In this document: positions 1-64,000 of the stretch, one piece after another
How the letters are laid out: the number at the start of each line of letters is the position of its first letter
Numbering within the stretch: the first letter of the stretch is position 1
Source of the DNA: Gammaproteobacteria bacterium
GTDB taxonomy: Bacteria > Pseudomonadota > Gammaproteobacteria > JAUZRS01
DNA: 64,000 nt
Direction: 5' to 3'
Assembly: GCA_030949385.1 (NCBI GenBank)
Contig: JAUZSP010000006.1
Location: 64,121 to 128,120 of the forward strand
Position numbers and translations under genes: made by a program
The notes under the pieces: generated by a model
What the model was told of the DNA's origin: nothing
The model's database searches: none
Seen by the model: only the letters and a program-made list of their open reading frames with translations

Positions 1-111
1 TATTTTATTTTTCATCTCTGCGTTTGAATCCGGTGTGTGACCCGCAGTCTGGTCGGTTGCATTTACGCTTAAGGGCAGGGCTAAGCCTATTAGGGCGATG
101 GTTTTTAACAT
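1..111 (-). CDS. N-terminal fragment of a secreted protein; the gene continues beyond the window start
   Basis: Minus-strand ATG at 111..109 preceded by a GAGGA ribosome-binding site. Translation is MLKTIALIGLALPLSVNATDQ..., which is signal-peptide-like. The frame stays open to position 1. Confidence 0.4.
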   Translation of the reverse strand, partial: MLKTIALIGLALPLSVNATDQTAGHTPDSNAEMKNKI

Positions 112-129
112 GGTTTGTCCTCTGGTTTT

Positions 130-1434
130 TTATGTGATGCGGTTTTTTTCTTCAATCCACTTGGCCATATAATAATGGCTTTTTAGGCTCTGATGGGTAA
201 GCAGAGTGCCAATAAAATTCTGTTGTCGGTGGGCAGCTAAATTGTTTCGAATGGCATTAATCCGAGCAATCAATTCTTCACCCTGTTGCTGGGCGTTGTA
301 ACCTTTCTGAATAATGGAGAAGCCGTTCTGCTGCGCCTGTTGCCAGTGGCTTTCATCCTTATACAGTTTCACCGCCGCCGTGGCAATTTCGGTGGGGTTG
401 TTCGCGACCGAGCCACTCCAAGGCAATCCAGCCGCCATTGCCTCTGCACCGATGGCGGTGGTGACGTTGGGTGTACCGCACTGCATGGCATCAATCAGTT
501 TGCCTTTCTGTCCGGCTCCAAAGCGCAACGGAGCCAAACAGACCCGTGCCTGTTGCATCACTTGATGAGCGTCTTTTGCCCAACCTAAAACATGAAAGCC
601 CTGTTTGGCATTGTGCAACGCCGTGGCCTTGGGGGGAGGGTACGCACCGTAAATGTGCAGCTCGGCTTGGGGCAGCTGTTGTCGAATCCGTGGCCAGATC
701 TGTTCTTTAAGCCACAACACCGCATCCCAGTTGGGTGGGTGGCGAAAATTACCGATGTGGATAAAGTGTTGGCGTTGTGGGTGCTTTGGCAGCCGTTGTC
801 TGTTTTCCAGCGGCGGCAATAAAAACGGCGTGTGGTGCAGCAGTTGAGCAGGCAGAGAAAAATGCTCCGTAAGCAATTTCTGCTCAAATTCCGAAATAAG
901 CAAGGTCAGATCAGAGCGATAAAACGCCGCGATTTCACGTTGGCACATGTCCCGCTGACTCATTTTTTTAAACAGTGATTCGGGATTAATCGCTGCGACG
1001 TGATGATCTTGTTTATTGGTTTTTTCAATTTTTAACTGCGCTTTGAGCTGGTTTTGGCGCACGTCACGCAGGCTGTGCAAATCTTCGCTGTCGATGATGC
1101 GCAGCGCCTCGGGGCACTGTTCCGCCACCCGCCAGCCATACTGCTCTTCTGTAACAAAACGGTCGAACAAAACAATGTGTGGTTGCAGCTGTTGGATAAA
1201 ATCATCAAAGCTGCGGCTGTTAAGCTGAACAGCCTGTTCGGTAACGCCCAAGGTGGTGAGGTCGGTTTTCTGTTCGTTTTGGCTCGCCGCGCTGGCGAAG
1301 GTGATCTGCCAGCCGTGCTGTTGAAACAGCTTGATCAGTTGTAACATGCGACTGCCCGCTGCCGATGAGTTGGGTTCTGGCCAGACGTAGCCGATAATCA
1401 GCAGATGAGTTTTTTGGTGTGAGTTTATGTGCAT
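130..1434 (-). CDS. Glycosyltransferase, GT-B fold (family 1/4-like)
   Basis: 434-aa ORF. The C-terminal region has a GT1-like nucleotide-sugar binding pattern (..GAGQKGKLIDAMQCGTPNV..). Confidence 0.55.
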   Translation of the reverse strand: MHINSHQKTHLLIIGYVWPEPNSSAAGSRMLQLIKLFQQHGWQITFASAASQNEQKTDLTTLGVTEQAVQLNSRSFDDFIQQLQPHIVLFDRFVTEEQYGWRVAEQCPEALRIIDSEDLHSLRDVRQNQLKAQLKIEKTNKQDHHVAAINPESLFKKMSQRDMCQREIAAFYRSDLTLLISEFEQKLLTEHFSLPAQLLHHTPFLLPPLENRQRLPKHPQRQHFIHIGNFRHPPNWDAVLWLKEQIWPRIRQQLPQAELHIYGAYPPPKATALHNAKQGFHVLGWAKDAHQVMQQARVCLAPLRFGAGQKGKLIDAMQCGTPNVTTAIGAEAMAAGLPWSGSVANNPTEIATAAVKLYKDESHWQQAQQNGFSIIQKGYNAQQQGEELIARINAIRNNLAAHRQQNFIGTLLTHQSLKSHYYMAKWIEEKNRIT

Positions 1435-2025
1435 AAATTGGGAGTCGATTATTCATTGGTTACGGTAATTGAGTTGCGCGGCCTTGCCATTGAGGTGAGT
1501 TTTAAACGTATTAAACACCTTCATCTCAGGGTGCGTTCTCCTGAGGGTCGGGTGACGGTCTCGGCTCCTGTGCAGATGCCTTTGGCGGTGGTGCAGCGTT
1601 TTGTGCTCTCCAAATGGCAATGGCTTGAGAAAAAACAGGCTCAATTGGCTGCGCGGCCACGAACCTCCTCAGAGCAATTAAACCGGCAACATCAGCGATG
1701 GGAGCAGCAACGGCAGCGTTTAAAAGTGGAGGTAGGTCGTCTGGTGCAACATTGGCAGCCGATTATGCAGGTTTCGGTGCAGAAGGTCACTCTGCGTCGA
1801 ATGAAAAGCAAATGGGGCAGTTGCACACCAGCCAAGGGCACGATTCGGATTAACCTCGTTTTGGCCGAGCGTTCGCCACAGGTCTTGGAGATGGTGCTGG
1901 TGCATGAGATGGTGCATCTATTGGAGTCCTCTCACAATGCACGTTTTTATGCGTTGATGGATCGTTTTCTGCCCAATTGGCGGCGTTATCAGCAGGAGTT
2001 GGATCAGCCGAACCGAGGCGTGTGA
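1429..2025 (+). CDS. YgjP-like (DUF45/M48 family) zinc metallohydrolase
   Basis: 198 aa with an HEMVHL (HExxH) motif near the C-terminus and a typical YgjP-family N-terminus. It is divergent from, and slightly overlaps, the glycosyltransferase start. Confidence 0.6.
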   Translation: MHKLGVDYSLVTVIELRGLAIEVSFKRIKHLHLRVRSPEGRVTVSAPVQMPLAVVQRFVLSKWQWLEKKQAQLAARPRTSSEQLNRQHQRWEQQRQRLKVEVGRLVQHWQPIMQVSVQKVTLRRMKSKWGSCTPAKGTIRINLVLAERSPQVLEMVLVHEMVHLLESSHNARFYALMDRFLPNWRRYQQELDQPNRGV

Positions 2026-2102
2026 GCAACTATTTTAGCCAAAGTTGAATTTAAGGTTTGACTGGGCGGTAAAGTAGTGGCAGTATTCGCTCCGCTCGAC
2101 GC

Positions 2103-2179
2103 AGGCGCGTAGCTCAGTTGGTTAGAGCACCACCTTGACATGGTGGGGGTCGTTGGTTCGAATCCAATCGCGCCTACCA
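2103..2179 (+). tRNA. tRNA-Val (anticodon GAC)
   Basis: Cloverleaf read by eye. Acceptor stem AGGCGCG/CGCGCCT, D-arm GCTCAGTTGGTTAGAGC, anticodon stem CCACC/GGTGG with loop TTGACAT, T-arm GGTTCGAATCC, then CCA. Very close to E. coli tRNA-Val(GAC). Confidence 0.9.
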
Positions 2180-2209
2180 ACATAGATTTGAGAGATCAAA
2201 TCGCAAAAA

Positions 2210-2245
2210 GCCCCAGTATGAATTTATTCATCTGGGGCTTTTTTG
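2210..2245. terminator. Bidirectional Rho-independent terminator between tRNA-Val and the convergent DUF423 gene
   Basis: Stem GCCCCAG ... CTGGGGC with a 15-nt loop, followed by TTTTTT, and preceded by AAAAA on the other strand. Confidence 0.7.
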
Positions 2246-2278
2246 TGGGTTTTAGTCTGTTATGTCAGGTTAGAGTGT

Positions 2279-2653
2279 TTACTTTTCCACTCGCCACTGG
2301 CTCCAAGTCAAGCTTCCCCAGCCGACTAAAAACGCCAAGCCTCCCAGCGGGGTAATGGCTCCCAGCCAGCGCATTTGGGTGATGGCCATCAGATACAAGC
2401 TGCCGGAAAACAGCAGCACACCGATGATCATGCTGTAAGCGGCCAGTTTCAGTTTGGCTTGTGGTTGCAGTTGCATCAGCAGTCCGATCAAAATCAATCC
2501 CAAAGCGTGAAACATGTGGTAGCTCACGCCGGTTTGATACCAACCTTTGGCTTCAGGGGTGAGCAGCGGTTTGAGGGCGTGTGCGCCAAAGGCACCGATG
2601 GCAACGGCCAACAGCGCCAAGAGTGCGCCGAGGCCAATAAAACGTCTGGACAT
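2279..2653 (-). CDS. DUF423 family inner-membrane protein (YgdD-like)
   Basis: 124 aa with four predicted TM helices. Sequence (GAFGAH..MFHALGLI..) is typical of DUF423. Confidence 0.6.
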   Translation of the reverse strand: MSRRFIGLGALLALLAVAIGAFGAHALKPLLTPEAKGWYQTGVSYHMFHALGLILIGLLMQLQPQAKLKLAAYSMIIGVLLFSGSLYLMAITQMRWLGAITPLGGLAFLVGWGSLTWSQWRVEK

Positions 2654-2717
2654 AAGAGAGTCTCTGGATTAAAAATAGCTCTCATTCTAGCGCAACGAAC
2701 TAAAAAAGGGGTCTGTT

Positions 2718-3203
2718 ATGCCATCGTTTGATGTGGTTTCTGAAGTGGATATGCACGAATTGGCCAACGCGGTTGATCAAACCAGCCGTGAAATCGGCAC
2801 CCGTTACGATTTTAAGGGCAGCAGCGCCAAGGTTGAGTTAAACGACAAGCAGGTGACGATCATCGCCGACGGTGATTTTCAAGCCCGTCAAATTCACCCG
2901 ATGCTCTACCAAAAATTGACCAAACGGGGTCTGGAAGCGGGCTGTCTGGAAGAGGGTAAAATCGAAACCGTGGGCAAAGGCGTGCGCCAATATCTGACGG
3001 TGCAGGCGGGGATTGAAACCGATACGGCAAAAAAGATTGTGAAAATGATCAAAACCAGCAAAATCAAAGTGCAAGCGGCAATTCAGAGCGAGCAGGTGCG
3101 GGTGACGGGCAAAAAGCGCGACGATCTGCAACAGGTGATGGCGCTGTTGCGTGGGGCGGAAGGTTTGGGGCTGCCGTTGCAGTTTAAGAATTTTCGAGAT
3201 TAG
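2718..3203 (+). CDS. yajQ: YajQ family (UPF0234) nucleotide / cyclic-di-GMP-binding protein
   Basis: 161 aa starting MPSFDVVSEVD...DFKGS, which is characteristic of YajQ. AGGGG-like RBS upstream. Confidence 0.75.
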   Translation: MPSFDVVSEVDMHELANAVDQTSREIGTRYDFKGSSAKVELNDKQVTIIADGDFQARQIHPMLYQKLTKRGLEAGCLEEGKIETVGKGVRQYLTVQAGIETDTAKKIVKMIKTSKIKVQAAIQSEQVRVTGKKRDDLQQVMALLRGAEGLGLPLQFKNFRD

Positions 3204-3322
3204 CAGAAGGGAAAACGTGCGTTGTTTGGGTTGGACATTCTTGGCCTTCCTCGGTACAGTTTGGCCACTGCAAAAAAGGTTGAAACAGCCCTTTTCCGAG
3301 CCATCAAACAGAGACGAGAATC

Positions 3323-4507
3323 GTGTTGAAAATCACCTTATCAAGCCGTGTTGAACGCATTAAACCCTCACCCACCCTGACCATCAGTGCCTTGGCGGCG
3401 CAATTGAAGGCGCAGGGGCGGGACATCATCAGTCTGGGGACAGGCGAGCCGGATTTTGATACGCCGGATCATGTAAAACAAGCTGCCATTGAGGCCATCA
3501 ATGCCGGTTTTACCAAATACACCAATGTGGACGGCACGCCTGAGCTGAAGCAGGCGATCATTGATAAGTTTGCCCGCGACAACGGTTTTCACTTTGATCT
3601 CGAAGAGGTGTTGGTCTCTTGTGGTGGCAAACAGAGCTTTTTTAATCTGACCCAAGCGTTGCTGAACCACGAGGATGAGGTGATTATTCCCGCCCCGTAT
3701 TGGGTCTCTTACCCCGATATGGTCAAGCTGGCGGGAGGGTCGCCGGTGATCGTACACGGCACGCAAGCGCAGGGCTTTAAAATCACCCCGCACCAATTGG
3801 AAAGCGCCATCACCGAGCGTACGCGCCTGTTTGTGATCAACAGCCCTTCCAATCCTTCGGGGGTCTGTTACAGCTTGGCGGAATTGAAGGCGCTCGGCGA
3901 TGTGCTGGCGCAACACGCGAATATCCTCATTGCCACTGATGACATGTACGAGCATATTTTGTGGAAAAAAGGCTCTTTTTGTAACATTCTCAACGCCTGC
4001 CCTGAGTTGAAAAGCCGTATTTTGGTGCTCAACGGGGTCTCGAAAGCTTACGCCATGACCGGTTGGCGCATTGGTTACGCGGCGGGGCCGAGCTACATTA
4101 TTCAGGCGATGAAAAAAGTGCAGTCGCAGAGCACCTCCAATCCTGCCTCCATCTCACAGGTGGCGGCGCAAGCGGCATTGGAAGGCGATCAGCACTGCCT
4201 TGACCCGATGGTTGAGGCTTTTAAAGAGCGCCATGATTTTGTATTGGAAAAATTAAATCAGATTTCCGGCATCAGCTGCTTGCCCAGTGACGGTACTTTT
4301 TATGCGTTTCCCAATGTGGAGGCGGTGATCAAACGCTTGAAACTGAAAGACGATGTGGCCCTGACCTCGTACTTACTGGATAAAACCGGCGTGGCGCTGG
4401 TGCCTGGGTCGGCTTTTGGTCTGCAAGGCCACATGCGTCTCTCTTATGCGACGAGTATGGAGATTTTGACCGATGCCTTGGCGCGGATTAAAAAGGCCTT
4501 GGGTTAA
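3323..4507 (+). CDS. Class I PLP-dependent aspartate/aromatic aminotransferase
   Basis: 394 aa. Contains the ..NGVSKAYAMTGWRIGYAAGP.. PLP-lysine region and the IKPSPTL N-terminal motif. Confidence 0.8.
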   Translation: MLKITLSSRVERIKPSPTLTISALAAQLKAQGRDIISLGTGEPDFDTPDHVKQAAIEAINAGFTKYTNVDGTPELKQAIIDKFARDNGFHFDLEEVLVSCGGKQSFFNLTQALLNHEDEVIIPAPYWVSYPDMVKLAGGSPVIVHGTQAQGFKITPHQLESAITERTRLFVINSPSNPSGVCYSLAELKALGDVLAQHANILIATDDMYEHILWKKGSFCNILNACPELKSRILVLNGVSKAYAMTGWRIGYAAGPSYIIQAMKKVQSQSTSNPASISQVAAQAALEGDQHCLDPMVEAFKERHDFVLEKLNQISGISCLPSDGTFYAFPNVEAVIKRLKLKDDVALTSYLLDKTGVALVPGSAFGLQGHMRLSYATSMEILTDALARIKKALG

Positions 4508-4510
4508 ATT

Positions 4511-4858
4511 ATGCTGACGATTTACGGCATTAAAAACTGCGATACGATGAAAAAGGCGCTTAAGTGGCTGACGGAAAACGGCATTGAGCATACTTTTCAT
4601 GACTACCGAAAAGCGGGTCTAACGCGACAGATGTTGCTGGGCTGGGAAGCGCAATTGGGGTGGGCGTTGTTGGTCAATAAACGCGGCACCACTTGGCGCA
4701 AGTTTGATGATGAGGTTAAGCAGAAGATGAACTCAGAAAATTCCATTGACGTGATGCTGGAAAACGAAGCGGTGATCAAACGTCCGCTGCTGGATCTGGG
4801 TGACGGTCGTTTGGAGTTGGGTTTTAAAGCCGAACGTTATGCGGAGCTGTTTTTATGA
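4511..4858 (+). CDS. ArsC/Spx-family protein (YffB-like)
   Basis: 115 aa starting MLTIYGIKNCDTMKKALKWL, with the N-terminal Cys motif of the ArsC/YffB family. Confidence 0.7.
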   Translation: MLTIYGIKNCDTMKKALKWLTENGIEHTFHDYRKAGLTRQMLLGWEAQLGWALLVNKRGTTWRKFDDEVKQKMNSENSIDVMLENEAVIKRPLLDLGDGRLELGFKAERYAELFL

Positions 4859-5169
4859 GCGGTTCAGGTAAGAACATTGCCCAACTGGTTTATATTCTTC
4901 AAGCGGTCTCTTTTCTGCTTGGCATTACCTTTGTGATTGCGGTGGTGATCAATCATCTGAAGCGCGGCGATGTGCGTGGCACGCTCTCTGAGTCTCATTT
5001 CCTTTGGCAGATGCGTACCTTTTGGTGGTCGCTGATCTGGATGGGGGTGGGTTTGATGACGATGTTGATCGGTGGTTGGATGATCGTCTATCTGCTGCCA
5101 TTGTGGATTATTTATCGCATTGTCAGGGGCTGGTTGCGGCTCAACGATGATCGGGAAATGTACGTTTAG
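4855..5169 (+). CDS. Small inner-membrane protein with 2 TM helices
   Basis: 104 aa with two hydrophobic helices. Its start overlaps the upstream stop (ATGA). Confidence 0.45.
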   Translation: MSGSGKNIAQLVYILQAVSFLLGITFVIAVVINHLKRGDVRGTLSESHFLWQMRTFWWSLIWMGVGLMTMLIGGWMIVYLLPLWIIYRIVRGWLRLNDDREMYV

Positions 5170-5226
5170 TGAGCGTTAACGGATCGAGTCAAAAAATTTA
5201 TTTTCTAACCTTTTGAGTTTAAAAAA

Positions 5227-5757
5227 ATGAGTAACGAGAGCGTGTTAAAAAAACAGGCAGCACTGAAAATTGCAGTGATTACGGTCTCCGACAGCCGTAC
5301 CGAAGAGACCGATACCTCTGGTCAAGCGTTGGTGGATCGTTTGCAAGCCGATGGCCATGTTTTGCATGAAAAAGTGATTTTGGCTGACGATCTGTATCTG
5401 CTGCGGGCGCAGTTTTCCGCTTGGATTGCCGATCCTGAGGTGGAGGTGATTTTGACCACCGGCGGTACCGGTGTCAGTGGCCGTGATGTGACACCCGAAG
5501 CGGTGGGGCCTCTGTTTGATAAAGAGATCGTCGGTTTTGGCGAGATGTTTCGTTGGGTCTCTATTGAGGAGATCGGCACCTCCACCATTCAGTCCCGTGC
5601 GTTGGGCGGAGTGGCCAACGGTACGTTGATTTTCTGCCTGCCGGGTTCAACGGGTGCGTGTCGCACCGCGTGGGATAAAATTTTGCGCCATCAATTGGAT
5701 CTGAATCACCGCCCCTGTAACTTTGTTGAATTGCGCGGTCGTTTGACGGAGCGTTGA
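5227..5757 (+). CDS. moaB: Molybdenum cofactor biosynthesis protein B (MoaB/MogA family)
   Basis: 176 aa with the TVSDSR...GGTG motifs of the MogA/MoaB family. Confidence 0.75.
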   Translation: MSNESVLKKQAALKIAVITVSDSRTEETDTSGQALVDRLQADGHVLHEKVILADDLYLLRAQFSAWIADPEVEVILTTGGTGVSGRDVTPEAVGPLFDKEIVGFGEMFRWVSIEEIGTSTIQSRALGGVANGTLIFCLPGSTGACRTAWDKILRHQLDLNHRPCNFVELRGRLTER

Positions 5758-5783
5758 GGGTTTTTATTGTGAATGAAAAAAAA

Positions 5784-7013
5784 ATGGCCAGCGGTTGTGA
5801 TAGCGCAACGGTGTTAAAACCGATTGAAGAGACTTTAGAGCATCTGTTGAGCCAAGCAAAACCAGTGACAGAAATTGAGTGGCTGGCCACTGAAGCGGCT
5901 TTGGGGCGCGTGTTGGCCGAAGATCAGTTGGCGGCGGTGAGTGTACCGGCGTGGGACAACAGCGCGATGGACGGTTACGCCTTGCGTTATGCCGATCTGC
6001 AAGCAGGTAAGCCATTGACGGTGGCGCAACGCATTCCTGCTGGAGCGGTGGGGACGTTTTTAGAATCCGGCACTGCGGCGCGCATTTTTACCGGTGCGCC
6101 GGTACCAGAGGGGGCGGATACGGTGGTGATGCAGGAGCATTGCCAGCGTGACGATGATCTGCTGACTCTGGCTCACGAGGTGGCAAAAGGCGCGAACATT
6201 CGGCGCATCGGTGAAGATGTGCGGCAGGGCGAGGTGATTTTAAACCAAGGGGTAAAGCTCTCTCCGCAGCATTTGGGGCTGGCGGCATCTGTGGGGCTGG
6301 CTAAAATGCCGGTGTATCGTCGTCTAAAAGTGGCCATTCTTTGTACCGGTGATGAGTTGATTCCGCCGGGTGAACCGCTGGGCGCGGGGCAGATTCACGA
6401 CTCAAACCGTTACACCTTTATCGGTCTGTTGCAGGCGTTGGGCTGTGAAGTGATTGATCTGGGACGGGTGGCCGATGATTTTGTTGCCACCCAAGAGGCG
6501 CTTTCTGAGGCGGCGGCAAAAGCCGATCTGGTGCTGGCCAGCGGTGGGGTTTCCGTGGGTGAGGAGGATCATGTGAAGGCGGCGGTGGAGTCCTTGGGAG
6601 CGCTTTCTTTGTGGCGTGTGGCGATTCGACCAGGAAAACCACTGGCCTTTGGTTTTGTTGGCGAGACTCCTTTTATTGGCGTGCCAGGCAATCCAGTGTC
6701 GTTGTTTGTTACGGTGGCCATTTTGGCGCGACCCTTTATTTTGCGCTGCCAAGGGCGTGATGCGGTGTTGCCTAATTCGTTTTCGGTGCGCTCTGGTTTT
6801 GATTGGTCACGACCGGACAAACGTCGTGAATACATGCGGGTGCGTTTGTACAGCGAGCAGGGGCAACTGACGGCAGAAGCGCATCCAAGCCGCTCTTCTG
6901 GGGTTTTGAGTTCGGTGACCTGGAGTGACGGTTTGGCGATTTTGCCCGAGGGCAAGGCGCATAAAAAAGGCGATTTGTTGGAGTTTATCCCCTTTTCTGA
7001 ATTGCTAAATTAA
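5784..7013 (+). CDS. moeA: Molybdopterin molybdenumtransferase MoeA
   Basis: MoeA/gephyrin E-domain motifs (..ANIRRIGEDV.., GGVSVGEED). The ORF opens at 5754, but the ATG at 5784 better matches MoeA N-termini. Confidence 0.8.
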   Translation: MASGCDSATVLKPIEETLEHLLSQAKPVTEIEWLATEAALGRVLAEDQLAAVSVPAWDNSAMDGYALRYADLQAGKPLTVAQRIPAGAVGTFLESGTAARIFTGAPVPEGADTVVMQEHCQRDDDLLTLAHEVAKGANIRRIGEDVRQGEVILNQGVKLSPQHLGLAASVGLAKMPVYRRLKVAILCTGDELIPPGEPLGAGQIHDSNRYTFIGLLQALGCEVIDLGRVADDFVATQEALSEAAAKADLVLASGGVSVGEEDHVKAAVESLGALSLWRVAIRPGKPLAFGFVGETPFIGVPGNPVSLFVTVAILARPFILRCQGRDAVLPNSFSVRSGFDWSRPDKRREYMRVRLYSEQGQLTAEAHPSRSSGVLSSVTWSDGLAILPEGKAHKKGDLLEFIPFSELLN

Positions 7014-7035
7014 CGTTTTTTGCTGTTGTTAGGCA

Positions 7036-7899
7036 CTAGTGTTTTGGCGCTGATTTGGCCGTTTGATCGTCGGCAGCCAAAAAGAGCTTGGGGTTGATCC
7101 AAGTGCCGTTCAGCCCCACTGACCAGTGCAGATGGGGGCCGGTGACGCGTCCTGTTTGCCCCACCTCGCCAATCTGTTCGCCCTGTTTTACCGTATCCCC
7201 TATTTTGACCTTGATTTTATTCATATGGGCGTAAAAGCTGATCAAGCCTTGGCCGTGCTCTAAAAAGACGCAGTTGCCGTTAAAAAAGAAGTTACCCGCC
7301 TCTACCACTTTGCCATCGGCGGGGGCGTAGATGGGGGTGCCTTCAGCGGCGGCAATGTCCAGCCCGCCATGTGGACGACGAGGCTGTTTATTAAAAAAGC
7401 GTCGCAGACCAAACTGGCTGCTTTCAGGGCCGCTGACGGGGCGAATAAAATCAAAATGGGGTGTCTGGTGGCTCCATTGAAACTTGGCTTTGCCGGAACG
7501 ACGACGCTCTTTTTTGATGCGCTGCATGTCGTTTTTATACGGGTTTACTTTGCGTTTGTTTTTAATCGTCAGATATTGGCTTTCGTATTCATAGGGTTTG
7601 ACTTCAAAGGCGATGCGCTGATTGGTTTTTTTATTTGGCCACTGTACGCTTAGGTGGTGAGTGCCTGGTTTGATGGAGAGAGGCAAACCAATCACCGCTG
7701 ACCAGCTCTGGTCGTCGTTTTTGATTACCATCACTTTGCGCTTAATGTAACGCACATGGGGTTTGCCAGCTTGTTCTGCGGCGAGGGGGATAATGGCAAT
7801 GCCACCCGGTACCGCCGAGGCGGTGGGCAGTTCGTTGGCCAAAGTGAATGCGGGTAGCAGCAATAAAATTAAGAGTTTGTAAAACATAGATCGCTCCAT
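7036..7899 (-). CDS. M23 family metallopeptidase with N-terminal signal peptide
   Basis: 287 aa. Signal peptide, then LytM/M23 catalytic motifs (HxxxD ... GPHLHW). Confidence 0.8.
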   Translation of the reverse strand: MERSMFYKLLILLLLPAFTLANELPTASAVPGGIAIIPLAAEQAGKPHVRYIKRKVMVIKNDDQSWSAVIGLPLSIKPGTHHLSVQWPNKKTNQRIAFEVKPYEYESQYLTIKNKRKVNPYKNDMQRIKKERRRSGKAKFQWSHQTPHFDFIRPVSGPESSQFGLRRFFNKQPRRPHGGLDIAAAEGTPIYAPADGKVVEAGNFFFNGNCVFLEHGQGLISFYAHMNKIKVKIGDTVKQGEQIGEVGQTGRVTGPHLHWSVGLNGTWINPKLFLAADDQTAKSAPKH

Positions 7900-7904
7900 G
7901 AAGG

Positions 7905-8639
7905 TTAGGTTGGGGTGTTGGTGCGCAGTTGTGCCACAAACAGGCTGGTGGCTCCGGCCACCGAGACCGGCATGGCGATTAAATTAACAAAAGGCAAGGT
8001 GGTAAAAAAGAGCGCACTGCTGCCAAACGTGAGTGACATCAGACGCTGTTTTTTTAAGGCAGCACGCTGTTGTTTAAAGTCGATATTGTGGTTGCCCATC
8101 GGGTAGTCGGCGTACTCCAGTGTCAGCATCCAGGCGCTGAAAATAAACCAGACAAAGGGGGCAATGAGATTGACCCCAGGGATTAAAAACAGCAGTAAAA
8201 TGGGCAGCATACGCAGCAAAATATAGATCAGTTTTTTTATCTCACCGACAACGCTCTCTACAATCAGAGTGACTAAATTTTGTCCTTCGGAAGGCGGTTT
8301 TCTGCCTGTGAGGTGATACTCCACCTGTTCTGATAACAGGGCATTAAAGGGTGCGGCGACTAGATTGGCAAACAGAATAAAAACGTAACTGCTGATCAAC
8401 AGAAGGCTAATGGCAAACAGCCCCCAAATCAGGGAGCGTAACCACTCGATTTGCAACCAACTGGGCAATAGGCTTTCAACCCAGCCGCTGAGGTATTCGG
8501 AACCTGACCAAATCATCCATGAGAAGAGCAATACGTTAATCAGCAAGGGGATAATGACATAAGGCCGAACACTCGGCTTGGTGATGAGGCTAAAACCACG
8601 CATAAAATGTCCAAAACCTGAAAGGCTGCCGCTGAGCAT
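7905..8639 (-). CDS. cysZ: Sulfate transporter CysZ (EI24-like membrane protein)
   Basis: 244-aa polytopic membrane protein. The N-terminus GFSLITKPSVRPYVIIPLLINVLLF parallels E. coli CysZ. Confidence 0.65.
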   Translation of the reverse strand: MLSGSLSGFGHFMRGFSLITKPSVRPYVIIPLLINVLLFSWMIWSGSEYLSGWVESLLPSWLQIEWLRSLIWGLFAISLLLISSYVFILFANLVAAPFNALLSEQVEYHLTGRKPPSEGQNLVTLIVESVVGEIKKLIYILLRMLPILLLFLIPGVNLIAPFVWFIFSAWMLTLEYADYPMGNHNIDFKQQRAALKKQRLMSLTFGSSALFFTTLPFVNLIAMPVSVAGATSLFVAQLRTNTPT

Positions 8640-8680
8640 TGCTGTTCTCCGTTGTATGAAAGAAGATTGATAAATAAGGT

Positions 8681-10000
8681 TTAGGGTTGAAGATGACCGG
8701 CTGCGATTTTGGCGCTGCCGTAGGCTGCTTCAACCTGCGTTGAGAGCCGTAAAGGAACGTGCAGTGCGCGTTCGCGCAAGGTCTGCCACGCTGGATTAAT
8801 GGCTCCACCGCCTGCGCTGTAAATCTGGTGGGGGTAGGGTGCTCCCAATTGGGCTAAAAGTCGATAACCTTGCGCTTCAATGCGGCTCAAACCTTCTAAG
8901 ATGGCCTGTAAAAAGTGCTGCTGATTATCAGGGCGCGGTGAGAGCTGGGGCATTAAATCCGGGTTGGCAAGGGGAAAACGTTCGCCTTTTGAGGGCAGCG
9001 GGTAGTAGTGTAACCCGCTGGGTTTGCTGAGATCTATATTCTGGCTGAGGCGGATGAGTTCGTCGTCACTAAAAAACTGCTTAAGCACCCCAGCGCCGCT
9101 GTTGGACGCACCGCCCGCGAGCCAAAGATCACCCAGTCGATGGCTGTAGATGCCATGTTGTGGAGAAAAAAGAGGAGCAGGGGTGATGACTTTTAACACG
9201 GTGGTACTGCCCAAGGAGGTGACGGCATCGCCAATTTTGTGCGCGCCGCTGGCGATAAAGGCGGCGATGCTGTCGGTGGTGCCGCTGATGATCTGGGTGC
9301 TGTGATGCAGGCCAAACTGCTTGGTAATTTCAATTTTTGCAGTGCCAATGACGGTGCCAACGGGCGTGACCTTGGGCAGTGTCTGCAATTCAATGGGAAG
9401 CTGTTTTAACCACTCGGGCCAGCGACCGGTGATGGGGTCGTATCCTAATTTTAGGGCGTTGTTTTCATCGCTGTAGATGACGTTGCCGCTTAATTTGGCG
9501 GCGATCCAGTCCGCTTGGTGCAGTGCTTTGAAGGCGCGGTGGGGAATTCTGCTTTGCAGCGTCAGCAGTTTGGCTAGGCTACTGCTGGTGCCGTGAGCGG
9601 CGCTGTTTTTTGGGGCGTATTGGTGGATGAGCTGTGCGGCGGTGGCGTTGTCGCTGTGGTGGTACATCAGCGCGGGGGTGAGGGGGGTGCCATCCAGCGC
9701 ACTGAGCAGCAGGGTTGAGGAGGTGCCATCAACGGTAATGGCGCGGATGCGCTGAGCATCAACCTGTTGGAAAAGGTCGTACAGCAGTTGCTGTACGGTG
9801 TGCCACCAGATTAATGGATCTTGTTCCTCTTGTTGCTCTAAGGCCGCAGGCCAAGGCTGTTTTAAAAAAATCTGTTGTTGGCCTTGGCTGTCAATGACCG
9901 AGGCGCGACAGCCGGAAGTACCTAAATCCAGCCCCAGATAGAGCGCTTCTGAGTGGGGTTTTAGGGGCATGGGCGGGCTGCTCTCAAGATAGGAAAGCAA
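8681..10000 (-). CDS. FGGY-family carbohydrate kinase
   Basis: 439 aa with the N-terminal LGLDLGTSGCRA FGGY motif and C-terminal FGGY-like region. Confidence 0.65.
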   Translation of the reverse strand: MLSYLESSPPMPLKPHSEALYLGLDLGTSGCRASVIDSQGQQQIFLKQPWPAALEQQEEQDPLIWWHTVQQLLYDLFQQVDAQRIRAITVDGTSSTLLLSALDGTPLTPALMYHHSDNATAAQLIHQYAPKNSAAHGTSSSLAKLLTLQSRIPHRAFKALHQADWIAAKLSGNVIYSDENNALKLGYDPITGRWPEWLKQLPIELQTLPKVTPVGTVIGTAKIEITKQFGLHHSTQIISGTTDSIAAFIASGAHKIGDAVTSLGSTTVLKVITPAPLFSPQHGIYSHRLGDLWLAGGASNSGAGVLKQFFSDDELIRLSQNIDLSKPSGLHYYPLPSKGERFPLANPDLMPQLSPRPDNQQHFLQAILEGLSRIEAQGYRLLAQLGAPYPHQIYSAGGGAINPAWQTLRERALHVPLRLSTQVEAAYGSAKIAAGHLQP

Positions 10001-10022
10001 TGATTATAACACTCTGTGGAGG

Positions 10023-11261
10023 TTATAGGATCAGCATGGCCGCCACGGTCAGTGCCAGTAGGGCGATGATGCCGATTAAGATGGGGGTGAGATTTTTATT
10101 CTGTACGCCATTGCCGTTATTTGCCGCTGTGTTTGTTTTGGCTCGGTTGTTGAGCGCGGTTTTAAAGGTTTCAATCTCTTTGAAGCGTCTCATGCCTTGC
10201 GGTTGCAGTGCCTTGTCAATGGCATCGCAAAAGTGTTGGTTTAGATCGCTGCGTACGTTGTGTAGCGGAACGGCGATCTCTCTGGGTGGTGAGCCGGTGG
10301 CCATTTCATAAGCAATGGCTGCTAGAGAGTATTGATCGCTTTGCAGGGTGGCTGTTGAGGCATTGAGTCTCTGTTCGGGGGCTTTATAAAAAAGGGCTTT
10401 TTTGCTTGAACTGCTGGAGTTGATGCGGGCAAAACCGGACAGCTTGCTGTTGTTATGCACATCCAGCCAGATGTTTTTCGGGCTGATGTCACCGTGACTG
10501 CCCTGCTGGTGGACGTAACTGAGTGCGTCACAGAGGGGGTTGATGATCTCCAGTACTTCATTTTCTTGAAAGGGACTGTTCTGCTTTTGGCGTTGTGCGA
10601 TCAGTTTGCGCAGGCTTTTACCCTGCGATACTTCCATGCTGGCGTAGGTTAAATTTTGTTCGTGCTGAGCATCATAGATGTGCACTATGTTTTCATGTTG
10701 CAGTTCACTGGCGCGTTGAGCACTGTGAAAAAAGCTGACTTTGTCGCCGTCACTGACGTTGGGGTTCAAGACTCTGATGGCGATGTTTTCTCCGCGCCTG
10801 CTGTCACGCGCCAGATACAACTCGGATACTCGATCCTGGGAGAGAAAGGCTTTAATGCTGTAACGTTGGTAAGCCAATGTTTGCCCAACGGTAAGGTTTT
10901 TTCCAGCCGACTTTACGCTCGCTTTTTGTGTGCGTCGTTGAGTCGCGGGGGGCTGATTTTCGGTTAGGACAAAATCGAGTTTATGTGCGCGTTTAGGGCG
11001 CTTTTTGGGTGTGTGTTTTGTGTCTGTGCGTTGGCGGCGAATGTTGGCCAGAGCTTCGGCAATGTCGGGAGAGTCTCCGATGATGGTCTCGTCCAGATCT
11101 AGGCTGCTTTCTGCTGCTGGAGCGATTTTTCGGCTCGTTTTAGGTTGTGCTTTTCCATGGCGTATGTTGTTAAGAGCCGCTTCCAAATCTTGTGATTGTT
11201 GGCCAATAAGGGTTTCATCTAACTCTAAATCGATGTCTCCCTGTTTTGAGATTTTGTGCAT
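10023..11261 (-). CDS. Tail-anchored protein with a degenerate Ser/Thr protein-kinase-like domain
   Basis: 412 aa. Two N-terminal copies of a roughly 25-aa LDLDETxIGxxxxDxxEALxNIRxxR repeat. A kinase-like core with several degenerate motifs: no GxGxxG loop, VAIK lysine replaced (IAIRVL), HGD in place of HRD, SGFAR in place of DFG; the APE motif is retained. A single C-terminal TM helix (ILIGIIALLALTVAAMLIL). Confidence 0.6.
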   Translation of the reverse strand: MHKISKQGDIDLELDETLIGQQSQDLEAALNNIRHGKAQPKTSRKIAPAAESSLDLDETIIGDSPDIAEALANIRRQRTDTKHTPKKRPKRAHKLDFVLTENQPPATQRRTQKASVKSAGKNLTVGQTLAYQRYSIKAFLSQDRVSELYLARDSRRGENIAIRVLNPNVSDGDKVSFFHSAQRASELQHENIVHIYDAQHEQNLTYASMEVSQGKSLRKLIAQRQKQNSPFQENEVLEIINPLCDALSYVHQQGSHGDISPKNIWLDVHNNSKLSGFARINSSSSSKKALFYKAPEQRLNASTATLQSDQYSLAAIAYEMATGSPPREIAVPLHNVRSDLNQHFCDAIDKALQPQGMRRFKEIETFKTALNNRAKTNTAANNGNGVQNKNLTPILIGIIALLALTVAAMLIL

Positions 11262-11382
11262 AGCAGTTCCTGGCTAGGTCGATGTCTTGTGCTCATTCTC
11301 ACCCCGTGATCTTAAAAAATTCGGATTTGATTCATTAACAGCAAAGGTTAGGTTAAACGGTACTGTTTTGCTGATAAAAGTT

Positions 11383-11408
11383 GGCATTATTAATGCCTTG
11401 TTTTTTGT
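11383..11408 (+). promoter_or_regulatory. Perfect 7-1-7 palindrome GGCATTAtTAATGCC followed by a T-tract, in the divergent promoter region
   Basis: Seen directly in the sequence, 37 bp upstream of the ORF start at 11444. It could be an operator or a leader hairpin. Confidence 0.35.
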
Positions 11409-11443
11409 GCGTGTTAAATAATTGACTTGGGGAAAGTATAACA

Positions 11444-11806
11444 ATGAGTACACACGACGAGATAGATAAAGCCATTTCAGCACACGGCATGTGGAAACAT
11501 AAATTACGCAAAGCGATTGATTGCGGCGTATGTGATTCGACTCCTGACCGAGTCACGATGGATAACAACTGCGCCTTTGGCAAGTGGTTGCATGAGCGCA
11601 TTGATGCCCATGATAAGGGGTCTTCCTATTACAGTGAAATCGTTGATTTACACGCACAGTTTCATCGGGAAGCGGGGGCAATATTGGGTTTGGTATTAGA
11701 AGGTGATAACGCGGCTGCCAGTAGCCGAATGACTCTGACCAGTACCTTTTCCACTCTGTCGGGCAATTTGACTCGCACCATGAAGGCGTGGCAAACAACT
11801 CTTTGA
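11444..11806 (+). CDS. Stand-alone chemoreceptor zinc-binding (CZB) domain protein
   Basis: 120 aa with the H..C(A)FGKWL..H zinc-binding signature of CZB domains. Confidence 0.65.
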   Translation: MSTHDEIDKAISAHGMWKHKLRKAIDCGVCDSTPDRVTMDNNCAFGKWLHERIDAHDKGSSYYSEIVDLHAQFHREAGAILGLVLEGDNAAASSRMTLTSTFSTLSGNLTRTMKAWQTTL

Positions 11807-11850
11807 GAGTGATCTCTGTCCTTTTTTGTGAACAGAAAGTGAGCGATTTT

Positions 11851-12417
11851 TTATTCTTGCTCCAATAAAAGTGTGTTGTCTTTGGGCAGCGCCATCGTTT
11901 CAAGCTCGCTGGGGGCAGCGAGGGCAAAGCGTTGCTCGATGCTCTGTTGCAATTGTTGCATTTGGGATTCGACCAGTGTGTGGCTCTGTTCGTAGATGAG
12001 GGTTTTGGCTGTTAGGGAGGAGTCTATTAGGCTTTTTTGGCGTTGCTGTAAGGCATCCAATTGGCTTCGTTGGTAGTCGAAATTGCGGGTAATATCTTGT
12101 TCAATGGCTTTGCTGAACAGAGTGTGTGCGCTGCTTCCTTCTGGATGGGCATCCAGTTGTGCGGCTAGAGAGGGCAGTTTGTTTTGCATGTAGTTGTCGT
12201 TTTCTTCGATGAGCGAGGCGCTCATTTTTTCGTAATGCAGGTCGATTTTTTGGATCAGTTCCAGAGAACCGTGTTCGATCATTTGGAGGCGTTCTTGTGC
12301 CAGTTGATTGACGGTTTTGACCAGTTGAATCATTGAGTTTTGCAGTGCTTCTGCGCCTCTGAACTTGGCTTCTAGCAAGGCGGCTTCCATGCGTGTGTTG
12401 AACTCGATGAGCTCCAT
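11851..12417 (-). CDS. Coiled-coil hypothetical protein, possibly the C-terminal part of the upstream giant gene
   Basis: 188 aa, Q/E/L-rich. The upstream reading frame stays open across two A7 tracts toward the 642-aa ORF. Confidence 0.5.
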   Translation of the reverse strand: MELIEFNTRMEAALLEAKFRGAEALQNSMIQLVKTVNQLAQERLQMIEHGSLELIQKIDLHYEKMSASLIEENDNYMQNKLPSLAAQLDAHPEGSSAHTLFSKAIEQDITRNFDYQRSQLDALQQRQKSLIDSSLTAKTLIYEQSHTLVESQMQQLQQSIEQRFALAAPSELETMALPKDNTLLLEQE

Positions 12418-12629
12418 CTGCGTCTCTTTGTGCAGTTTTATTTTTTTCGATGCCCAATTCGGCCAGTTTTACCTTGTCGGGTTCATAAATTGTATGGCTG
12501 CTACTGCTGTGGCTGCTGGTGTTGCTGCTAAAGAGATCGCCGACGGTGCTGAGAGCGCCGGTAAAAATATCACCTACTGTGCTAAAAAAATCCCATGTTG
12601 ATCTTCCTTCTGTTTGAGGTCTGTTTGCC

Positions 12630-14558
12630 CTAAGCGGCGTTTGAGGTGAGGCTTTTTTTCATTTTATAGAGCAGTTGATTGAACTCTTTATTGCGCTGTT
12701 GCCGAGCGTTTGAGAATGCAAGGCTGTCTTGTAACAGGCTTTCTAGGGTCTGCTTTTCCAGTTCGCGGAATTTGTTAAGGATGAGGGTGCTCTGTTGGCT
12801 GGGTTGTTCAGTCAGGCTGCTGGCGCGGCTGAGGGTGTGTTGCAGCCAGCTTTCAGCCCATTGGTAGAAGGTTTCTTTGTGGCTGCTGTTTTCCAGCGCA
12901 AAGAGGCCTTTTTCCAGCTCAAGTTGCAGGGTGTGGGTCAGTTCGGTGCGTTTGATTTCCAGATCCAGTTGTTCAGCGTGTTTGCCGCTGCCGTTGAGGT
13001 CACACGCTTGGTGGATTTGTAAGCGTTCGATGGTGAGCAGGTGTTGCATCTGGTCTCGATGGGATTGCAGGGCGGTGAAGAGGGGGGCGGCTGCGTCGCA
13101 ATGCAGTTGTTCGTTTAAGAGCAGCTCCATCAGCGTTTGTAGTTTGGTTTCCAGTTTGGCGTGAAAATCGAGCCATTCTTGTTGCCAGACGGTTGTGAGG
13201 TCATGGTCGATCAGTTCCTCTTGGCAACGCTGTTGAAAATCGGGCAGGTGCTGGGTTTGACGCTGTTGGCTCTGTTTTAACCAGGCTTGATGCTGTTCGA
13301 TGAGCAGTGTGACGCTGTTTTGGTGTTGGCTGTACCAGTCGATTTTTTGCCGTTGTTCATCGATCAATTGAATGCTGTAATCGGCGACCACTTCAAATCT
13401 TGGGCAAGGTTGCTGTTGCAGTTCATAAAGAGCATTCAGTGGGTTTTTTTCGATCTGTTGCAGTTTGTGCTGTAGCTGAGTGACATCGTCTTGCAGTGCG
13501 GCCAATTTTTTTTCTGTGCTGTGCAGTTTAAAATCAAGGTGTTGCTGTAAAAAACGTTGTCGTGGGGCGCAGTCGTCGGGCAGTTCTGCGGGTGCTTGTT
13601 GCAGTTGTTGGTTGATGTGGTGCAGTTCTGCGAAGAGTTGGGGGTGATCTGTTTGTGCGCTTAAAAGATCGTTGTTTAAGTCATTCAGCCAGCGTTGCAA
13701 ACCTGCTGCGTAGGCGCTGGGGGTTGCGTCAATTTCGGTGCTGGAGTAGTGCTGTTTGCGTTCGCTGTGGTTGAGGCCGTTGAAAGGGGTGGTGTTGTTG
13801 ATGTCTTCGATCTGCTGTTCAAGTTGATCCTGTTGTTGTTCCAATTGAAATATCTGCATGCATTGCTGATAGGTTTGCTGGAGTTGTTCGGTTTTTTCGC
13901 CTTCAAATTCCAGCTGCCACTGTTGCTCGGTAAAAAACATGAGTCGTTTTTGGGTGTAGGTTTCTACAGCCTCTTTAGATTGATCGTGCTCTTGTGGTGG
14001 AGTGAAATTTAGATCGGCGAAGGCAAGATGACAGAGAAAGAGATAAGGGAGGTCGATTGCTAGTGGGTTGTCTGTTGTGAAGTTTGTGATATCCATATAG
14101 CCCGTTTCGGTAACGAGGTGAGAGTAAGATTGACCGTTTTTTTGTTGGAGTCTGGGGTCATCACTGATTAAAAAAGTCTTCGTCAAAAAAGGCAGTGTTT
14201 TATCTTCTAATGCAAAGCGCAGTTGTGCGGCGGTAGGAAGTTGCCATGTATCGCGGTTATCTAGGGTGATTGTTTTCAGATTAGTTTGGTGTGGCTGTTT
14301 TTCTATGTAGGCCTTTTCCAGTTCAGGCATATTATGTTTCTTTAAATTAGGCCAAAGCAGACCTCTGTGGCTGTCAAAAATAATGTCAGGGTGGTTGCCT
14401 ATGAACCACCAGCGTTGCTCGTGAATGCGTTCTAGCAGTGATTCGAGGTTGTCGTCGTCAATGTCGTTGAGATTGTCCAGCGTGTTTTTGATTTCAGCGA
14501 GCTGTTGTTGCAATTGATTTTTTTGAGTTTTGTTCGGCTGGGATGGGCTGGATGACAC
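12630..14558 (-). CDS. Large Q-rich coiled-coil hypothetical protein
   Basis: 642 aa with no recognisable catalytic motifs. Extended heptad-like Q/L/E-rich regions. Confidence 0.6.
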   Translation of the reverse strand: MSSSPSQPNKTQKNQLQQQLAEIKNTLDNLNDIDDDNLESLLERIHEQRWWFIGNHPDIIFDSHRGLLWPNLKKHNMPELEKAYIEKQPHQTNLKTITLDNRDTWQLPTAAQLRFALEDKTLPFLTKTFLISDDPRLQQKNGQSYSHLVTETGYMDITNFTTDNPLAIDLPYLFLCHLAFADLNFTPPQEHDQSKEAVETYTQKRLMFFTEQQWQLEFEGEKTEQLQQTYQQCMQIFQLEQQQDQLEQQIEDINNTTPFNGLNHSERKQHYSSTEIDATPSAYAAGLQRWLNDLNNDLLSAQTDHPQLFAELHHINQQLQQAPAELPDDCAPRQRFLQQHLDFKLHSTEKKLAALQDDVTQLQHKLQQIEKNPLNALYELQQQPCPRFEVVADYSIQLIDEQRQKIDWYSQHQNSVTLLIEQHQAWLKQSQQRQTQHLPDFQQRCQEELIDHDLTTVWQQEWLDFHAKLETKLQTLMELLLNEQLHCDAAAPLFTALQSHRDQMQHLLTIERLQIHQACDLNGSGKHAEQLDLEIKRTELTHTLQLELEKGLFALENSSHKETFYQWAESWLQHTLSRASSLTEQPSQQSTLILNKFRELEKQTLESLLQDSLAFSNARQQRNKEFNQLLYKMKKSLTSNAA

Positions 14559-14729
14559 GGTATTGCTCCTTCAAGGCGGGGTACTGGGCTAAGGCGGGCC
14601 AGTTTAACGGATTTTACTTTGTACTGACAAGCGGGCTAGGAAACAACATCTCTGTTGTGGGTGTGTAGATGGGACATTTTAAGGGAGGAAAAAACGCAGG
14701 GCAGAGTGATCTCTGCCCTTTTTCTTGGC

Positions 14730-16406
14730 TTATTTTCGTGCAGCTTTGTAATGGTTGATCAAACCGTTAGTGGAGCTGTCGTGGCTGCTGACCGGTTGGT
14801 TGTCTTGCAGCTCGGGCTGGATGTGTTGCGCCAATTGCTTGCCCAGCTCCACGCCCCATTGATCGTAGGAGTTGATGTTCCAGATGATGCCTTGGACAAA
14901 AATTTTCTGTTCATAAAGGGCGATTAACATCCCCAAGGTGCTGGGGGTAATCTGATTGCACATAATGGAATTGCTCGGACGGTTTCCAGGGAAAATTTTG
15001 TGCTGTAGCAGAGCTTGGATTTGCTCTTCTTTCAGACCGTCGGCCTCTAACTCGGCGCGCACCTCGGTGGCCTCTTTGCCCACCATCAAGGCTTCACTCT
15101 GAGCAAAAAAGTTGGAGAGCAAAATGGCGTGTTGCTCGCCGATGGGGTTGAGGCTGTTGGCAGGGGCGATAAAATCGGCGGGAATCAGGCGGGTGCCTTG
15201 GTGCAGCAGTTGATAATAGGCGTGTTGGCCATTGGTGCCCGGACTGCCCCAAATGATCGGGCCGGTGTCGTAATCGACGGGGTTGCCCTCGCGGTCGGTG
15301 CGCTTGCCGTTGCTCTCCATGTCGCCTTGCTGAAAGTAGTCGGCAAAGTAGCGTAAATATTGGTCGTAGGGCAGCAGGACGTGGCTTTGTGCGCCAAAAA
15401 AATTGATGTGCCAGACCCCGATCAGCGCCAGAATGACTGGCATATTCTGCTCCAGCGGAGCGTTGCGAAAATGTTCGTCCATTTGGTGTGCGCCATCGAG
15501 CAGCTCTTCAAACTGATCCATGCCAAGATTGAGGGCGATGCTCAGACCCACCGACGACCAGAGCGAGTAACGCCCTCCCACCCAGTCCCAGAACTCAAAT
15601 ACGCAGTCGGAGTTGATGCCAAATTTTGCTGTGGCTTCTAAATTGGTGCTGACGGCAACAAAGTGTTTGGCTAGATGCTGTTCTTCTTTGGCGCTGGCCA
15701 AAAACCAGTCGCGCACCGCGTGGGCGTTGGTGAGGGTTTCCTGAGTGGTGAAGGTTTTGGAGACCACCACCACTAAGGTGGTGGCGGGATTGAGGTTTTT
15801 TAGGGTCTCGCTGACGTGGGTGCCGTCCACATTGGAGACAAAGTGAATTTTGGGGCCTTGGGCGTAATGTTTCAGCGCTTCGCAGACCATCAAGGGGCCA
15901 AGGTCGGAGCCGCCGATGCCGATGTTGATCACATCGGTGATGGTTTGGCCGCTGTAACCTAACCACTCGCCGCTGCGAACTTGATCGGTGAAGTGGCGCA
16001 TCTGCTGCAAGACTCGTTTTACATCGGGCATCACATCCTTGCCATCGACAAAAACCGGGCGGTTACTGCGGTTGCGCAGGGCGCTGTGCAGCACGGCGCG
16101 TTGCTCGGTGTTGTTGATTTTATCGCCGCTGAATTGGCGTTCAATCCAAGCAGGAACATCGCGCTCTTGGGCTAAGGCCAGCAATTTGTCGAGGGTGTTG
16201 CTGGTGATGCGGTTTTTGGAAAAATCCAACAGCAGTTCATCAAAGGTGAGAGAGAATTTTTCAAACCGTTGGGGATCTTGGGCAAACAGCTCGCGTAGGG
16301 TGAGTGATTCGATGTCGCTTTTGTGTTGAGCGAGCGCCTGCCAAGCGGGGCTTTGTGTGAGTTTGGGCATGGTGACGGATTCTCTGCTGTTAGGAAATTT
16401 TTTCAT
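14730..16406 (-). CDS. pgi: Glucose-6-phosphate isomerase
   Basis: 558 aa, PGI family throughout (..[11 protein letters not shown].., ..[20 protein letters not shown]..). Confidence 0.9.
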
Positions 16407-16551
16407 GTTTTAGCACACTGGTCATCAAACGGAAAGAGTGCGGTATTTTATTTGTGAATGACGTACAATTTGCGCGCCTAGATTGGCTCCTTTTTGTTGC
16501 TGTCAAAGCCGTCCACCTTCCATTTAAAACCGCTGGGGAAAAGTGTAACGA

Positions 16552-18014
16552 TGCGTATTTTATTTGTTGCCAGTGAAGTTCATCCGTTGATTAAAACCGG
16601 TGGTTTGGCCGATGTTGCCGGTCATTTGCCTCCGGCGCTGCTGGCGCAAGGTGAAGAGATTCGGATTGTGATGCCCGCCTATCGTGCCGCACTGCAAGGA
16701 TTAGAGCAGATTGAGGTGGTGGCGGAGTTGTTTCTATTGGGAGCAGCCCAGCCGGTAGAAATTTTGCAAAGCATCTTGCCGGGTACGGCGGTGCCGATCT
16801 ATTTGGTTCGTTGTCCACAATATTTTGATCGTGAGGGCGGTCCTTATGCCGACAGCGAGGGCAATGATTGGACGGACAACGCGGCTCGTTTTACCCTTTT
16901 TGCCCGTGCAGTGGTTGAGTTGGCGCAAAATCGAGCGGCTTTGGAATGGCAGCCGGATTTGGTGCATTGCAATGATTGGCAGACAGGGTTGGTGCCCGCG
17001 CTGCTCAAATGTGAGGCCGTTGCGCCGAAAACGTTGTTTACCATTCATAATTTGGCTTATCAGGGATTGTTCTCTTGGCAGAGCTTCCAATCGTTGCAGT
17101 TACCCCGTGATCTTTGGGGGTGGAGGCAATGGAGTTTTACGGCAACTTTTCTTTTATGAAAGGCGGCTTGGTTTATGCCGATCACCTCTCTACGGTTAGT
17201 CCTCAATACGCTGAGGAAATTTTAACCCCAGAGTACGGTTACGGTTTGGAAGGGTTGCTGAGCAGTCGTGCTGGATGATCTGTCGGGCATTTTGAATGGA
17301 GTGGAGTATGAGATATGGAACCCAGAGCACGATGAAGCCATTGCGGTTAATTACGGTGTGGATAGTTTGGCGCTGAAGTCCGAAAACAAACGTGCGTTGC
17401 AGCGTGAGTACCGTCTTGATGAAGAGCCAGATAAACCGCTGATTGTCTATGTGGGGCGTTTGGCGGATCAAAAAGGGGTGGATCTGATTCTGTCGGGATT
17501 GCCGTCGATGGTGGAGCACTTGGGAATGCAGGTGCTGCTGCTGGGCAGCGGTCGGCGTGACCTTGAAGAGGCGTTGTGGGTCGTGGGGGATCGTTATCCT
17601 GGACAAGTGGCGACCTATGTGGGTTTCAGTGAAGATCGAGTGCATCGCATTAAAGCAGGAGCGGATATGTTCCTGATGCCGTCTCGGTTTGAGCCTTGCG
17701 GTCTGAATCAGATTTACAGCTTGCGTTACGGGGCAGTGCCGATTGTGCGAGCGGTCGGCGGGTTGGTGGACACGGTGGTGGATGCGTCTCCTGATGCAGT
17801 GGAGAAGGGCGTTGCAACGGGTTTTCACTTCGGCTCTGCCAATGCCGGTGATATGTTGTATTGCGTGGGACGCGCGTGCGAGCTTTACCGTGATAAACCA
17901 AATTTATGGCGTAACTTGATGCTGAATGGCATGCAGCAGGATTTCAGTTGGCAGCAGGGTGCCAAGCATTATTGCGATTTGTATCGCCGGATTGTGAGTC
18001 AGAAAAAAGCATAA
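16552..18014 (+). pseudogene. glgA: Glycogen synthase glgA interrupted by two frameshifts (or assembly indels)
   Basis: N-terminus MRILFVASEVHPLIKTGGLADV (KTGGL motif) in one frame. The middle segment [31 protein letters not shown] is in a second frame, after the G5 run at 17116-17120. The C-terminal part (..LSGILNG..EPCGLNQIY..) is in a third frame from about 17271. Confidence 0.75.
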
Positions 18015-18113
18015 TGGTAGTAATTTGGTGGAAAACGTGTTGTATTTGGCATTCAATTGCAAAGGTTATAAGGGGGAGGGAACTGGCTAGGATGGGTTAA
18101 GTGTTGTTTTGAA

Positions 18114-18911
18114 TTGTTTTTTTGCGTTAAGACCAAGGGGTTTGCAGTGAATTTATTTCAGCTTCCGTTACTTGTTTTTTTGATCGTGGCTTTGCCGTTG
18201 ATGAGTGCTTGTTCCACCACCTCTTCCAGCAGTGGCGCACGCAGTTTAGATGCTAAGGCATTGAGTGGTTTGACCGCCGATGCCAAAGCGGGAAGAGAGC
18301 GTATTAAGCAAGATGCCCTATTGGCTCAGGTGAGTTCCAATGGCTCATTAACGGTGGACAGCAGCACCGCGCAGCTGTTGGCAAAAGCCGCTAGCAGCAA
18401 GAGAGAGATGTACCGTATTGGGGTAGATGATCAAATTCAGATCACGGTCAGAGGCAACCCTGACTTGGATGTGACGGTGCCGGTGCGCCCCGATGGAAAA
18501 ATATCCATGCCGTTGGTAGGAGATATTTTGGTGGGAGGGCGAACCCCTAAAGAGGTCTCTAAAATCATCTCAAATTATTTGGCAAAGTATGTGAGAAACC
18601 CCAGTGCAACGGTGATTATGACCCAGCTGCGCAGTCATGAATATCTGCGCCGAGTGAGAATCACCGGCGCTGTAACCAGCCCTTCTTCCATGCCCTACCG
18701 TGGTGGCATGACGGTATTGGATGCGGTGCTGGCCTCCGGTGGGGTGAATGAATTTGCGGCTCCAAACAAAACCAAGCTGTATCGTAAAATTGACGGTGTG
18801 CAGCACGTCAGTGAGATTCATCTTGATGATATTTTGAAAAAAGGCGAAATGGCGAGCAACATTGCCTTGGCTCCGGGAGACATTGTGACCATCCCTGAAC
18901 GACTTTTTTAA
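18114..18911 (+). CDS. Periplasmic polysaccharide export protein (Wza/EpsA-like, Poly_export + SLBB domains), lipoprotein
   Basis: Lipobox LPLMSAC; the likely start is the GTG at 18146. Poly_export-like core (..RIGVDDQIQITV..DGKISMPLVGDILVGG..). Confidence 0.7.
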   Translation: MFFCVKTKGFAVNLFQLPLLVFLIVALPLMSACSTTSSSSGARSLDAKALSGLTADAKAGRERIKQDALLAQVSSNGSLTVDSSTAQLLAKAASSKREMYRIGVDDQIQITVRGNPDLDVTVPVRPDGKISMPLVGDILVGGRTPKEVSKIISNYLAKYVRNPSATVIMTQLRSHEYLRRVRITGAVTSPSSMPYRGGMTVLDAVLASGGVNEFAAPNKTKLYRKIDGVQHVSEIHLDDILKKGEMASNIALAPGDIVTIPERLF

Positions 18912-19471
18912 GCTTCTCGAACGTAAGCGTATTGCCAAGGCGTTTGGTTGAGCGCGTGTAGTGCATCCAGTAACGCTTGGCTAGGGATGGCTTCGTGAGG
19001 GTGAATGTTTAAAACTTCGATGACACTTCTACCGAAGGCAGCCTGCTTTCGCCAGTTCCATTCCCACGGGGCTGAGGTTTTTTCACAGACGCTGCATGAC
19101 CACCGTTGAGTTTGATCTTTGTGCCACTGCTGTAGATCCGTTTGCCATGTTGGATGGGCTTTTCGGCAGTGTGGGCAGCGAGGTGCTGTGCTCATGCTAT
19201 CCACGGCGCTGTAATAGTGATTTTTTTGTTGCGGCAGATGAATCGCGCAGTAGGTTTGATCGGCTTTCGCTTCTTCTGGTTGCAGGGCGATAAACGGAGA
19301 GCAGCCAACAAAGGTCAGTTGTTCCATAAATCGTTCACCTGAGCGGTAGTGATCGTCTCTGTTTGGCAGAGGATCGGCCATGAGTTGCAGCTGTTGCAGT
19401 GTCCCGATTAAGACGTTGTTGGAGGCTTGCCACTCGATGTGGTTGGAAAACAGGATCAGTTTGGCATTCAT
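18908..19471 (-). CDS. Hypothetical protein with two CxxC pairs (zinc-ribbon-like)
   Basis: 187 aa containing CPHC...CSVC. Its start overlaps the stop of the upstream REC-domain gene (ATGA), which suggests translational coupling. Confidence 0.5.
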   Translation of the reverse strand: MNAKLILFSNHIEWQASNNVLIGTLQQLQLMADPLPNRDDHYRSGERFMEQLTFVGCSPFIALQPEEAKADQTYCAIHLPQQKNHYYSAVDSMSTAPRCPHCRKAHPTWQTDLQQWHKDQTQRWSCSVCEKTSAPWEWNWRKQAAFGRSVIEVLNIHPHEAIPSQALLDALHALNQTPWQYAYVREA

Positions 19472-20931
19472 GGTTTAGTGCTGATGAGTGTGAACTCGAC
19501 TCGGTTATTGAGAGCAGCGATGTTATTCCATTGTCCTGCGCTTGTTAAGCGGGCTGGGTCGGGATAGGCCGCCCGTGGCGCATTATTGCCAATGGGCTGT
19601 ATTTCCAATGTGACTAGGCCGCCTTGCAGCAGAGGAGAGTGGTTAACAAATTCTGTAAACGCGGGGCTTTGACGTTGACTGAGTTTGATTGATTCCGAGA
19701 GGCTCTGTTGTTGAAAGTCACACTGCTCCATTTTCATGTTTTCTGCAGCGAGAATTTGTTTTCCTTGTTTGTTTTTGCGTAGGCAAAATTCACCGGTATG
19801 AACTTTTAGTATGATCACACCTTGAAAGCGTAAAATGGCCAAGCGTGAGAGTAAGGTTTTGAGCTGTTGTAAACGTGGGTCGTTCAGTGCTAACTCAGCG
19901 TATTGATAAGCACCGTTTTGGTTCAGAGACCACTGAAAGGTTTGTAGCCAGCGTTCGTTGAGAGTTTTGAGTTCTTCGATTTCGTTGGTCAGTAACGTAG
20001 TTTCATTGTCTGTGCTGATGTCTGTTTTGCTGGCAAGAGGGTGTTGTAAAACCTCATTGAGCAGCTTTTCTACGCGAACTGTTTCGGCGTTATTGTGTTG
20101 TGCCAGCTGATAAAACCAGAGCGCTGGGGCGATCATAAGAAGAATCAAAAGCAAACCTTTGAAGAGGTTTTTACTGCTTTTGTTGTTGCTTATCTTGTGA
20201 GAGCCGGTTTTTAACATAGGCGCTTGCACCAGTTCATCGACTACTTTGCGGGCGATGGTTTGGCTGCTCTCTTGAATCTCTTGGCGAATTTTTTGTCGTT
20301 CTTCCACCATTAGACGAGCAAACCAAGCTCTTAATTGGCGTTGCCGTTGTGCTTCGGCGTTGTCGTTATTGCTGTTTTTAGAGGATGTTGCAACGGGTCT
20401 GGCATTGTTGCTTTTCAGTTCGGCATGACGTTTCTCAAAGGGAGTGGCGCTGGGTTTTGGAATGGGGACTTTGCTTTGGTTTTGATGGGTGGGTTGTTTT
20501 TGTACTGGCGAGTGTCCTTTGTTATTCTCCAGCAGTCCTAAACGGTTAAGGGTTTTTCCCAGCTCGGCATGGTAGATCTGTTTGGGCAGCACGCCAATCG
20601 CGCCCAAGGCACGTGCCTGACTTAGATAGACTTCTCCCTCCTTGGAGGTGTACATCATAATGGGGATTTTAGCGGTTCTAGGGTCGTTTTTGATTGCTTT
20701 TATGGCTTGAAAACCGTCCATACCCGGCATCATGTGATCCATAAAGATCACATCGGGTCGGGTGTGGCAGAGGTAGCTGAGAGCCGCTTCGGCAGACTCA
20801 GCGGTGTCAACCTGTAAACCTTGTTTTTCCAACTGTTTACGCAGTGCCAGACGCGCCGATTTGGCATCGTCAACCACCAGAGCGAGTTTCTCGACTTGAT
20901 TGACTGTTTTATGGATGGGAGGTTGGCTCAT
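19468..20931 (-). CDS. Response-regulator receiver (REC) domain protein with a central TM helix and a C-terminal extracytoplasmic domain of unknown function
   Basis: The N-terminal roughly 120 aa has REC motifs (VVDD...phospho-acceptor D in VIFMDHMMPGMDG ... K). A basic/Q-rich linker follows, then the hydrophobic helix LLLILLMIAPALWFY, then a roughly 210-aa C-terminal domain with no known motif. Confidence 0.65.
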   Translation of the reverse strand: MSQPPIHKTVNQVEKLALVVDDAKSARLALRKQLEKQGLQVDTAESAEAALSYLCHTRPDVIFMDHMMPGMDGFQAIKAIKNDPRTAKIPIMMYTSKEGEVYLSQARALGAIGVLPKQIYHAELGKTLNRLGLLENNKGHSPVQKQPTHQNQSKVPIPKPSATPFEKRHAELKSNNARPVATSSKNSNNDNAEAQRQRQLRAWFARLMVEERQKIRQEIQESSQTIARKVVDELVQAPMLKTGSHKISNNKSSKNLFKGLLLILLMIAPALWFYQLAQHNNAETVRVEKLLNEVLQHPLASKTDISTDNETTLLTNEIEELKTLNERWLQTFQWSLNQNGAYQYAELALNDPRLQQLKTLLSRLAILRFQGVIILKVHTGEFCLRKNKQGKQILAAENMKMEQCDFQQQSLSESIKLSQRQSPAFTEFVNHSPLLQGGLVTLEIQPIGNNAPRAAYPDPARLTSAGQWNNIAALNNRVEFTLISTKP

Positions 20932-21159
20932 TAGAGCAGTATCCTAAAGTAATGTCTGGTTGATCGGGTTGTCCGAATATTCGTTATTATTAGCGAGTTG
21001 AAGCCTATTTTTTGCTAAATTGCCCACGAAAATGACATTTTGTGAACAATCATCTTAACTATTTCCTATTTTTGTTGACGTTGTGGCTCACAATTTGTCC
21101 AGTTTGGCAGCAGATATACGTTTGAATTTTGCGATTTTTCTATAAGGAAACGTAGTTTT

Positions 21160-21840
21160 ATGGGGTTGTTAAAAAAAGAAGCGGTGGTGATGTTGTCCGG
21201 TGGTTTGGATTCGGCCACCACGTTGGCTTACGCCCTAGATGCCGGTTTTGATTGTTACGCCTTGAGCTTTTTTTACGGTCAGAAGCACCGTTCTGAGCTG
21301 GTGGCGGCCAGTCGAATTGCTGAGTCAATGAGGGTCAAAGAGCATCGGGTGGTTGAGATTGGTCTGGGTGCGTTTGGTGGTTCGGCTTTGACCGATGAGA
21401 ACTTGTCCGTACCGACCGAGCCTCAAGAAGGGATTCCAATTACTTATGTGCCTGCTCGTAACACGATTTTTCTCTCTTATGCTTTGGGCTGGGCGGAAGT
21501 GCTGGGCGTCGGAGATATTTTTCTGGGTGTGAATGCGGTGGACTACTCCGGTTACCCTGACTGTCGCCCCGAATATTTGGCCGCCTTTGAGACGATGGCC
21601 AATTTGGCCACCAAACAGGGGGTTGAAGGGCAAGGGTTTAAAATTCACGCGCCGCTGATTGACTTGAGTAAGGCGGCTATTATTGAGTTGGGAGTGTCAT
21701 TGGGGGTGGATTATCGCCAGACGGTCTCTTGTTACATGGCGGATGAATTAGGCCGAGCCTGTGGCCGTTGTGACTCGTGTCGTTTGCGACGCGAAGGTTT
21801 TGCACAGGCTGGGATTGATGATCTTACTCGCTATCGCTGA
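21160..21840 (+). CDS. queC: 7-cyano-7-deazaguanine synthase
   Basis: Begins with the PP-loop SGGLDS motif ([11 protein letters not shown]) and ends with the CxxC..CxxC zinc site typical of QueC. Confidence 0.9.
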
Positions 21841-21957
21841 TTTTAACTTAAGTTTTTTTAAGCTAACTGTTTTCTGATTAATGGTTATAGTGGTCGTTTT
21901 TTCACTATTTACAATAATCAATGGGTTTTGTGAATCCATCGTTATTTAAAGGGGGCA

Positions 21958-23184
21958 GTGATGGAATTTGATCTTTTCAGTCAGATGTTGGTCTGGGCGT
22001 TTGTTTTGGCGGTCATTTTAGGTGTGGTGGCGAATAAAACCAGTTTTTGCACCATGGGTGCGGTATCCGATTGGGTCAATATGGGTGATAAAAGCCGCAT
22101 GCGCTCTTGGTTGTTGGCCATTGCAACCGCCATTATGGCGGTCATGTTGATGGAGTGGCTGGAGCTGGTGGATATGTCCTTGACCACCAGTAATGAAACC
22201 TCTAATCCTCCTTATCGGGTCAGTAACTTTGTTTGGTTGCGTTACCTTGTCGGTGGGTTGATTTTTGGTGTTGGTATGACCTTGGGCAGCGGTTGTGGCA
22301 ATAAAACCTTGCTGCGTTTGGGAGCCGGTAACGGCAAGTCTATTGTGGTGCTGTTGGCGATCAGTGCCGCAGCCTCTTTAATGATGTTCACCAGCATTGA
22401 TTACGATCTGTTTTTGAGCTGGATGACCCCTTTGGCGGTTAACTTTACTGATTACGGCATCCATGATCAGTCTGTGGGTTCCATTGTTGAAGGTGTTGTG
22501 GGGGCTGAGCCGGATTCTCAATTAAATCTAATCGTTGCTGCCCTGATTGGGCTGGGTCTGTTTTGCTGTATTTTTAAATCCGCAGAGTTTCGTGCTAACC
22601 GAGAGTTGATTGTGGCTGGGTTGTTGGTTGGGTTGTTGGTTGCATTGGCGTGGTGGGTGACGGCAGGTGCGTTAGGACAGCAGTTGTTAGAAGAAGCTGA
22701 TTTTATGGATGTGCGTCCTTATGCGTTGGGTGCCCAGTCTTTTACTTTTGTGGCACCAACAGCACACGCCTATCAATACATCGAACAGGGTTTTGATCGC
22801 AGTTATGTGAGCTTTGGTTTGGTGGCGGCTTTGGGCGTCATCTGTGGTTCTTTTGTCTACGCGCTGTTTTCTGGTACCTTCCGTTTTGAGTGGTTTGTGA
22901 ACTGGAAAGATTTTCGTATGCACTTGGTGGGCGGTCTGTTAATGGGCGTTGGTGGAGTGTTGGCCATGGGCTGTACCATTGGTCAGGCGGTCACGGGTGC
23001 ATCGACTCTGGCTTTGGGGTCTTTTGTGGCCTTTGCCGCCATCGTGCTTGGCAGTGCGTTGAGTATGAAGTACCAGTATTACAAAATGTTATACGATGAT
23101 GCGACGGTTTTGGATGCGTTTGTAACCGCTCTGGTAGAGTTGCGTTTATTGCCGAAAAAACTGCGACGTTTGGAGGCTTTATAG
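21958..23184 (+). CDS. YeeE/YedE family sulfur-compound (thiosulfate) transporter
   Basis: 408-aa polytopic membrane protein with two-fold internal repeats carrying the conserved Cys motifs (GSGCG ... GCTIGQ). Confidence 0.7.
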   Translation: MMEFDLFSQMLVWAFVLAVILGVVANKTSFCTMGAVSDWVNMGDKSRMRSWLLAIATAIMAVMLMEWLELVDMSLTTSNETSNPPYRVSNFVWLRYLVGGLIFGVGMTLGSGCGNKTLLRLGAGNGKSIVVLLAISAAASLMMFTSIDYDLFLSWMTPLAVNFTDYGIHDQSVGSIVEGVVGAEPDSQLNLIVAALIGLGLFCCIFKSAEFRANRELIVAGLLVGLLVALAWWVTAGALGQQLLEEADFMDVRPYALGAQSFTFVAPTAHAYQYIEQGFDRSYVSFGLVAALGVICGSFVYALFSGTFRFEWFVNWKDFRMHLVGGLLMGVGGVLAMGCTIGQAVTGASTLALGSFVAFAAIVLGSALSMKYQYYKMLYDDATVLDAFVTALVELRLLPKKLRRLEAL

Positions 23185-23287
23185 GGATTTTAACCCTTGT
23201 TAATAAGGCCTATAAAAAAGGCTTGCGTTAAATTTTTATTAGGGTAATATACGCGGCCTCACCCCAGCGGTGAGGTAGTTTCAAGCA

Positions 23288-23363
23288 GGGCCGTTAGCTC
23301 AGTTGGTAGAGCATCTGACTTTTAATTAGGTGGTCGAAGGTTCGAATCCTTCACGTCCCACCA
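23288..23363 (+). tRNA. tRNA-Lys (anticodon UUU)
   Basis: Cloverleaf by eye: GGGCCGTTAGCTCAGTTGGTAGAGCATCTGACTTTTAATTAGGTGGTCGAAGGTTCGAATCCTTCACGTCCCACCA, very close to E. coli tRNA-Lys. Anticodon loop CTTTTAA. Confidence 0.9.
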
Positions 23364-23370
23364 TATTTTT
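23318..23370 (+). repeat. attL: 53-bp direct repeat, the 3' half of tRNA-Lys plus 7 nt
   Basis: ACTTTTAATTAGGTGGTCGAAGGTTCGAATCCTTCACGTCCCACCATATTTTT; a second copy is at 30921-30973. Confidence 0.85.
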
Positions 23371-23731
23371 CAAAGACTTAGCAAAACTCACCTCTCCACA
23401 AATCTTCCCGTGGGACACTGGTGGGGCACTTCCAAATCAAACACCAGCACAATGACATTCATTTTTGTTGTTATTTTTTCGTGCGTGCGTGTTTATCAAT
23501 TCAATCTTCGGCAATCGCCACCAGCAAAAAAAGAATATTGAACCTAAATTGCCCCCTTTTCGCGGTCAACTGCCCCATGAGTGCCCCATAGACTACTTTT
23601 GTGTTTATAAATTATTGTTTTGTATAGATATTATTTAATAGATCACCTGATTATATATCAGGTGTTGCTGTTTTTTGTGGTTTGTCTTACTCTATTCCCC
23701 ATTGTTCACGGTTGTTTTATGAGGGAAGGAT

Positions 23732-24799
23732 ATGGCCAGCATTGAGAAGCGCACCAGCAAAGAGGGAGTGGTCTCCTATCGGGTCAAAGTGAGGTTGAAA
23801 GGCTACCCAATACAAACGGCCTCTTTTGAACGGCGTACCGATGCCAAAAAGTGGGCGCAGCAAACAGAGGTCGCCATTAGGGAAGGGCGACACTTCAAAA
23901 CCCGAGAGGCCAAACGGCATACTTTTAATGAGCTGGTGAAGCGGTACATAAAAGAGGTGGTGCCACGCAAGCCCAAAGCGGGGGCATACGATCACAGTTA
24001 CCAACTCAGGTGGTGGGCTGATCAAATCGGGGATTGTGTGTTGGCGGACGTTACAGCGGCTTTACTGACAGAGACGCGGGACAAACTGGCCAATATACCC
24101 ACAGTGAATGGGCAGAGGGCAGCCGCTACGGTGAACCGCTATCTTGCCTCTGCAAGCCATGCGTTTACGGTTGCGGTGAAAGAGTGGGGATGGCTGGAAG
24201 ATTCGCCCATGCGGAACGTGAGTAAGTTTAAGGAGCCACGGGGACGGGTGCGCTATTTGAGTGAAGAAGAGCGGCCTAGGTTTCTTGCTGCTTGCCGAGA
24301 GAGCAGTAATCCATACCTGTACCCCGTTGTTGTTCTGGCACTCTCCACCGGAGCGAGAAAGATGGAGATATGTTCCCTTTCTTGGGCGGCCATCGACCTT
24401 AAGCGTGATGCTCCACAGATCGTTTTACATGAAACAAAGAACGGTGAGCGGCGTGTTTTGCCCCTAACAGGCCATGCTTTGGAGCTGGTGCGTGATTTGG
24501 CCAAAGTTCGGCGCATTGATACCCCGTTGCTTTTTCCGAGCTTGAAGAATCCCAGTAAGCCGATGGGCATTAGAGCGCCGTTTCTCAGAGCGTTGGCAAA
24601 GGCTGAAATAGAAGATTTTCACTTCCATGATTTGAGACACAGCGCGGCCAGTTATCTGGCCATGGACGGTGCCAGCATGGCGGAGATAGCGGAGGTTCTA
24701 GGGCATAAAACCCTACAGATGGTGAAACGCTACAGCCACCTTTCAGATGCACACACGGCCAGTGTGGTGGCTTCCATGAATGCCAAGATTTTTGGATAA
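23732..24799 (+). CDS. int: Tyrosine recombinase / phage-type integrase
   Basis: 355 aa. The C-terminal catalytic region has ..HDLRHSAASYLAMDG..LGHKT..MVKRYSH (R...HxxR...Y). The gene sits immediately 3' of the tRNA. Confidence 0.85.
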   Translation: MASIEKRTSKEGVVSYRVKVRLKGYPIQTASFERRTDAKKWAQQTEVAIREGRHFKTREAKRHTFNELVKRYIKEVVPRKPKAGAYDHSYQLRWWADQIGDCVLADVTAALLTETRDKLANIPTVNGQRAAATVNRYLASASHAFTVAVKEWGWLEDSPMRNVSKFKEPRGRVRYLSEEERPRFLAACRESSNPYLYPVVVLALSTGARKMEICSLSWAAIDLKRDAPQIVLHETKNGERRVLPLTGHALELVRDLAKVRRIDTPLLFPSLKNPSKPMGIRAPFLRALAKAEIEDFHFHDLRHSAASYLAMDGASMAEIAEVLGHKTLQMVKRYSHLSDAHTASVVASMNAKIFG

Positions 24800-25051
24800 G
24801 CCTCATTAAGGAAAAAATGCTAATGGCTACGGATAAAAATAAAAATGACCCGTTAGAAAGCCCCATTCTTTGTAGGGGCATGATTCATTACGCGGGGGGA
24901 AAACCCAGAAGCGGCTCAGAATTTATACCTCTTAGCTTCTGAAAAATTAAAGCGTTCTGAATCATTACCATCTAGCTTATCCGAATGGCTTGGGGAGATA
25001 TTAGAGAACTTAGCCTTCTGTGATAGGGAGAATAGGGGAGCAATCCGAAAG

Positions 25052-25384
25052 GTGGTGAAGTTGAATGCTAAAAATGGGGGGCAAAGAAAAAATAGTGAAC
25101 TAGGGTCAAAGATCGCCCGTATACAACATCAACATAAATGCAGTGTTTTAGGTGCTTTAGAGATTGAGGCAGAACAAAATCTCAATGAAGAAGGCAAACA
25201 ATCCGATCATAAAGACCTTCCAGTTGATACTTTACACAAAGCATTTTATAACAAAAATAATACACATCGAGAGGATTGCCGCTTTGTTAAAGCGGTATTA
25301 GAGCAAAAGACCCCATATCATTTCAGAGTGAAAAAAATTCTTTCAATTCTTCAACAAATCGCGATTAAAAAAACAATGGAATAA
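25052..25384 (+). CDS. Hypothetical protein in an AT-rich stretch of the island
   Basis: 110-aa ORF. The local AT-richness departs from the chromosomal composition. Confidence 0.35.
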   Translation: MVKLNAKNGGQRKNSELGSKIARIQHQHKCSVLGALEIEAEQNLNEEGKQSDHKDLPVDTLHKAFYNKNNTHREDCRFVKAVLEQKTPYHFRVKKILSILQQIAIKKTME

Positions 25385-25485
25385 GGGTGTCAGGTTTCTT
25401 CTATTTTTACTAGACAGGCATTTAGCCATACTCCAGCACAACACGGCATAAGCCGCGTTATTTTTAATAATTACTGGAGCTTTAA

Positions 25486-25722
25486 ATGGAACATAGAAGT
25501 TTTTTAACCGTCCCTCAATTCAGCGTTAAACATCCCGCTTTTACCCAATCAAGCCTAAGAGGCTTAATCTTCAACGCCAAAAGTCGGCAGAGCAGCCAAG
25601 GGATGATTGAAGGCAACGGCTTAGCCCCTGCCATTATTCGCATTGGTCGCAAAGTCTTAATTGATGAAGAGAAGTTTTTGGCTTGGGTGGACAACCACCA
25701 GCAAAACGGCCAAGCGGCATAA
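25486..25722 (+). CDS. alpA: AlpA-family phage transcriptional regulator / excisionase-like HTH protein
   Basis: 78 aa. TVPQFSVKH...IRIGRKVLIDEEKFLAWV matches the AlpA/MerR-type HTH of prophage CP4-57-like regulators. Confidence 0.65.
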   Translation: MEHRSFLTVPQFSVKHPAFTQSSLRGLIFNAKSRQSSQGMIEGNGLAPAIIRIGRKVLIDEEKFLAWVDNHQQNGQAA

Positions 25723-25730
25723 GGGGGAAG

Positions 25731-26105
25731 ATGATGAATAAAAAACTGCCAAAGGATGGGGTTGCAACTCCACCCAGTGACCGGCACAACATCACAGTAC
25801 AGCGACTGAACCCCGAGTTTATCCCGCCACGGCTTGATGATAAAGAGGTTATTTCTGGTGCAGTCCATACCACGCTGGCCGGTTTCCCAAACATTGACCC
25901 CAAGGTAGTGCGGTACTACTCCAAAAAGCTGGCCTCTGTTGGCTGGAAGTTGGCGGCTTACGTTTGGAGTGAAGGTACAAAAGGCATTATTAGGATGCCG
26001 GTGGGGACTGAACCCTCTCCCTCTTTGCTGGTGGAGAAATACGGGCTGTTTCGAGGGCGGTTAGAGGCAGAGCTTTTAGGCTCCCAGAATGGAGGTCATA
26101 TCTAA
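25731..26105 (+). CDS. Hypothetical protein on the island
   Basis: ATG at 25731 preceded by AAGGGGGAAG, giving a 125-aa ORF. No recognisable motif. Confidence 0.4.
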   Translation: MMNKKLPKDGVATPPSDRHNITVQRLNPEFIPPRLDDKEVISGAVHTTLAGFPNIDPKVVRYYSKKLASVGWKLAAYVWSEGTKGIIRMPVGTEPSPSLLVEKYGLFRGRLEAELLGSQNGGHI

Positions 26106-26130
26106 TGGTTAATAGATTACTTACCTTGCC

Positions 26131-26375
26131 TTGTCACACTGCCACGCTTAAAAAACCATTTACAAAGCACCTCATATTTATAGGGATTTTAAATAGTATT
26201 AATGTGAGGTGTGATGATTTTCAGAGTGATTTTTTTCACTTTGCTGTTAAAAGGTGGCGTGACAGGCGTGACGGCGTGACAGATCAAAAAAATATATTAA
26301 TTATCAATAGGATAGGTGTGTTTTTGAGTGTCACGCTACGGGTGTGCCACGCCGTGACAGGCGTGACAGATTGCG
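26131..26375. repeat. Left copy of an imperfect inverted repeat of about 245 bp that contains GCGTGACRG iterons and an AT-rich spacer (origin-like)
   Basis: About 90% identical to the reverse complement of 29861-30098. Contains 3 tandem 9-mers GCGTGACAG/GCGTGACGG/CGTGACAGA at 26257-26283, an AT-rich 40 bp, then an inverted TGTCACGC and two more GCGTGACAG copies. Confidence 0.8.
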
Positions 26376-26762
26376 CGATAAGGGGCTTGCTGTTCTGTGT
26401 TAGAGAAGTTTCTGCCGCTTATAAAGGGGCGCGAGCTGGAGCCGTTGCAGAAGTTTTTGCCGCTTATAAAAAGGGAAAGGGGTTGACCACCCGCACTGTG
26501 AAGCCCTATCCTTGCCGTTCCTCTGCACAATCAGAGGACGGGGTTCGCAACCCGAGCAATACCAAGCCGCACCAGCACCGGCCTCAAACCGTGCTTTTTT
26601 TGTGTAAGTCCGTTTGTTCTTTATGGCGGATTGTGTGGGGCAGCTTTCGGGCTGGCCGGTTCCCTTGGTTTCCGGTAGTGCGAACCCCATACAATCTGCC
26701 ACCCTTAAACCGCTTCGTAACGGTCGGTGGCAGCTTCCTAAATTACCAAGGAGCTTGTCATT

Positions 26763-27005
26763 ATGCTTAACTTATCCCCTCCCAATCCGTCTACCCGTTG
26801 CAGTCACGCGCCTGTTGAGGTGGTGGTTTATACGGTCTGTGTTACGTCTCTTTCTCGTTCTGGTGGGCGTACCACGCGCCCTGTATCGCGTTATTTCTCT
26901 TCCCGTATTGGCGCGTTTACCTCCTTTGATCCAGACCCCGACTACTTGGCGTGGTATCACGATCTGCTTTTGCTGGATTCCGCTTTGGCAGGGGGTGGCC
27001 TGTGA
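26763..27005 (+). CDS. Small ORF that may be translationally coupled to the primase gene
   Basis: 80-aa ORF whose TGA (27003-27005) overlaps a candidate GTG start of the primase frame (ctGTGAag). No motif recognised. Confidence 0.25.
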   Translation: MLNLSPPNPSTRCSHAPVEVVVYTVCVTSLSRSGGRTTRPVSRYFSSRIGAFTSFDPDPDYLAWYHDLLLLDSALAGGGL

Positions 27006-29173
27006 AGCAGAAAATAGACTTTCAAGCCATCAACCAATCGGCCATAAACAATGCGGTAAGTGTGCTTAACCATTATCTTCCTGATGGGACAAGCAGTGGC
27101 GGTGAGTACACGGCGTTAAACCCAACACGGGAAGACAGTAAAAAGGGCAGCTTTTCGGTTAACACCCAAAGTGGCCGGTGGTCTGACTTTGCCACAGAGG
27201 ATAAAGGTGGGGATCTGATAAGCCTGATAGCCTACCTAAACGGCACTAAACAGGGTGCAGCGGCCAAAGAGTTGTCCCAGTTTTTGGGGCTGTCAGAGGT
27301 CAACCACAGCAGCCAAAAGAAAACCGCCACGGTGGCGCAATCGAGCAAGCACCCCCCCGCTGAATGGGCACCTTGTTTGCCGGTTCCCAACGATGCACCC
27401 GCACCTCATGAGGAACATTCCCGTTTTGGTAAACCGTCAGGCCGTTGGGTCTATCGGGATGAACAAGGGGCGGTGCTGTTTTATATGTACCGTTTTGAGC
27501 AAGAGGGCAAAAAGAAGAGCTACGCGCCGTTGAGTTACGGCAATTATGGCGCGGGGTGTTTGCACTGGAAGTGGAAGGGTATTCCAGCACCCCGCCCCCT
27601 CTATCATCTTGACCAACTGGCAGCCAAGCCAAAGGCCAAGGTGGTGATCTGTGAGGGTGAAAAAGCAGCGGATGCCGCTCAATACCTTTTGCCGGATTGG
27701 GTCGCCGTTACCCCACCCAATGGGGCGCAATCACCGGATAAGGCCAATTGGTCGCCCTTAAAAGGTCGGGATGTGATGATTTGGCCAGACAATGACAAAG
27801 CCGGTGCCGCGTTTGCGGATCGGGTCAAGGCGCTGGTGGAGGGTGTCGGGGTTAAGTCGGTCGCTTTGTTGGTGGTGCCGTTTGCCTTTGGTCTCGATGG
27901 TGACGGCCTTAAGCCCGTGGCCGGTGATGGCTTTGCAGAGAAGTGGGACGCGGCGGACGCAGAGGCCGAAGGCTGGCAGCCAATGCACCTTAAACAGTTG
28001 ATCCAAAAAGCGGAGTGTGTGCGGGTGACTGCCCTCTCTGTCACGGTGAAGAGGGAAGGCAGAAAGAGACCGATTAAGGGTTCAACCTTTGGCCATAACT
28101 TCAAAGTGAAAGAGAGCGGTGTGTGGTTTCATCCACCATCAGAAGACCAACAGGACGCACCTAAGCCCATATTGATTTGTGACCGGCTGATGGTGAGTGC
28201 CAGAACACGGGACACGCACGGCGAAAGCCACGGGCGGCTGTTGGAATTTGTAGATTCAGACGGTGTACCGCACCAGTGGGCGATGCCTATGGAGATGCTG
28301 GCCGGTGATGGCTTGGAGGTCAGAAAGCGGTTGATGTCCCAAGGTTTAAGTGTGGCGCAGAGCCGCAAATCACGGGATCTGTTGGGCATGTACATACAGA
28401 CGCAACAACCGAAAGACAAGGCGCTCTGTGTGGATCGTATCGGCTGGCATGGTGGGGCATTTGTTTTGCCTGACAAGGTGCTGGGACAGAAAGAGGGTGA
28501 TCGGGTGTTGTTGCAGGCTCCAAGAAGAGAAGACCCTGTGTTCTCTCAAAAAGGCAGCCTTGCAGAGTGGCGGCAGCAGATAGCGGCGTTGTGTCTGGGC
28601 AATTCACGTTTGCTGTTTGCGGTCAGTTTGGGTTTTGCTGCCAGTGTGTTGAAGCCGTTAATGGAAGAGTCGGGCGGTTTTAATATTCGTGGTGCCAGTT
28701 CTACCGGAAAAAGTACGGCGCTACGGGTGGCGTGCAGTGTGTGGGGTGGAGCCAATCGGATGCAGCGGTGGAGAGCCACCGGTAACGGCCTTGAAGGGGT
28801 GGCCTCGATGCACAACGATACCCTTTTGTGCTTGGATGAATTGGGGCAGGTTGAACCACGGGAAGCGGGTGAAATTGCCTACATGCTGGCCAACGGTGCC
28901 GGTAAGCAGCGCAGCCGAAGGGATGGCAGCAGTGCAGCGGTAAAAGAGTGGCGGCTGTTGTTTCTTTCAGCCGGTGAGGTGGGTTTAGCGGAACAGATGC
29001 GCCAAGGCGGTAAGCGGGTCATGGCCGGTCAAGCGGTGCGAATGGTGGATATTCCAGCGGATGCGGGGCGTGGCTTGGGGTTATTTGAAGACGTTGAACG
29101 GCCACCGTTCTGGCGGCCATCTTTCAAAGGCGTTATCGGCTGCCACCCAAAAGGCTTACGGTACAGCAGGTGA
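26951..29173 (+). CDS. Phage/plasmid primase-helicase: N-terminal zinc-binding-like region, Toprim domain, P-loop (DUF927 / SF3-like) NTPase
   Basis: 740 aa. Toprim motifs (VVICEGEKAAD ... DNDKAG). Walker A GASSTGKST and Walker B LLCLDELG. The protein appears to continue in another frame at 29061-29789, implying a frameshift. Confidence 0.75.
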   Translation: MVSRSAFAGFRFGRGWPVKQKIDFQAINQSAINNAVSVLNHYLPDGTSSGGEYTALNPTREDSKKGSFSVNTQSGRWSDFATEDKGGDLISLIAYLNGTKQGAAAKELSQFLGLSEVNHSSQKKTATVAQSSKHPPAEWAPCLPVPNDAPAPHEEHSRFGKPSGRWVYRDEQGAVLFYMYRFEQEGKKKSYAPLSYGNYGAGCLHWKWKGIPAPRPLYHLDQLAAKPKAKVVICEGEKAADAAQYLLPDWVAVTPPNGAQSPDKANWSPLKGRDVMIWPDNDKAGAAFADRVKALVEGVGVKSVALLVVPFAFGLDGDGLKPVAGDGFAEKWDAADAEAEGWQPMHLKQLIQKAECVRVTALSVTVKREGRKRPIKGSTFGHNFKVKESGVWFHPPSEDQQDAPKPILICDRLMVSARTRDTHGESHGRLLEFVDSDGVPHQWAMPMEMLAGDGLEVRKRLMSQGLSVAQSRKSRDLLGMYIQTQQPKDKALCVDRIGWHGGAFVLPDKVLGQKEGDRVLLQAPRREDPVFSQKGSLAEWRQQIAALCLGNSRLLFAVSLGFAASVLKPLMEESGGFNIRGASSTGKSTALRVACSVWGGANRMQRWRATGNGLEGVASMHNDTLLCLDELGQVEPREAGEIAYMLANGAGKQRSRRDGSSAAVKEWRLLFLSAGEVGLAEQMRQGGKRVMAGQAVRMVDIPADAGRGLGLFEDVERPPFWRPSFKGVIGCHPKGLRYSR

Positions 29174-29789
29174 GGCGTTTATTAATGGCTTGTTGCCCTT
29201 GGGTGATCTGGTGCCCGTTGTTGAGGGGTTACAGGCGGACTTCCTTAAGGGTCTGCTTCCAGATGAAGCCGATGGTCAGGTTCACCGTGTGGCGGGTCGT
29301 TTTGCGTTGGTGGCGGCGGCGGGTGAGCTGGCCACTCGATTTAAGATCACCGGCTGGCCAACAGGTGAGGCCAGTAAGGGAGTAAAGAGCTGCTTTAACG
29401 ATTGGTTAAAAGAGCGCGGCGGTCACGGAGCACAGGAAGAGAGAGAGGCTTTAAAACAGGTTCGCCACTTTATCGAGGTTCACGGGGAGTCGCGGTTCTC
29501 TCCTTGGGTGCAAGATGAGCGATACCGCAGCACCAGCAACCGAGCGGGTTTCCGTAAGCACTTGGAGGGTGGCGGGGTGGAGTATTACATTTTGAGAGAA
29601 AGCTTTAAGCGTGACGTGTGTGACGGCTTGGATTGGCGTTTTGTTGTCGAAGTCTTGAAAAAACACGAATGGCTTGTTCTGGATTCAAAAGGGGGAGCGA
29701 CACGCCCCGAACGCTTGCCAGAAGGAGGCCGTCAGCGGTGTTACCGTTTAAAAATTCCTGAGCTGGTGGAGATGCGCGCAGTTTCATAG
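29061..29789 (+). pseudogene. Frameshifted C-terminal continuation of the primase-helicase (DUF927 C-terminal region)
   Basis: The frame is open from 29061 and overlaps the end of the 740-aa ORF. The sequence ..AGRFALVAAAGELATRFKITGWPTGEA.. resembles the conserved C-terminal part of DUF927 primase-helicases. The frame switch lies near 29100-29125. Confidence 0.55.
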
Positions 29790-29860
29790 GGTTATGTTGG
29801 ATTGGTTCGACGGGACTTAAAAGCGGCTATTTGGCCGTTTTTTTGTGCCCATGACAAAAT

Positions 29861-30098
29861 CTGTCACGCCTGTCACGCCGTGACACACCCGTAGCGTGAC
29901 AGCCAAAATAGCATATAACATATTGATATTAAATAAGTTATTTGGATCTGTCACGCCGTCACGCCTGTCACGACACCTTTTAGCAGCAAAGTGAAAAAAC
30001 CAATCTGAAAATCCTCACACCTCACATAAATACTATTTAAAATCCCTGTAAATATGAGATGCTTTGAAAATGGTTTTTTATGTGTGGCAGTGTGACAA
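29861..30098. repeat. Right, inverted copy of the roughly 245-bp iteron-containing repeat
   Basis: Reverse complement aligns with 26131-26375 at about 90% identity. TGTCACGCC iterons at 29861-29902 and 29948-29972 flank an AT-rich spacer. Confidence 0.8.
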
Positions 30099-30202
30099 AT
30101 AAACTGCTTTAAGGTACTAGGTAGGGAATTTGGTTTGCGGGTAATTCGAACCCCGCTTAGACGTTATTTACCACCTTATTCAAAATAAACGGGTTCGGGG
30201 CA

Positions 30203-30451
30203 TTAGCCTACCTTGCGGATTTCTTCACGAATAACGCGGCGTAGAACAGCCTCTAATGGTTCTTTGCCCTCTACGCTTTGGATGTGTTGTTGTAGGGCTG
30301 CATTAATCAGTGATTGATAGTTACCACCACCGGCCACTTGATCCCGAAACCATTGCACCACGTCACTGTCAAGACGGATGGTGATTCGTTCCTTATTGCT
30401 TTGGATCACAGCGCCCCGTTGGGCGTTATTGAAGTCGTAATGTTCTCTCAT
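30203..30451 (-). CDS. brnA: BrnA antitoxin (RHH/DUF4415) of a type II toxin-antitoxin pair
   Basis: 82 aa. ..ERITIRLDSDVVQWF..GGNYQSLINAAL.. matches the BrnA family. It starts 4 bp after the brnT stop. Confidence 0.7.
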   Translation of the reverse strand: MREHYDFNNAQRGAVIQSNKERITIRLDSDVVQWFRDQVAGGGNYQSLINAALQQHIQSVEGKEPLEAVLRRVIREEIRKVG

Positions 30452-30454
30452 GGC

Positions 30455-30727
30455 TTAGCCCTCGTACTGTTTGCGTTCTTGCCTATTGGCCTTTCTGGCA
30501 GAGATGATGCGGATAACATCCCCTATTTTGTGCAGGTTTACCACCAGCAAAACACGCCCTTGAAAATCCATGCCAAGCGTTAAGAGGCGCGCCTCTTGGT
30601 GGTTGTGATCTGGGTCGGTTTGGGTCAGTGCCATATCATCGTAAAAGACTCCCACCGCATCGGCAAAATCCACACCGTGCTTATTTAGGTTGGTGTGGCG
30701 TTTGTTTTCATCCCATTCAAAGTTCAT
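30455..30727 (-). CDS. brnT: BrnT ribonuclease toxin (DUF497)
   Basis: 90 aa. MNFEWDENKRHTNLNKHGVDFADAVGVFYDD matches the canonical BrnT N-terminus. Confidence 0.75.
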   Translation of the reverse strand: MNFEWDENKRHTNLNKHGVDFADAVGVFYDDMALTQTDPDHNHQEARLLTLGMDFQGRVLLVVNLHKIGDVIRIISARKANRQERKQYEG

Positions 30728-30920
30728 GGGTTGAGTGTATGCCGGTTGTGCATACAGTCAAGTATCCTTTAGATGGGGTGGTGTTACTGCCCTGTGGGGC
30801 ACTCATGGGACACTAGACCAGCAAAAACAGGGGTAAACGTGAACAAGTGGAAACAATGGGTTGCCATTAACTTATTGATTTAATTCTTTTTTTATTGTTC
30901 TTGGTTGTTCTGGATTATTC

Positions 30921-30973
30921 GTTGTTCGAAACTTTTAATTAGGTGGTCGAAGGTTCGAATCCTTCACGGCCCA
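30921..30973 (+). repeat. attR: second copy of the 53-bp tRNA-Lys 3'-half repeat
   Basis: ACTTTTAATTAGGTGGTCGAAGGTTCGAATCCTTCACGGCCCACCATATTTTT; 52/53 identical to 23318-23370. Confidence 0.85.
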
Positions 30974-31071
30974 CCATATTTTTAAACGCTGTTCTTAGCG
31001 TTGATTCTTTCATTTTATTTTGCCTTAATAGGCTACCTTTCCGGTACGATCATTGACTCACTTTTTTATCT

Positions 31072-31782
31072 GTGGAGTTATCATGTCTCGTCCAAAAAAA
31101 TCTTCCTAGTTTACCATCGGCAGAAGAGGCTTTATCTGGCAGAGATCAAGCCCTCATTGTTGATGATGCGCATTTTGTGCATGGCCACACTTTAACAGCA
31201 CCTTTTCCTGAGCAGATGCAGCTGGCGATGTTTGGTTTGGGCTGTTTTTGGGGGGCTGAAAAACGCTTTTGGCAAGAGCTCGGTGTGTTCAGTACCGCTG
31301 TGGGTTATGCCGCTGGCCACACTAAAAATCCGACCTATCATGAGGTGTGCAGTGGAGCTACGGCGCACAACGAAGTGGTGCAGGTGGTGTTTGATCCAGA
31401 ACAGCTCTCTTACCAGCGTCTGCTGGAGCTGTTTTGGACGGGGCATAATCCCACTCAAGGTGATCGCCAAGGTAACGATGTGGGTAGCCAATATCGTTCT
31501 GGAATTTACTGTTTTAATGCTGATCAGCAGGCTTTAGCGGAAGCTTCAAAACAGCGTTATCAGGATGCCTTGTCTTCACAGGGGTTGGCTGAAATTACCA
31601 CTGAAATCATTCCAGCACCGCTTTTTTATTATGCAGAGTCCTATCATCAGCAGTACTTGGCAAAAAATCCGCAGGGTTATTGTGGTTTGGGGGGGGTGTG
31701 GCGTCGATTTTCCGCAGTAATACCGTTCAATACTTCGGACAGTTTTAGAGAGAAAAAGATAGGAACCACAGGCGGATTCTGA
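31072..31782 (+). CDS. msrA: Peptide methionine sulfoxide reductase MsrA, with its C-terminus altered by an IS insertion
   Basis: FGLGCFWGAE active-site motif and alignment to E. coli MsrA throughout. The last roughly 19 codons are read from IS sequence starting at 31727. Confidence 0.85.
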   Translation: MELSCLVQKNLPSLPSAEEALSGRDQALIVDDAHFVHGHTLTAPFPEQMQLAMFGLGCFWGAEKRFWQELGVFSTAVGYAAGHTKNPTYHEVCSGATAHNEVVQVVFDPEQLSYQRLLELFWTGHNPTQGDRQGNDVGSQYRSGIYCFNADQQALAEASKQRYQDALSSQGLAEITTEIIPAPLFYYAESYHQQYLAKNPQGYCGLGGVWRRFSAVIPFNTSDSFREKKIGTTGGF

Positions 31783-33046
31783 GAAAATAGAGTTCTCAAA
31801 AAACGACAATCAAAGAAGGCCGCCCGTGGAATCCATAGTAGAATCGGTTTTACTCTCCATGTCCAGTGTTAAAAAACCACAACGTCTTTTTCTCTCAGCT
31901 CTGTTTTCCGCATTGATGGTTTTTCAAGGGAAAGCCACTTTTCGTAATTTGAGTCGTTACAGTTCGTTGCATGAAAAACGTCTGTCGCGTTGGTTTCGAC
32001 GTTCATTTGATTTTGCACAATTCAACAGACGCCTACTTCAAAAAGGGCTGCCACAAAAGCACGATCAAATTGCCGCCATTGATGCCAGCTTTATGAAAAA
32101 AAGTGGTCAGAAAACAGCAGGGTTGGGTTGGTTTTACAACGGCGCTTTGGGGCAAGCCATGGTGGGGTTGGAGTTGTCGTTGGTTTGCCGAATTGATCTT
32201 CAAAGTCGAACCGCTTACGCGCTGGAGGCTCGCCAAACGTTGGACTCGGAACAGAAAGAGGGTGAGAGCCGAGTGGACTGCTACGCGAAACAGGTTTGTG
32301 ACCTTGCCTGTGATCTTCAAGCGCAAGGCATTCGCTACCTTACCGCAGACGCCTACTACAGCAAGGTGAAGTTTGTCGATGCGGTCTGTTCAGATGACTT
32401 ACACCTGATTGGAAAGCTGCGTTCAGATGCCAACCTAAGCTGGTATTTTGAGGGCGAGTACGGTGGCAAAGGACGTCCTAAAACGTACGATGGTAAAGTC
32501 AATTTCCAAACGGAGCTGTCCCGTTTTGATGCGTGTGGCGTAATGGATAAGGGGGTATCGATTTACAGCGCCGTGGTTCACTCGTGTTGTTTCAAACGGA
32601 AAATCCGTGTGGTGCTGCTGCGATGGGAGCAGAAGACAAAAGTCCGTTCGGCTCTGCTGTTTTCTACGGATTCGGAGTTGGCTCCAGAAAAGATTGTCGA
32701 ATATTACACCGCTCGTTTTCAGATTGAATTTTTGTTTCGTGAAGCTAAGCAACATACGGGTTTAATGGATTGCCAAGCGCGTTGCCCAGAGGCCATTCAA
32801 ACTCATATTAATGCCTCGTTCACCGCACTGAATTTATTGAAGCTGGAAGACCGTAAGGACAAGAGCAACCCTGAGCCTTCGGTGATTTCGATTGCCTCGT
32901 GGCGACGTAAGAAATTCAATCAATATTTGATGAAAATACTTTTTGACAAGTTAGGTTTGGAGAGATCTTGTCAAAAAGTCGAGGCGGTTTACCATGAGCT
33001 GAGTGAGTATGGGGCTATTCAGGTTTAAAACTGTCCGAAGTATTGA
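31727..33046 (+). mobile_element. IS701-like insertion sequence (IS4 superfamily), 1320 bp
   Basis: 21-bp perfect terminal inverted repeats TCAATACTTCGGACAGTTTTA (31727-31747 and 33026-33046). A 4-bp direct duplication CCGT at 31723-31726 and 33047-33050. A single transposase ORF. Confidence 0.75.
31826..33028 (+). CDS. DDE transposase (IS701/IS4-like)
   Basis: 400 aa with a DDE_Tnp_1-like organisation (..AIDASFMKKSG.. ... DAYY ... EFLFREAKQHTG). It lies between the inverted repeats. Confidence 0.65.
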   Translation: MESIVESVLLSMSSVKKPQRLFLSALFSALMVFQGKATFRNLSRYSSLHEKRLSRWFRRSFDFAQFNRRLLQKGLPQKHDQIAAIDASFMKKSGQKTAGLGWFYNGALGQAMVGLELSLVCRIDLQSRTAYALEARQTLDSEQKEGESRVDCYAKQVCDLACDLQAQGIRYLTADAYYSKVKFVDAVCSDDLHLIGKLRSDANLSWYFEGEYGGKGRPKTYDGKVNFQTELSRFDACGVMDKGVSIYSAVVHSCCFKRKIRVVLLRWEQKTKVRSALLFSTDSELAPEKIVEYYTARFQIEFLFREAKQHTGLMDCQARCPEAIQTHINASFTALNLLKLEDRKDKSNPEPSVISIASWRRKKFNQYLMKILFDKLGLERSCQKVEAVYHELSEYGAIQV

Positions 33047-33298
33047 CCGTTGATAATCTGATAAATGTGACAAACCATCTGGTACGACTTATTTTTATGC
33101 TTGGATGAAGGGCGCTCTCTGGGCTAGTCTTTATGCTTTAGAAGTTTTAAGGCCGTCGTAAGGTAGAGTGGTTTACTCTACTTAATTCAGTTTTTTGCAA
33201 CTTCTATCCAGTGTGGCGTTAGGATAAACCTCTGTAGGTTTGTGCTGTAATAGATTGAATCATCTATATAAATAGAAATTCAGTTTTGGATAGATTGC

Positions 33299-34078
33299 AT
33301 GGAGTGCGTTTTAATGATTGATGAGGCTTTGGCGTTTCGTCTGGGTCAGGAAAGCCCCGGTTTTTACGGCAAAATTCCCGTTAGGGGTGATTTTGTGTCG
33401 CGCCGCTTGGCGCAGCATTTTGTTGAACCTTGGGATCATTGGTTGCAAGAGTCTTTGCTCTCCAGTCAGGAGCAGTTGGCGGATGACTGGTTGGATGTCT
33501 ACCTGACCAGCCCTGTGTGGCGTTTTGTGATGACCAAAGGGGTCTGTGGTTCTCTGCCGTGGGCGGGAGTGGTGATGCCGAGTGTGGATCGAATGGGGCG
33601 TTATTTTCCTTTCACCCTTGCGACTCCGTTGGCCGAAGGGGTGAATCCGTTTCGAATGATGCAGTCGGGAGGGGCGTGGTACGCACAAGCAGAAACCTTG
33701 GCGCTTTCCAGCCTCCGCGAAGGCTTTGAACTGGAAGAGTTTGACCAGCAATTGAAACGTTTACGAGTGCCGAAAAGTGCCGCTAAAGAGACGGTACACA
33801 ACGGCATAATGGGGGTTTCGTCCGCTTGGCATATCTCATTAGCGGCACCGTCGAGTTTGGCGGGTGCTTGTTCTGAGTTGGCAAATCAGGCTCTGGAAGA
33901 GCTTTATTTTGGCTACAGCCTCTGGTGGAGCCACGGTTCCGAGCAGGTGGAACCTTCTTTTTTAGTATGTCAGGGATTACCCCCGACAACAGGCTTTGCA
34001 GCCATGTTGGGAGGAGACTGGGAAAATGCAGATTGGCAGAAGAGAAGCGTTACCTCTGCCCACGGTGATGGATTTTGA
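33299..34078 (+). CDS. tagF: TagF (DUF2094) type VI secretion-associated protein
   Basis: 259 aa. GFYGKIPVRGDFVSRRLAQHFVEPWDHWLQESL is close to the P. aeruginosa TagF N-terminus (WYGKLPSLGDFVSRRLP..FV.PWD.WLQ). ..SVDRMGRYFPF.. is also conserved. Confidence 0.7.
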   Translation: MECVLMIDEALAFRLGQESPGFYGKIPVRGDFVSRRLAQHFVEPWDHWLQESLLSSQEQLADDWLDVYLTSPVWRFVMTKGVCGSLPWAGVVMPSVDRMGRYFPFTLATPLAEGVNPFRMMQSGGAWYAQAETLALSSLREGFELEEFDQQLKRLRVPKSAAKETVHNGIMGVSSAWHISLAAPSSLAGACSELANQALEELYFGYSLWWSHGSEQVEPSFLVCQGLPPTTGFAAMLGGDWENADWQKRSVTSAHGDGF

Positions 34079-34859
34079 CGGTGGTGAATTAGGTTTGTAC
34101 TGGAACTCAGCCGCTATCACCCACATGGGAAAGGTTAGAAATAATAATGAGGACGCTTATTTGGAGCGTCCAGAAGTGGGTTTGTGGGTGGTTGCTGATG
34201 GCATGGGTGGTCACGCCTACGGTGAATTGGCCAGTCAATGGATTGTGGAGTCACTGCAAAGCCTAGAACCGCCGTTGGGATTCGGTGCTTATGTCCGTGA
34301 GGTAAAACGTGCCCTGTTGGGAGTAAATGAGCGTCTGTTGGCAGAGGCGCAGCGCCGAGGTAAAACAACCATTGGCAGTACGGTGGTTGTGTTGCTGGCG
34401 TGGCGTCAGTATTGTGTTTATCTGTGGGCCGGAGACAGCCGAGCGTATTTGTTGCGCAACAAACGTTTGCGTTCTTTGACTTGGGATCACGGTCCACTGG
34501 AAGAGTTTGTTGCTCGCGGTTTGGTGAGTCGTGAAGAGTCCGACAGTTATGTGGATTCCAATGCCATCACTCGAGCGGTGGGAGCGTCTAAGCGGTTGGA
34601 GTTGGATTGCCATATTCAGGCCGTTTGCCGAGGCGATGTTTTTTTACTCTGTAGTGACGGTCTCTATCGAGAGATTGAAAACGCGGAGATTGAAGCGTTG
34701 TTGAATCAAGGTTCACCCCAAGAGAGTGCGGAGGCTTTGGTGACCTTGGCACTCTCTCGTGGCGCGCGAGATAATGTGACGGTCGTGGTGGCTGCTGCTG
34801 GCAGTGGCCGGGGGTTGCAGACCGTAGAGCGCTCTAACGTGATTGATTTTGCGATGTGA
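34068..34859 (+). CDS. pppA: PP2C-family Ser/Thr protein phosphatase (PppA-like)
   Basis: The ATG at 34068 overlaps the tagF stop (ATGGATTTTGA). PP2C motifs: ..VADGMGGHAYGELAS.., ..GSTVVVLLA.., ..AGDSRAYL.., ..LLCSDGL... Confidence 0.75.
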   Translation: MDFDGGELGLYWNSAAITHMGKVRNNNEDAYLERPEVGLWVVADGMGGHAYGELASQWIVESLQSLEPPLGFGAYVREVKRALLGVNERLLAEAQRRGKTTIGSTVVVLLAWRQYCVYLWAGDSRAYLLRNKRLRSLTWDHGPLEEFVARGLVSREESDSYVDSNAITRAVGASKRLELDCHIQAVCRGDVFLLCSDGLYREIENAEIEALLNQGSPQESAEALVTLALSRGARDNVTVVVAAAGSGRGLQTVERSNVIDFAM

Positions 34860-34886
34860 TTAATCGCTGATTGATGAGCAAAAAAA

Positions 34887-34917
34887 GCCGAGATCGAATG
34901 ATCTCGGCTTTTTTTTT
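34887..34917. terminator. Strong bidirectional Rho-independent terminator
   Basis: AAAAAAA-GCCGAGATC-gaat-GATCTCGGC-TTTTTTTTT. A perfect 9-bp stem flanked by A7 and T9. Confidence 0.85.
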
Positions 34918-35017
34918 GGCTGAACATCTCTGATGTTCTCTTAGCTGCCGTGGCGGTTTGCTGGCGGGAAATCTGGTTGTATACTGCTGCGCTCCCCCTT
35001 CTCTTGGAAACGGATTC

Positions 35018-37208
35018 ATGCAACAACTGCAACAGATCGAAGCCATCGAAAAACGTCTTTGGAAAGCAGCCGATACCTTGCGCTCCAACTCCGAACTGGC
35101 GAGCAACGAATATTTTATGCCGGTGATGGGGTTGGTGTTTTTGCGTCACGCTTACAGCCGTTTTCTTGCGGTCAAGGCTGAGATTGAGAAAACCCTGCCC
35201 AGTCGGGGTGGAAAAACTCGTGCATTAAGCAAAGATGATTTTGCTGGTCGGGGGGGCGATTTTTCTCCGTGAAGAGGCGCAGTTTGATTATTTGGTGGCG
35301 CTGAGTGATGAAGTTGATTGTACGCAAGCGGTCATTGCGGCGATGAACTCCATTGAGGAGGATTACACGGGGCTAAAGAAGCAGTTACCAAAAGAGGAGT
35401 ATCAAGGGATCTCCAGTGAGGTGGTGCGGCAGTTGTTGCGCAGTCTCAACCCAGAAGAGTTAAAGCAGGCCGATGGGGATATTTTTGGCCGTATCTATGA
35501 GTACTTCTTGACTCAGTTTGCTGACCAGGGGGCGCACGATGGCGGTGAGTTTTTTACTCCGATCTCTTTGGTGCAGATGATCGTTAATGTGATCGAGCCT
35601 CATAAGGGCAAAATTTTAGACCCTGCCTGTGGTTCTGGTGGCATGTTTGTGCAGAGTGCACATTTTGTCGATCAGCAGAAAAAGGAGTCTCATGATGCCT
35701 TGACCTTTTACGGTCATGAGAAAAACCCCACCACAACCCGTTTGGCGAAGATGAATCTACGGGTGCATGGTCTGGAAGGCGAGGTTGCTGGGGGCAGTGA
35801 GGCGATCACCTACTACAATGACCCGCATGATTTGGTGGGCGATGTTGATTTTGTGATGGCCAACCCGCCTTTCAATGTGGATGAGGTGGATGCGAGCAAA
35901 ATTGAAACGGATGCACGCCTGCCGTTCGGTTTGGCAGGAGTAAATAAAGGCGGCAAGGTTTCTAACGGTAATTACCTTTGGATTTCCTATTTTTACAGCT
36001 ACCTGAATGAGACAGGCCGTGCGGGGTTTGTGATGTCGTCGCAATCGTCCAGTGCTGGAGGGGCTGAGGCAAAGGTGCGTCAAGCGTTGATTGAGACCGG
36101 CCATGTGGATCTGATGATTGACATCCGTTCTAACTTTTTCTACACCCGTTCGGTGCCCTGTCAGCTCTGGTTTTTGAATAAGGGCAAGCCTGAGGCGCAT
36201 AAAGATAAGGTGTTGATGATTGATGCGCGGCAGGTTTACCGTCAAGTGACGCGCAAGATTTACGACTTTAGCCCTGAGCAGTTGGCCAATTTAAACAGCA
36301 TTGTTTGGCTTTATCGCGGTGAGTCTGGGCGGTTTATTGAGTTGGTGCAGAGTCACATTCAGAAGGCGCTGGATCATGCGTGGCTTGCCTTTGCTCTGGA
36401 GTATGAAGAGGAGGTGGTTGTTGAGAAAGGCGGTTCGAAAGAGATCAAGATCGTTGAATATAATCCAATTTTTGTCTCGGTTGAGTTGTTGCAGAAGATT
36501 GAGAAGGCCATTACGCCTTTCTATAAGCAGCAAACCGCCGCGCTACAAGAGGACTTAAAAGCGTTTTCGGACAAAGTGGTTCTGCTGAGTGCGGAGAGTA
36601 AAACCTTTGAGGCGCTGGTGGATCAGGTCACGAAACAGTGGGGAGCTGGCACCTTTAAGACGGCGAAGTCGTTAAACAAGCTGATCGCTGATGGGGGTAA
36701 GGTGGCGCAGTTGGCGGAGCGCAGTCGTGATTTTATGGCTGAGTTGGAGTCGGTTTGTAAAGCGTCGAACGGTCTGTTTGAGAACGCTGAGAAGGTGTTA
36801 AAGGCGAAGAAGGTCAAGAAAAGTAAGCTTTGGGATCGGGTGGCCTTGCTCAGTGGCAAGGAGAGTTTAAAAAAACGCTTGGAGAGGATGCGAGGGGATG
36901 CGGTGGAGCAGTTGAAGCAGGTGAGCTATTTTCATCAGCAGGCGTTGTGGTTGTTGAGCCGTTTCCCTGAGGCGAAGTTGGTGGATGTGGCAGGGCTGGT
37001 GAGGTTGGTGGATCAAACGGAGCTGGCGGCGAATGATTGGAGCCTGACCCCGGGGCGTTATGTGGGGGTGGCGGCTGAGGAAGAGGAAGAAGGATTTGAT
37101 TTTGCCGTGAGCCTGCGGGAGATTCACCGTGAGTTGGAGGGGTTAAATAAAGAAGCGGTAACGCTGGCTGAAAAAATAGCCCAGAACTTTAAGGGGCTGG
37201 GGGTATGA
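35018..37208 (+). pseudogene. hsdM: Type I restriction-modification DNA methyltransferase subunit HsdM, frameshifted in a G7 tract (possible phase-variable tract or an assembly error)
   Basis: N-terminus MQQLQQIEAIEKRLWKAADTLR (HsdM N-terminal domain) in one frame up to ..KDDFAGRGG. The main body (..LDPACGSGGMF.. and the NPPF motif) is in the +1 frame from 35235. The switch falls exactly in GGGGGGG at 35250-35256. Confidence 0.8.
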
Positions 37209-38392
37209 GCTTTTTTTTAACCACAATAAAGGATGTGTCGCTTGGTGTATATGATGGTCCGCACGCAACGCCTAAAGTGTCAACCTCTGGTCATGTTTTT
37301 TTAGGGATTAAGAATGTGACATCTCAAGGCAGGCTTGATTTGTCTAAAATAAAATATGTATCGAAAGAAGAATACTCTAAGTGGATAATAAGGGTAAAGC
37401 CTCAATGTGGAGATGTGGTATTTTCTTATGAAGCTACCTTGCATAGATATGCAATTATTCCTAAAGGGTTTGAAGGGTGTTTGGGGCGTCGCATGGGACT
37501 GATAAGGCCAGATCCAAAAAAAATAAATTCACGTTTTCTTCATTACTATTTTCTATCTCCACAATGGCAAAAATATGCAGATACAAAGGTGATTGTAGGA
37601 GCAACAGTGAGTAGGTTTTCTATAAAAGATTTTCCTGATTTTTTGCTTAATATACCCTCGCTAGAGATACAGAAAGTAATTTCTACAGTGTTGTCTCAAT
37701 ACGACGATCTTATAGAAAACAACCGTCGCCGCATTCAATTGCTAGAAGAGTCCGCCCGTTTGCTCTACAAAGAGTGGTTTGTGCATCTGCGCTTTCCTGG
37801 TCATGAGCAGGTTAAAGTTGTTGATGGTGTGCCGGAGGGGTGGGTTAAGAAAAATCTTTTTGAAGTAAGTAGGGTGACATACGGTTTTTCATTTAAGTCA
37901 ACCCTGTTTTCTGGTGATGCTATTGGGCTTCCTGTTGTTAGGATAAGAAATATTCCCTCCCGTGTATCTAAGGTATTTACCATTGAAGAAGCCCCTGAAG
38001 AAAAATTATTAGAAAATGGAGATTTTTTAATTGGTATGGATGGTGATTTCCATATGAATTATTGGTGTGGTGGAAAAGCATGGTTGAACCAACGGGTTGT
38101 TAGAGTTCTTGGGGCTAATGGTGTGAGTACGGGGTTTGTAAAGCAGGCAATTGAAAAGCCTATTTTTGATTTCAATAGAGTTATTACTGGAACCACAGTG
38201 CGACATCTTGGGGCAAAGCACCTAAAAATGATTGATTTTTTTATTCCTGATGATGATGTGTTGAATAAGGCGAATGACTATTTTGAAGATGTTCGTATTC
38301 AAGTTGTTTGTCTATTTCAGAAAATTAAAAAACTTGAGCAAGCCCGAGATATTTTATTGCCTCGTTTGATGAGCGGAGAGCTGGTGGTATGA
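37205..38392 (+). CDS. hsdS: Type I R-M specificity subunit HsdS
   Basis: 395 aa with two target-recognition-domain halves and conserved central and C-terminal coiled repeats (..LLEESARLLYKEWFVHLRFPGHE.., ..LEQARDILLPRLMSGEL). AT-rich like typical hsdS. The start overlaps the hsdM stop. Confidence 0.8.
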   Translation: MSFFLTTIKDVSLGVYDGPHATPKVSTSGHVFLGIKNVTSQGRLDLSKIKYVSKEEYSKWIIRVKPQCGDVVFSYEATLHRYAIIPKGFEGCLGRRMGLIRPDPKKINSRFLHYYFLSPQWQKYADTKVIVGATVSRFSIKDFPDFLLNIPSLEIQKVISTVLSQYDDLIENNRRRIQLLEESARLLYKEWFVHLRFPGHEQVKVVDGVPEGWVKKNLFEVSRVTYGFSFKSTLFSGDAIGLPVVRIRNIPSRVSKVFTIEEAPEEKLLENGDFLIGMDGDFHMNYWCGGKAWLNQRVVRVLGANGVSTGFVKQAIEKPIFDFNRVITGTTVRHLGAKHLKMIDFFIPDDDVLNKANDYFEDVRIQVVCLFQKIKKLEQARDILLPRLMSGELVV

Positions 38393-41300
38393 GTGGCATG
38401 ACCGAAGATACGCTGGTGCAACAGACCACCGCCGACTACCTGCGTGACGCACTGGCGTGGGACGAATCCCTCTACGCCATGCAGGAAACACTCGGCACAG
38501 ACGGCACCCTCGGACGCGAAAGCGAAAAAGAGATCATCCTCAGCCGCTACCTCAGCCAAACCCTCATCCGACTCAACCCAAACCTGCCCGACGAAGCCTA
38601 CCAAAACGCCCTGCAACAGATCATCAGCGTCAACAGCAGCCAAAGCCTCGCCGCGATCAACCAAGAAAAAGACCGACTCTACAAACAGGGCGTAGCGGTC
38701 AACTACCGCGACAAAAAAGGCCAACGCCAGCAGAAAACCCTCCGCATCTTCGACTTTGAACAAGCCGACAACAACCACTTTTTAATCGTGCGCGAACTCT
38801 GGATCAAAGGCGACGTGTACCGCCGCCGCGCCGATTTGGTGGGCTTCGTCAACGGCATCCCGCTGATTTTTATGGAAGTGAAAAACCTGCACCGAAGCGT
38901 TAAAGCCGCCTACGAAGAGAACCTCTCAGACTACCGAGACAAAGACGTTATCCCACATCTTTTTCACCACAACGCCGTGGTGATCTTAGGCAACGGAATC
39001 GAGGCTAAAATCGGCTCCCACTCCTCAAAGTACGAACACTTCAGCGAATGGAAACGGCTGGACGAAGAGGAGAGCGGAGCGGTGGCAATGGAGACCCTAC
39101 TCAAAGGGGTCTGTGGCAAAAGAAACTTTCTCGACCTGTTTGAAAACTACATCATCTTTGACGACTCCAGCGGCAAAACAGTCAAAATCATCGCCCGCAA
39201 CCACCAATTTCTCGGCGTGAACCGTGCCCTTGACGCAGTGAAAAAGCGTCGGTCACTGCAAGGCAAGCTCGGGGTCTTTTGGCACACCCAAGGTTCGGGG
39301 AAATCCTACTCGATCCTCTTCTTTGCCAAAAAAATCCGCCGTAAACTGGGCGGAAACTACACCTTTTTGCTGCTCACCGACCGCGACGATCTCGACAATC
39401 AGCTCTACAAAACCTTTGCCGGAGCGGGGCTGGTGAATCACGACCGCGACCCCTGCCGCGCCAACAGCGGCAAACACCTCGATGAACTGCTTGGTCAGCA
39501 GAAAGCCTTTATCTTTACCCTGATTCAGAAATTCAGCACCGCAGAGATGCGCGGCTCGCAACGGGACGACATCATCGTCATTACCGATGAAGCGCACCGC
39601 ACCCAGTACGGCACTCTGGCGCTGAATCTGCGCAACGCCCTGCCTAACGCCTGTTTCATCGGCTTTACCGGCACCCCGCTGTTGAAAGAGGATCAGATCA
39701 CCCGCCAAGTGTTTGGCGATTACATCTCCACCTACGACTTTCAACGAGCCGTGGAAGATCAAGCCACCGTGCCACTCTTCTACGATGCACGGGGTGAGGC
39801 GCTACGTCTTGAGGGAAAGGGGGGCGATGAGAACGGTGGTTCGGTGGCGGAACCGAATGGGTTGAACAAAAAAATCAGCGCAAAACTGGCTGAGATGGAT
39901 GTGGAGGATCTGGACGTTCAGCGGCGCTTAGAGCGCGAATTAAAGCGCGCTTATCACATCGTCACCGCCAGCAGCCGTCTGGAGCAGATCGCCGATGATT
40001 TTGTCGAGCATTACAGCGCAGGCTGGCAAAACGGCAAAGCAATGCTGGTCTGCATTGATAAAGTGACCTGTGTGCGGATGTACGATTTGATCAAGGAGCG
40101 TTGGCAGCAGCATCAGGTGGCACTGAGCAAGCGACTTACCAGCGAGACAGCGGATGAGCAGGAGATGATCTTTCGTGAGCGCCAACTGACGTGGATGCAA
40201 GAGACCCAGATGGCGGTGGTGGTGAGCGAGGAGCAGGGCGAGGTAGAGAAATTTCGCCATTGGGATCTGGACATCCTTCCCCATCGTAAATTGATTAAAG
40301 AGGGCTTTCAGGAGGGCAAGGGGCGGTTAAAGCTGGAAGAGGCGTTCAAGCGTGAAGAGCACCCTTTCCGTGTGGCGATTGTCTGCGCCATGTGGTTGAC
40401 GGGGTTTGATGTGCCGAGTTTATCAACTCTTTATCTGGATAAACCGCTGAAAGCCCACTCCTTGATGCAGGCCATCGCCCGTGCCAACCGAGTCGCTGAG
40501 GGTAAAAATAACGGTTTGATTGTGGATTACTGCGGCATTTTGAAGAATTTACGCCAAGCCTTGGCGGACTTTGGGGGTGCTGCGAATGGCAGTTCTGTCC
40601 CTGACCCGGTGCGACCCAACAAAGAACTGCTGGCAACGCTGGCCGAGTCCATTGCAGCGGTCAAAACCTTTTTGAATCAGCGGGGCTTTGAGCTAACAAA
40701 GATCACCGAGGATGTTGGTTTTGCGCGTAATCAAGCCATTATGGAGGCCAAAGAGGCGGTCAATGAAAATAATCGGAGCAGAAAAACCTATGAAGTGATG
40801 GCGCGTGAGGTGGTGAAAAAATTCAAAGCCTGCATCACGCTGCGCCCCGAAGTGAATGCGTATCGGCTGGATCGGGATGCCATTCACATCATCTACAAAT
40901 CGCTGCAACGGGATCGAGAGACGGCAGACATCAGCCAGATTATGAGGGCGCTGCACAAGCTGGTGGATGAGTCGGTGTTGGTGGAAGAGCGCACCGTGCG
41001 CGAAGCGCGGGTCTACGATATGAGCAAAATTGATTTTGAGCGTTTGCGAGCGGAGTTTGCTCAGCAGGCGCAGAAAAAAACCGTGGTGCTTAATTTGAGT
41101 GATGTCTTGGCGAAACAGCTGAATAAATTGGTGCAGCAGAATCCGTTGCGAACCGATTTTCAAACGCATTTTGAAGCGGTGGTGGCGCGTTACAACGATG
41201 AAAAAGAGCATCTCGCCATTGAGCAGACCTTTGATGAGTTGTTGAATTTTATGCAGGAGTTGGGGCAGGAGGAGGCGCGGGCGCTGCGCGAGGGCTTGGA

Positions 41301-41611
41301 TCAGGAGAGTTTGGCCTTGTTTGATCTGCTGAACAAACCGGAGTTAAGTAAAAAAAGAGATCAAGACCATCAAGCGGGTGGCAACGGAGCTGTTAAAAGA
41401 TGTGAAAAAGGAGCTGGTCACGATTCAGCACTGGCAAGAGAAAGGGCGCGCTCGGGCGGCGATCAAACAGGGTATTTATGACCACCTGTACGATGACAAA
41501 ACGGGCTTGCCAGAGAGCTACGAAGTGGAGGAGATTGGTTTGTTAGCCGATGAACTGTTCAGTCATATTTATCGTGTGTACCCCACTTTACCCTCACCGG
41601 TTTATGGTTAA
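38389..41611 (+). pseudogene. hsdR: Type I R-M endonuclease subunit HsdR, frameshifted at an A7 tract near the C-terminus
   Basis: The 1030-aa ORF carries SF2 helicase motifs (..TQGSGKS.., DEAH in ITDEAHRTQYG, ..QAIARANR..). The final roughly 75 aa (..VATELLKDVKKELVTIQHWQEK..) are in the -1 frame as ORF 41378-41611. Removing one A from AAAAAAA at 41350-41356 restores ..LSKKEIKTIKRVATELL... Confidence 0.8.
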
Positions 41612-41618
41612 GCTGAGG

Positions 41619-42420
41619 TTATGAGCCAGACTCCCGCTGCTGTTTCAACACCTGCAACATGGCGTGAAAGACCTTTGGCCCTGCGGCTAAAATATCACCG
41701 CTTTCCAGATACTGATCTCCGCCAGAAAGGTCGGTTACAATGCCACCCGCTTCACGGATCAGCAGCGCACCGGCAGCGATGTCCCAACTGTGCAAACCCA
41801 TCTCCCAAAAACCATCAATGCGACCGGCGGCCAGATAGGCCAGATCCAGAGCGGCAGAGCCTGGGCGACGAATGCCAGCGGTTTTGGTCAAGAAGGTGCG
41901 AAATACTTTCAGGTATTCGTCCAGATCTTTGGCTTGATCGTCACGGTACGGAAAGCCTGTTCCCAGTAACGCACCTTCCAGACCACGGCGTTTGCTGACC
42001 CGAAGACGGCGGTTGTTGAGCGAGGCTCCGCCGCCACGAGTGGCGGTGAACAGCTCTTGGCTGATGGGGTTGTAGATCACCGCTTGTTCTAAGCGACCTT
42101 CGTATTTGAGTGCAATGGAAACCGCAAACTGCGGAAAACCGTGCAGAAAATTGGTGGTGCCATCGAGAGGGTCGATGATCCACTGATGACGGCCATCGCC
42201 TGCAGTGCTCACCGGACTCTTCGGCTAAAATGCCGTGTTGTGGATAGGTCTTGAGCAGAGTGCGTATAATCTCCGCTTCGGCTTGACGATCCACTTCGCT
42301 GACGAAGTCGTTGCGCTGTTTGGTTTCGATGGCGAGGGTGTCGATTCTGTCCACATTACGGGCGATCAGATTGCCTGCGGAGCGTGCCGCACGGACGGCG
42401 ATATTGAGCATGGGATGCAT
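41619..42420 (-). pseudogene. suhB: Inositol-1-monophosphatase SuhB split by a frameshift
   Basis: N-terminal part [17 protein letters not shown]...ILAEESGE (41941-42420) and C-terminal part ..[17 protein letters not shown]...WDIAAG.. (41619-42212) are in different frames. The switch is near 42205-42213; about 2 nt appear to be missing. Confidence 0.75.
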
Positions 42421-42539
42421 CGGCTTGGGTCTTTATTTGGGCTAAAAAATGGTCACAGAGGATAGCAGAGAACGGGTGTTTTGAGTATGAAAATATGCTG
42501 ACCTGCGTACGGTTTTGATTCTTTTAAGGAGAAGTTGAT

Positions 42540-43271
42540 TTGAATTTGAGTAAGGTGCGGATGGTCTTGATCGCCACTTCCCATGCGGGCAACATCGGTG
42601 CGGCGGCACGGGCGATGAAAAACATGGGCTTGGAGCGCCTTTATTTGGTGGCTCCCCGCGATTTTCCCAGCGAGGAGGCGTTGGTACGGGCTTCAGGGGC
42701 GACGGATGTTTTAGATCAAGCCGTGGTCTGTGACTCTTTGGCAGAGGCGTTGCAGGGCGTGGGTGTGGTGTACGGCAGCAGCGCACGGCAGCGCACGCTG
42801 GCGTGGCCTGAGGTGGATGTACGCGGTTGTGCGGAGCAGGTGAGTGAGGTCACTTTGCAGGATGAGGTGGCGATTGTTTTTGGCCGTGAGCGCATTGGTT
42901 TGACCAACGAGGAGTTGCAGCTCTGCCACACGTTGTTGCACATTCCGACCAACCCCGATTACAGCTCCCTGAATGTGGCTTCGGCGGTGCAGGTGGTGGC
43001 TTATGAGTTGAGAATGGCCTTTTTGAGTTCGGAGTCCGCCCCCGTTGTGGAACCCGTTGCGGCGGATGCCTTGGCTAGAGCGGAGGAGATGGCGCATTTT
43101 TACACTCATCTTGAGCAGACCTTGGTTGAGCTTGAGTTTCTTGATCCAAAGAACCCGCGTCAGTTGATGCCGCGTTTGCAGCGTTTTTTTCATCGCAGCC
43201 AGCCGACGCAGTTGGAGTTGGGCATGTTGCGTGGCATTTTGAGTGCGGCACTAAAAAAGAAAAAAGCATGA
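42540..43271 (+). CDS. trmJ: tRNA (cytidine/uridine-2'-O)-methyltransferase TrmJ (SpoU/TrmH family)
   Basis: 243 aa. The N-terminus VRMVLIATSHAGNIGAAARAMKNMGL parallels E. coli TrmJ. Conserved suhB-trmJ-isc synteny. Confidence 0.8.
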   Translation: MNLSKVRMVLIATSHAGNIGAAARAMKNMGLERLYLVAPRDFPSEEALVRASGATDVLDQAVVCDSLAEALQGVGVVYGSSARQRTLAWPEVDVRGCAEQVSEVTLQDEVAIVFGRERIGLTNEELQLCHTLLHIPTNPDYSSLNVASAVQVVAYELRMAFLSSESAPVVEPVAADALARAEEMAHFYTHLEQTLVELEFLDPKNPRQLMPRLQRFFHRSQPTQLELGMLRGILSAALKKKKA

Positions 43272-43344
43272 AGGGCTGTTATTTGCTGAATCTGGCACTA
43301 TAATACTTGAGTAAATTACTCGGTTATAACACTTAGGGTTTGTT

Positions 43345-44196
43345 ATGTTTAAACGCTTGCGTGAGGATATCCACTGTGTTTTTGATCGTGATCCGGCATC
43401 GCGGCATACGTGGGAAATTTTAACCACTTATCCTGGGGTGCATGCGGTATTGATTCACCGCGTGAGCCACTGGCTGTGGGGGAAGGGGTTGAAGTGGTTG
43501 GCGCGTGCGCTGTCGCATTTGGCGCGTTTTCTGACCGGCATTGAGATTCATCCTGGAGCTACTTTGGGACGACGGGTCTTTATTGACCACGGCATGGGGG
43601 TGGTGATCGGTGAGACCGCAGAGGTGCATGATGATGTGACACTTTATCAGGGGGTGACCTTAGGTGGCACCTCGTGGAACAAAGGCAAACGCCATCCGAC
43701 CCTAGAAAAAGGGGTGGTGGTAGGAGCCGGTGCCAAAGTCTTGGGGCCGATCACCTTGTCGGCTGGGGTTAAGGTGGGTTCTAATGCAGTGGTGGTTAAA
43801 GACGTGGAGGCCAACGCGACGGTGGTGGGTATTCCTGGAAGAGTGGTTAAAAAGAAAACACCACCGCCACCACTGCCGAAACACCGTGAGGAGATTGCCC
43901 GAAAAATGGGCTTTGATGCCTACGGCGTGAGCAAAGACATGCCCGACCCTGTGGCCACGGCAATGAACTGTATGCTGGATCATATTCATGCCATGGATCG
44001 TAAAATGGAGGCGATGTGCGGTGCCTTGAAGGCAATGGGCTTGGAAGATCCTGCCATCAACCTTAAGGAGCTGGAGGCCTGTGATATCGGTTTTTGTGAC
44101 AAAGAGGACGATTGCGGCCAGAGTGAGAAGTGTCTGCAAAAAGCGGAGTTGCGTGCCGCGAAAGAGACAGAGCGTACACTTTTGAAGAATAGTTGA
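43345..44196 (+). CDS. cysE: Serine O-acetyltransferase (short N-terminus, about 110-aa Cys-rich C-terminal extension)
   Basis: Left-handed beta-helix hexapeptide repeats ([36 protein letters not shown]..). The C-terminal tail carries several Cys residues. Confidence 0.75.
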
Positions 44197-44251
44197 CTAA
44201 AACCGTCGGGTATGGAAAGATGCGCGCCATATTGGGTCAGAAGAGAGCGGC

Positions 44252-44740
44252 ATGAGATTAACAACCAAAGGCCGCTACGCGGTAACCGCGATGTTGGATT
44301 TAGCGTTGCACGGTGGAGAAGGGCCGATGACTTTGGCGGATATTTCCAGTCGTCAGAGGATCTCGCTTTCGTATCTGGAGCAGCTCTTTTCCAAACTGCG
44401 TAAAAACGGTTTGGTGCTCAGTACCCGTGGCCCAGGTGGCGGGTACAGCCTCAGTAAACCGGTGCACGAGATTGCCATTGCCAGCATTATTGAGGCGGTG
44501 GATGAGAAAGTGGATGCGACCCGTTGCGGTGGTCTGGCTAACTGCCACGATCAGCAACGTTGTTTGACCCACGATCTCTGGATGTCTCTGAGCGAGCAGA
44601 TTCACGGTTTTTTAGCCGGTATCAGCTTAGGGGATTTAATCGAAAAGCAATCTGTCCAAGAAGTGATGGAGCGCCAAGAGAAAGATTGTTTAGAGGCGCT
44701 GACGGTTTCAAATCAGCAGCGGGTCGAGATTGTCTCTTAA
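44252..44740 (+). CDS. iscR: Fe-S cluster assembly transcriptional regulator IscR (Rrf2 family)
   Basis: [20 protein letters not shown] Rrf2 HTH and the three cluster-ligand Cys residues. First gene of the isc operon. Confidence 0.9.
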
Positions 44741-44803
44741 GATCGTGTGACGCTCTTAAGGGTTAACGAATTATTGAATGAAATTTGAGTGAGCATGAGC
44801 AAT

Positions 44804-46018
44804 ATGAAACTACCGATTTATTTAGATTACTCCGCAACCACGCCTGTTGATGAGCGTGTTGCTGAGAAGATGTCTGCTTATTTGACCCGTGACGGTCACT
44901 TCGGCAATCCTGCTTCACGTTCTCATCCCTTTGGTTGGGAGGCAGAATCGGCGGTTGACGAAGCGCGTGCTCATGTGGCGGCTTTGATCGGTGCAGACAG
45001 TAAAGAGATTGTCTGGACCTCTGGTGCTACGGAATCCGATAACTTGGCGATCAAAGGTGTGGCGCACTTTTACAAGAAAAAAGGCCGTCATATTGTGACC
45101 GTCAAAACCGAGCACAAAGCGGTGTTGGATCCCTGTCGTCAATTGGAACGTGATGGATATGAAATCACCTATTTGGTTCCTGAAACCGACGGTATGGTGG
45201 ATTTGGCCAAACTGGAAGCAGCGCTGCGCGAGGACACCATTTTGGTTTCCATTATGCACGTCAACAACGAAATTGGTGTGATTCAAGACATTGCGGCCAT
45301 TGGTAAAATGACCCGCGAACGTAAAATTTTGTTGCACGTGGATGCGGCTCAGAGCGCAGGTAAAGTGGAGATTGATGTCAATGCGATGAACGTTGATTTG
45401 CTTTCGCTTTCCGCTCATAAAATTTACGGCCCTAAAGGCATGGGCGCGCTCTACGTGCGTCGTAAACCTCGAGTACGTCTGGAAGCGATGATGCACGGCG
45501 GCGGTCACGAACGGGGTATGCGTTCTGGTACCTTGGCGACTCATCAAATTGTTGGCATGGGTGAAGCGTTCCGCATTGCTAAAGAAGAGATGGTTGCCGA
45601 GAATAAAAGTCTGGCTAAATTGCGTGATCGTCTGCTGGACGGTTTTAAAGACATGGAAGAGGTCTACATCAACGGCAATATGGAACATCGCATCGCCGGT
45701 AATCTGAACATCAGTTTTAACTTTGTTGAAGGCGAGAGCCTGATGATGGCAATGAAAGATTTTGCTGTCTCTTCTGGTTCGGCTTGTACTTCGGCTTCCT
45801 TGGAACCCTCTTATGTGTTGCGTGCTTTGGGGCGTTCTGACGAGCTGGCACACAGCTCGATCCGTTTCACCATCGGTCGTTACACCACCGCAGAAGAGAT
45901 TGATTACACCATTGGCCAAGTGCGCGATGCGGTGAATCGTCTGCGTGAATTGTCACCGTTGTGGGACATGTACCAAGAAGGTATTGATCTTGACAGCGTG
46001 CAGTGGGCGGCGCATTAA
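44804..46018 (+). CDS. iscS: Cysteine desulfurase IscS
   Basis: [17 protein letters not shown]-terminus and the [13 protein letters not shown]-lysine motif. Other in-frame ATGs exist upstream at 44789 and 44795. Confidence 0.9.
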
Positions 46019-46077
46019 ATTAGAGACTGGGCATCGTTAGATGCTTAATGAACCTTGATTGCACTTAGGAGAACGAC

Positions 46078-46458
46078 ATGGCTTACAGCGAAAAAGTATT
46101 AGATCATTACGAAAACCCACGTAACGTGGGTGCCTTTGATAAAAACGACAGCAGTGTTGGTACCGGCATGGTCGGCGCACCTGCTTGTGGTGATGTGATG
46201 AAGTTGCAGATCAAAGTGGGCGCGGATGGCATCATCGAAGACGCTAAATTTAAAACCTACGGTTGTGGTTCTGCCATCGCCTCTTCGTCCTTGGTGACGG
46301 AGTGGGTGAAGGGTAAAACCTTAGAAGAAGCGTCTACGATTAAAAACAGCGATATTGCTGAAGAGCTGGCTTTACCACCAGTGAAAATTCACTGTTCGGT
46401 ACTGGCTGAAGACGCGATTGCCGCAGCGATTGCAGATCTGAAACAGAAACAGTCTTAA
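46078..46458 (+). CDS. iscU: Fe-S cluster scaffold IscU
   Basis: 126 aa containing GAPACGDVMKL and LPPVK motifs. Confidence 0.9.
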   Translation: MAYSEKVLDHYENPRNVGAFDKNDSSVGTGMVGAPACGDVMKLQIKVGADGIIEDAKFKTYGCGSAIASSSLVTEWVKGKTLEEASTIKNSDIAEELALPPVKIHCSVLAEDAIAAAIADLKQKQS

Positions 46459-46491
46459 AAACGGCACTTACTTCCGAAAAGGAGCTTTGTT

Positions 46492-46815
46492 ATGGCAGTA
46501 ACCTTGACTGAGGCGGCAGCAGGCCGAGTAAAAGATTTTTTGCAAAAACGCGGTGCAGCTGCGGGTTTGCGTCTCGGAGTGCGCACCACCGGTTGTTCTG
46601 GAATGGCCTATGTATTGGAATTTGCCGATGAGGTCAGTCCCGATGACGAAGTGTTTGAAGATGCCGGTGTACGGGTGATCATTGACAAAAAAAGCTTGGT
46701 GTACCTTGATGGTACCGAGCTGGATTTTGCTAAAGAGGGCTTGAACGAAGGTTTTAAGTTCAATAACCCCAATGTCAAAGACGAATGCGGCTGCGGCGAA
46801 AGTTTTACCGTTTAA
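46492..46815 (+). CDS. iscA: Fe-S cluster insertion protein IscA (A-type carrier)
   Basis: 107 aa ending with the CGCGESF motif. Confidence 0.9.
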
Positions 46816-46900
46816 ACATTTGTTTTACCGTTGAGATAAAAAAACGCTCTGCCTTGGCTGGGCGTTTTTTCTGTACAGGCATTAAAAAAAGGGGGTTAAG

Positions 46901-47440
46901 GTGCAGTTGGATTTTTCCAAAGACTATTTTGAGCTGTTCTCTCTGCCGGTCTCGTTTGATCTGGATCAAGGGATGTTGGCGGCGCGCTTTCAGGAGTTGC
47001 AACGTCTGTTGCACCCCGACCGGTTTGCCTCAGCCAGTGAGCAAGAACGGCGCTTCTCCATGCAGGGCGCAACCTTGGTTAATGAAGCGTTTCAGACCCT
47101 TAAAGACCCCTTGACCCGTGCCACGTATCTGCTGAGTTTGCAGGGTGTTTCGTTGGACAACGAAAGCGATACGCAGATGGATATGGCATTTTTGATGCAG
47201 CAGATGGAGCTGCGTGAAGCGTTGGATGAGGTGCGTGAGAAGGATGATCCTCTGCAAGCGACGGCGGACGTGCTGGATGAAATCGCGGTTTTGTCGCGCA
47301 GCTGTTTTGCTTCTTTAGGAACGCACTTGCACGCGCAGGCGTGGTCAGAGGCGCGCGATTGGGTGCGCAAATTACAGTTTTTACGCAAACTTCGAGAGAG
47401 CGCCGTGGCGCTGGAGTTGGCCTTGGAAGATGAGTTATAA
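46901..47440 (+). CDS. hscB: Co-chaperone HscB (J-domain protein)
   Basis: GTG start. Begins DYFELF, has an HPD motif (LHPDRF) and an HscB C-terminal helical domain. Confidence 0.85.
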   Translation: MQLDFSKDYFELFSLPVSFDLDQGMLAARFQELQRLLHPDRFASASEQERRFSMQGATLVNEAFQTLKDPLTRATYLLSLQGVSLDNESDTQMDMAFLMQQMELREALDEVREKDDPLQATADVLDEIAVLSRSCFASLGTHLHAQAWSEARDWVRKLQFLRKLRESAVALELALEDEL

Positions 47441-47454
47441 CGCGAGTTTGAATT

Positions 47455-49326
47455 ATGGCCCTATTACAAATTTCTGAGCCTGGACAATCCACGGCACCGC
47501 ATCAACACCGTTTGGCGGTGGGGATCGATTTAGGCACCACCAACTCCTTGGTGGCCAGTGTGCGCAGCGGCGTGGCCGAAGTGTTGCCCAGCAGCGAGGG
47601 TGAGTTGATTTTGCCTTCGGTGGTGCGTTATTTGGCTGATGGCTCTCGTCAGGTGGGACGTGAAGCGCGTGATAACGCCGCTGCTGACCCACACAACAGC
47701 ATCAGTTCGGTGAAACGGTTTATGGGGCGTTCTTTGGCGGAGGTGTTGGCGATTGAGAGCAATTCACCGTACCGTTTTGTTGAGGGTGAAGGTTCGGTGC
47801 CACGGATTCAGACGGCCTGTGCCAAGGTCACTCCAGTGGAAGTCTCGGCGGAGATTTTAAGCCTGCTGCGCAAACAGGCGGAAGCGACTTTGGGCGGTGA
47901 TCTGGTGGGGGCGGTGATCACCGTACCGGCCTATTTTGATGACGCTCAGCGTCAAGCGACCAAAGACGCGGCGCGTCTGGCGGATGTGCATGTGCTGCGT
48001 CTGCTCAACGAACCCACCGCAGCGGCCATTGCCTATGGCTTGGACGAAGCCGCTGAAGGGGTGGTGGCGATTTTTGATCTCGGTGGCGGTACCTTTGATA
48101 TTTCCATTTTGCGCTTGAATCGCGGCGTGTTTGAGGTTTTGGCCACCGCCGGTGACACGGCTCTGGGTGGCGATGACATAGATCGTTTGCTGGCTGAGTG
48201 GATGAAACAGCAGGCTGGAATTGAGGTGAAAGACAATCACGGTTTGAATCGCCACATTTTGGATCAGGCGCGGGCAGCCAAAGAGTTGCTGAGCGAATGT
48301 GATGAGGTGGTGGTAGAGATTGAAGATTCTGAATACGAATGGCAGGGCTTGTTGAGCCGTGAGACCTTCAATGAGCTGATTGAACCGTTGATTAAAAAGA
48401 CCTTGTCACCTTGTCGTCGTGCGCTGCGCGATGCCGATGTCAGCCGCGATGAGATCGCTGCGGTGGTGATGGTGGGCGGTTCAACTCGGGTGCCTCTGGT
48501 GCGCGATAACGTCAGTGACTTTTTCAAACGTGAGGTTTTGACTCACATCGACCCTGATCGAGTGGTGGCCATCGGTGCGGCATTGCAAGCCGATGTGTTG
48601 GCGGGCAACAAAGCCGACGGTGAAATGCTGTTGCTGGATGTGAATCCGCTCTCGTTGGGCATTGAGACCATGGGCGGTTTGGTGGAAAAGATCATCGCCC
48701 GTAACACGACTATTCCTACTGCGCGAGGGCAAGAGTTCACCACGTATCAAGACGGTCAAACGGCAATGGCGCTGCATGTATTACAGGGTGAACGAGAGTT
48801 GGTTTCTGATTGTCGTTCACTGGCGCGTTTTGAATTGCGCGGTTTTCCGCCGATGGTGGCCGGTGCGGCGCGCATTAAAGTCACCTTACAAGTGGATGCG
48901 GATGGCCTGTTGAACGTGACGGCTACGGAGTTGACCAGCGGTGTGCAGGCGAGCATTGAGGTCAAACCTTCGTACGGCTTGCAGGATCAAGAGATCGAGC
49001 AGATGTTGCGCGATTCGATGGATTACGCCCAAGCGGACAAAGACGCGCGCAGCTTACGTGAGCAGCAGGTGGAGGCGCAGCGGGTGATTGAAGCCTTGGA
49101 TGCGGCTCTGGCCAGTGACGGCGATGATTTTCTTCAGGCCGATGAGTTGAGTCAGATTCAGACCGCCCGAGCCGCTGTGCTGGCGGTGGCTGAGGCGGAC
49201 GATCATCTGGCCATTAAGAGTGCGATTAAACGATTAGAGCAGTGCAGTGAAGCCTATGTGGCACGTCGCATGAACGCCAGCGTACGTAAAGCGATGGCGG
49301 GGCATAATTTAAATGAATACGAATGA
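47455..49326 (+). CDS. hscA: Fe-S cluster chaperone HscA (Hsp70 family)
   Basis: 623 aa. GIDLGTTNS and DLGGGTFD Hsp70 ATPase motifs. Confidence 0.9.
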
Positions 49327-49358
49327 TAGGCAGCCTACGCTGCTGCGGAGCATATAAA

Positions 49359-49697
49359 ATGACACAAATTATTTTTTTACCCCATGAAGAGATCTGTCCT
49401 GAAGGGGCGATGTTTGAAGTGGAGCCAGGTATCACCATTTGTGATGCGGCGTTGGCCAACGGCATTGAGATTGAACACGCTTGTGAAAAATCCTGTGCCT
49501 GCACCACCTGCCACGTTCATGTGCGTGAAGGCGGTGAGTCACTGTCAGAGAACACCGAGTTGGAAGACGACCTGTTAGACAAGGCGTGGGGCTTAGATCC
49601 TGACTCCCGCTTGAGTTGTCAGGTGGTGGTGGGTGAGGAAAATTTGGTGGTCGAGCTGCCAAAATACACCATTAATATGGTCTCTGAGCACGGTTAA
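49359..49697 (+). CDS. fdx: ISC-type [2Fe-2S] ferredoxin
   Basis: MTQIIFLPHEEICPEG N-terminus and the Cys ligands C..C.TCHV...C, adrenodoxin-type. Confidence 0.85.
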   Translation: MTQIIFLPHEEICPEGAMFEVEPGITICDAALANGIEIEHACEKSCACTTCHVHVREGGESLSENTELEDDLLDKAWGLDPDSRLSCQVVVGEENLVVELPKYTINMVSEHG

Positions 49698-49712
49698 GAG
49701 AGGAGCGTTGAC

Positions 49713-49913
49713 ATGGAATTAAAGTGGACCGATGTACTGGACATTGCCATTGAACTGGATGAGGCGCACCCCGATGTGGATCCGCGTTACATCCGTTTTA
49801 CCGATTTACACGCATGGGTGACGGCGTTGGACAATTTTGATGATGACCCCGAACGTTCCAATGAAAAAATCTTGGAAGCGATTCAAGGCACATGGATTGA
49901 AGAGAAAGAGTAG
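49713..49913 (+). CDS. iscX: IscX (YfhJ) Fe-S assembly accessory protein
   Basis: 66 aa. MELKWTDVLDIAIEL..DPRYIRFTDLHAWV matches the IscX family. Confidence 0.85.
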   Translation: MELKWTDVLDIAIELDEAHPDVDPRYIRFTDLHAWVTALDNFDDDPERSNEKILEAIQGTWIEEKE

Positions 49914-50013
49914 ATAAATTTTATCTATAGGGTCTTTAAATGGGGCAATAAGCCGCGTACCATCGCGTTTTTTTAGTGTTTCTTTTTATTTAAAGACCTT
50001 GGAGTAATTGATT

Positions 50014-50442
50014 GTGGCAATTGAACGTACTTTTTCCATTGTAAAACCCGATGCAGTAGCCAAAAACGTCATTGGGCAGATTTACAGCCGGTTTGAATCT
50101 GCTGGCTTGTCCGTGGTGGCCTCTAAAATGCTGCAATTGAGTCAAGCGCAAGCGGAAGGCTTTTACGCCGTACACAAAGAGCGGCCTTTCTTCGCGGACT
50201 TGGTCTCTTTTATGATTTCAGGACCGGTGATGATGCAGGTGTTGGAAGGTGAAAACGCGATTGTCAAAAACCGCGAGTTGATGGGTGCAACCAACCCTAA
50301 AGACGCGGCTGCCGGTACCATTCGGGCTGATTTTGCCGATAGTCTGGATGAAAATGCGGTGCACGGTTCCGATGCTCCTGAAACCGCTGCGGTTGAAATC
50401 GCCTATTTCTTCCCTGAAGGTGTGTGTGAACGAATCCGCTAA
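50014..50442 (+). CDS. ndk: Nucleoside diphosphate kinase
   Basis: (M)[14 protein letters not shown]...catalytic His in NAVHGSD. The GTG at 50014 fits Ndk N-termini better than the TTG at 50008. Confidence 0.85.
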
Positions 50443-51532
50443 ACTCAACCTGCTGGACTTAGACCAGCAGGCTCTGAAAGAATTTTTCGCCCAGTTGGGC
50501 GAAAAACCCTTCCGTACCGCTCAAGTGATGCGCTGGATTTACCACCAAGGGGTGGTTGATTACGACAGCATGACCGATTTGAGCAACAAGCTGCGTGAGC
50601 GACTCAAAGCCGATACGGAATTGGCTCTGCCCGAAGTGACTCAAGAACAAATTTCAACCGATGGCACGACCAAGTGGCTGTTTGATCTCGACAGTGGCAA
50701 CGGCATTGAGTCGGTGTTTATCCCTGAAACGTCTCGCGGTACCTTGTGCATCTCTTCTCAGGTTGGGTGTGCTCTGGATTGCTCTTTTTGTGCCACGGCA
50801 CGGCAAGGGTTTAATCGTAATCTTTCCACCGCTGAAATTGTCGGCCAAATTTGGCAAGCTAATCGGCGTTTGGGCGGCGGCATCGCAGGCAGTCGGCGCA
50901 TCACCAATATCGTCCTGATGGGGATGGGTGAGCCGCTGCTGAACTACAAAAACTTGATCCCTGCACTGAAACTGATGATGCACGATCAAGCGTTTGGTTT
51001 TGGTAAACGGCGCGTGACCGTGAGCACGGCGGGGGTGGTTCCGGCGATGGATCGTCTCAAGGACGATGTGGACGTCAGTTTGGCGGTTTCTTTGCATGCG
51101 CCTGTGGATGAGCTGCGTGATGGGTTGGTGCCATTGAACAAAAAATATCCGATTGAAGAGCTAATGGCGGCGTGCAAACGTTTTGTGGCCACCGACCGTA
51201 AAAAACACATTACCTTTGAGTATGTGATGCTGGCAGGGGTGAACGACTCCGATGCCGAGGCGCGGGCGTTGATTCAGTGTCTGCGTGGTGTGTCGGCTAA
51301 AATCAATTTGATCCCTTTCAATACCTTTGAGGGCAACGGCTATCACTGCTCCAGCCAGAAGCGCATTGATCGTTTCCGCGATATTTTGTACAAAGGCGGT
51401 TTGCATACCGTGACGCGTAAAACCCGAGGTGAAGACATTGATGCGGCCTGTGGTCAGTTGGCAGGTAAGGTTGCGGATCGCAGTCGGCGTGAGGTGAAAT
51501 TTGTTCAACCTCGGTTTGGAGAGCAGGGTTGA
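50426..51532 (+). CDS. rlmN: 23S rRNA (adenine2503-C2)-methyltransferase RlmN (radical SAM)
   Basis: Radical-SAM CALDCSFC motif and an N-terminus ..[35 protein letters not shown].. parallel to E. coli RlmN. Probable GTG start that overlaps the ndk stop. Confidence 0.85.
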
Positions 51533-52284
51533 GAGGCGTATTTCTGCTTCTGTTGATTCTGTTTTTGCAGGCCTGTTCTGCTTCTGCGCCGCGTACCCCA
51601 CTGGTTTCTAAGAATAAAGCCGCTAATTTTAATGCCCAGTTGGGAGCCAGTTATCTGCATCGTGGTAATTTGACTCAAGCCAAATACAAATTAGAAAAGG
51701 CGCTGGAGCAAGATGCCAATAACGTTACTGCCAACAGCACTTATGCGCTGTTTCAGGCGCGTTTGGGTAAGGTGAAAGAGGCCGATCGTTACTTTCGTAA
51801 GGCGCTGCGTCTGAGTAAAAACAACGCTGATATTTTAAACAATTACGGCACGTTTTTATGTCAGCAAAAACAGCCACGAGAGGCAGAGAAGCGTTTTTTA
51901 GCGGCGGCTAAAGATTTGCTTTATCAGACCCCCGAATACGCTTACACCAATGCGGGCATTTGTGCGTTGGATCATCGTCAGTTTCGTCAAGCGAAGCAGT
52001 ATTTGAAGAAGGCGCTCAGTCTCAACCCTCGTTTTGGTTCGGCCTTGAGGAATATGGCGGACCTTTATCAGCAGAAACGCCGTTATCGTCAGGCCTTGGT
52101 TTACTTGCAACGGTATCACAAATATTATACTGAGAGTCCCGCGACGTTATTGATGTCGATTAAGATCTATCGGGGCTTGAGAAATGCACAACAGGCCAAT
52201 GCGTTTACGGCTAAATTGCGCCGTCAGTTTCCAAATTCTGCTGAAACAGAGTCGATAATGAATAAACGCTCGATTTTGCCTTAA
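51529..52284 (+). CDS. pilF: TPR-repeat lipoprotein PilF/PilW (type IV pilus biogenesis/stability)
   Basis: Lipobox LFLQAC and multiple TPR units. Conserved position after rlmN, as in Pseudomonas. TTG start. Confidence 0.7.
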
Positions 52285-52377
52285 ATTTTCCTGTCAGCGT
52301 TGTTATAGTAACGCTGTGTTAGGCTCTGCTTGTGGTATTGGTTTTTTCATTCGCACCTCTTTAACCGGAATATTTGT

Positions 52378-53721
52378 ATGAAAGATTATGATTCTGAAGC
52401 ATTTGATGGTGATTCTCTGAATTCAGCACCTCTGGGGCAGCGTCTGCGCAGCGCACGTGAAGGAACGGGATTAGGAATTGAGGAAGTTGCCAGTCTATTA
52501 AACCTGGAAGAGTCCTTGATTCGTGCCTTAGAAGATGAAGATTACGAGGTACTGCCTTCGCCTATTTTCATTCGTGGCTATTTGAGAGCGTACGCCAAGT
52601 TGTTGCGCTTGGATGGCAATGAGCTAATCGAAGTGTACGGCGTACAGAGCGGCGGTATGGATCCTGATTTAGCCACCAACAGCCAGAACGGTGGTTCTAC
52701 TGCTGCTGGTTTTCCAATGGCTTGGTTGGCGGGGGGTACGGTCACTATTTTGTTGCTGGTGGTCGTCGGTTGGTGGTTTATGTCAGCTGAAGATACTGCG
52801 CCACAGATGAGTCAAGATGAATCTCTCTCTTCGGAAGTGGTGGCAGAGATGCCCACCGATTCTAATGCCATTGCGCTACCACAACAGCCAAAAATGACTC
52901 AAACCGTGGCAGCTAAAGTCGGGTCAAAAGTTGAGCCAAAACCGGTTGTCGAAGCGATGGCGGAATCCGCGCCGAAACCTGAGCAGGGTACTTCAGATGT
53001 GTTATTGGCTATTGAGGCTGCTAAGGCACCCACGCTAGAACAGACAGATATGGGCGCTGTTCTGAGTGAGAAAAATTCAGTAACGGAACATCGTAACCTA
53101 CAGTCTGCCGTTGAGACCATGTTGGAAGAACGGCAGTGGGCACAAAACGACGGTTCTAGCAGTGAACGCAGCGTATTGGCGGCACCGGTTGCGGAACCGG
53201 CTGATTCACAGGTGGCTCAAGGTGTATTATCCTCGATTCAAAACGCGATTGTGGTCGATCAGGCCGATGCAGTTGTGGTGGTTGAGAGTGACGCTCAGGT
53301 GGAGCAGGACGTTGCAGCGGTCAATAAAAAGGTGGTTACGGCGCTCAGTCGTGTGGATTCAAGCGCTGAAACAGCGATCAGTAGCGTTGAAAGTGGTAAA
53401 AAATCAGCTGTGGTTCAAAACCTGTCGAAGTTGAATGTGGGGCCTGTGGCTCCCAGCGGCAGCGATGTTCTGTTGCTTAGCAGCACGGGTGACTCTTGGG
53501 CCGAGGTATTTGATGCCAACGGTTATCGTCTGTTGTACGACATGTTGAAAGTGGATCGTAGCAAACGTTTACAAGGCAGCGCACCCTTTAAGGTCTTTTT
53601 GGGCAACTCGCCTCTGGTTACGCTGAGCCTGAATGACACAGCAATGATTCAAAAATCCTTTAACCGTAAAAATAATACCGCCCGCTTTGTAGTGGACGTT
53701 AAGGGTGTTCGCAGGCGGTAG
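52378..53721 (+). CDS. rodZ: Cytoskeleton protein RodZ (XRE HTH + TM + C-terminal DUF4115)
   Basis: ..LGQRLRSAREGTGLGIEEVASLLNL.. HTH, a single TM helix (TVTILLLVVVGWWF), and a C-terminal beta-rich domain. The ORF is open from 52330 but MKDYD at 52378 is the likely start. Confidence 0.8.
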   Translation: MKDYDSEAFDGDSLNSAPLGQRLRSAREGTGLGIEEVASLLNLEESLIRALEDEDYEVLPSPIFIRGYLRAYAKLLRLDGNELIEVYGVQSGGMDPDLATNSQNGGSTAAGFPMAWLAGGTVTILLLVVVGWWFMSAEDTAPQMSQDESLSSEVVAEMPTDSNAIALPQQPKMTQTVAAKVGSKVEPKPVVEAMAESAPKPEQGTSDVLLAIEAAKAPTLEQTDMGAVLSEKNSVTEHRNLQSAVETMLEERQWAQNDGSSSERSVLAAPVAEPADSQVAQGVLSSIQNAIVVDQADAVVVVESDAQVEQDVAAVNKKVVTALSRVDSSAETAISSVESGKKSAVVQNLSKLNVGPVAPSGSDVLLLSSTGDSWAEVFDANGYRLLYDMLKVDRSKRLQGSAPFKVFLGNSPLVTLSLNDTAMIQKSFNRKNNTARFVVDVKGVRRR

Positions 53722-53786
53722 TTTCGCTGCTCTGCTCTTAGGTGTATATTTGCCGCCTTTGCTAACACCTAAGTAATTTTTTCTCT

Positions 53787-55064
53787 ATGGCTAAAGGTAT
53801 CACTCGTATTCGGGGTATGCATGACATTACCCCGCAACAAACCCCTCAATGGCAACAACTGGAACAGAGTCTGCGAACTCTGATGAAGGCCTATGGTTAC
53901 GATGAAATTCGTATGCCGATTGTGGAAAAAACCGATCTCTTTTGTCGTTCAATCGGTGAAGTCACCGATATTGTTGAAAAAGAGATGTACACCTTTCCAG
54001 ACCGTAACGGTGATCTGCTGACCTTGCGTCCAGAGGGTACCGCCAGTTGTGTGCGTGCCGGTATTGAACAAGGTCTGTTGCACAATCAGGTGCAGCGTCT
54101 CTGGTATCAGGGGCCGATGTTTCGCCACGAACGCCCCCAAAAAGGCCGTTATCGCCAATTTCATCAATTTGGCGTGGAGTGTTACGGTTTAGCTGGGGCT
54201 GACAGCGATGCCGAACTGATTCTGATGAGCGCCCGTCTTTGGTCAGAATTGGGCATTGCTGATGCCGTGCAATTGGAGTTGAACTCCTTGGGTAATCAGG
54301 TCTCGCGTTTGGCCTATCGGGATCAATTGGTTGCGTATCTTAACGACTGTCGTCAAGAGTTGGACGAAGACAGTCTGCGTCGTTTAGAGAGTAACCCTCT
54401 GCGCATTTTGGACAGCAAAAATCCCCAGACACAGACACTGTTAAAAAACGCCCCCAAACTCAGCGAAACCCTAGATCAAGCCTCGCAAGATCACATGGGG
54501 TTGTTGTGCGATATTTTGGATAGGGGTGGGGTGAACTACCACTTGAATGAACGTTTAGTGCGTGGTTTGGATTATTACTGTTTGACCGTGTTTGAATGGG
54601 TGACGGATCGACTCGGTGCGCAAGGCACCGTCTGTGCGGGTGGCCGTTATGACGGTCTGGTGCAGCAGTTGGGTGGCCGCTCGACTCCGGCGGTGGGTTT
54701 TGCCATGGGTTTGGAGCGTCTGCTCTCTTTAATGGAAGAGATGGACAGTCTCTCTGTCGCAGAGAGGCCGCACCTCTATTTGACCCTGATGGGCGAGCAG
54801 GCACAGCGTGAGGGTTTGTTGTTGGCGGAACGCTTGCGTGATGCCCTGCCTAAGCTGCGTCTGTTAACCCACTGTGGCGGCGGCAGCGTCAAAAGCCAAT
54901 TTAAAAAGGCCGATAAAAGCGGTGCTGAATACGCACTGGTGTTGGCTGATACCGAGCTTGAACAGGGTGTCATTGCGCTTAAACCTTTGCGGGATAAGGG
55001 TGAGCAGCAAAGTTTCCGTGAAGCGCAGTTGATCAGTGAATTGATGCTGCGTTTTGGTTGGTAA
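53787..55064 (+). CDS. hisS: Histidine--tRNA ligase
   Basis: [20 protein letters not shown]-terminus, class II motifs and a C-terminal anticodon-binding domain. Confidence 0.9.
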
Positions 55065-55110
55065 AAATCTTTTTGATAATGTCATTCAATGAATGTGAGA
55101 GGAGCCGCTG

Positions 55111-55764
55111 ATGGCGATGTATGAAACCGAAGAAGAGCAGATTGAAGCGTTAAAAAAGTGGTGGGCTGATAACGGTCGAGCGGTGATGTTGGGTCTGTTA
55201 TTGGGGGTCGCTTTGATTCTCGGTTGGCGTTTTTGGGGTGATCATCAGCGTACTCAAGCAGAAGAAGCGTCCAGCCTGTATGAGAGCTTGATTGAGGGTA
55301 TGGGGGCTGAGTCTGATGCCGCCGCGTTGTTGTCTTTGCAGACGCAGTTGGGGCGTGATTACGCCGATACGCCGTACGCGTCTTTGGCGGCACTGGCGAT
55401 GGCAAAACTGTACGTTTCTCAACATGACCTGAAAGCGGCGCAGCGCCAACTGAGTTGGGTGCTGGAAAATGAGGCTGATGAAAACCTGGGTCAGGTGGCT
55501 CGTTTGCGCTTAGGGCGTATTTTGTTGGCTGTGGGTGAAAAAGAGAAGGCTCTCACGTTGGCCAAAGCGCCTTACGCAGAGGCTTTTTTGGCTGATGTAG
55601 CAGAGTTGCAAGGCGATGCCTTACTGGCTTTGGGACGTTTAGATGAGGCACGGCTGGCGTATCAAGAGGCGCTGTCTGCACCGATGGCGATTGGCGATCG
55701 GCAGGGATTGCAGATGAAGTACGATGATTTGAAAGGAGTTCAGGCTGCGGATTCAGCGTCATGA
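55111..55764 (+). CDS. yfgM: YfgM-like membrane-anchored TPR protein (ancillary SecYEG-associated)
   Basis: N-terminus ..TEEEQIEALKKWWADNGRAVMLGLLLGVALILGW.. (signal-anchor) then a TPR-like domain. Conserved position between hisS and bamB. Confidence 0.75.
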   Translation: MAMYETEEEQIEALKKWWADNGRAVMLGLLLGVALILGWRFWGDHQRTQAEEASSLYESLIEGMGAESDAAALLSLQTQLGRDYADTPYASLAALAMAKLYVSQHDLKAAQRQLSWVLENEADENLGQVARLRLGRILLAVGEKEKALTLAKAPYAEAFLADVAELQGDALLALGRLDEARLAYQEALSAPMAIGDRQGLQMKYDDLKGVQAADSAS

Positions 55765-56900
55765 AGTGGTTCTCTGCCTTGTTGTTGGTGTTCCTCGCCG
55801 GTTGTGCCAATGAGCCGATTAATCCGCCATCGGCGTTGTTGAAATTGGAGCCTAAAGTCGGTTTTAAACTGCTCTGGAGTGCGGAGGCGGGTTCGGCAAT
55901 CAATAAAAAATTCATTCGTCTTAATCCGTATGCCAGCGGTGATCGTCTTTTTACTGCGGTACCCAGTGGTCGAGTTACTGCTTTTGATCGCATGACGGGC
56001 AAGCTGATGTGGCGGGTGGATTTAAATGTGCCGTTGTCGGCGGGTGTTGGCGGAGGTGAAGGCGCGCTTTATGTGGCCAGCCAAGACGGGGTGGTGATTG
56101 CCCTTGATCCAAAGCAGGGCGCTGAGTTGTGGCGGGTGTCGTTAAATAACGAAGTACTCTCAGCCCCAGTGCCGAGTTTAGGCCGAGTGATTGTACGCAC
56201 GGTGGATGGCAGTATTTTGGCGCTGAAAGCGGAGTCGGGCGGGGTGATTTGGCGTTACAGTCAGCCAGTACCCCCGTTGACGCTGCGTGGCACCAGCCGA
56301 CCGGTGCCGGTTGCCGGTGGTCTGGTCAGTGCGCTGGATAACGGCAAAGTGATCGCTTTGGATCTGGAGCAGGGGCGGCCGTTTTGGGAGACCGTGGTCT
56401 CACGTTCGCAAGGGATTTCCGAGCTGGATCGCTTGGTGGATCTGGATGCTGAGTTGTTGGTTGAGAAAGGGCTGATTTTTGTGGCCGGTTATCAGGGTAA
56501 TTTGGCTCTGCTCTCTTTGGAGCAAGGACAAATTTTATGGTCTAAAGCCTTTTCCACCAGCACCGGTATGGCGTTTAAGGCTGAAAAGTTGTTTATTAAC
56601 AGTGATCAGGATGAAATTTCGGCGTTAAATGCACGGGATGGCAGGGTTGTTTGGCAGCAAGATAAACTTAAATTCCGTCAGTTGACTGCGCCGGTACTTA
56701 TTGGTGACAGTTTGGCGGTTGCTGACGCAGAGGGTTACCTGCATTTGTTGTCTCTCGCCGATGGCCGTCTGTTGGCGCGTTATAAGTTTGATGACTACGG
56801 CCTGCTGATTACACCGCTGGTGGTGGGAGAGACTCTGTATGTGCAGACTCGAGCCGGAACCGTATATGCGTTAAATCTGACAAAATTGGCCAAACCTTAG
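55761..56900 (+). CDS. bamB: Outer-membrane protein assembly factor BamB (PQQ-repeat lipoprotein)
   Basis: Lipobox LLVFLAGCA and repeated PQQ-like beta-propeller blades. Conserved position before der. Confidence 0.85.
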   Translation: MKWFSALLLVFLAGCANEPINPPSALLKLEPKVGFKLLWSAEAGSAINKKFIRLNPYASGDRLFTAVPSGRVTAFDRMTGKLMWRVDLNVPLSAGVGGGEGALYVASQDGVVIALDPKQGAELWRVSLNNEVLSAPVPSLGRVIVRTVDGSILALKAESGGVIWRYSQPVPPLTLRGTSRPVPVAGGLVSALDNGKVIALDLEQGRPFWETVVSRSQGISELDRLVDLDAELLVEKGLIFVAGYQGNLALLSLEQGQILWSKAFSTSTGMAFKAEKLFINSDQDEISALNARDGRVVWQQDKLKFRQLTAPVLIGDSLAVADAEGYLHLLSLADGRLLARYKFDDYGLLITPLVVGETLYVQTRAGTVYALNLTKLAKP

Positions 56901-56938
56901 TTGGCTGACATCGGCAAAATTGCTTCTTTCCGCTGCAA

Positions 56939-58417
56939 GTGTTAAAAATCCTGCTAAGTGGTATTGAGAATGGGGTTCAACTCCATTACGGACAGGATGG
57001 GCGAAGAGAGGCGGGTATGGTTTACGGTAAGCTGAGAAATTTTGAATATTTTTTGGCCTCGGTGTTTCTGATTTTAGGTCTGTTGATGGCGGTGCCTTAT
57101 GTTTGGGGTGTCGTTTTTGAATCTAAATTTCGGCACGAAGTGACGCAGCTTGGTGAACGTCTGCATACCAAGGTGACGGTGCTTAATTATCAGCGTGGCT
57201 GGTTAAGAAGCCGTGCGGTGAGTCGCGTTGAGCTGCCTTACACGACGAATGCATTGCTGTTTGTGCATGAGATCAATCATGGTCCCTTGGAGCTGGAGAT
57301 GTTGGCGCAGGGGAAAAACCCTTGGTTGGCGGCTTTGGTGCGCACCGAACTGCCCGAGCAGCTGAGCATGGAGGGAGTTCAAGCGTTCAGTTCCGTGGAT
57401 GGCAGTTATTTTAAAGCCTTTACTCGAGTGCATCTGGACGGAGAGCTGGATACCCATTTCTCTCTGCCGCACTTGCAAGCCGAATTGCACAATTTGCCTG
57501 TGCAGCGCTTTTCGGCTTCTTCTCTGCGCGGTCATTTTGTTTATAACCCCGAGCAAAAACGAATTTATGGCAATTTGGATCTGCCGAGAATTAAGTTAGA
57601 AGGTGCGCAGATGAGTTTGCGCCTGCGCCATCTGCACTTTGAGACGGATCAGAAGAAGGGTGAAGGCGAGCTCTATTTTGGCGGTTCTCAGTTGAAAGTG
57701 GCGGCTCTGGATTGGCAGGGCTGGGGTCGTCCACTGAAAGTGGATCAGTTGGAGCTGCGCAGTATGAATGCGGAAAATCAGCAAGAGGCGTTCAGTCAGA
57801 TCGCGCTGAGTTCGAAGTCGGTGCAGACCCTGTTAGGCAACTATTCCAGTACTGAGTTTGATCTCAGTTTGCGTCATTTGGATACCCCTGGAGTGGCACA
57901 GGTGATCAATAACCTGCGTCATTATCCCTATTACGACACGGATGAGTTGCCTTTGGCGAGTCGTGATCGTGTTTGGCAGAGCCAAGTGTCACCAGTATTA
58001 AGCCTGTTGCGCAACAGTGAGTTGGAATTGTCGCGTTTTTATATGAAGCAGGGTGATGACGAGGTCAGTGCTTGGATGCGGGCGAAAATGCCAAGCTTGA
58101 CCTACGGCGATTGGGAGGCGGGAGAGTTTCCATTGCAAGCTTTGGAAGTTGAGCTGGAACTCTCTCTGTCAGAGCAGTTGATGGTGAGTTTGTTCAGAGA
58201 GCAGGCGCGGCGGATGTTGGGTAATACCCAGCGCTTTGTGGCCATGAAAGGTTTGAAGGCGGCAGAAAAAGAGCCCTATGTGCGTAAATCCGCTGAATCT
58301 CAGCTGAATAACCTGCTCAGGCAAAACTACCTTGCGTTTGAAGAGGGCAGTTATCGTTTGAAGCTTTCTCTTAAAGAGGGACATTTTTACCTCAACGACC
58401 ATCCATTGAATCCGTAA
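56939..58417 (+). CDS. DUF945 (YdgA/YihF-like) family membrane-anchored protein
   Basis: About 490 aa with an N-terminal TM helix; the true start may be the ATG near 57017 (MVYGKL...). No catalytic motifs. Family assignment is tentative. Confidence 0.45.
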   Translation: MLKILLSGIENGVQLHYGQDGRREAGMVYGKLRNFEYFLASVFLILGLLMAVPYVWGVVFESKFRHEVTQLGERLHTKVTVLNYQRGWLRSRAVSRVELPYTTNALLFVHEINHGPLELEMLAQGKNPWLAALVRTELPEQLSMEGVQAFSSVDGSYFKAFTRVHLDGELDTHFSLPHLQAELHNLPVQRFSASSLRGHFVYNPEQKRIYGNLDLPRIKLEGAQMSLRLRHLHFETDQKKGEGELYFGGSQLKVAALDWQGWGRPLKVDQLELRSMNAENQQEAFSQIALSSKSVQTLLGNYSSTEFDLSLRHLDTPGVAQVINNLRHYPYYDTDELPLASRDRVWQSQVSPVLSLLRNSELELSRFYMKQGDDEVSAWMRAKMPSLTYGDWEAGEFPLQALEVELELSLSEQLMVSLFREQARRMLGNTQRFVAMKGLKAAEKEPYVRKSAESQLNNLLRQNYLAFEEGSYRLKLSLKEGHFYLNDHPLNP

Positions 58418-58528
58418 TACTTCCTTCATTCTCTGGGTGCTATTTTTTTTACGCGCTTTTTTGCATCGTGCGATAATGCCCGCCTGATAAAAAATTCACC
58501 TATCCCGTTCGTTGTGCAGAGAGTCCCC

Positions 58529-59944
58529 ATGAAACCTGTTATTGCTTTGGTCGGTCGCCCCAATGTGGGCAAATCCACCCTGTTTAATAAACTCACCCGC
58601 AGTCGTGATGCCTTGGTAGCGGATCTGCCGGGGTTGACCCGTGACCGTCAGTACGGCGATGGTAAAGTCGGCGAGAGGGCGTTTATCGTTGTTGATACGG
58701 GTGGTTTAAGCGGCGCAAAAGAGGCTTTGGATGTGCGCATGGAGCAACAGACCCAGCTGGCCATTTCGGAAGCCAATGTGGTGCTGTTTATGGTGGATGC
58801 CCGCGCGGGTTTGATGCCGGCTGATGTGAACATTGCTGATCAGCTGCGTCGCGATGGAAAATCGGTTTTTTTGGTGGTTAATAAAGTAGATGGCTTGGAC
58901 ATCGAGCAGGCCAAAAGTGACTTTTACAGCCTTGGTTTGGGGCAGTCTTTGGCCATTGCAGCGTCGCACGGTCGGGGGGTTAATCGCCTGATCGAGACGG
59001 TGCTGGACGAGCAGGCTGAACAGGAAGAGATTGACGAGGGTCAAGAGGCGGCGGAACGCACTTTGAAGGTGGCGGTGGTGGGTCGCCCTAATGTGGGTAA
59101 GTCTACTTTGATTAACCGCTTTTTGGGCGAAGAACGGGTGGTGGCTTTTGACCGTCCGGGTACCACTCGCGACAGCGTTTTTATTCCCTTTGAAAAAGCC
59201 GGTCAGGCCTACACGTTGATTGATACCGCCGGTGTGCGGCGGCGCGGTAAAGTCAAAGAAGTGGTGGAAAAGTTCAGTGTGATCAAAACCTTGCAGGCGA
59301 TTGATGCCAGCAACGTGGTGATTATGATGATGGACGCCAGTCAAGGCATTGCCGATCAAGATTTGAGCCTGTTGGGTTATATTTTAGACAGCGGTCGTGC
59401 CTTGGTGGTGGCGATCAATAAATGGGATGATTTGAGCCGAGACCAAAAAGATCAGATTAAAAAGGATCTGGATTGGCGTTTGGGGTTCCTTAAATTTGCC
59501 AAGGTGCATCAGGTCTCGGCCAAACGCGGTACGGGGGTGGGTAAATTGCTCGGTTCGGTCAATCAGGCCTATCGAGCGGCGATGAAAGATCTTTCTACGC
59601 CGGAGTTAACGCGCCAGTTACAGCAGGCGCTGTTGGCGCATCAACCGCCGCTGTTTCGGGGGCGGCGGATCAAGTTGCGTTACGCCCATCAAGGAGGAGT
59701 GAATCCGCCATTGATTGTGATTCATGGCAACCAGACCGACAGTTTGCCTGGGGTCTATAAACGCTATCTGGCCAACTATTTTCAGGAAGCCTTTAAACTG
59801 TTCGGTACGCCTTTGAGATTGGAATTTCGTACTGCCGAGAATCCGTTTGCGGGGCGACGTACACCCCCCCCAAAAACCAAGAGCAGTAAGGAACTGAATC
59901 GCAAGCCGAAACTGTTGGCCAAACAGAAAGCGCGTCGTCGTTAG
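58529..59944 (+). CDS. der: Ribosome-associated GTPase Der (EngA), tandem GTPase domains + KH-like domain
   Basis: [20 protein letters not shown] and a second [10 protein letters not shown]-loop. Basic C-terminal tail. Confidence 0.9.
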
Positions 59945-62325
59945 GCGCTTTTTTGTTCGGGCTTGCTTTTATGAAGCTGCTGTTGCAGCAGTTGCTCGAT
60001 GGCGTTGGCGGGTTTGGGACGACTGAAAAGATAGCCCTGATATTCGTGACAGCCGTTTTGCTCCAAAAAGGCCAGTTGTTCGGGGGTTTCTACCCCTTCG
60101 GCAATGACTTTTAGATCCAGGCTTTTGGCCATTGCCAAAATGGCCTGAATAATGGCTTGGTCATTTTTGTCGTGCTGGATGTCGGCTACAAAGGATTGGT
60201 CGATTTTTAGGCTATCAAAGGCAAACTGTTTCAGGTAGCTGAGGCTGGAGTAACCGGTGCCAAAATCGTCAATGGAGATGGTAACACCGACTTTTTTGAT
60301 TGCTTTGAGCTGGCGGCGGTTTTTTTCTGGGTAGCGCATCAGGGTGTTTTCGGTCAGCTCCAGTTCCAAATTTTTTGGCTCAATGTCGTACTGGGTGAGC
60401 AGGCGTGTGAGGCGCTCAGGCAGTTTGGGGTCGGCCAGTTGCAAGGGCGAGAGGTTGACCGCCACGGTGAGGTTTTGAATGCCCTGTTGTGACCAGTGGT
60501 GCAGCTGTTGACAGGCTTGCTCCAAAACCCAAGCTCCGATAGGAGTGATCAGGCCTTCGTTTTCGGCGGTATCAATAAACTGGTTTGGAGAAATGTAGCC
60601 TTTCTGTGGGTGTTTCCAGCGCAGGAGTGCTTCTAGGCCGGTGATCTGACCGCTGCTGAGATTGACTTTGGGTTGGTAATAAATTTGGAACTGCTTCTCT
60701 TCCAAGGCCAGACGCAGATCACGGGCGAGGGTCAGACGCGCCATCATCTCATCGTTTAATTGCTGGGTATGGAACTGAAAATGGTTGCGCCCCTGCTGTT
60801 TGGCTTGGTACATGGCGGTGTCGGCATTTTTGATCAACTCATCCACGTTGTTGCCGTCTTTGCTTGAGAGGCTGATGCCGATGCTGATGCCGTAATGTAG
60901 GGTGTGCTCCAAAATATGCGCAGGTTTGGCAATCTCGTTTAACAGCTGGTTGGCTAAGTTGACCACTTCCGCTTCGTCTTTTATCTCTGGCAGTAAAATA
61001 ATAAATTCATCACCGCCGTAACGCGCCACCGTATCACCGGCTCTGGCGCACTGTTGCAGTCGTTTGGCTGTTTCCAGCAGTAGGGCATCGCCTACGGGAT
61101 GGCCGAGACTGTCATTGATGTATTTAAAGCGATCCAGATCGATAAACAGCACGGCGGTTTGATGTTGGCACCGTTGTGCTTGTGCCAGTGCCTGTTCGAG
61201 GTGATCTTCAAACAGCAGGCGGTTGGGCAGTCCTGTGAGGCTGTCGTGAGTGGCTTGGTGAGCTAAGGTCTGTTCGTAGTTTTTTTGCTGGTCAATGATG
61301 TGCGTGAGCAGAGTGTTTTTATGTGCCAAGGTATGGGCGTGTTGAGAAGCGCTGAAGAGGTACCAGCTGAGTAAAAGAGTAATGATCAGCCCTGAAATTA
61401 AAATAATCCAATGAGTTGGGGGGAGTTGAGTTACAAAATAGCCTTGGGCTGGGGTGGCAATGATGTTCCAAAACTGTGAACCAACGCTGATCTTACCTTG
61501 ATAACGTAAGCTGGAGGGGGCGTGAATAAGGCTTTCTTTTGAGTGAGATGTACTCAATTTGCGCGAGCGGTGAAAATGTAAGGGGGTCGCATTTGGGCTG
61601 ATCTCGCCGTGATACAGGCCGAGATTGATGCCGCTGGGAGTCAGGCCTGACAGAGCTTGTTTTACCAGATGGTGCGGATTCAACAAAGCGACTAAATAAT
61701 CGCTCTCCAGTTGGGGGGATTCTGTGTCTGAGTGGTAGAGAATTTTTTGATAGATAAACAGAAGGTTGTTTTGACTGCGTTGCTCTTGCAGGCTAAAAAA
61801 TCCGAGGTCTGAATTATTTTTCCGCACCTTCGTCAGCTCCATTGTCAGCTGTACCATGACCTCGGGAGTTAACTTACCTTGATCGTTGAGCAGAGGCAGA
61901 GAGGTGTCTGTTTGCCGCTTGTTTTGGAGTGTGCTGGGATACCAGATCACCTGTTGCCAGACAGGGTGATTGTGGACAAAGTGGGTGCTGAACTGTTGTA
62001 AGGGGTTCAATAGCGGTGGTTTAGAGGCCTCTAAAAAGGCACTTACGGCGTGAAACAGTTCTAAGTCACGCATTAATTGGCGTTTGATGGTGGTGATACG
62101 ATCTTTAGCGCCTTTAACAAAACTGTTTTCTTGTGCTTCCAGAACCGTATGACGGTTCCACTGTTCTACTTGAACAGCGGTCATCAGGCTTAGGCTGCTG
62201 CCAATGAGCAATATAAGCAGGCTTGGTATGTGTTGTCGTAGTCGAGATAGGATGGGGGTGATCAGGATATTCATTCTTTTGCCTCGGTCACCTTCAGATT
62301 TTAAAAACGGCTCCGATTTTAACAC
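59941..62325 (-). CDS. Membrane sensor with periplasmic domain, GGDEF (diguanylate cyclase) and EAL (phosphodiesterase) domains
   Basis: GGDEF motif in ..[12 protein letters not shown]... EAL signatures in the C-terminal domain ([28 protein letters not shown]). Two TM segments flank an N-terminal periplasmic region. Confidence 0.8.
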
Positions 62326-62423
62326 AGTGAGCTAACAAAATTTATTGGTGTAAATATTGTAGTGGCTGTTGCAAGAATACGGTTTGTCTGTTTGCAGCGT
62401 GAGTGGTCAAGGGAGCGGGAAGC

Positions 62424-64000
62424 ATGGCGTGGATAAAAAATGTCTCGGTGAAATACAAGATTTGGTTCAGTTTCATTTTGGTGCTGCTCGGCTTGGTGTG
62501 GCAAGGGGTCAATTCGGTCAATAGCCTGTCTACGGTGCAGTCCAGCATCAATGTGGTGGTGGAGGAGCTGCAACCGACAATGGTGCTTTCGATGCGTTTG
62601 GAGTACCAATTGCAAGCGGCGGTCAGCTCTTTGGCGTTGTACCTACTGAGCAAAGAAGAGATCCATAAAACCGAGTATCAAAATCGTCTGCACGAGCTGG
62701 ATATGACCCTTAATACAATCAACAGTCTGGCCATTGAGAGCGGTAATCTGCAAGAGCAGCGTTTTTTAGAGGAATTGGGTGAAAGCCTCAAAACCTTTAA
62801 GAGTTATAAAGAAGGCATGTTGGCGTTGGCGGAGGACGAAGCCAGCAACATCAGTGCGATGGTGTACGCCAGTGAACACATCAATTCTCGGGTGAAAGAG
62901 ATCAGCAACATTCTCAATCAGATGGTGCGCTCTGAAGATGAAGAAGAGGCCAGTGAAGAGCGCAAACAGCTGCTTTTGGATGTCAGCGAATTACGTTACG
63001 CTTGGTCGAATGTGGTCAATGAAATCCGTCTGTTTCTGGCTTTTCGCACTCAAATTGCGTTGGATAATTTGACGCTCTACTCACAGCAAGTGGAGAACAT
63101 GCTCAGTAAAGTGGCGCAATACGGTGATGCGTTGACGTTTGATCAAGTGGACGGTTTGACCGAGTTACAACCCATTTTGCACGATTTTGCTCAACATTGG
63201 GCTATTTTGACCGAGATTCACGGCAGTGATCGCTGGCGACGTGATGCCTATTTGATCAAAACCGAAATTACACCCTTGATTACAAAAATAAAACGCAATT
63301 TAAATAGGCATTTGGGCAAACAGCGACACGCCATGCGTTTGGCCAATCGAGGCGTGAATACCCTCTATCGCAGTGAACGTCAGCACTATATTTTTATTAC
63401 CTTTATCGCTTTGTTTTTGGTGGCGTTGTTGGCTTGGTGGCTGTCGCGTAACATCACCAAACCCTTGGCCGAAGCGGTTATTTTTACCCAAAAAATTGCG
63501 GCGGGTAAGCTGGATAACAAAACCAAATACCGTTCTAAAGATGAGATGGGGCAGTTGTTAAGCGCTTTGGCACAAATGCAGCGTCAGCTCTCTGAGCGTA
63601 TTCAAAGCGAAGCTAAAATTTCTGCCATCAATGCTCGGGTGAAAACGGCGCTGGACAGCGTCAGTGCTAATGTGATGATGGCCGATGGCAAGAACAACAT
63701 TATCTACATCAACGATTCTGCCCGTCGCATGTTTCAGCAAGCAGCAGAAGAGATTAGGCAACATCTGCCTGAATTTGATATTGAGTCGGCACTGAGTTTG
63801 AATTTAGTCGAACTGTTTCCCGACTCAAACGACTTGCACAGCACCTTAAATGACCTCAAGCAGCAGAAAAAATACGAGCTGTTATTGGGGCAATGTACTT
63901 TGAACTTTATTGCCAACCCGGTTTTTGATGAGCACGGTAAACGAGTGGGAACGGTGCTTGAGTGGCAAAATCGTACTCTGGAGATCAGCATTGAGAAGGA
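62424..64000 (+). CDS. Sensor protein, 5' part only: double-TM periplasmic sensing domain, HAMP, PAS; runs off the window end
   Basis: The frame stays open from the ATG at 62424 to the window end. Hand translation MAWIKNVSVKYKIWFSFILVLLGLVW..., a second TM (FITFIALFLVALLAWW), a HAMP-like ITKPLAEAVIFTQKIAAGKLD, then PAS-like ..ALDSVSANVMMADGKNNIIYINDSARRMF... It is not in the supplied ORF track because no stop codon is reached. Confidence 0.6.
   Translation, partial: MAWIKNVSVKYKIWFSFILVLLGLVWQGVNSVNSLSTVQSSINVVVEELQPTMVLSMRLEYQLQAAVSSLALYLLSKEEIHKTEYQNRLHELDMTLNTINSLAIESGNLQEQRFLEELGESLKTFKSYKEGMLALAEDEASNISAMVYASEHINSRVKEISNILNQMVRSEDEEEASEERKQLLLDVSELRYAWSNVVNEIRLFLAFRTQIALDNLTLYSQQVENMLSKVAQYGDALTFDQVDGLTELQPILHDFAQHWAILTEIHGSDRWRRDAYLIKTEITPLITKIKRNLNRHLGKQRHAMRLANRGVNTLYRSERQHYIFITFIALFLVALLAWWLSRNITKPLAEAVIFTQKIAAGKLDNKTKYRSKDEMGQLLSALAQMQRQLSERIQSEAKISAINARVKTALDSVSANVMMADGKNNIIYINDSARRMFQQAAEEIRQHLPEFDIESALSLNLVELFPDSNDLHSTLNDLKQQKKYELLLGQCTLNFIANPVFDEHGKRVGTVLEWQNRTLEISIEK

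What the first reader, a model, noticed from the sequence alone, without database searches (positions are those of the whole stretch)
33299..34859. Orphan tagF-pppA pair with no type VI secretion genes, placed directly upstream of a type I R-M locus
The two genes overlap by 11 bp (ATGGATTTTGA). TagF (DUF2094) and PppA normally sit inside type VI secretion clusters as post-translational regulators. Here the pair is isolated. It lies between an IS element and hsdM, separated from hsdM by a strong bidirectional terminator, in what looks like an accessory region between msrA and suhB. No FHA, PpkA or T6SS core genes occur within 30 kb on either side in this window. The only kinase-like gene is a degenerate one 22 kb away. 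The pair may regulate an unseen T6SS elsewhere, or it may be a repurposed phospho-signalling module in a defence-island context.
Basis: partly seen in the sequence, partly recalled or inferred. Interest (0 to 1): 0.7.

Follow-up and report, generated by a model that had tools for sequence, protein, structure and literature searches.

The report
Stand-alone TagF–PppA secretion-brake gene pair
Two genes that normally end type VI secretion gene clusters and keep that machine switched off sit alone here between housekeeping genes, intact and strongly conserved in a small group of deep-sea bacteria, while the restriction-modification system beside them is a strain-specific insertion, not a partner.

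Summary
Window 33314-34078 encodes a full-length TagF (Pfam TagF_N E=7.6e-49; TIGR03373 above cut-off). Overlapping it, 34026/34068-34859 encodes a PP2C phosphatase whose best solved relative is the T6SS phosphatase PppA of P. aeruginosa (E=1.4e-55). No T6SS, FHA or PpkA gene lies in the 64 kb.

The link to the type I R-M locus is incidental. A sister MAG (96% DNA identity) has msrA-tagF-pppA-suhB with neither the IS nor hsdMSR. Other relatives carry different DNA at the same pppA|suhB junction.

The pair itself is fixed next to msrA in seven related contigs (TagF 91-100% identical) and is under strong purifying selection (dN/dS 0.05 for tagF, 0.085 for pppA). It keeps every residue shown experimentally to bind Fha, and all PP2C metal-binding motifs.

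In 76 of 80 representative genomes with a related TagF, tssM lies upstream of tagF in the fetched locus (directly in 74, 1.3-3 kb away in two). The nearest outgroups are also T6SS-embedded.

Best reading: a functional TagF/PppA brake detached from its ancestral cluster, probably acting in trans on an Fha/T6SS encoded elsewhere. I could not scan the rest of the genome, so a T6SS-independent role remains open.

The parts
33314..34078 (+). tagF (254 aa; an in-frame ATG at 33299 would give 259 aa)
   Evidence: TagF_N E=7.6e-49; TIGR03373; profile match to PA0076 structures 2QNU/6IZ8 at E~3e-65. All 35 invariant family columns are kept. Fha-binding residues G19 K20, D26 F27, D41/W43, S90 D92 R96 and P99 are present (compared with PMC5995506). 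dN/dS is 0.011 against L001 and 0.053 against L006.
34026..34859 (+). pppA/tagG-type PP2C Ser/Thr phosphatase (277 aa from ATG 34026, or 263 aa from ATG 34068); overlaps tagF by 53 or 11 nt
   Evidence: PP2C and PP2C_2 above their cut-offs. Best solved relative is P. aeruginosa PppA 6JKV at E=1.4e-55. Motifs ED, DGMGGH, GDSR, SDGL and DN are visible in the translation. dN/dS is 0.087-0.10 against L001 and 0.085 against L006.
33047..33313 (+). msrA-tagF intergenic region: conserved upstream blocks (likely the pair's own promoter and 5' UTR) and a GGAG ribosome-binding site
   Evidence: The seven-sequence alignment shows long invariant blocks in the last ~130 nt before the start codon and in a 50-nt block at 33047-33096. 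A sigma-70-like match GTGACA-17-TATTTT lies at 33067-33095. No Rfam family matches.
34878..34917 (.). bidirectional intrinsic terminator (A7, 9-bp GC-rich stem, T9) after pppA; it lies inside the DNA that is absent from the sister MAG
   Evidence: Fold dG -27.1 kcal/mol, z=-5.69, 0 of 200 shuffles as stable. The sister contig has a different hairpin plus T-run in its 45-bp spacer.
34858..41615 (+). CONTEXT, not part of the module: 6.76-kb type I R-M block. hsdM 35019-37208 has its frame broken at a G7 run at 35250. hsdS is 37205-38392. hsdR 38389-41611 has its frame broken at an A7 run at 41350.
   Evidence: Absent from L001 (blastn breakpoints). Pfam and PADLOC assign MTase_I, Specificity_I and REase_I. 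Frame breaks are shown.
31727..33046 (+). CONTEXT, not part of the module: IS701-family insertion sequence between msrA and the tagF upstream region
   Evidence: Transposase matches IS701 models. The terminal inverted repeat CAATACTTCGGACAGTTTT is matched without mismatch by its reverse complement at the other end, as read from the arm sequences (the tool reports the extended 41-nt arms as 78% complementary). The element is flanked by ACCGTT, is absent at this site in L001, and has several further copies in the same MAG.
31072..31782 (+). CONTEXT: msrA, the conserved left neighbour of the pair in all seven related contigs
   Evidence: PMSR domain on the syntenic genes; alignment to L001.

Best explanation
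This is a genuine, functional TagF + PppA (TagG) pair, the post-translational brake of type VI secretion. It was detached from the 3' end of an fha-tssJ-tssK-tssL-tssM-tagF-pppA operon in the ancestor of a small clade of marine, vent-associated Gammaproteobacteria. It is now kept as a two-gene, translationally coupled unit with its own conserved upstream region, next to msrA.

Inferred mechanism, by homology with P. aeruginosa and A. tumefaciens: TagF uses its conserved GK / DxW / SxDxxxR-P loop surface to sequester an FHA-domain scaffold (Fha/TagH), and PppA removes the activating phosphothreonine from the same pathway. Together they keep a T6SS, encoded elsewhere in the genome, from assembling.

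The type I R-M locus, the IS element and the tRNA-Lys island around the pair are independent mobile insertions and play no part.

Shown: gene identity, intactness, conservation, purifying selection, T6SS-embedded ancestry, and the incidental nature of the R-M adjacency. Inferred: Fha as the target, and the existence of a T6SS elsewhere.
For: Identity.

Every residue group that Lin et al. 2018 (PMC5995506) showed to be required for Fha binding or repression is present. PP2C catalytic motifs are intact.

Purifying selection: tagF differs from L001 by 23 synonymous and 1 non-synonymous change, and omega is 0.053 at dS 0.70 against L006. For pppA omega is 0.085 at dS 1.12. There are no indels in the pair, although neighbouring genes in this window carry several.

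The same msrA-tagF-pppA unit occurs in seven contigs covering three TagF sequence types that are 91-93% identical to one another.

Of 80 representative genomes with related TagF, 76 have tssM upstream of tagF in the fetched locus. The nearest outgroups, P0002 and P0003, are tssK-tssL-tssM-tagF-pppA(-ppkA). In a neighbour-joining tree the window's TagF nests among sequences from the same search, of which all six checked for context are T6SS-embedded, and its branch length is ordinary. This argues that the ancestral function is retained.

The R-M adjacency is not conserved.
Against: No Fha, PpkA or T6SS core gene was found within 33 kb upstream or 29 kb downstream, nor within +/-10 kb in any related contig.

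A TssM search of the protein database returned no hit on a contig whose length matches the contigs I know from the window MAG or its relatives. That list saturated at 47-49% identity, so the negative is weak.

In every other genome sampled, the regulators stay attached to tssM. A T6SS that has exported only these two genes to a distant site would therefore be unusual.
Confidence: 0.5

Rival explanations
1. T6SS-independent repurposing. The lineage lost its T6SS, or never had the rest of it, and keeps TagF-PppA because the pair now controls another phosphothreonine/FHA-dependent process. Phosphorylation would come from a kinase encoded elsewhere.
For: Complete absence of T6SS, Fha and PpkA genes from all sequence available around the pair in seven contigs. 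Strong constraint shows that the genes do something. Three clade-specific substitutions sit at positions that are otherwise at least 90% conserved: P33A, L73M and V94M, the last inside the SxDR(V/M)GR loop. They are read from the alignment and the L006 translation, and could reflect a changed partner. No TssM from these MAGs appeared among the best 120 hits.
Against: All experimentally defined Fha-binding residues and all family-invariant residues are unchanged, and the branch is not accelerated, which is not what a change of partner usually looks like. No alternative partner is encoded next to the pair. Absence of a T6SS from the genome was not shown.
Confidence: 0.33
2. Defence-island module. 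TagF-PppA is functionally coupled to the adjacent type I restriction-modification system, for example through phospho-regulation of HsdM/HsdR or an abortive-infection switch.
For: Physical adjacency in this window. A relative (L006/L086) keeps an hsdR 3' remnant at the same junction, so an R-M system has sat there more than once or for a long time. The PP2C gives a weak hit to a candidate PADLOC family, PDC-M21C, at E=9e-9.
Against: The sister MAG keeps the pair under purifying selection with no R-M at all. Other relatives have unrelated genes there. A strong bidirectional terminator separates pppA from hsdM. TagF matches no PADLOC model. In this window hsdM and hsdR both have interrupted reading frames. 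None of the 76 T6SS-embedded loci suggests any link to R-M.
Confidence: 0.03
3. Decaying remnant. The two genes are leftovers of a deleted T6SS cluster with no current function.
For: They are the last two genes of the ancestral operon, and nothing upstream of them survives.
Against: Both ORFs are intact in seven contigs. dN/dS is 0.05-0.09 at dS 0.7-1.1. The upstream region and ribosome-binding sites are conserved. TagF (93% amino-acid identity to L006) is better conserved than the neighbouring msrA (78% by tblastn).
Confidence: 0.02

Closest known systems
P. aeruginosa H1-T6SS TagF (PA0076) and PppA (PA0075)
   Same: Separate TagF and PP2C proteins. The TagF profile matches the PA0076 structures at E~3e-65 and PppA matches 6JKV at E=1.4e-55. 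The Fha1-binding residues (G8 K9, S79 D81 R85, P88 in PA0076) have exact counterparts here.
   Different: In P. aeruginosa the genes lie inside the H1 cluster with ppkA, fha1, tssM and tagQRST. Here none of these lies within 30 kb.
fha-tssJ-tssK-tssL-tssM-tagF-pppA operons of Chromatiaceae, Sedimenticolaceae, Ca. Thiodiazotropha and Ca. Thiosymbion
   Same: Closest sequence relatives outside the clade (40-55% TagF identity, 39-52% PppA identity), with the same gene order tagF then pppA and tight or overlapping junctions.
   Different: In those genomes tagF starts at or within a few bases of the tssM stop, and ppkA is often nearby. In the window's clade the five upstream T6SS genes are missing and msrA is the left neighbour.
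A. tumefaciens TagF-PppA fusion protein (Atu4330-type)
   Same: The same two activities are coupled: fused in Agrobacterium, overlapping reading frames here. TagF residues G22K23, D44W46 and S93D95R99 are conserved.
   Different: Here they are two separate polypeptides, and they are not in the imp operon.
Generic bacterial Stp1/PstP PP2C phosphatases paired with Hanks kinases
   Same: PP2C fold and motifs. The NCBIfam Stp1/IreP model matches at E=1.2e-55.
   Different: The score of 188.6 is below that model's 230-bit cut-off. The protein is much closer to T6SS PppA than to Stp1/PstP. No active kinase gene is adjacent.

Membership tests
TagF (T6SS accessory protein; Pfam PF09867 / TIGR03373) | Scores above the curated cut-offs of the family HMMs | tested here: met
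   PF09867 165.6 bits against 27; TIGR03373 158 bits against 41.2.
TagF (T6SS accessory protein; Pfam PF09867 / TIGR03373) | Full-length similarity to the solved TagF (PA0076), including the C-terminal SLWW..GS..P region | tested here: met
   Profile positions 7-230 align to 2QNU/6IZ8 at E~3e-65. All 35 invariant columns are kept.
TagF (T6SS accessory protein; Pfam PF09867 / TIGR03373) | Residues required for Fha binding and repression (GK, DF, DxW, SxDxxxR, P) | tested here: met
   G19 K20, D26 F27, D41-x-W43, S90-x-D92-xxx-R96 and P99 in the window protein, compared with PMC5995506.
TagF (T6SS accessory protein; Pfam PF09867 / TIGR03373) | Encoded within a T6SS cluster, typically directly after tssM | tested here: not met
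   No TssM, L, K, J or Fha hit in the window or the sister contigs. 76 of the 80 comparison loci do have tssM upstream of tagF.
TagF (T6SS accessory protein; Pfam PF09867 / TIGR03373) | Binds Fha/TagH and represses T6SS assembly | not testable with these tools
   Needs an interaction or secretion assay. It is not even known whether the genome encodes an Fha.
PppA/TagG (T6SS PP2C phosphatase) | PP2C domain with intact metal-binding motifs | tested here: met
   PF00481 and PF13672 above their cut-offs. ED, DGMGGH, GDSR, SDGL and DN motifs align with 6JKV.
PppA/TagG (T6SS PP2C phosphatase) | Closer to T6SS PppA than to housekeeping PP2Cs | tested here: met
   6JKV at E=1.4e-55, against ~1e-28 for Stp1, PstP and PphA. 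Syntenic with the pppA of T6SS clusters at 39-52% identity.
PppA/TagG (T6SS PP2C phosphatase) | Cognate kinase PpkA and substrate Fha encoded alongside | tested here: not met
   None in the window. The only Pkinase-domain gene (10023-11261) lacks the catalytic Lys and the DFG Asp.
Stp1/IreP PP2C (NCBIfam NF033484 equivalog) | Score above the equivalog cut-off | tested here: not met
   188.6 bits against a cut-off of 230.
Anti-phage defence system component (PADLOC families; conserved linkage to a defence system) | Match to a defence-protein model and recurrent adjacency to the defence genes | tested here: not met
   TagF has no PADLOC hit, and the PP2C has only a weak generic hit. hsdMSR is absent next to the pair in L001 and L085 and is replaced by other genes in L006, L086, L088 and L089.
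Type I restriction-modification system (the neighbouring locus) | HsdM, HsdS and HsdR all present with intact reading frames | tested here: inconclusive
   All three are recognised. However, hsdM is split at a G7 run (35250) and hsdR at an A7 run (41350). These could be consensus errors in a long-read MAG or real inactivation.

The most novel reading that the evidence does not exclude
A vent-associated gammaproteobacterial clade has no type VI secretion system, yet maintains the T6SS brake TagF-PppA as a core, strongly selected two-gene module. That would mean TagF and PppA have a cellular target outside T6SS, for example another FHA-domain or phosphothreonine-regulated machine. It would be the first indication that TagF has a T6SS-independent function.
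Probability: 0.3. Interest if true: 0.65.

Novelty: new variant of a known kind. Interest (0 to 1): 0.4.

Why it matters
In the papers I read, TagF and PppA are treated only as accessories of the T6SS, acting on Fha/TagH or possibly TssM, and they are described as being encoded in the cluster. A lineage in which the pair has been cut loose, fixed at a housekeeping locus, and kept under selection as strong as that on essential genes can go one of two ways. It may be a natural example of T6SS control in trans from a distant locus, which matters for genome-mining tools that infer regulation from the content of the cluster. Or, if those genomes lack a T6SS, it would be the first lead to a T6SS-independent role for TagF. 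The analysis also removes a tempting but wrong idea: a phospho-signalling module wired to a restriction system.

Tried and rejected
1. Exact look-ups of the 259-aa TagF and of HsdS in the contig index found nothing. The window's own MAG is in the protein collection (MDQ70750xx, a 448,595-bp contig) but not in the contig index, so I could not walk along it.

2. A paper search for the accessions and locus tag (GCA_030950195, JAUZRS, Q9O24) found nothing. A search for the isolate codes 'AMOR20' and '12ROV5' returned papers on Arctic Mid-Ocean Ridge vent iron mats, none of which I read. The link to those samples is therefore inferred from the isolate name only.

3. I tried to detect a T6SS elsewhere in the genome by searching the protein database with TssM of the closest T6SS-embedded relative. 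The best 120 hits saturate at 47-49% identity. None sits on a contig whose length matches those I know from the window MAG, the sister MAG or L006. This is inconclusive rather than negative.

5. Rfam on 32900-35100 gave only sub-threshold Thr_leader matches, which are simply the terminator hairpin. No known riboswitch or leader lies upstream of tagF.

6. PADLOC gave nothing for TagF.

7. I considered the window's kinase (10023-11261) as the cognate PpkA and rejected it. It has no VWA domain, it has lost catalytic residues, it lies 22 kb away, and it is only 30% identical to PpkA over the kinase core.

8. I rejected the remnant/pseudogene reading on dN/dS.
Full report
**What is there.**
The flagged interval holds two intact, overlapping genes on the + strand.

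- The first (33299/33314-34078) matches Pfam TagF_N over the whole model (E=7.6e-49, 165.6 bits, cut-off 27) and NCBIfam TIGR03373 'type VI secretion system-associated protein TagF' (158 bits, cut-off 41.2).
- A profile built from it and 34 homologues matches the solved P. aeruginosa TagF (PA0076; 2QNU, 6IZ8) at E~3e-65 across positions 7-230. The C-terminal half, which Pfam does not model, is therefore also canonical.
- The second gene (to 34859) is a PP2C phosphatase (PF00481 and PF13672 above their cut-offs). Its best solved relative by far is P. aeruginosa PppA (6JKV, E=1.4e-55), against ~1e-28 for Stp1, PstP and PphA. It falls below the Stp1/IreP equivalog cut-off (188.6 against 230 bits).

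GenBank already names these proteins: MDQ7075041.1 'type VI secretion system-associated protein TagF', 254 aa, and MDQ7075042.1 'protein phosphatase 2C domain-containing protein', 277 aa.

The likely tagF start is ATG 33314, with GGAG 9 nt upstream.

**Surroundings in the window.**
I ran Pfam scans on 40 ORFs: 35 of at least 150 aa and 5 of the ORFs lying in gaps. I also ran tblastn with Fha, TssJ, TssK, TssL, TssM and PpkA from a Thiocapsa T6SS cluster. The stretch 41.6-50.8 kb was assigned from precomputed Pfam calls on the syntenic sister contig, and hisS from its source name. glgA, which is split here, and rlmN were assigned only by synteny or a partial sister-contig match. None of this finds a T6SS or FHA gene in the 64 kb.

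The rest is housekeeping: moaB/moeA, pgi, glgA, queC, the suhB-trmJ-cysE-iscRSUA-hscBA-fdx operon region, hisS, bamB and der. Mobile DNA is interspersed.

The only Pkinase-domain gene (10023-11261, minus strand) has lost the VAIK lysine (AIRV), reads HGD instead of HRD, and reads SGF instead of DFG.

The hairpin after pppA is a real bidirectional terminator (dG -27.1 kcal/mol, z=-5.7).

**The neighbours are insertions; the pair is the constant.**
The window comes from a 448,595-bp contig of a MAG labelled only 'Gammaproteobacteria bacterium'.

A sister MAG, JAUZRS010000159.1 (isolate 12ROV5_HD12-AMOR20_M1286), aligns at 94-96% DNA identity in three blocks. The breaks fall exactly at the IS and at the R-M locus:
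- L001 3-4311 = window 27412-31724
- L001 4298-6120 = window 33034-34857
- L001 6166-15341 = window 41616-50794

In the sister the order is brnT-msrA-tagF-pppA-suhB, and the spacer between pppA and suhB is only 45 bp and holds a different terminator.

The IS701-family element (31727-33046) has 19-nt terminal inverted repeats with no mismatch on inspection. It is flanked by ACCGTT and has several further copies in the same MAG.

A more distant set of contigs has msrA-tagF-pppA followed by an AraC regulator, a GH9 glycosidase and a ~110-140-aa remnant of the hsdR 3' end before suhB. These are L006/L087 = GCA_964615985.1, plus IMG contigs L086, L088 and L089, with TagF 93% identical to the window's.

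Another contig, L085 (TagF 91% identical), has an oxidoreductase and a REC-kinase/Hpt/HisKA cluster in that position.

On the left, the window and its sister also carry a 7.6-kb integrative element bounded by a 53-bp repeat of the tRNA-Lys 3' half. The other relatives lack it.

So the pppA|suhB junction and the tRNA-Lys site are hot spots for insertion, while msrA-tagF-pppA is fixed. This removes the basis for a functional link with the R-M system. TagF also matches no PADLOC model, and in this window hsdM and hsdR both have interrupted frames.

**The pair is functional.**
- Against the sister MAG, tagF differs by 23 synonymous and 1 non-synonymous substitution (omega 0.011). pppA differs by 20 synonymous and 6-7 non-synonymous (omega ~0.09-0.10).
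- Against L006, omega is 0.053 for tagF (dS 0.70) and 0.085 for pppA (dS 1.12).
- There is no indel in the pair, although flanking genes of this window carry several.
- TagF (93% amino-acid identity to L006) is better conserved than its neighbour msrA (78%).
- The ~130 nt before the start codon, including the GGAG, is nearly invariant across the seven contigs.

**Mechanistic residues.**
Lin et al. 2018 (PMC5995506) showed that G-K, D-x-W and S-x-D-xxx-R of TagF are needed for Fha binding in A. tumefaciens, that G-K and S-D-R are also needed in P. aeruginosa, and that D-F is needed for repression. The window protein has G19 K20, D26 F27, D41-H-W43, S90-V-D92-RMG-R96 and P99, and it keeps all 35 columns that are invariant in the 35-sequence alignment.

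PppA keeps the ED, DGMGGH, GDSR, SDGL and DN motifs.

Three clade-specific changes occur at positions that are otherwise at least 90% conserved: P33A, L73M and V94M (and for L006). All three are conservative substitutions.

**Origin.**
tblastn classification gives:
- 76 loci have tssM upstream of tagF in the fetched locus. In 74 it is directly upstream, usually as fha-tssJ-tssK-tssL-tssM-tagF-pppA. In two Thiosymbion loci it is 1.3-3 kb away.
- The exceptions are the sister MAG (L005), L006, a 2.1-kb contig too short to judge (L031), and L036.
- L036 is a 3.7-kb Thiodictyon contig in which a divergently oriented ORF, not tssM, precedes tagF-pppA. It is a possible second, independent orphan.

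Annotated examples from Thiocapsa rosea and Thiocystis violascens confirm the canonical operon, and in Thiocapsa rosea PpkA-like kinase genes lie nearby. The two closest sequences outside the clade (P0002, P0003; 51% identity) are also tssK-tssL-tssM-tagF-pppA(-ppkA).

In a neighbour-joining tree the window's TagF nests among sequences from the same search. All six of those checked for context are T6SS-embedded, and the window's branch length is unremarkable. The orphan pair therefore descends from a T6SS-embedded pair and has not evolved faster since.

**What it most likely does.**
- Shown: a bona fide, expressed-looking, selected TagF/PppA pair of T6SS ancestry, unrelated to the adjacent R-M system.
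- Inferred: it still works as in P. aeruginosa, A. tumefaciens and Serratia. There TagF sequesters unphosphorylated Fha/TagH (or blocks the membrane complex), and PppA reverses threonine phosphorylation. Here it would act in trans on a T6SS encoded elsewhere in the genome.

I put this at about 0.5. The unchanged binding surface and the normal evolutionary rate point to an unchanged partner.

The main rival, at about 0.33, is that the lineage has no T6SS and the pair has acquired another FHA/phosphothreonine target.

I could not decide between the two:
- The window MAG is not in the contig index.
- A TssM protein search saturated at 47-49% identity without showing any hit on a contig whose length matches these MAGs.

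**Novelty and score.**
The gene identities are already annotated and the biochemistry is known. What is new is the arrangement: a detached regulator pair, conserved across a clade, at a housekeeping locus. That is a new variant of a known kind.

Interest is moderate (0.4). It would rise to about 0.65 if whole-genome scans show that these bacteria have no T6SS.

Noticed in passing
window 23288-30983: A 7.6-kb integrative element sits in tRNA-Lys(ttt). The tRNA is at 23288-23363, and a 53-bp direct repeat of its 3' half lies at 23318-23370 and 30931-30983 (98% identical). The element carries a tyrosine integrase (23732-24799), a DUF927 primase-like gene broken into several ORFs (26105-29789), and the brnT/brnA toxin-antitoxin pair (30203-30727, minus strand). 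It is present in the sister MAG and absent from the other relatives.
   Followed up: partly
window 35250, 41350, 42203, 31094, 31689, 29093, 16494-18014: Many genes have interrupted reading frames relative to the sister MAG or to full-length homologues: hsdM (G7 run), hsdR (A7 run), suhB (a single extra C, not in a homopolymer), msrA (A7 and G8 runs), DUF927, and glgA (split in two). tagF-pppA has none. I could not decide whether these are long-read consensus errors or real pseudogenes.
   Followed up: partly
window 31727-33046: IS701-family insertion sequence whose 19-nt terminal inverted repeats (CAATACTTCGGACAGTTTT) match without mismatch on inspection, flanked by ACCGTT. Transposase copies at least 90% identical occur on four large contigs of the same MAG (448,595, 416,856, 196,640 and 103,145 bp), which suggests an active IS expansion.
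   Followed up: partly
L006 5736-6164; L086 12420-12746: A short ORF next to suhB is homologous to the last ~60-100 residues of the window's HsdR (window 41217-41615 aligns at 82%). A type I R-M system therefore once occupied the pppA|suhB junction in that lineage too, and was then largely replaced by an AraC regulator and a GH9 glycoside hydrolase.
   Followed up: partly
window 10023-11261 (minus strand): Membrane-anchored pseudokinase. It has a Pkinase domain (E=6e-23) but the catalytic Lys is Arg, HRD reads HGD and DFG reads SGF. It has a long low-complexity N-terminus and a C-terminal transmembrane helix. It is conserved at the same position in L085 and L088. It gives generic hits to the PADLOC kinase families PD-T4-6 and MkoA.
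   Followed up: partly
L085 11596-14960: In one relative (IMG 3300023313, an 82.5-kb contig) the genes directly downstream of pppA are a MocA-type oxidoreductase, a receiver-domain/Ser-Thr-kinase fusion, an Hpt protein and a HisKA-receiver hybrid. An active Hanks-type kinase thus sits next to the orphan phosphatase in that genome only.
   Followed up: no
L036 1089-2577: A 3.7-kb Thiodictyon MAG contig carries tagF-pppA preceded by a divergently oriented ORF instead of tssM. Other Thiodictyon genomes have the T6SS-embedded arrangement. This is a possible second, independent orphan pair or extra copy, though the contig is short and could be mis-assembled.
   Followed up: partly
window 12630-14558 (minus strand) and 11851-12417 (minus strand): A 642-aa glutamine-rich, probably coiled-coil protein has no Pfam or PADLOC match. 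A neighbouring 188-aa protein has no Pfam match and only a marginal PADLOC hit (PDC-S06, E=5.5e-4). The larger one has no other member in its 90% cluster.
   Followed up: no
L028 8691-10010; L029 6928-9998: In two Candidatus Thiosymbion genomes tssM and tagF are separated by 1.3-3 kb of other DNA. The tssM-tagF junction can therefore be broken by insertions in the clade that is sister to the window's TagF.
   Followed up: no
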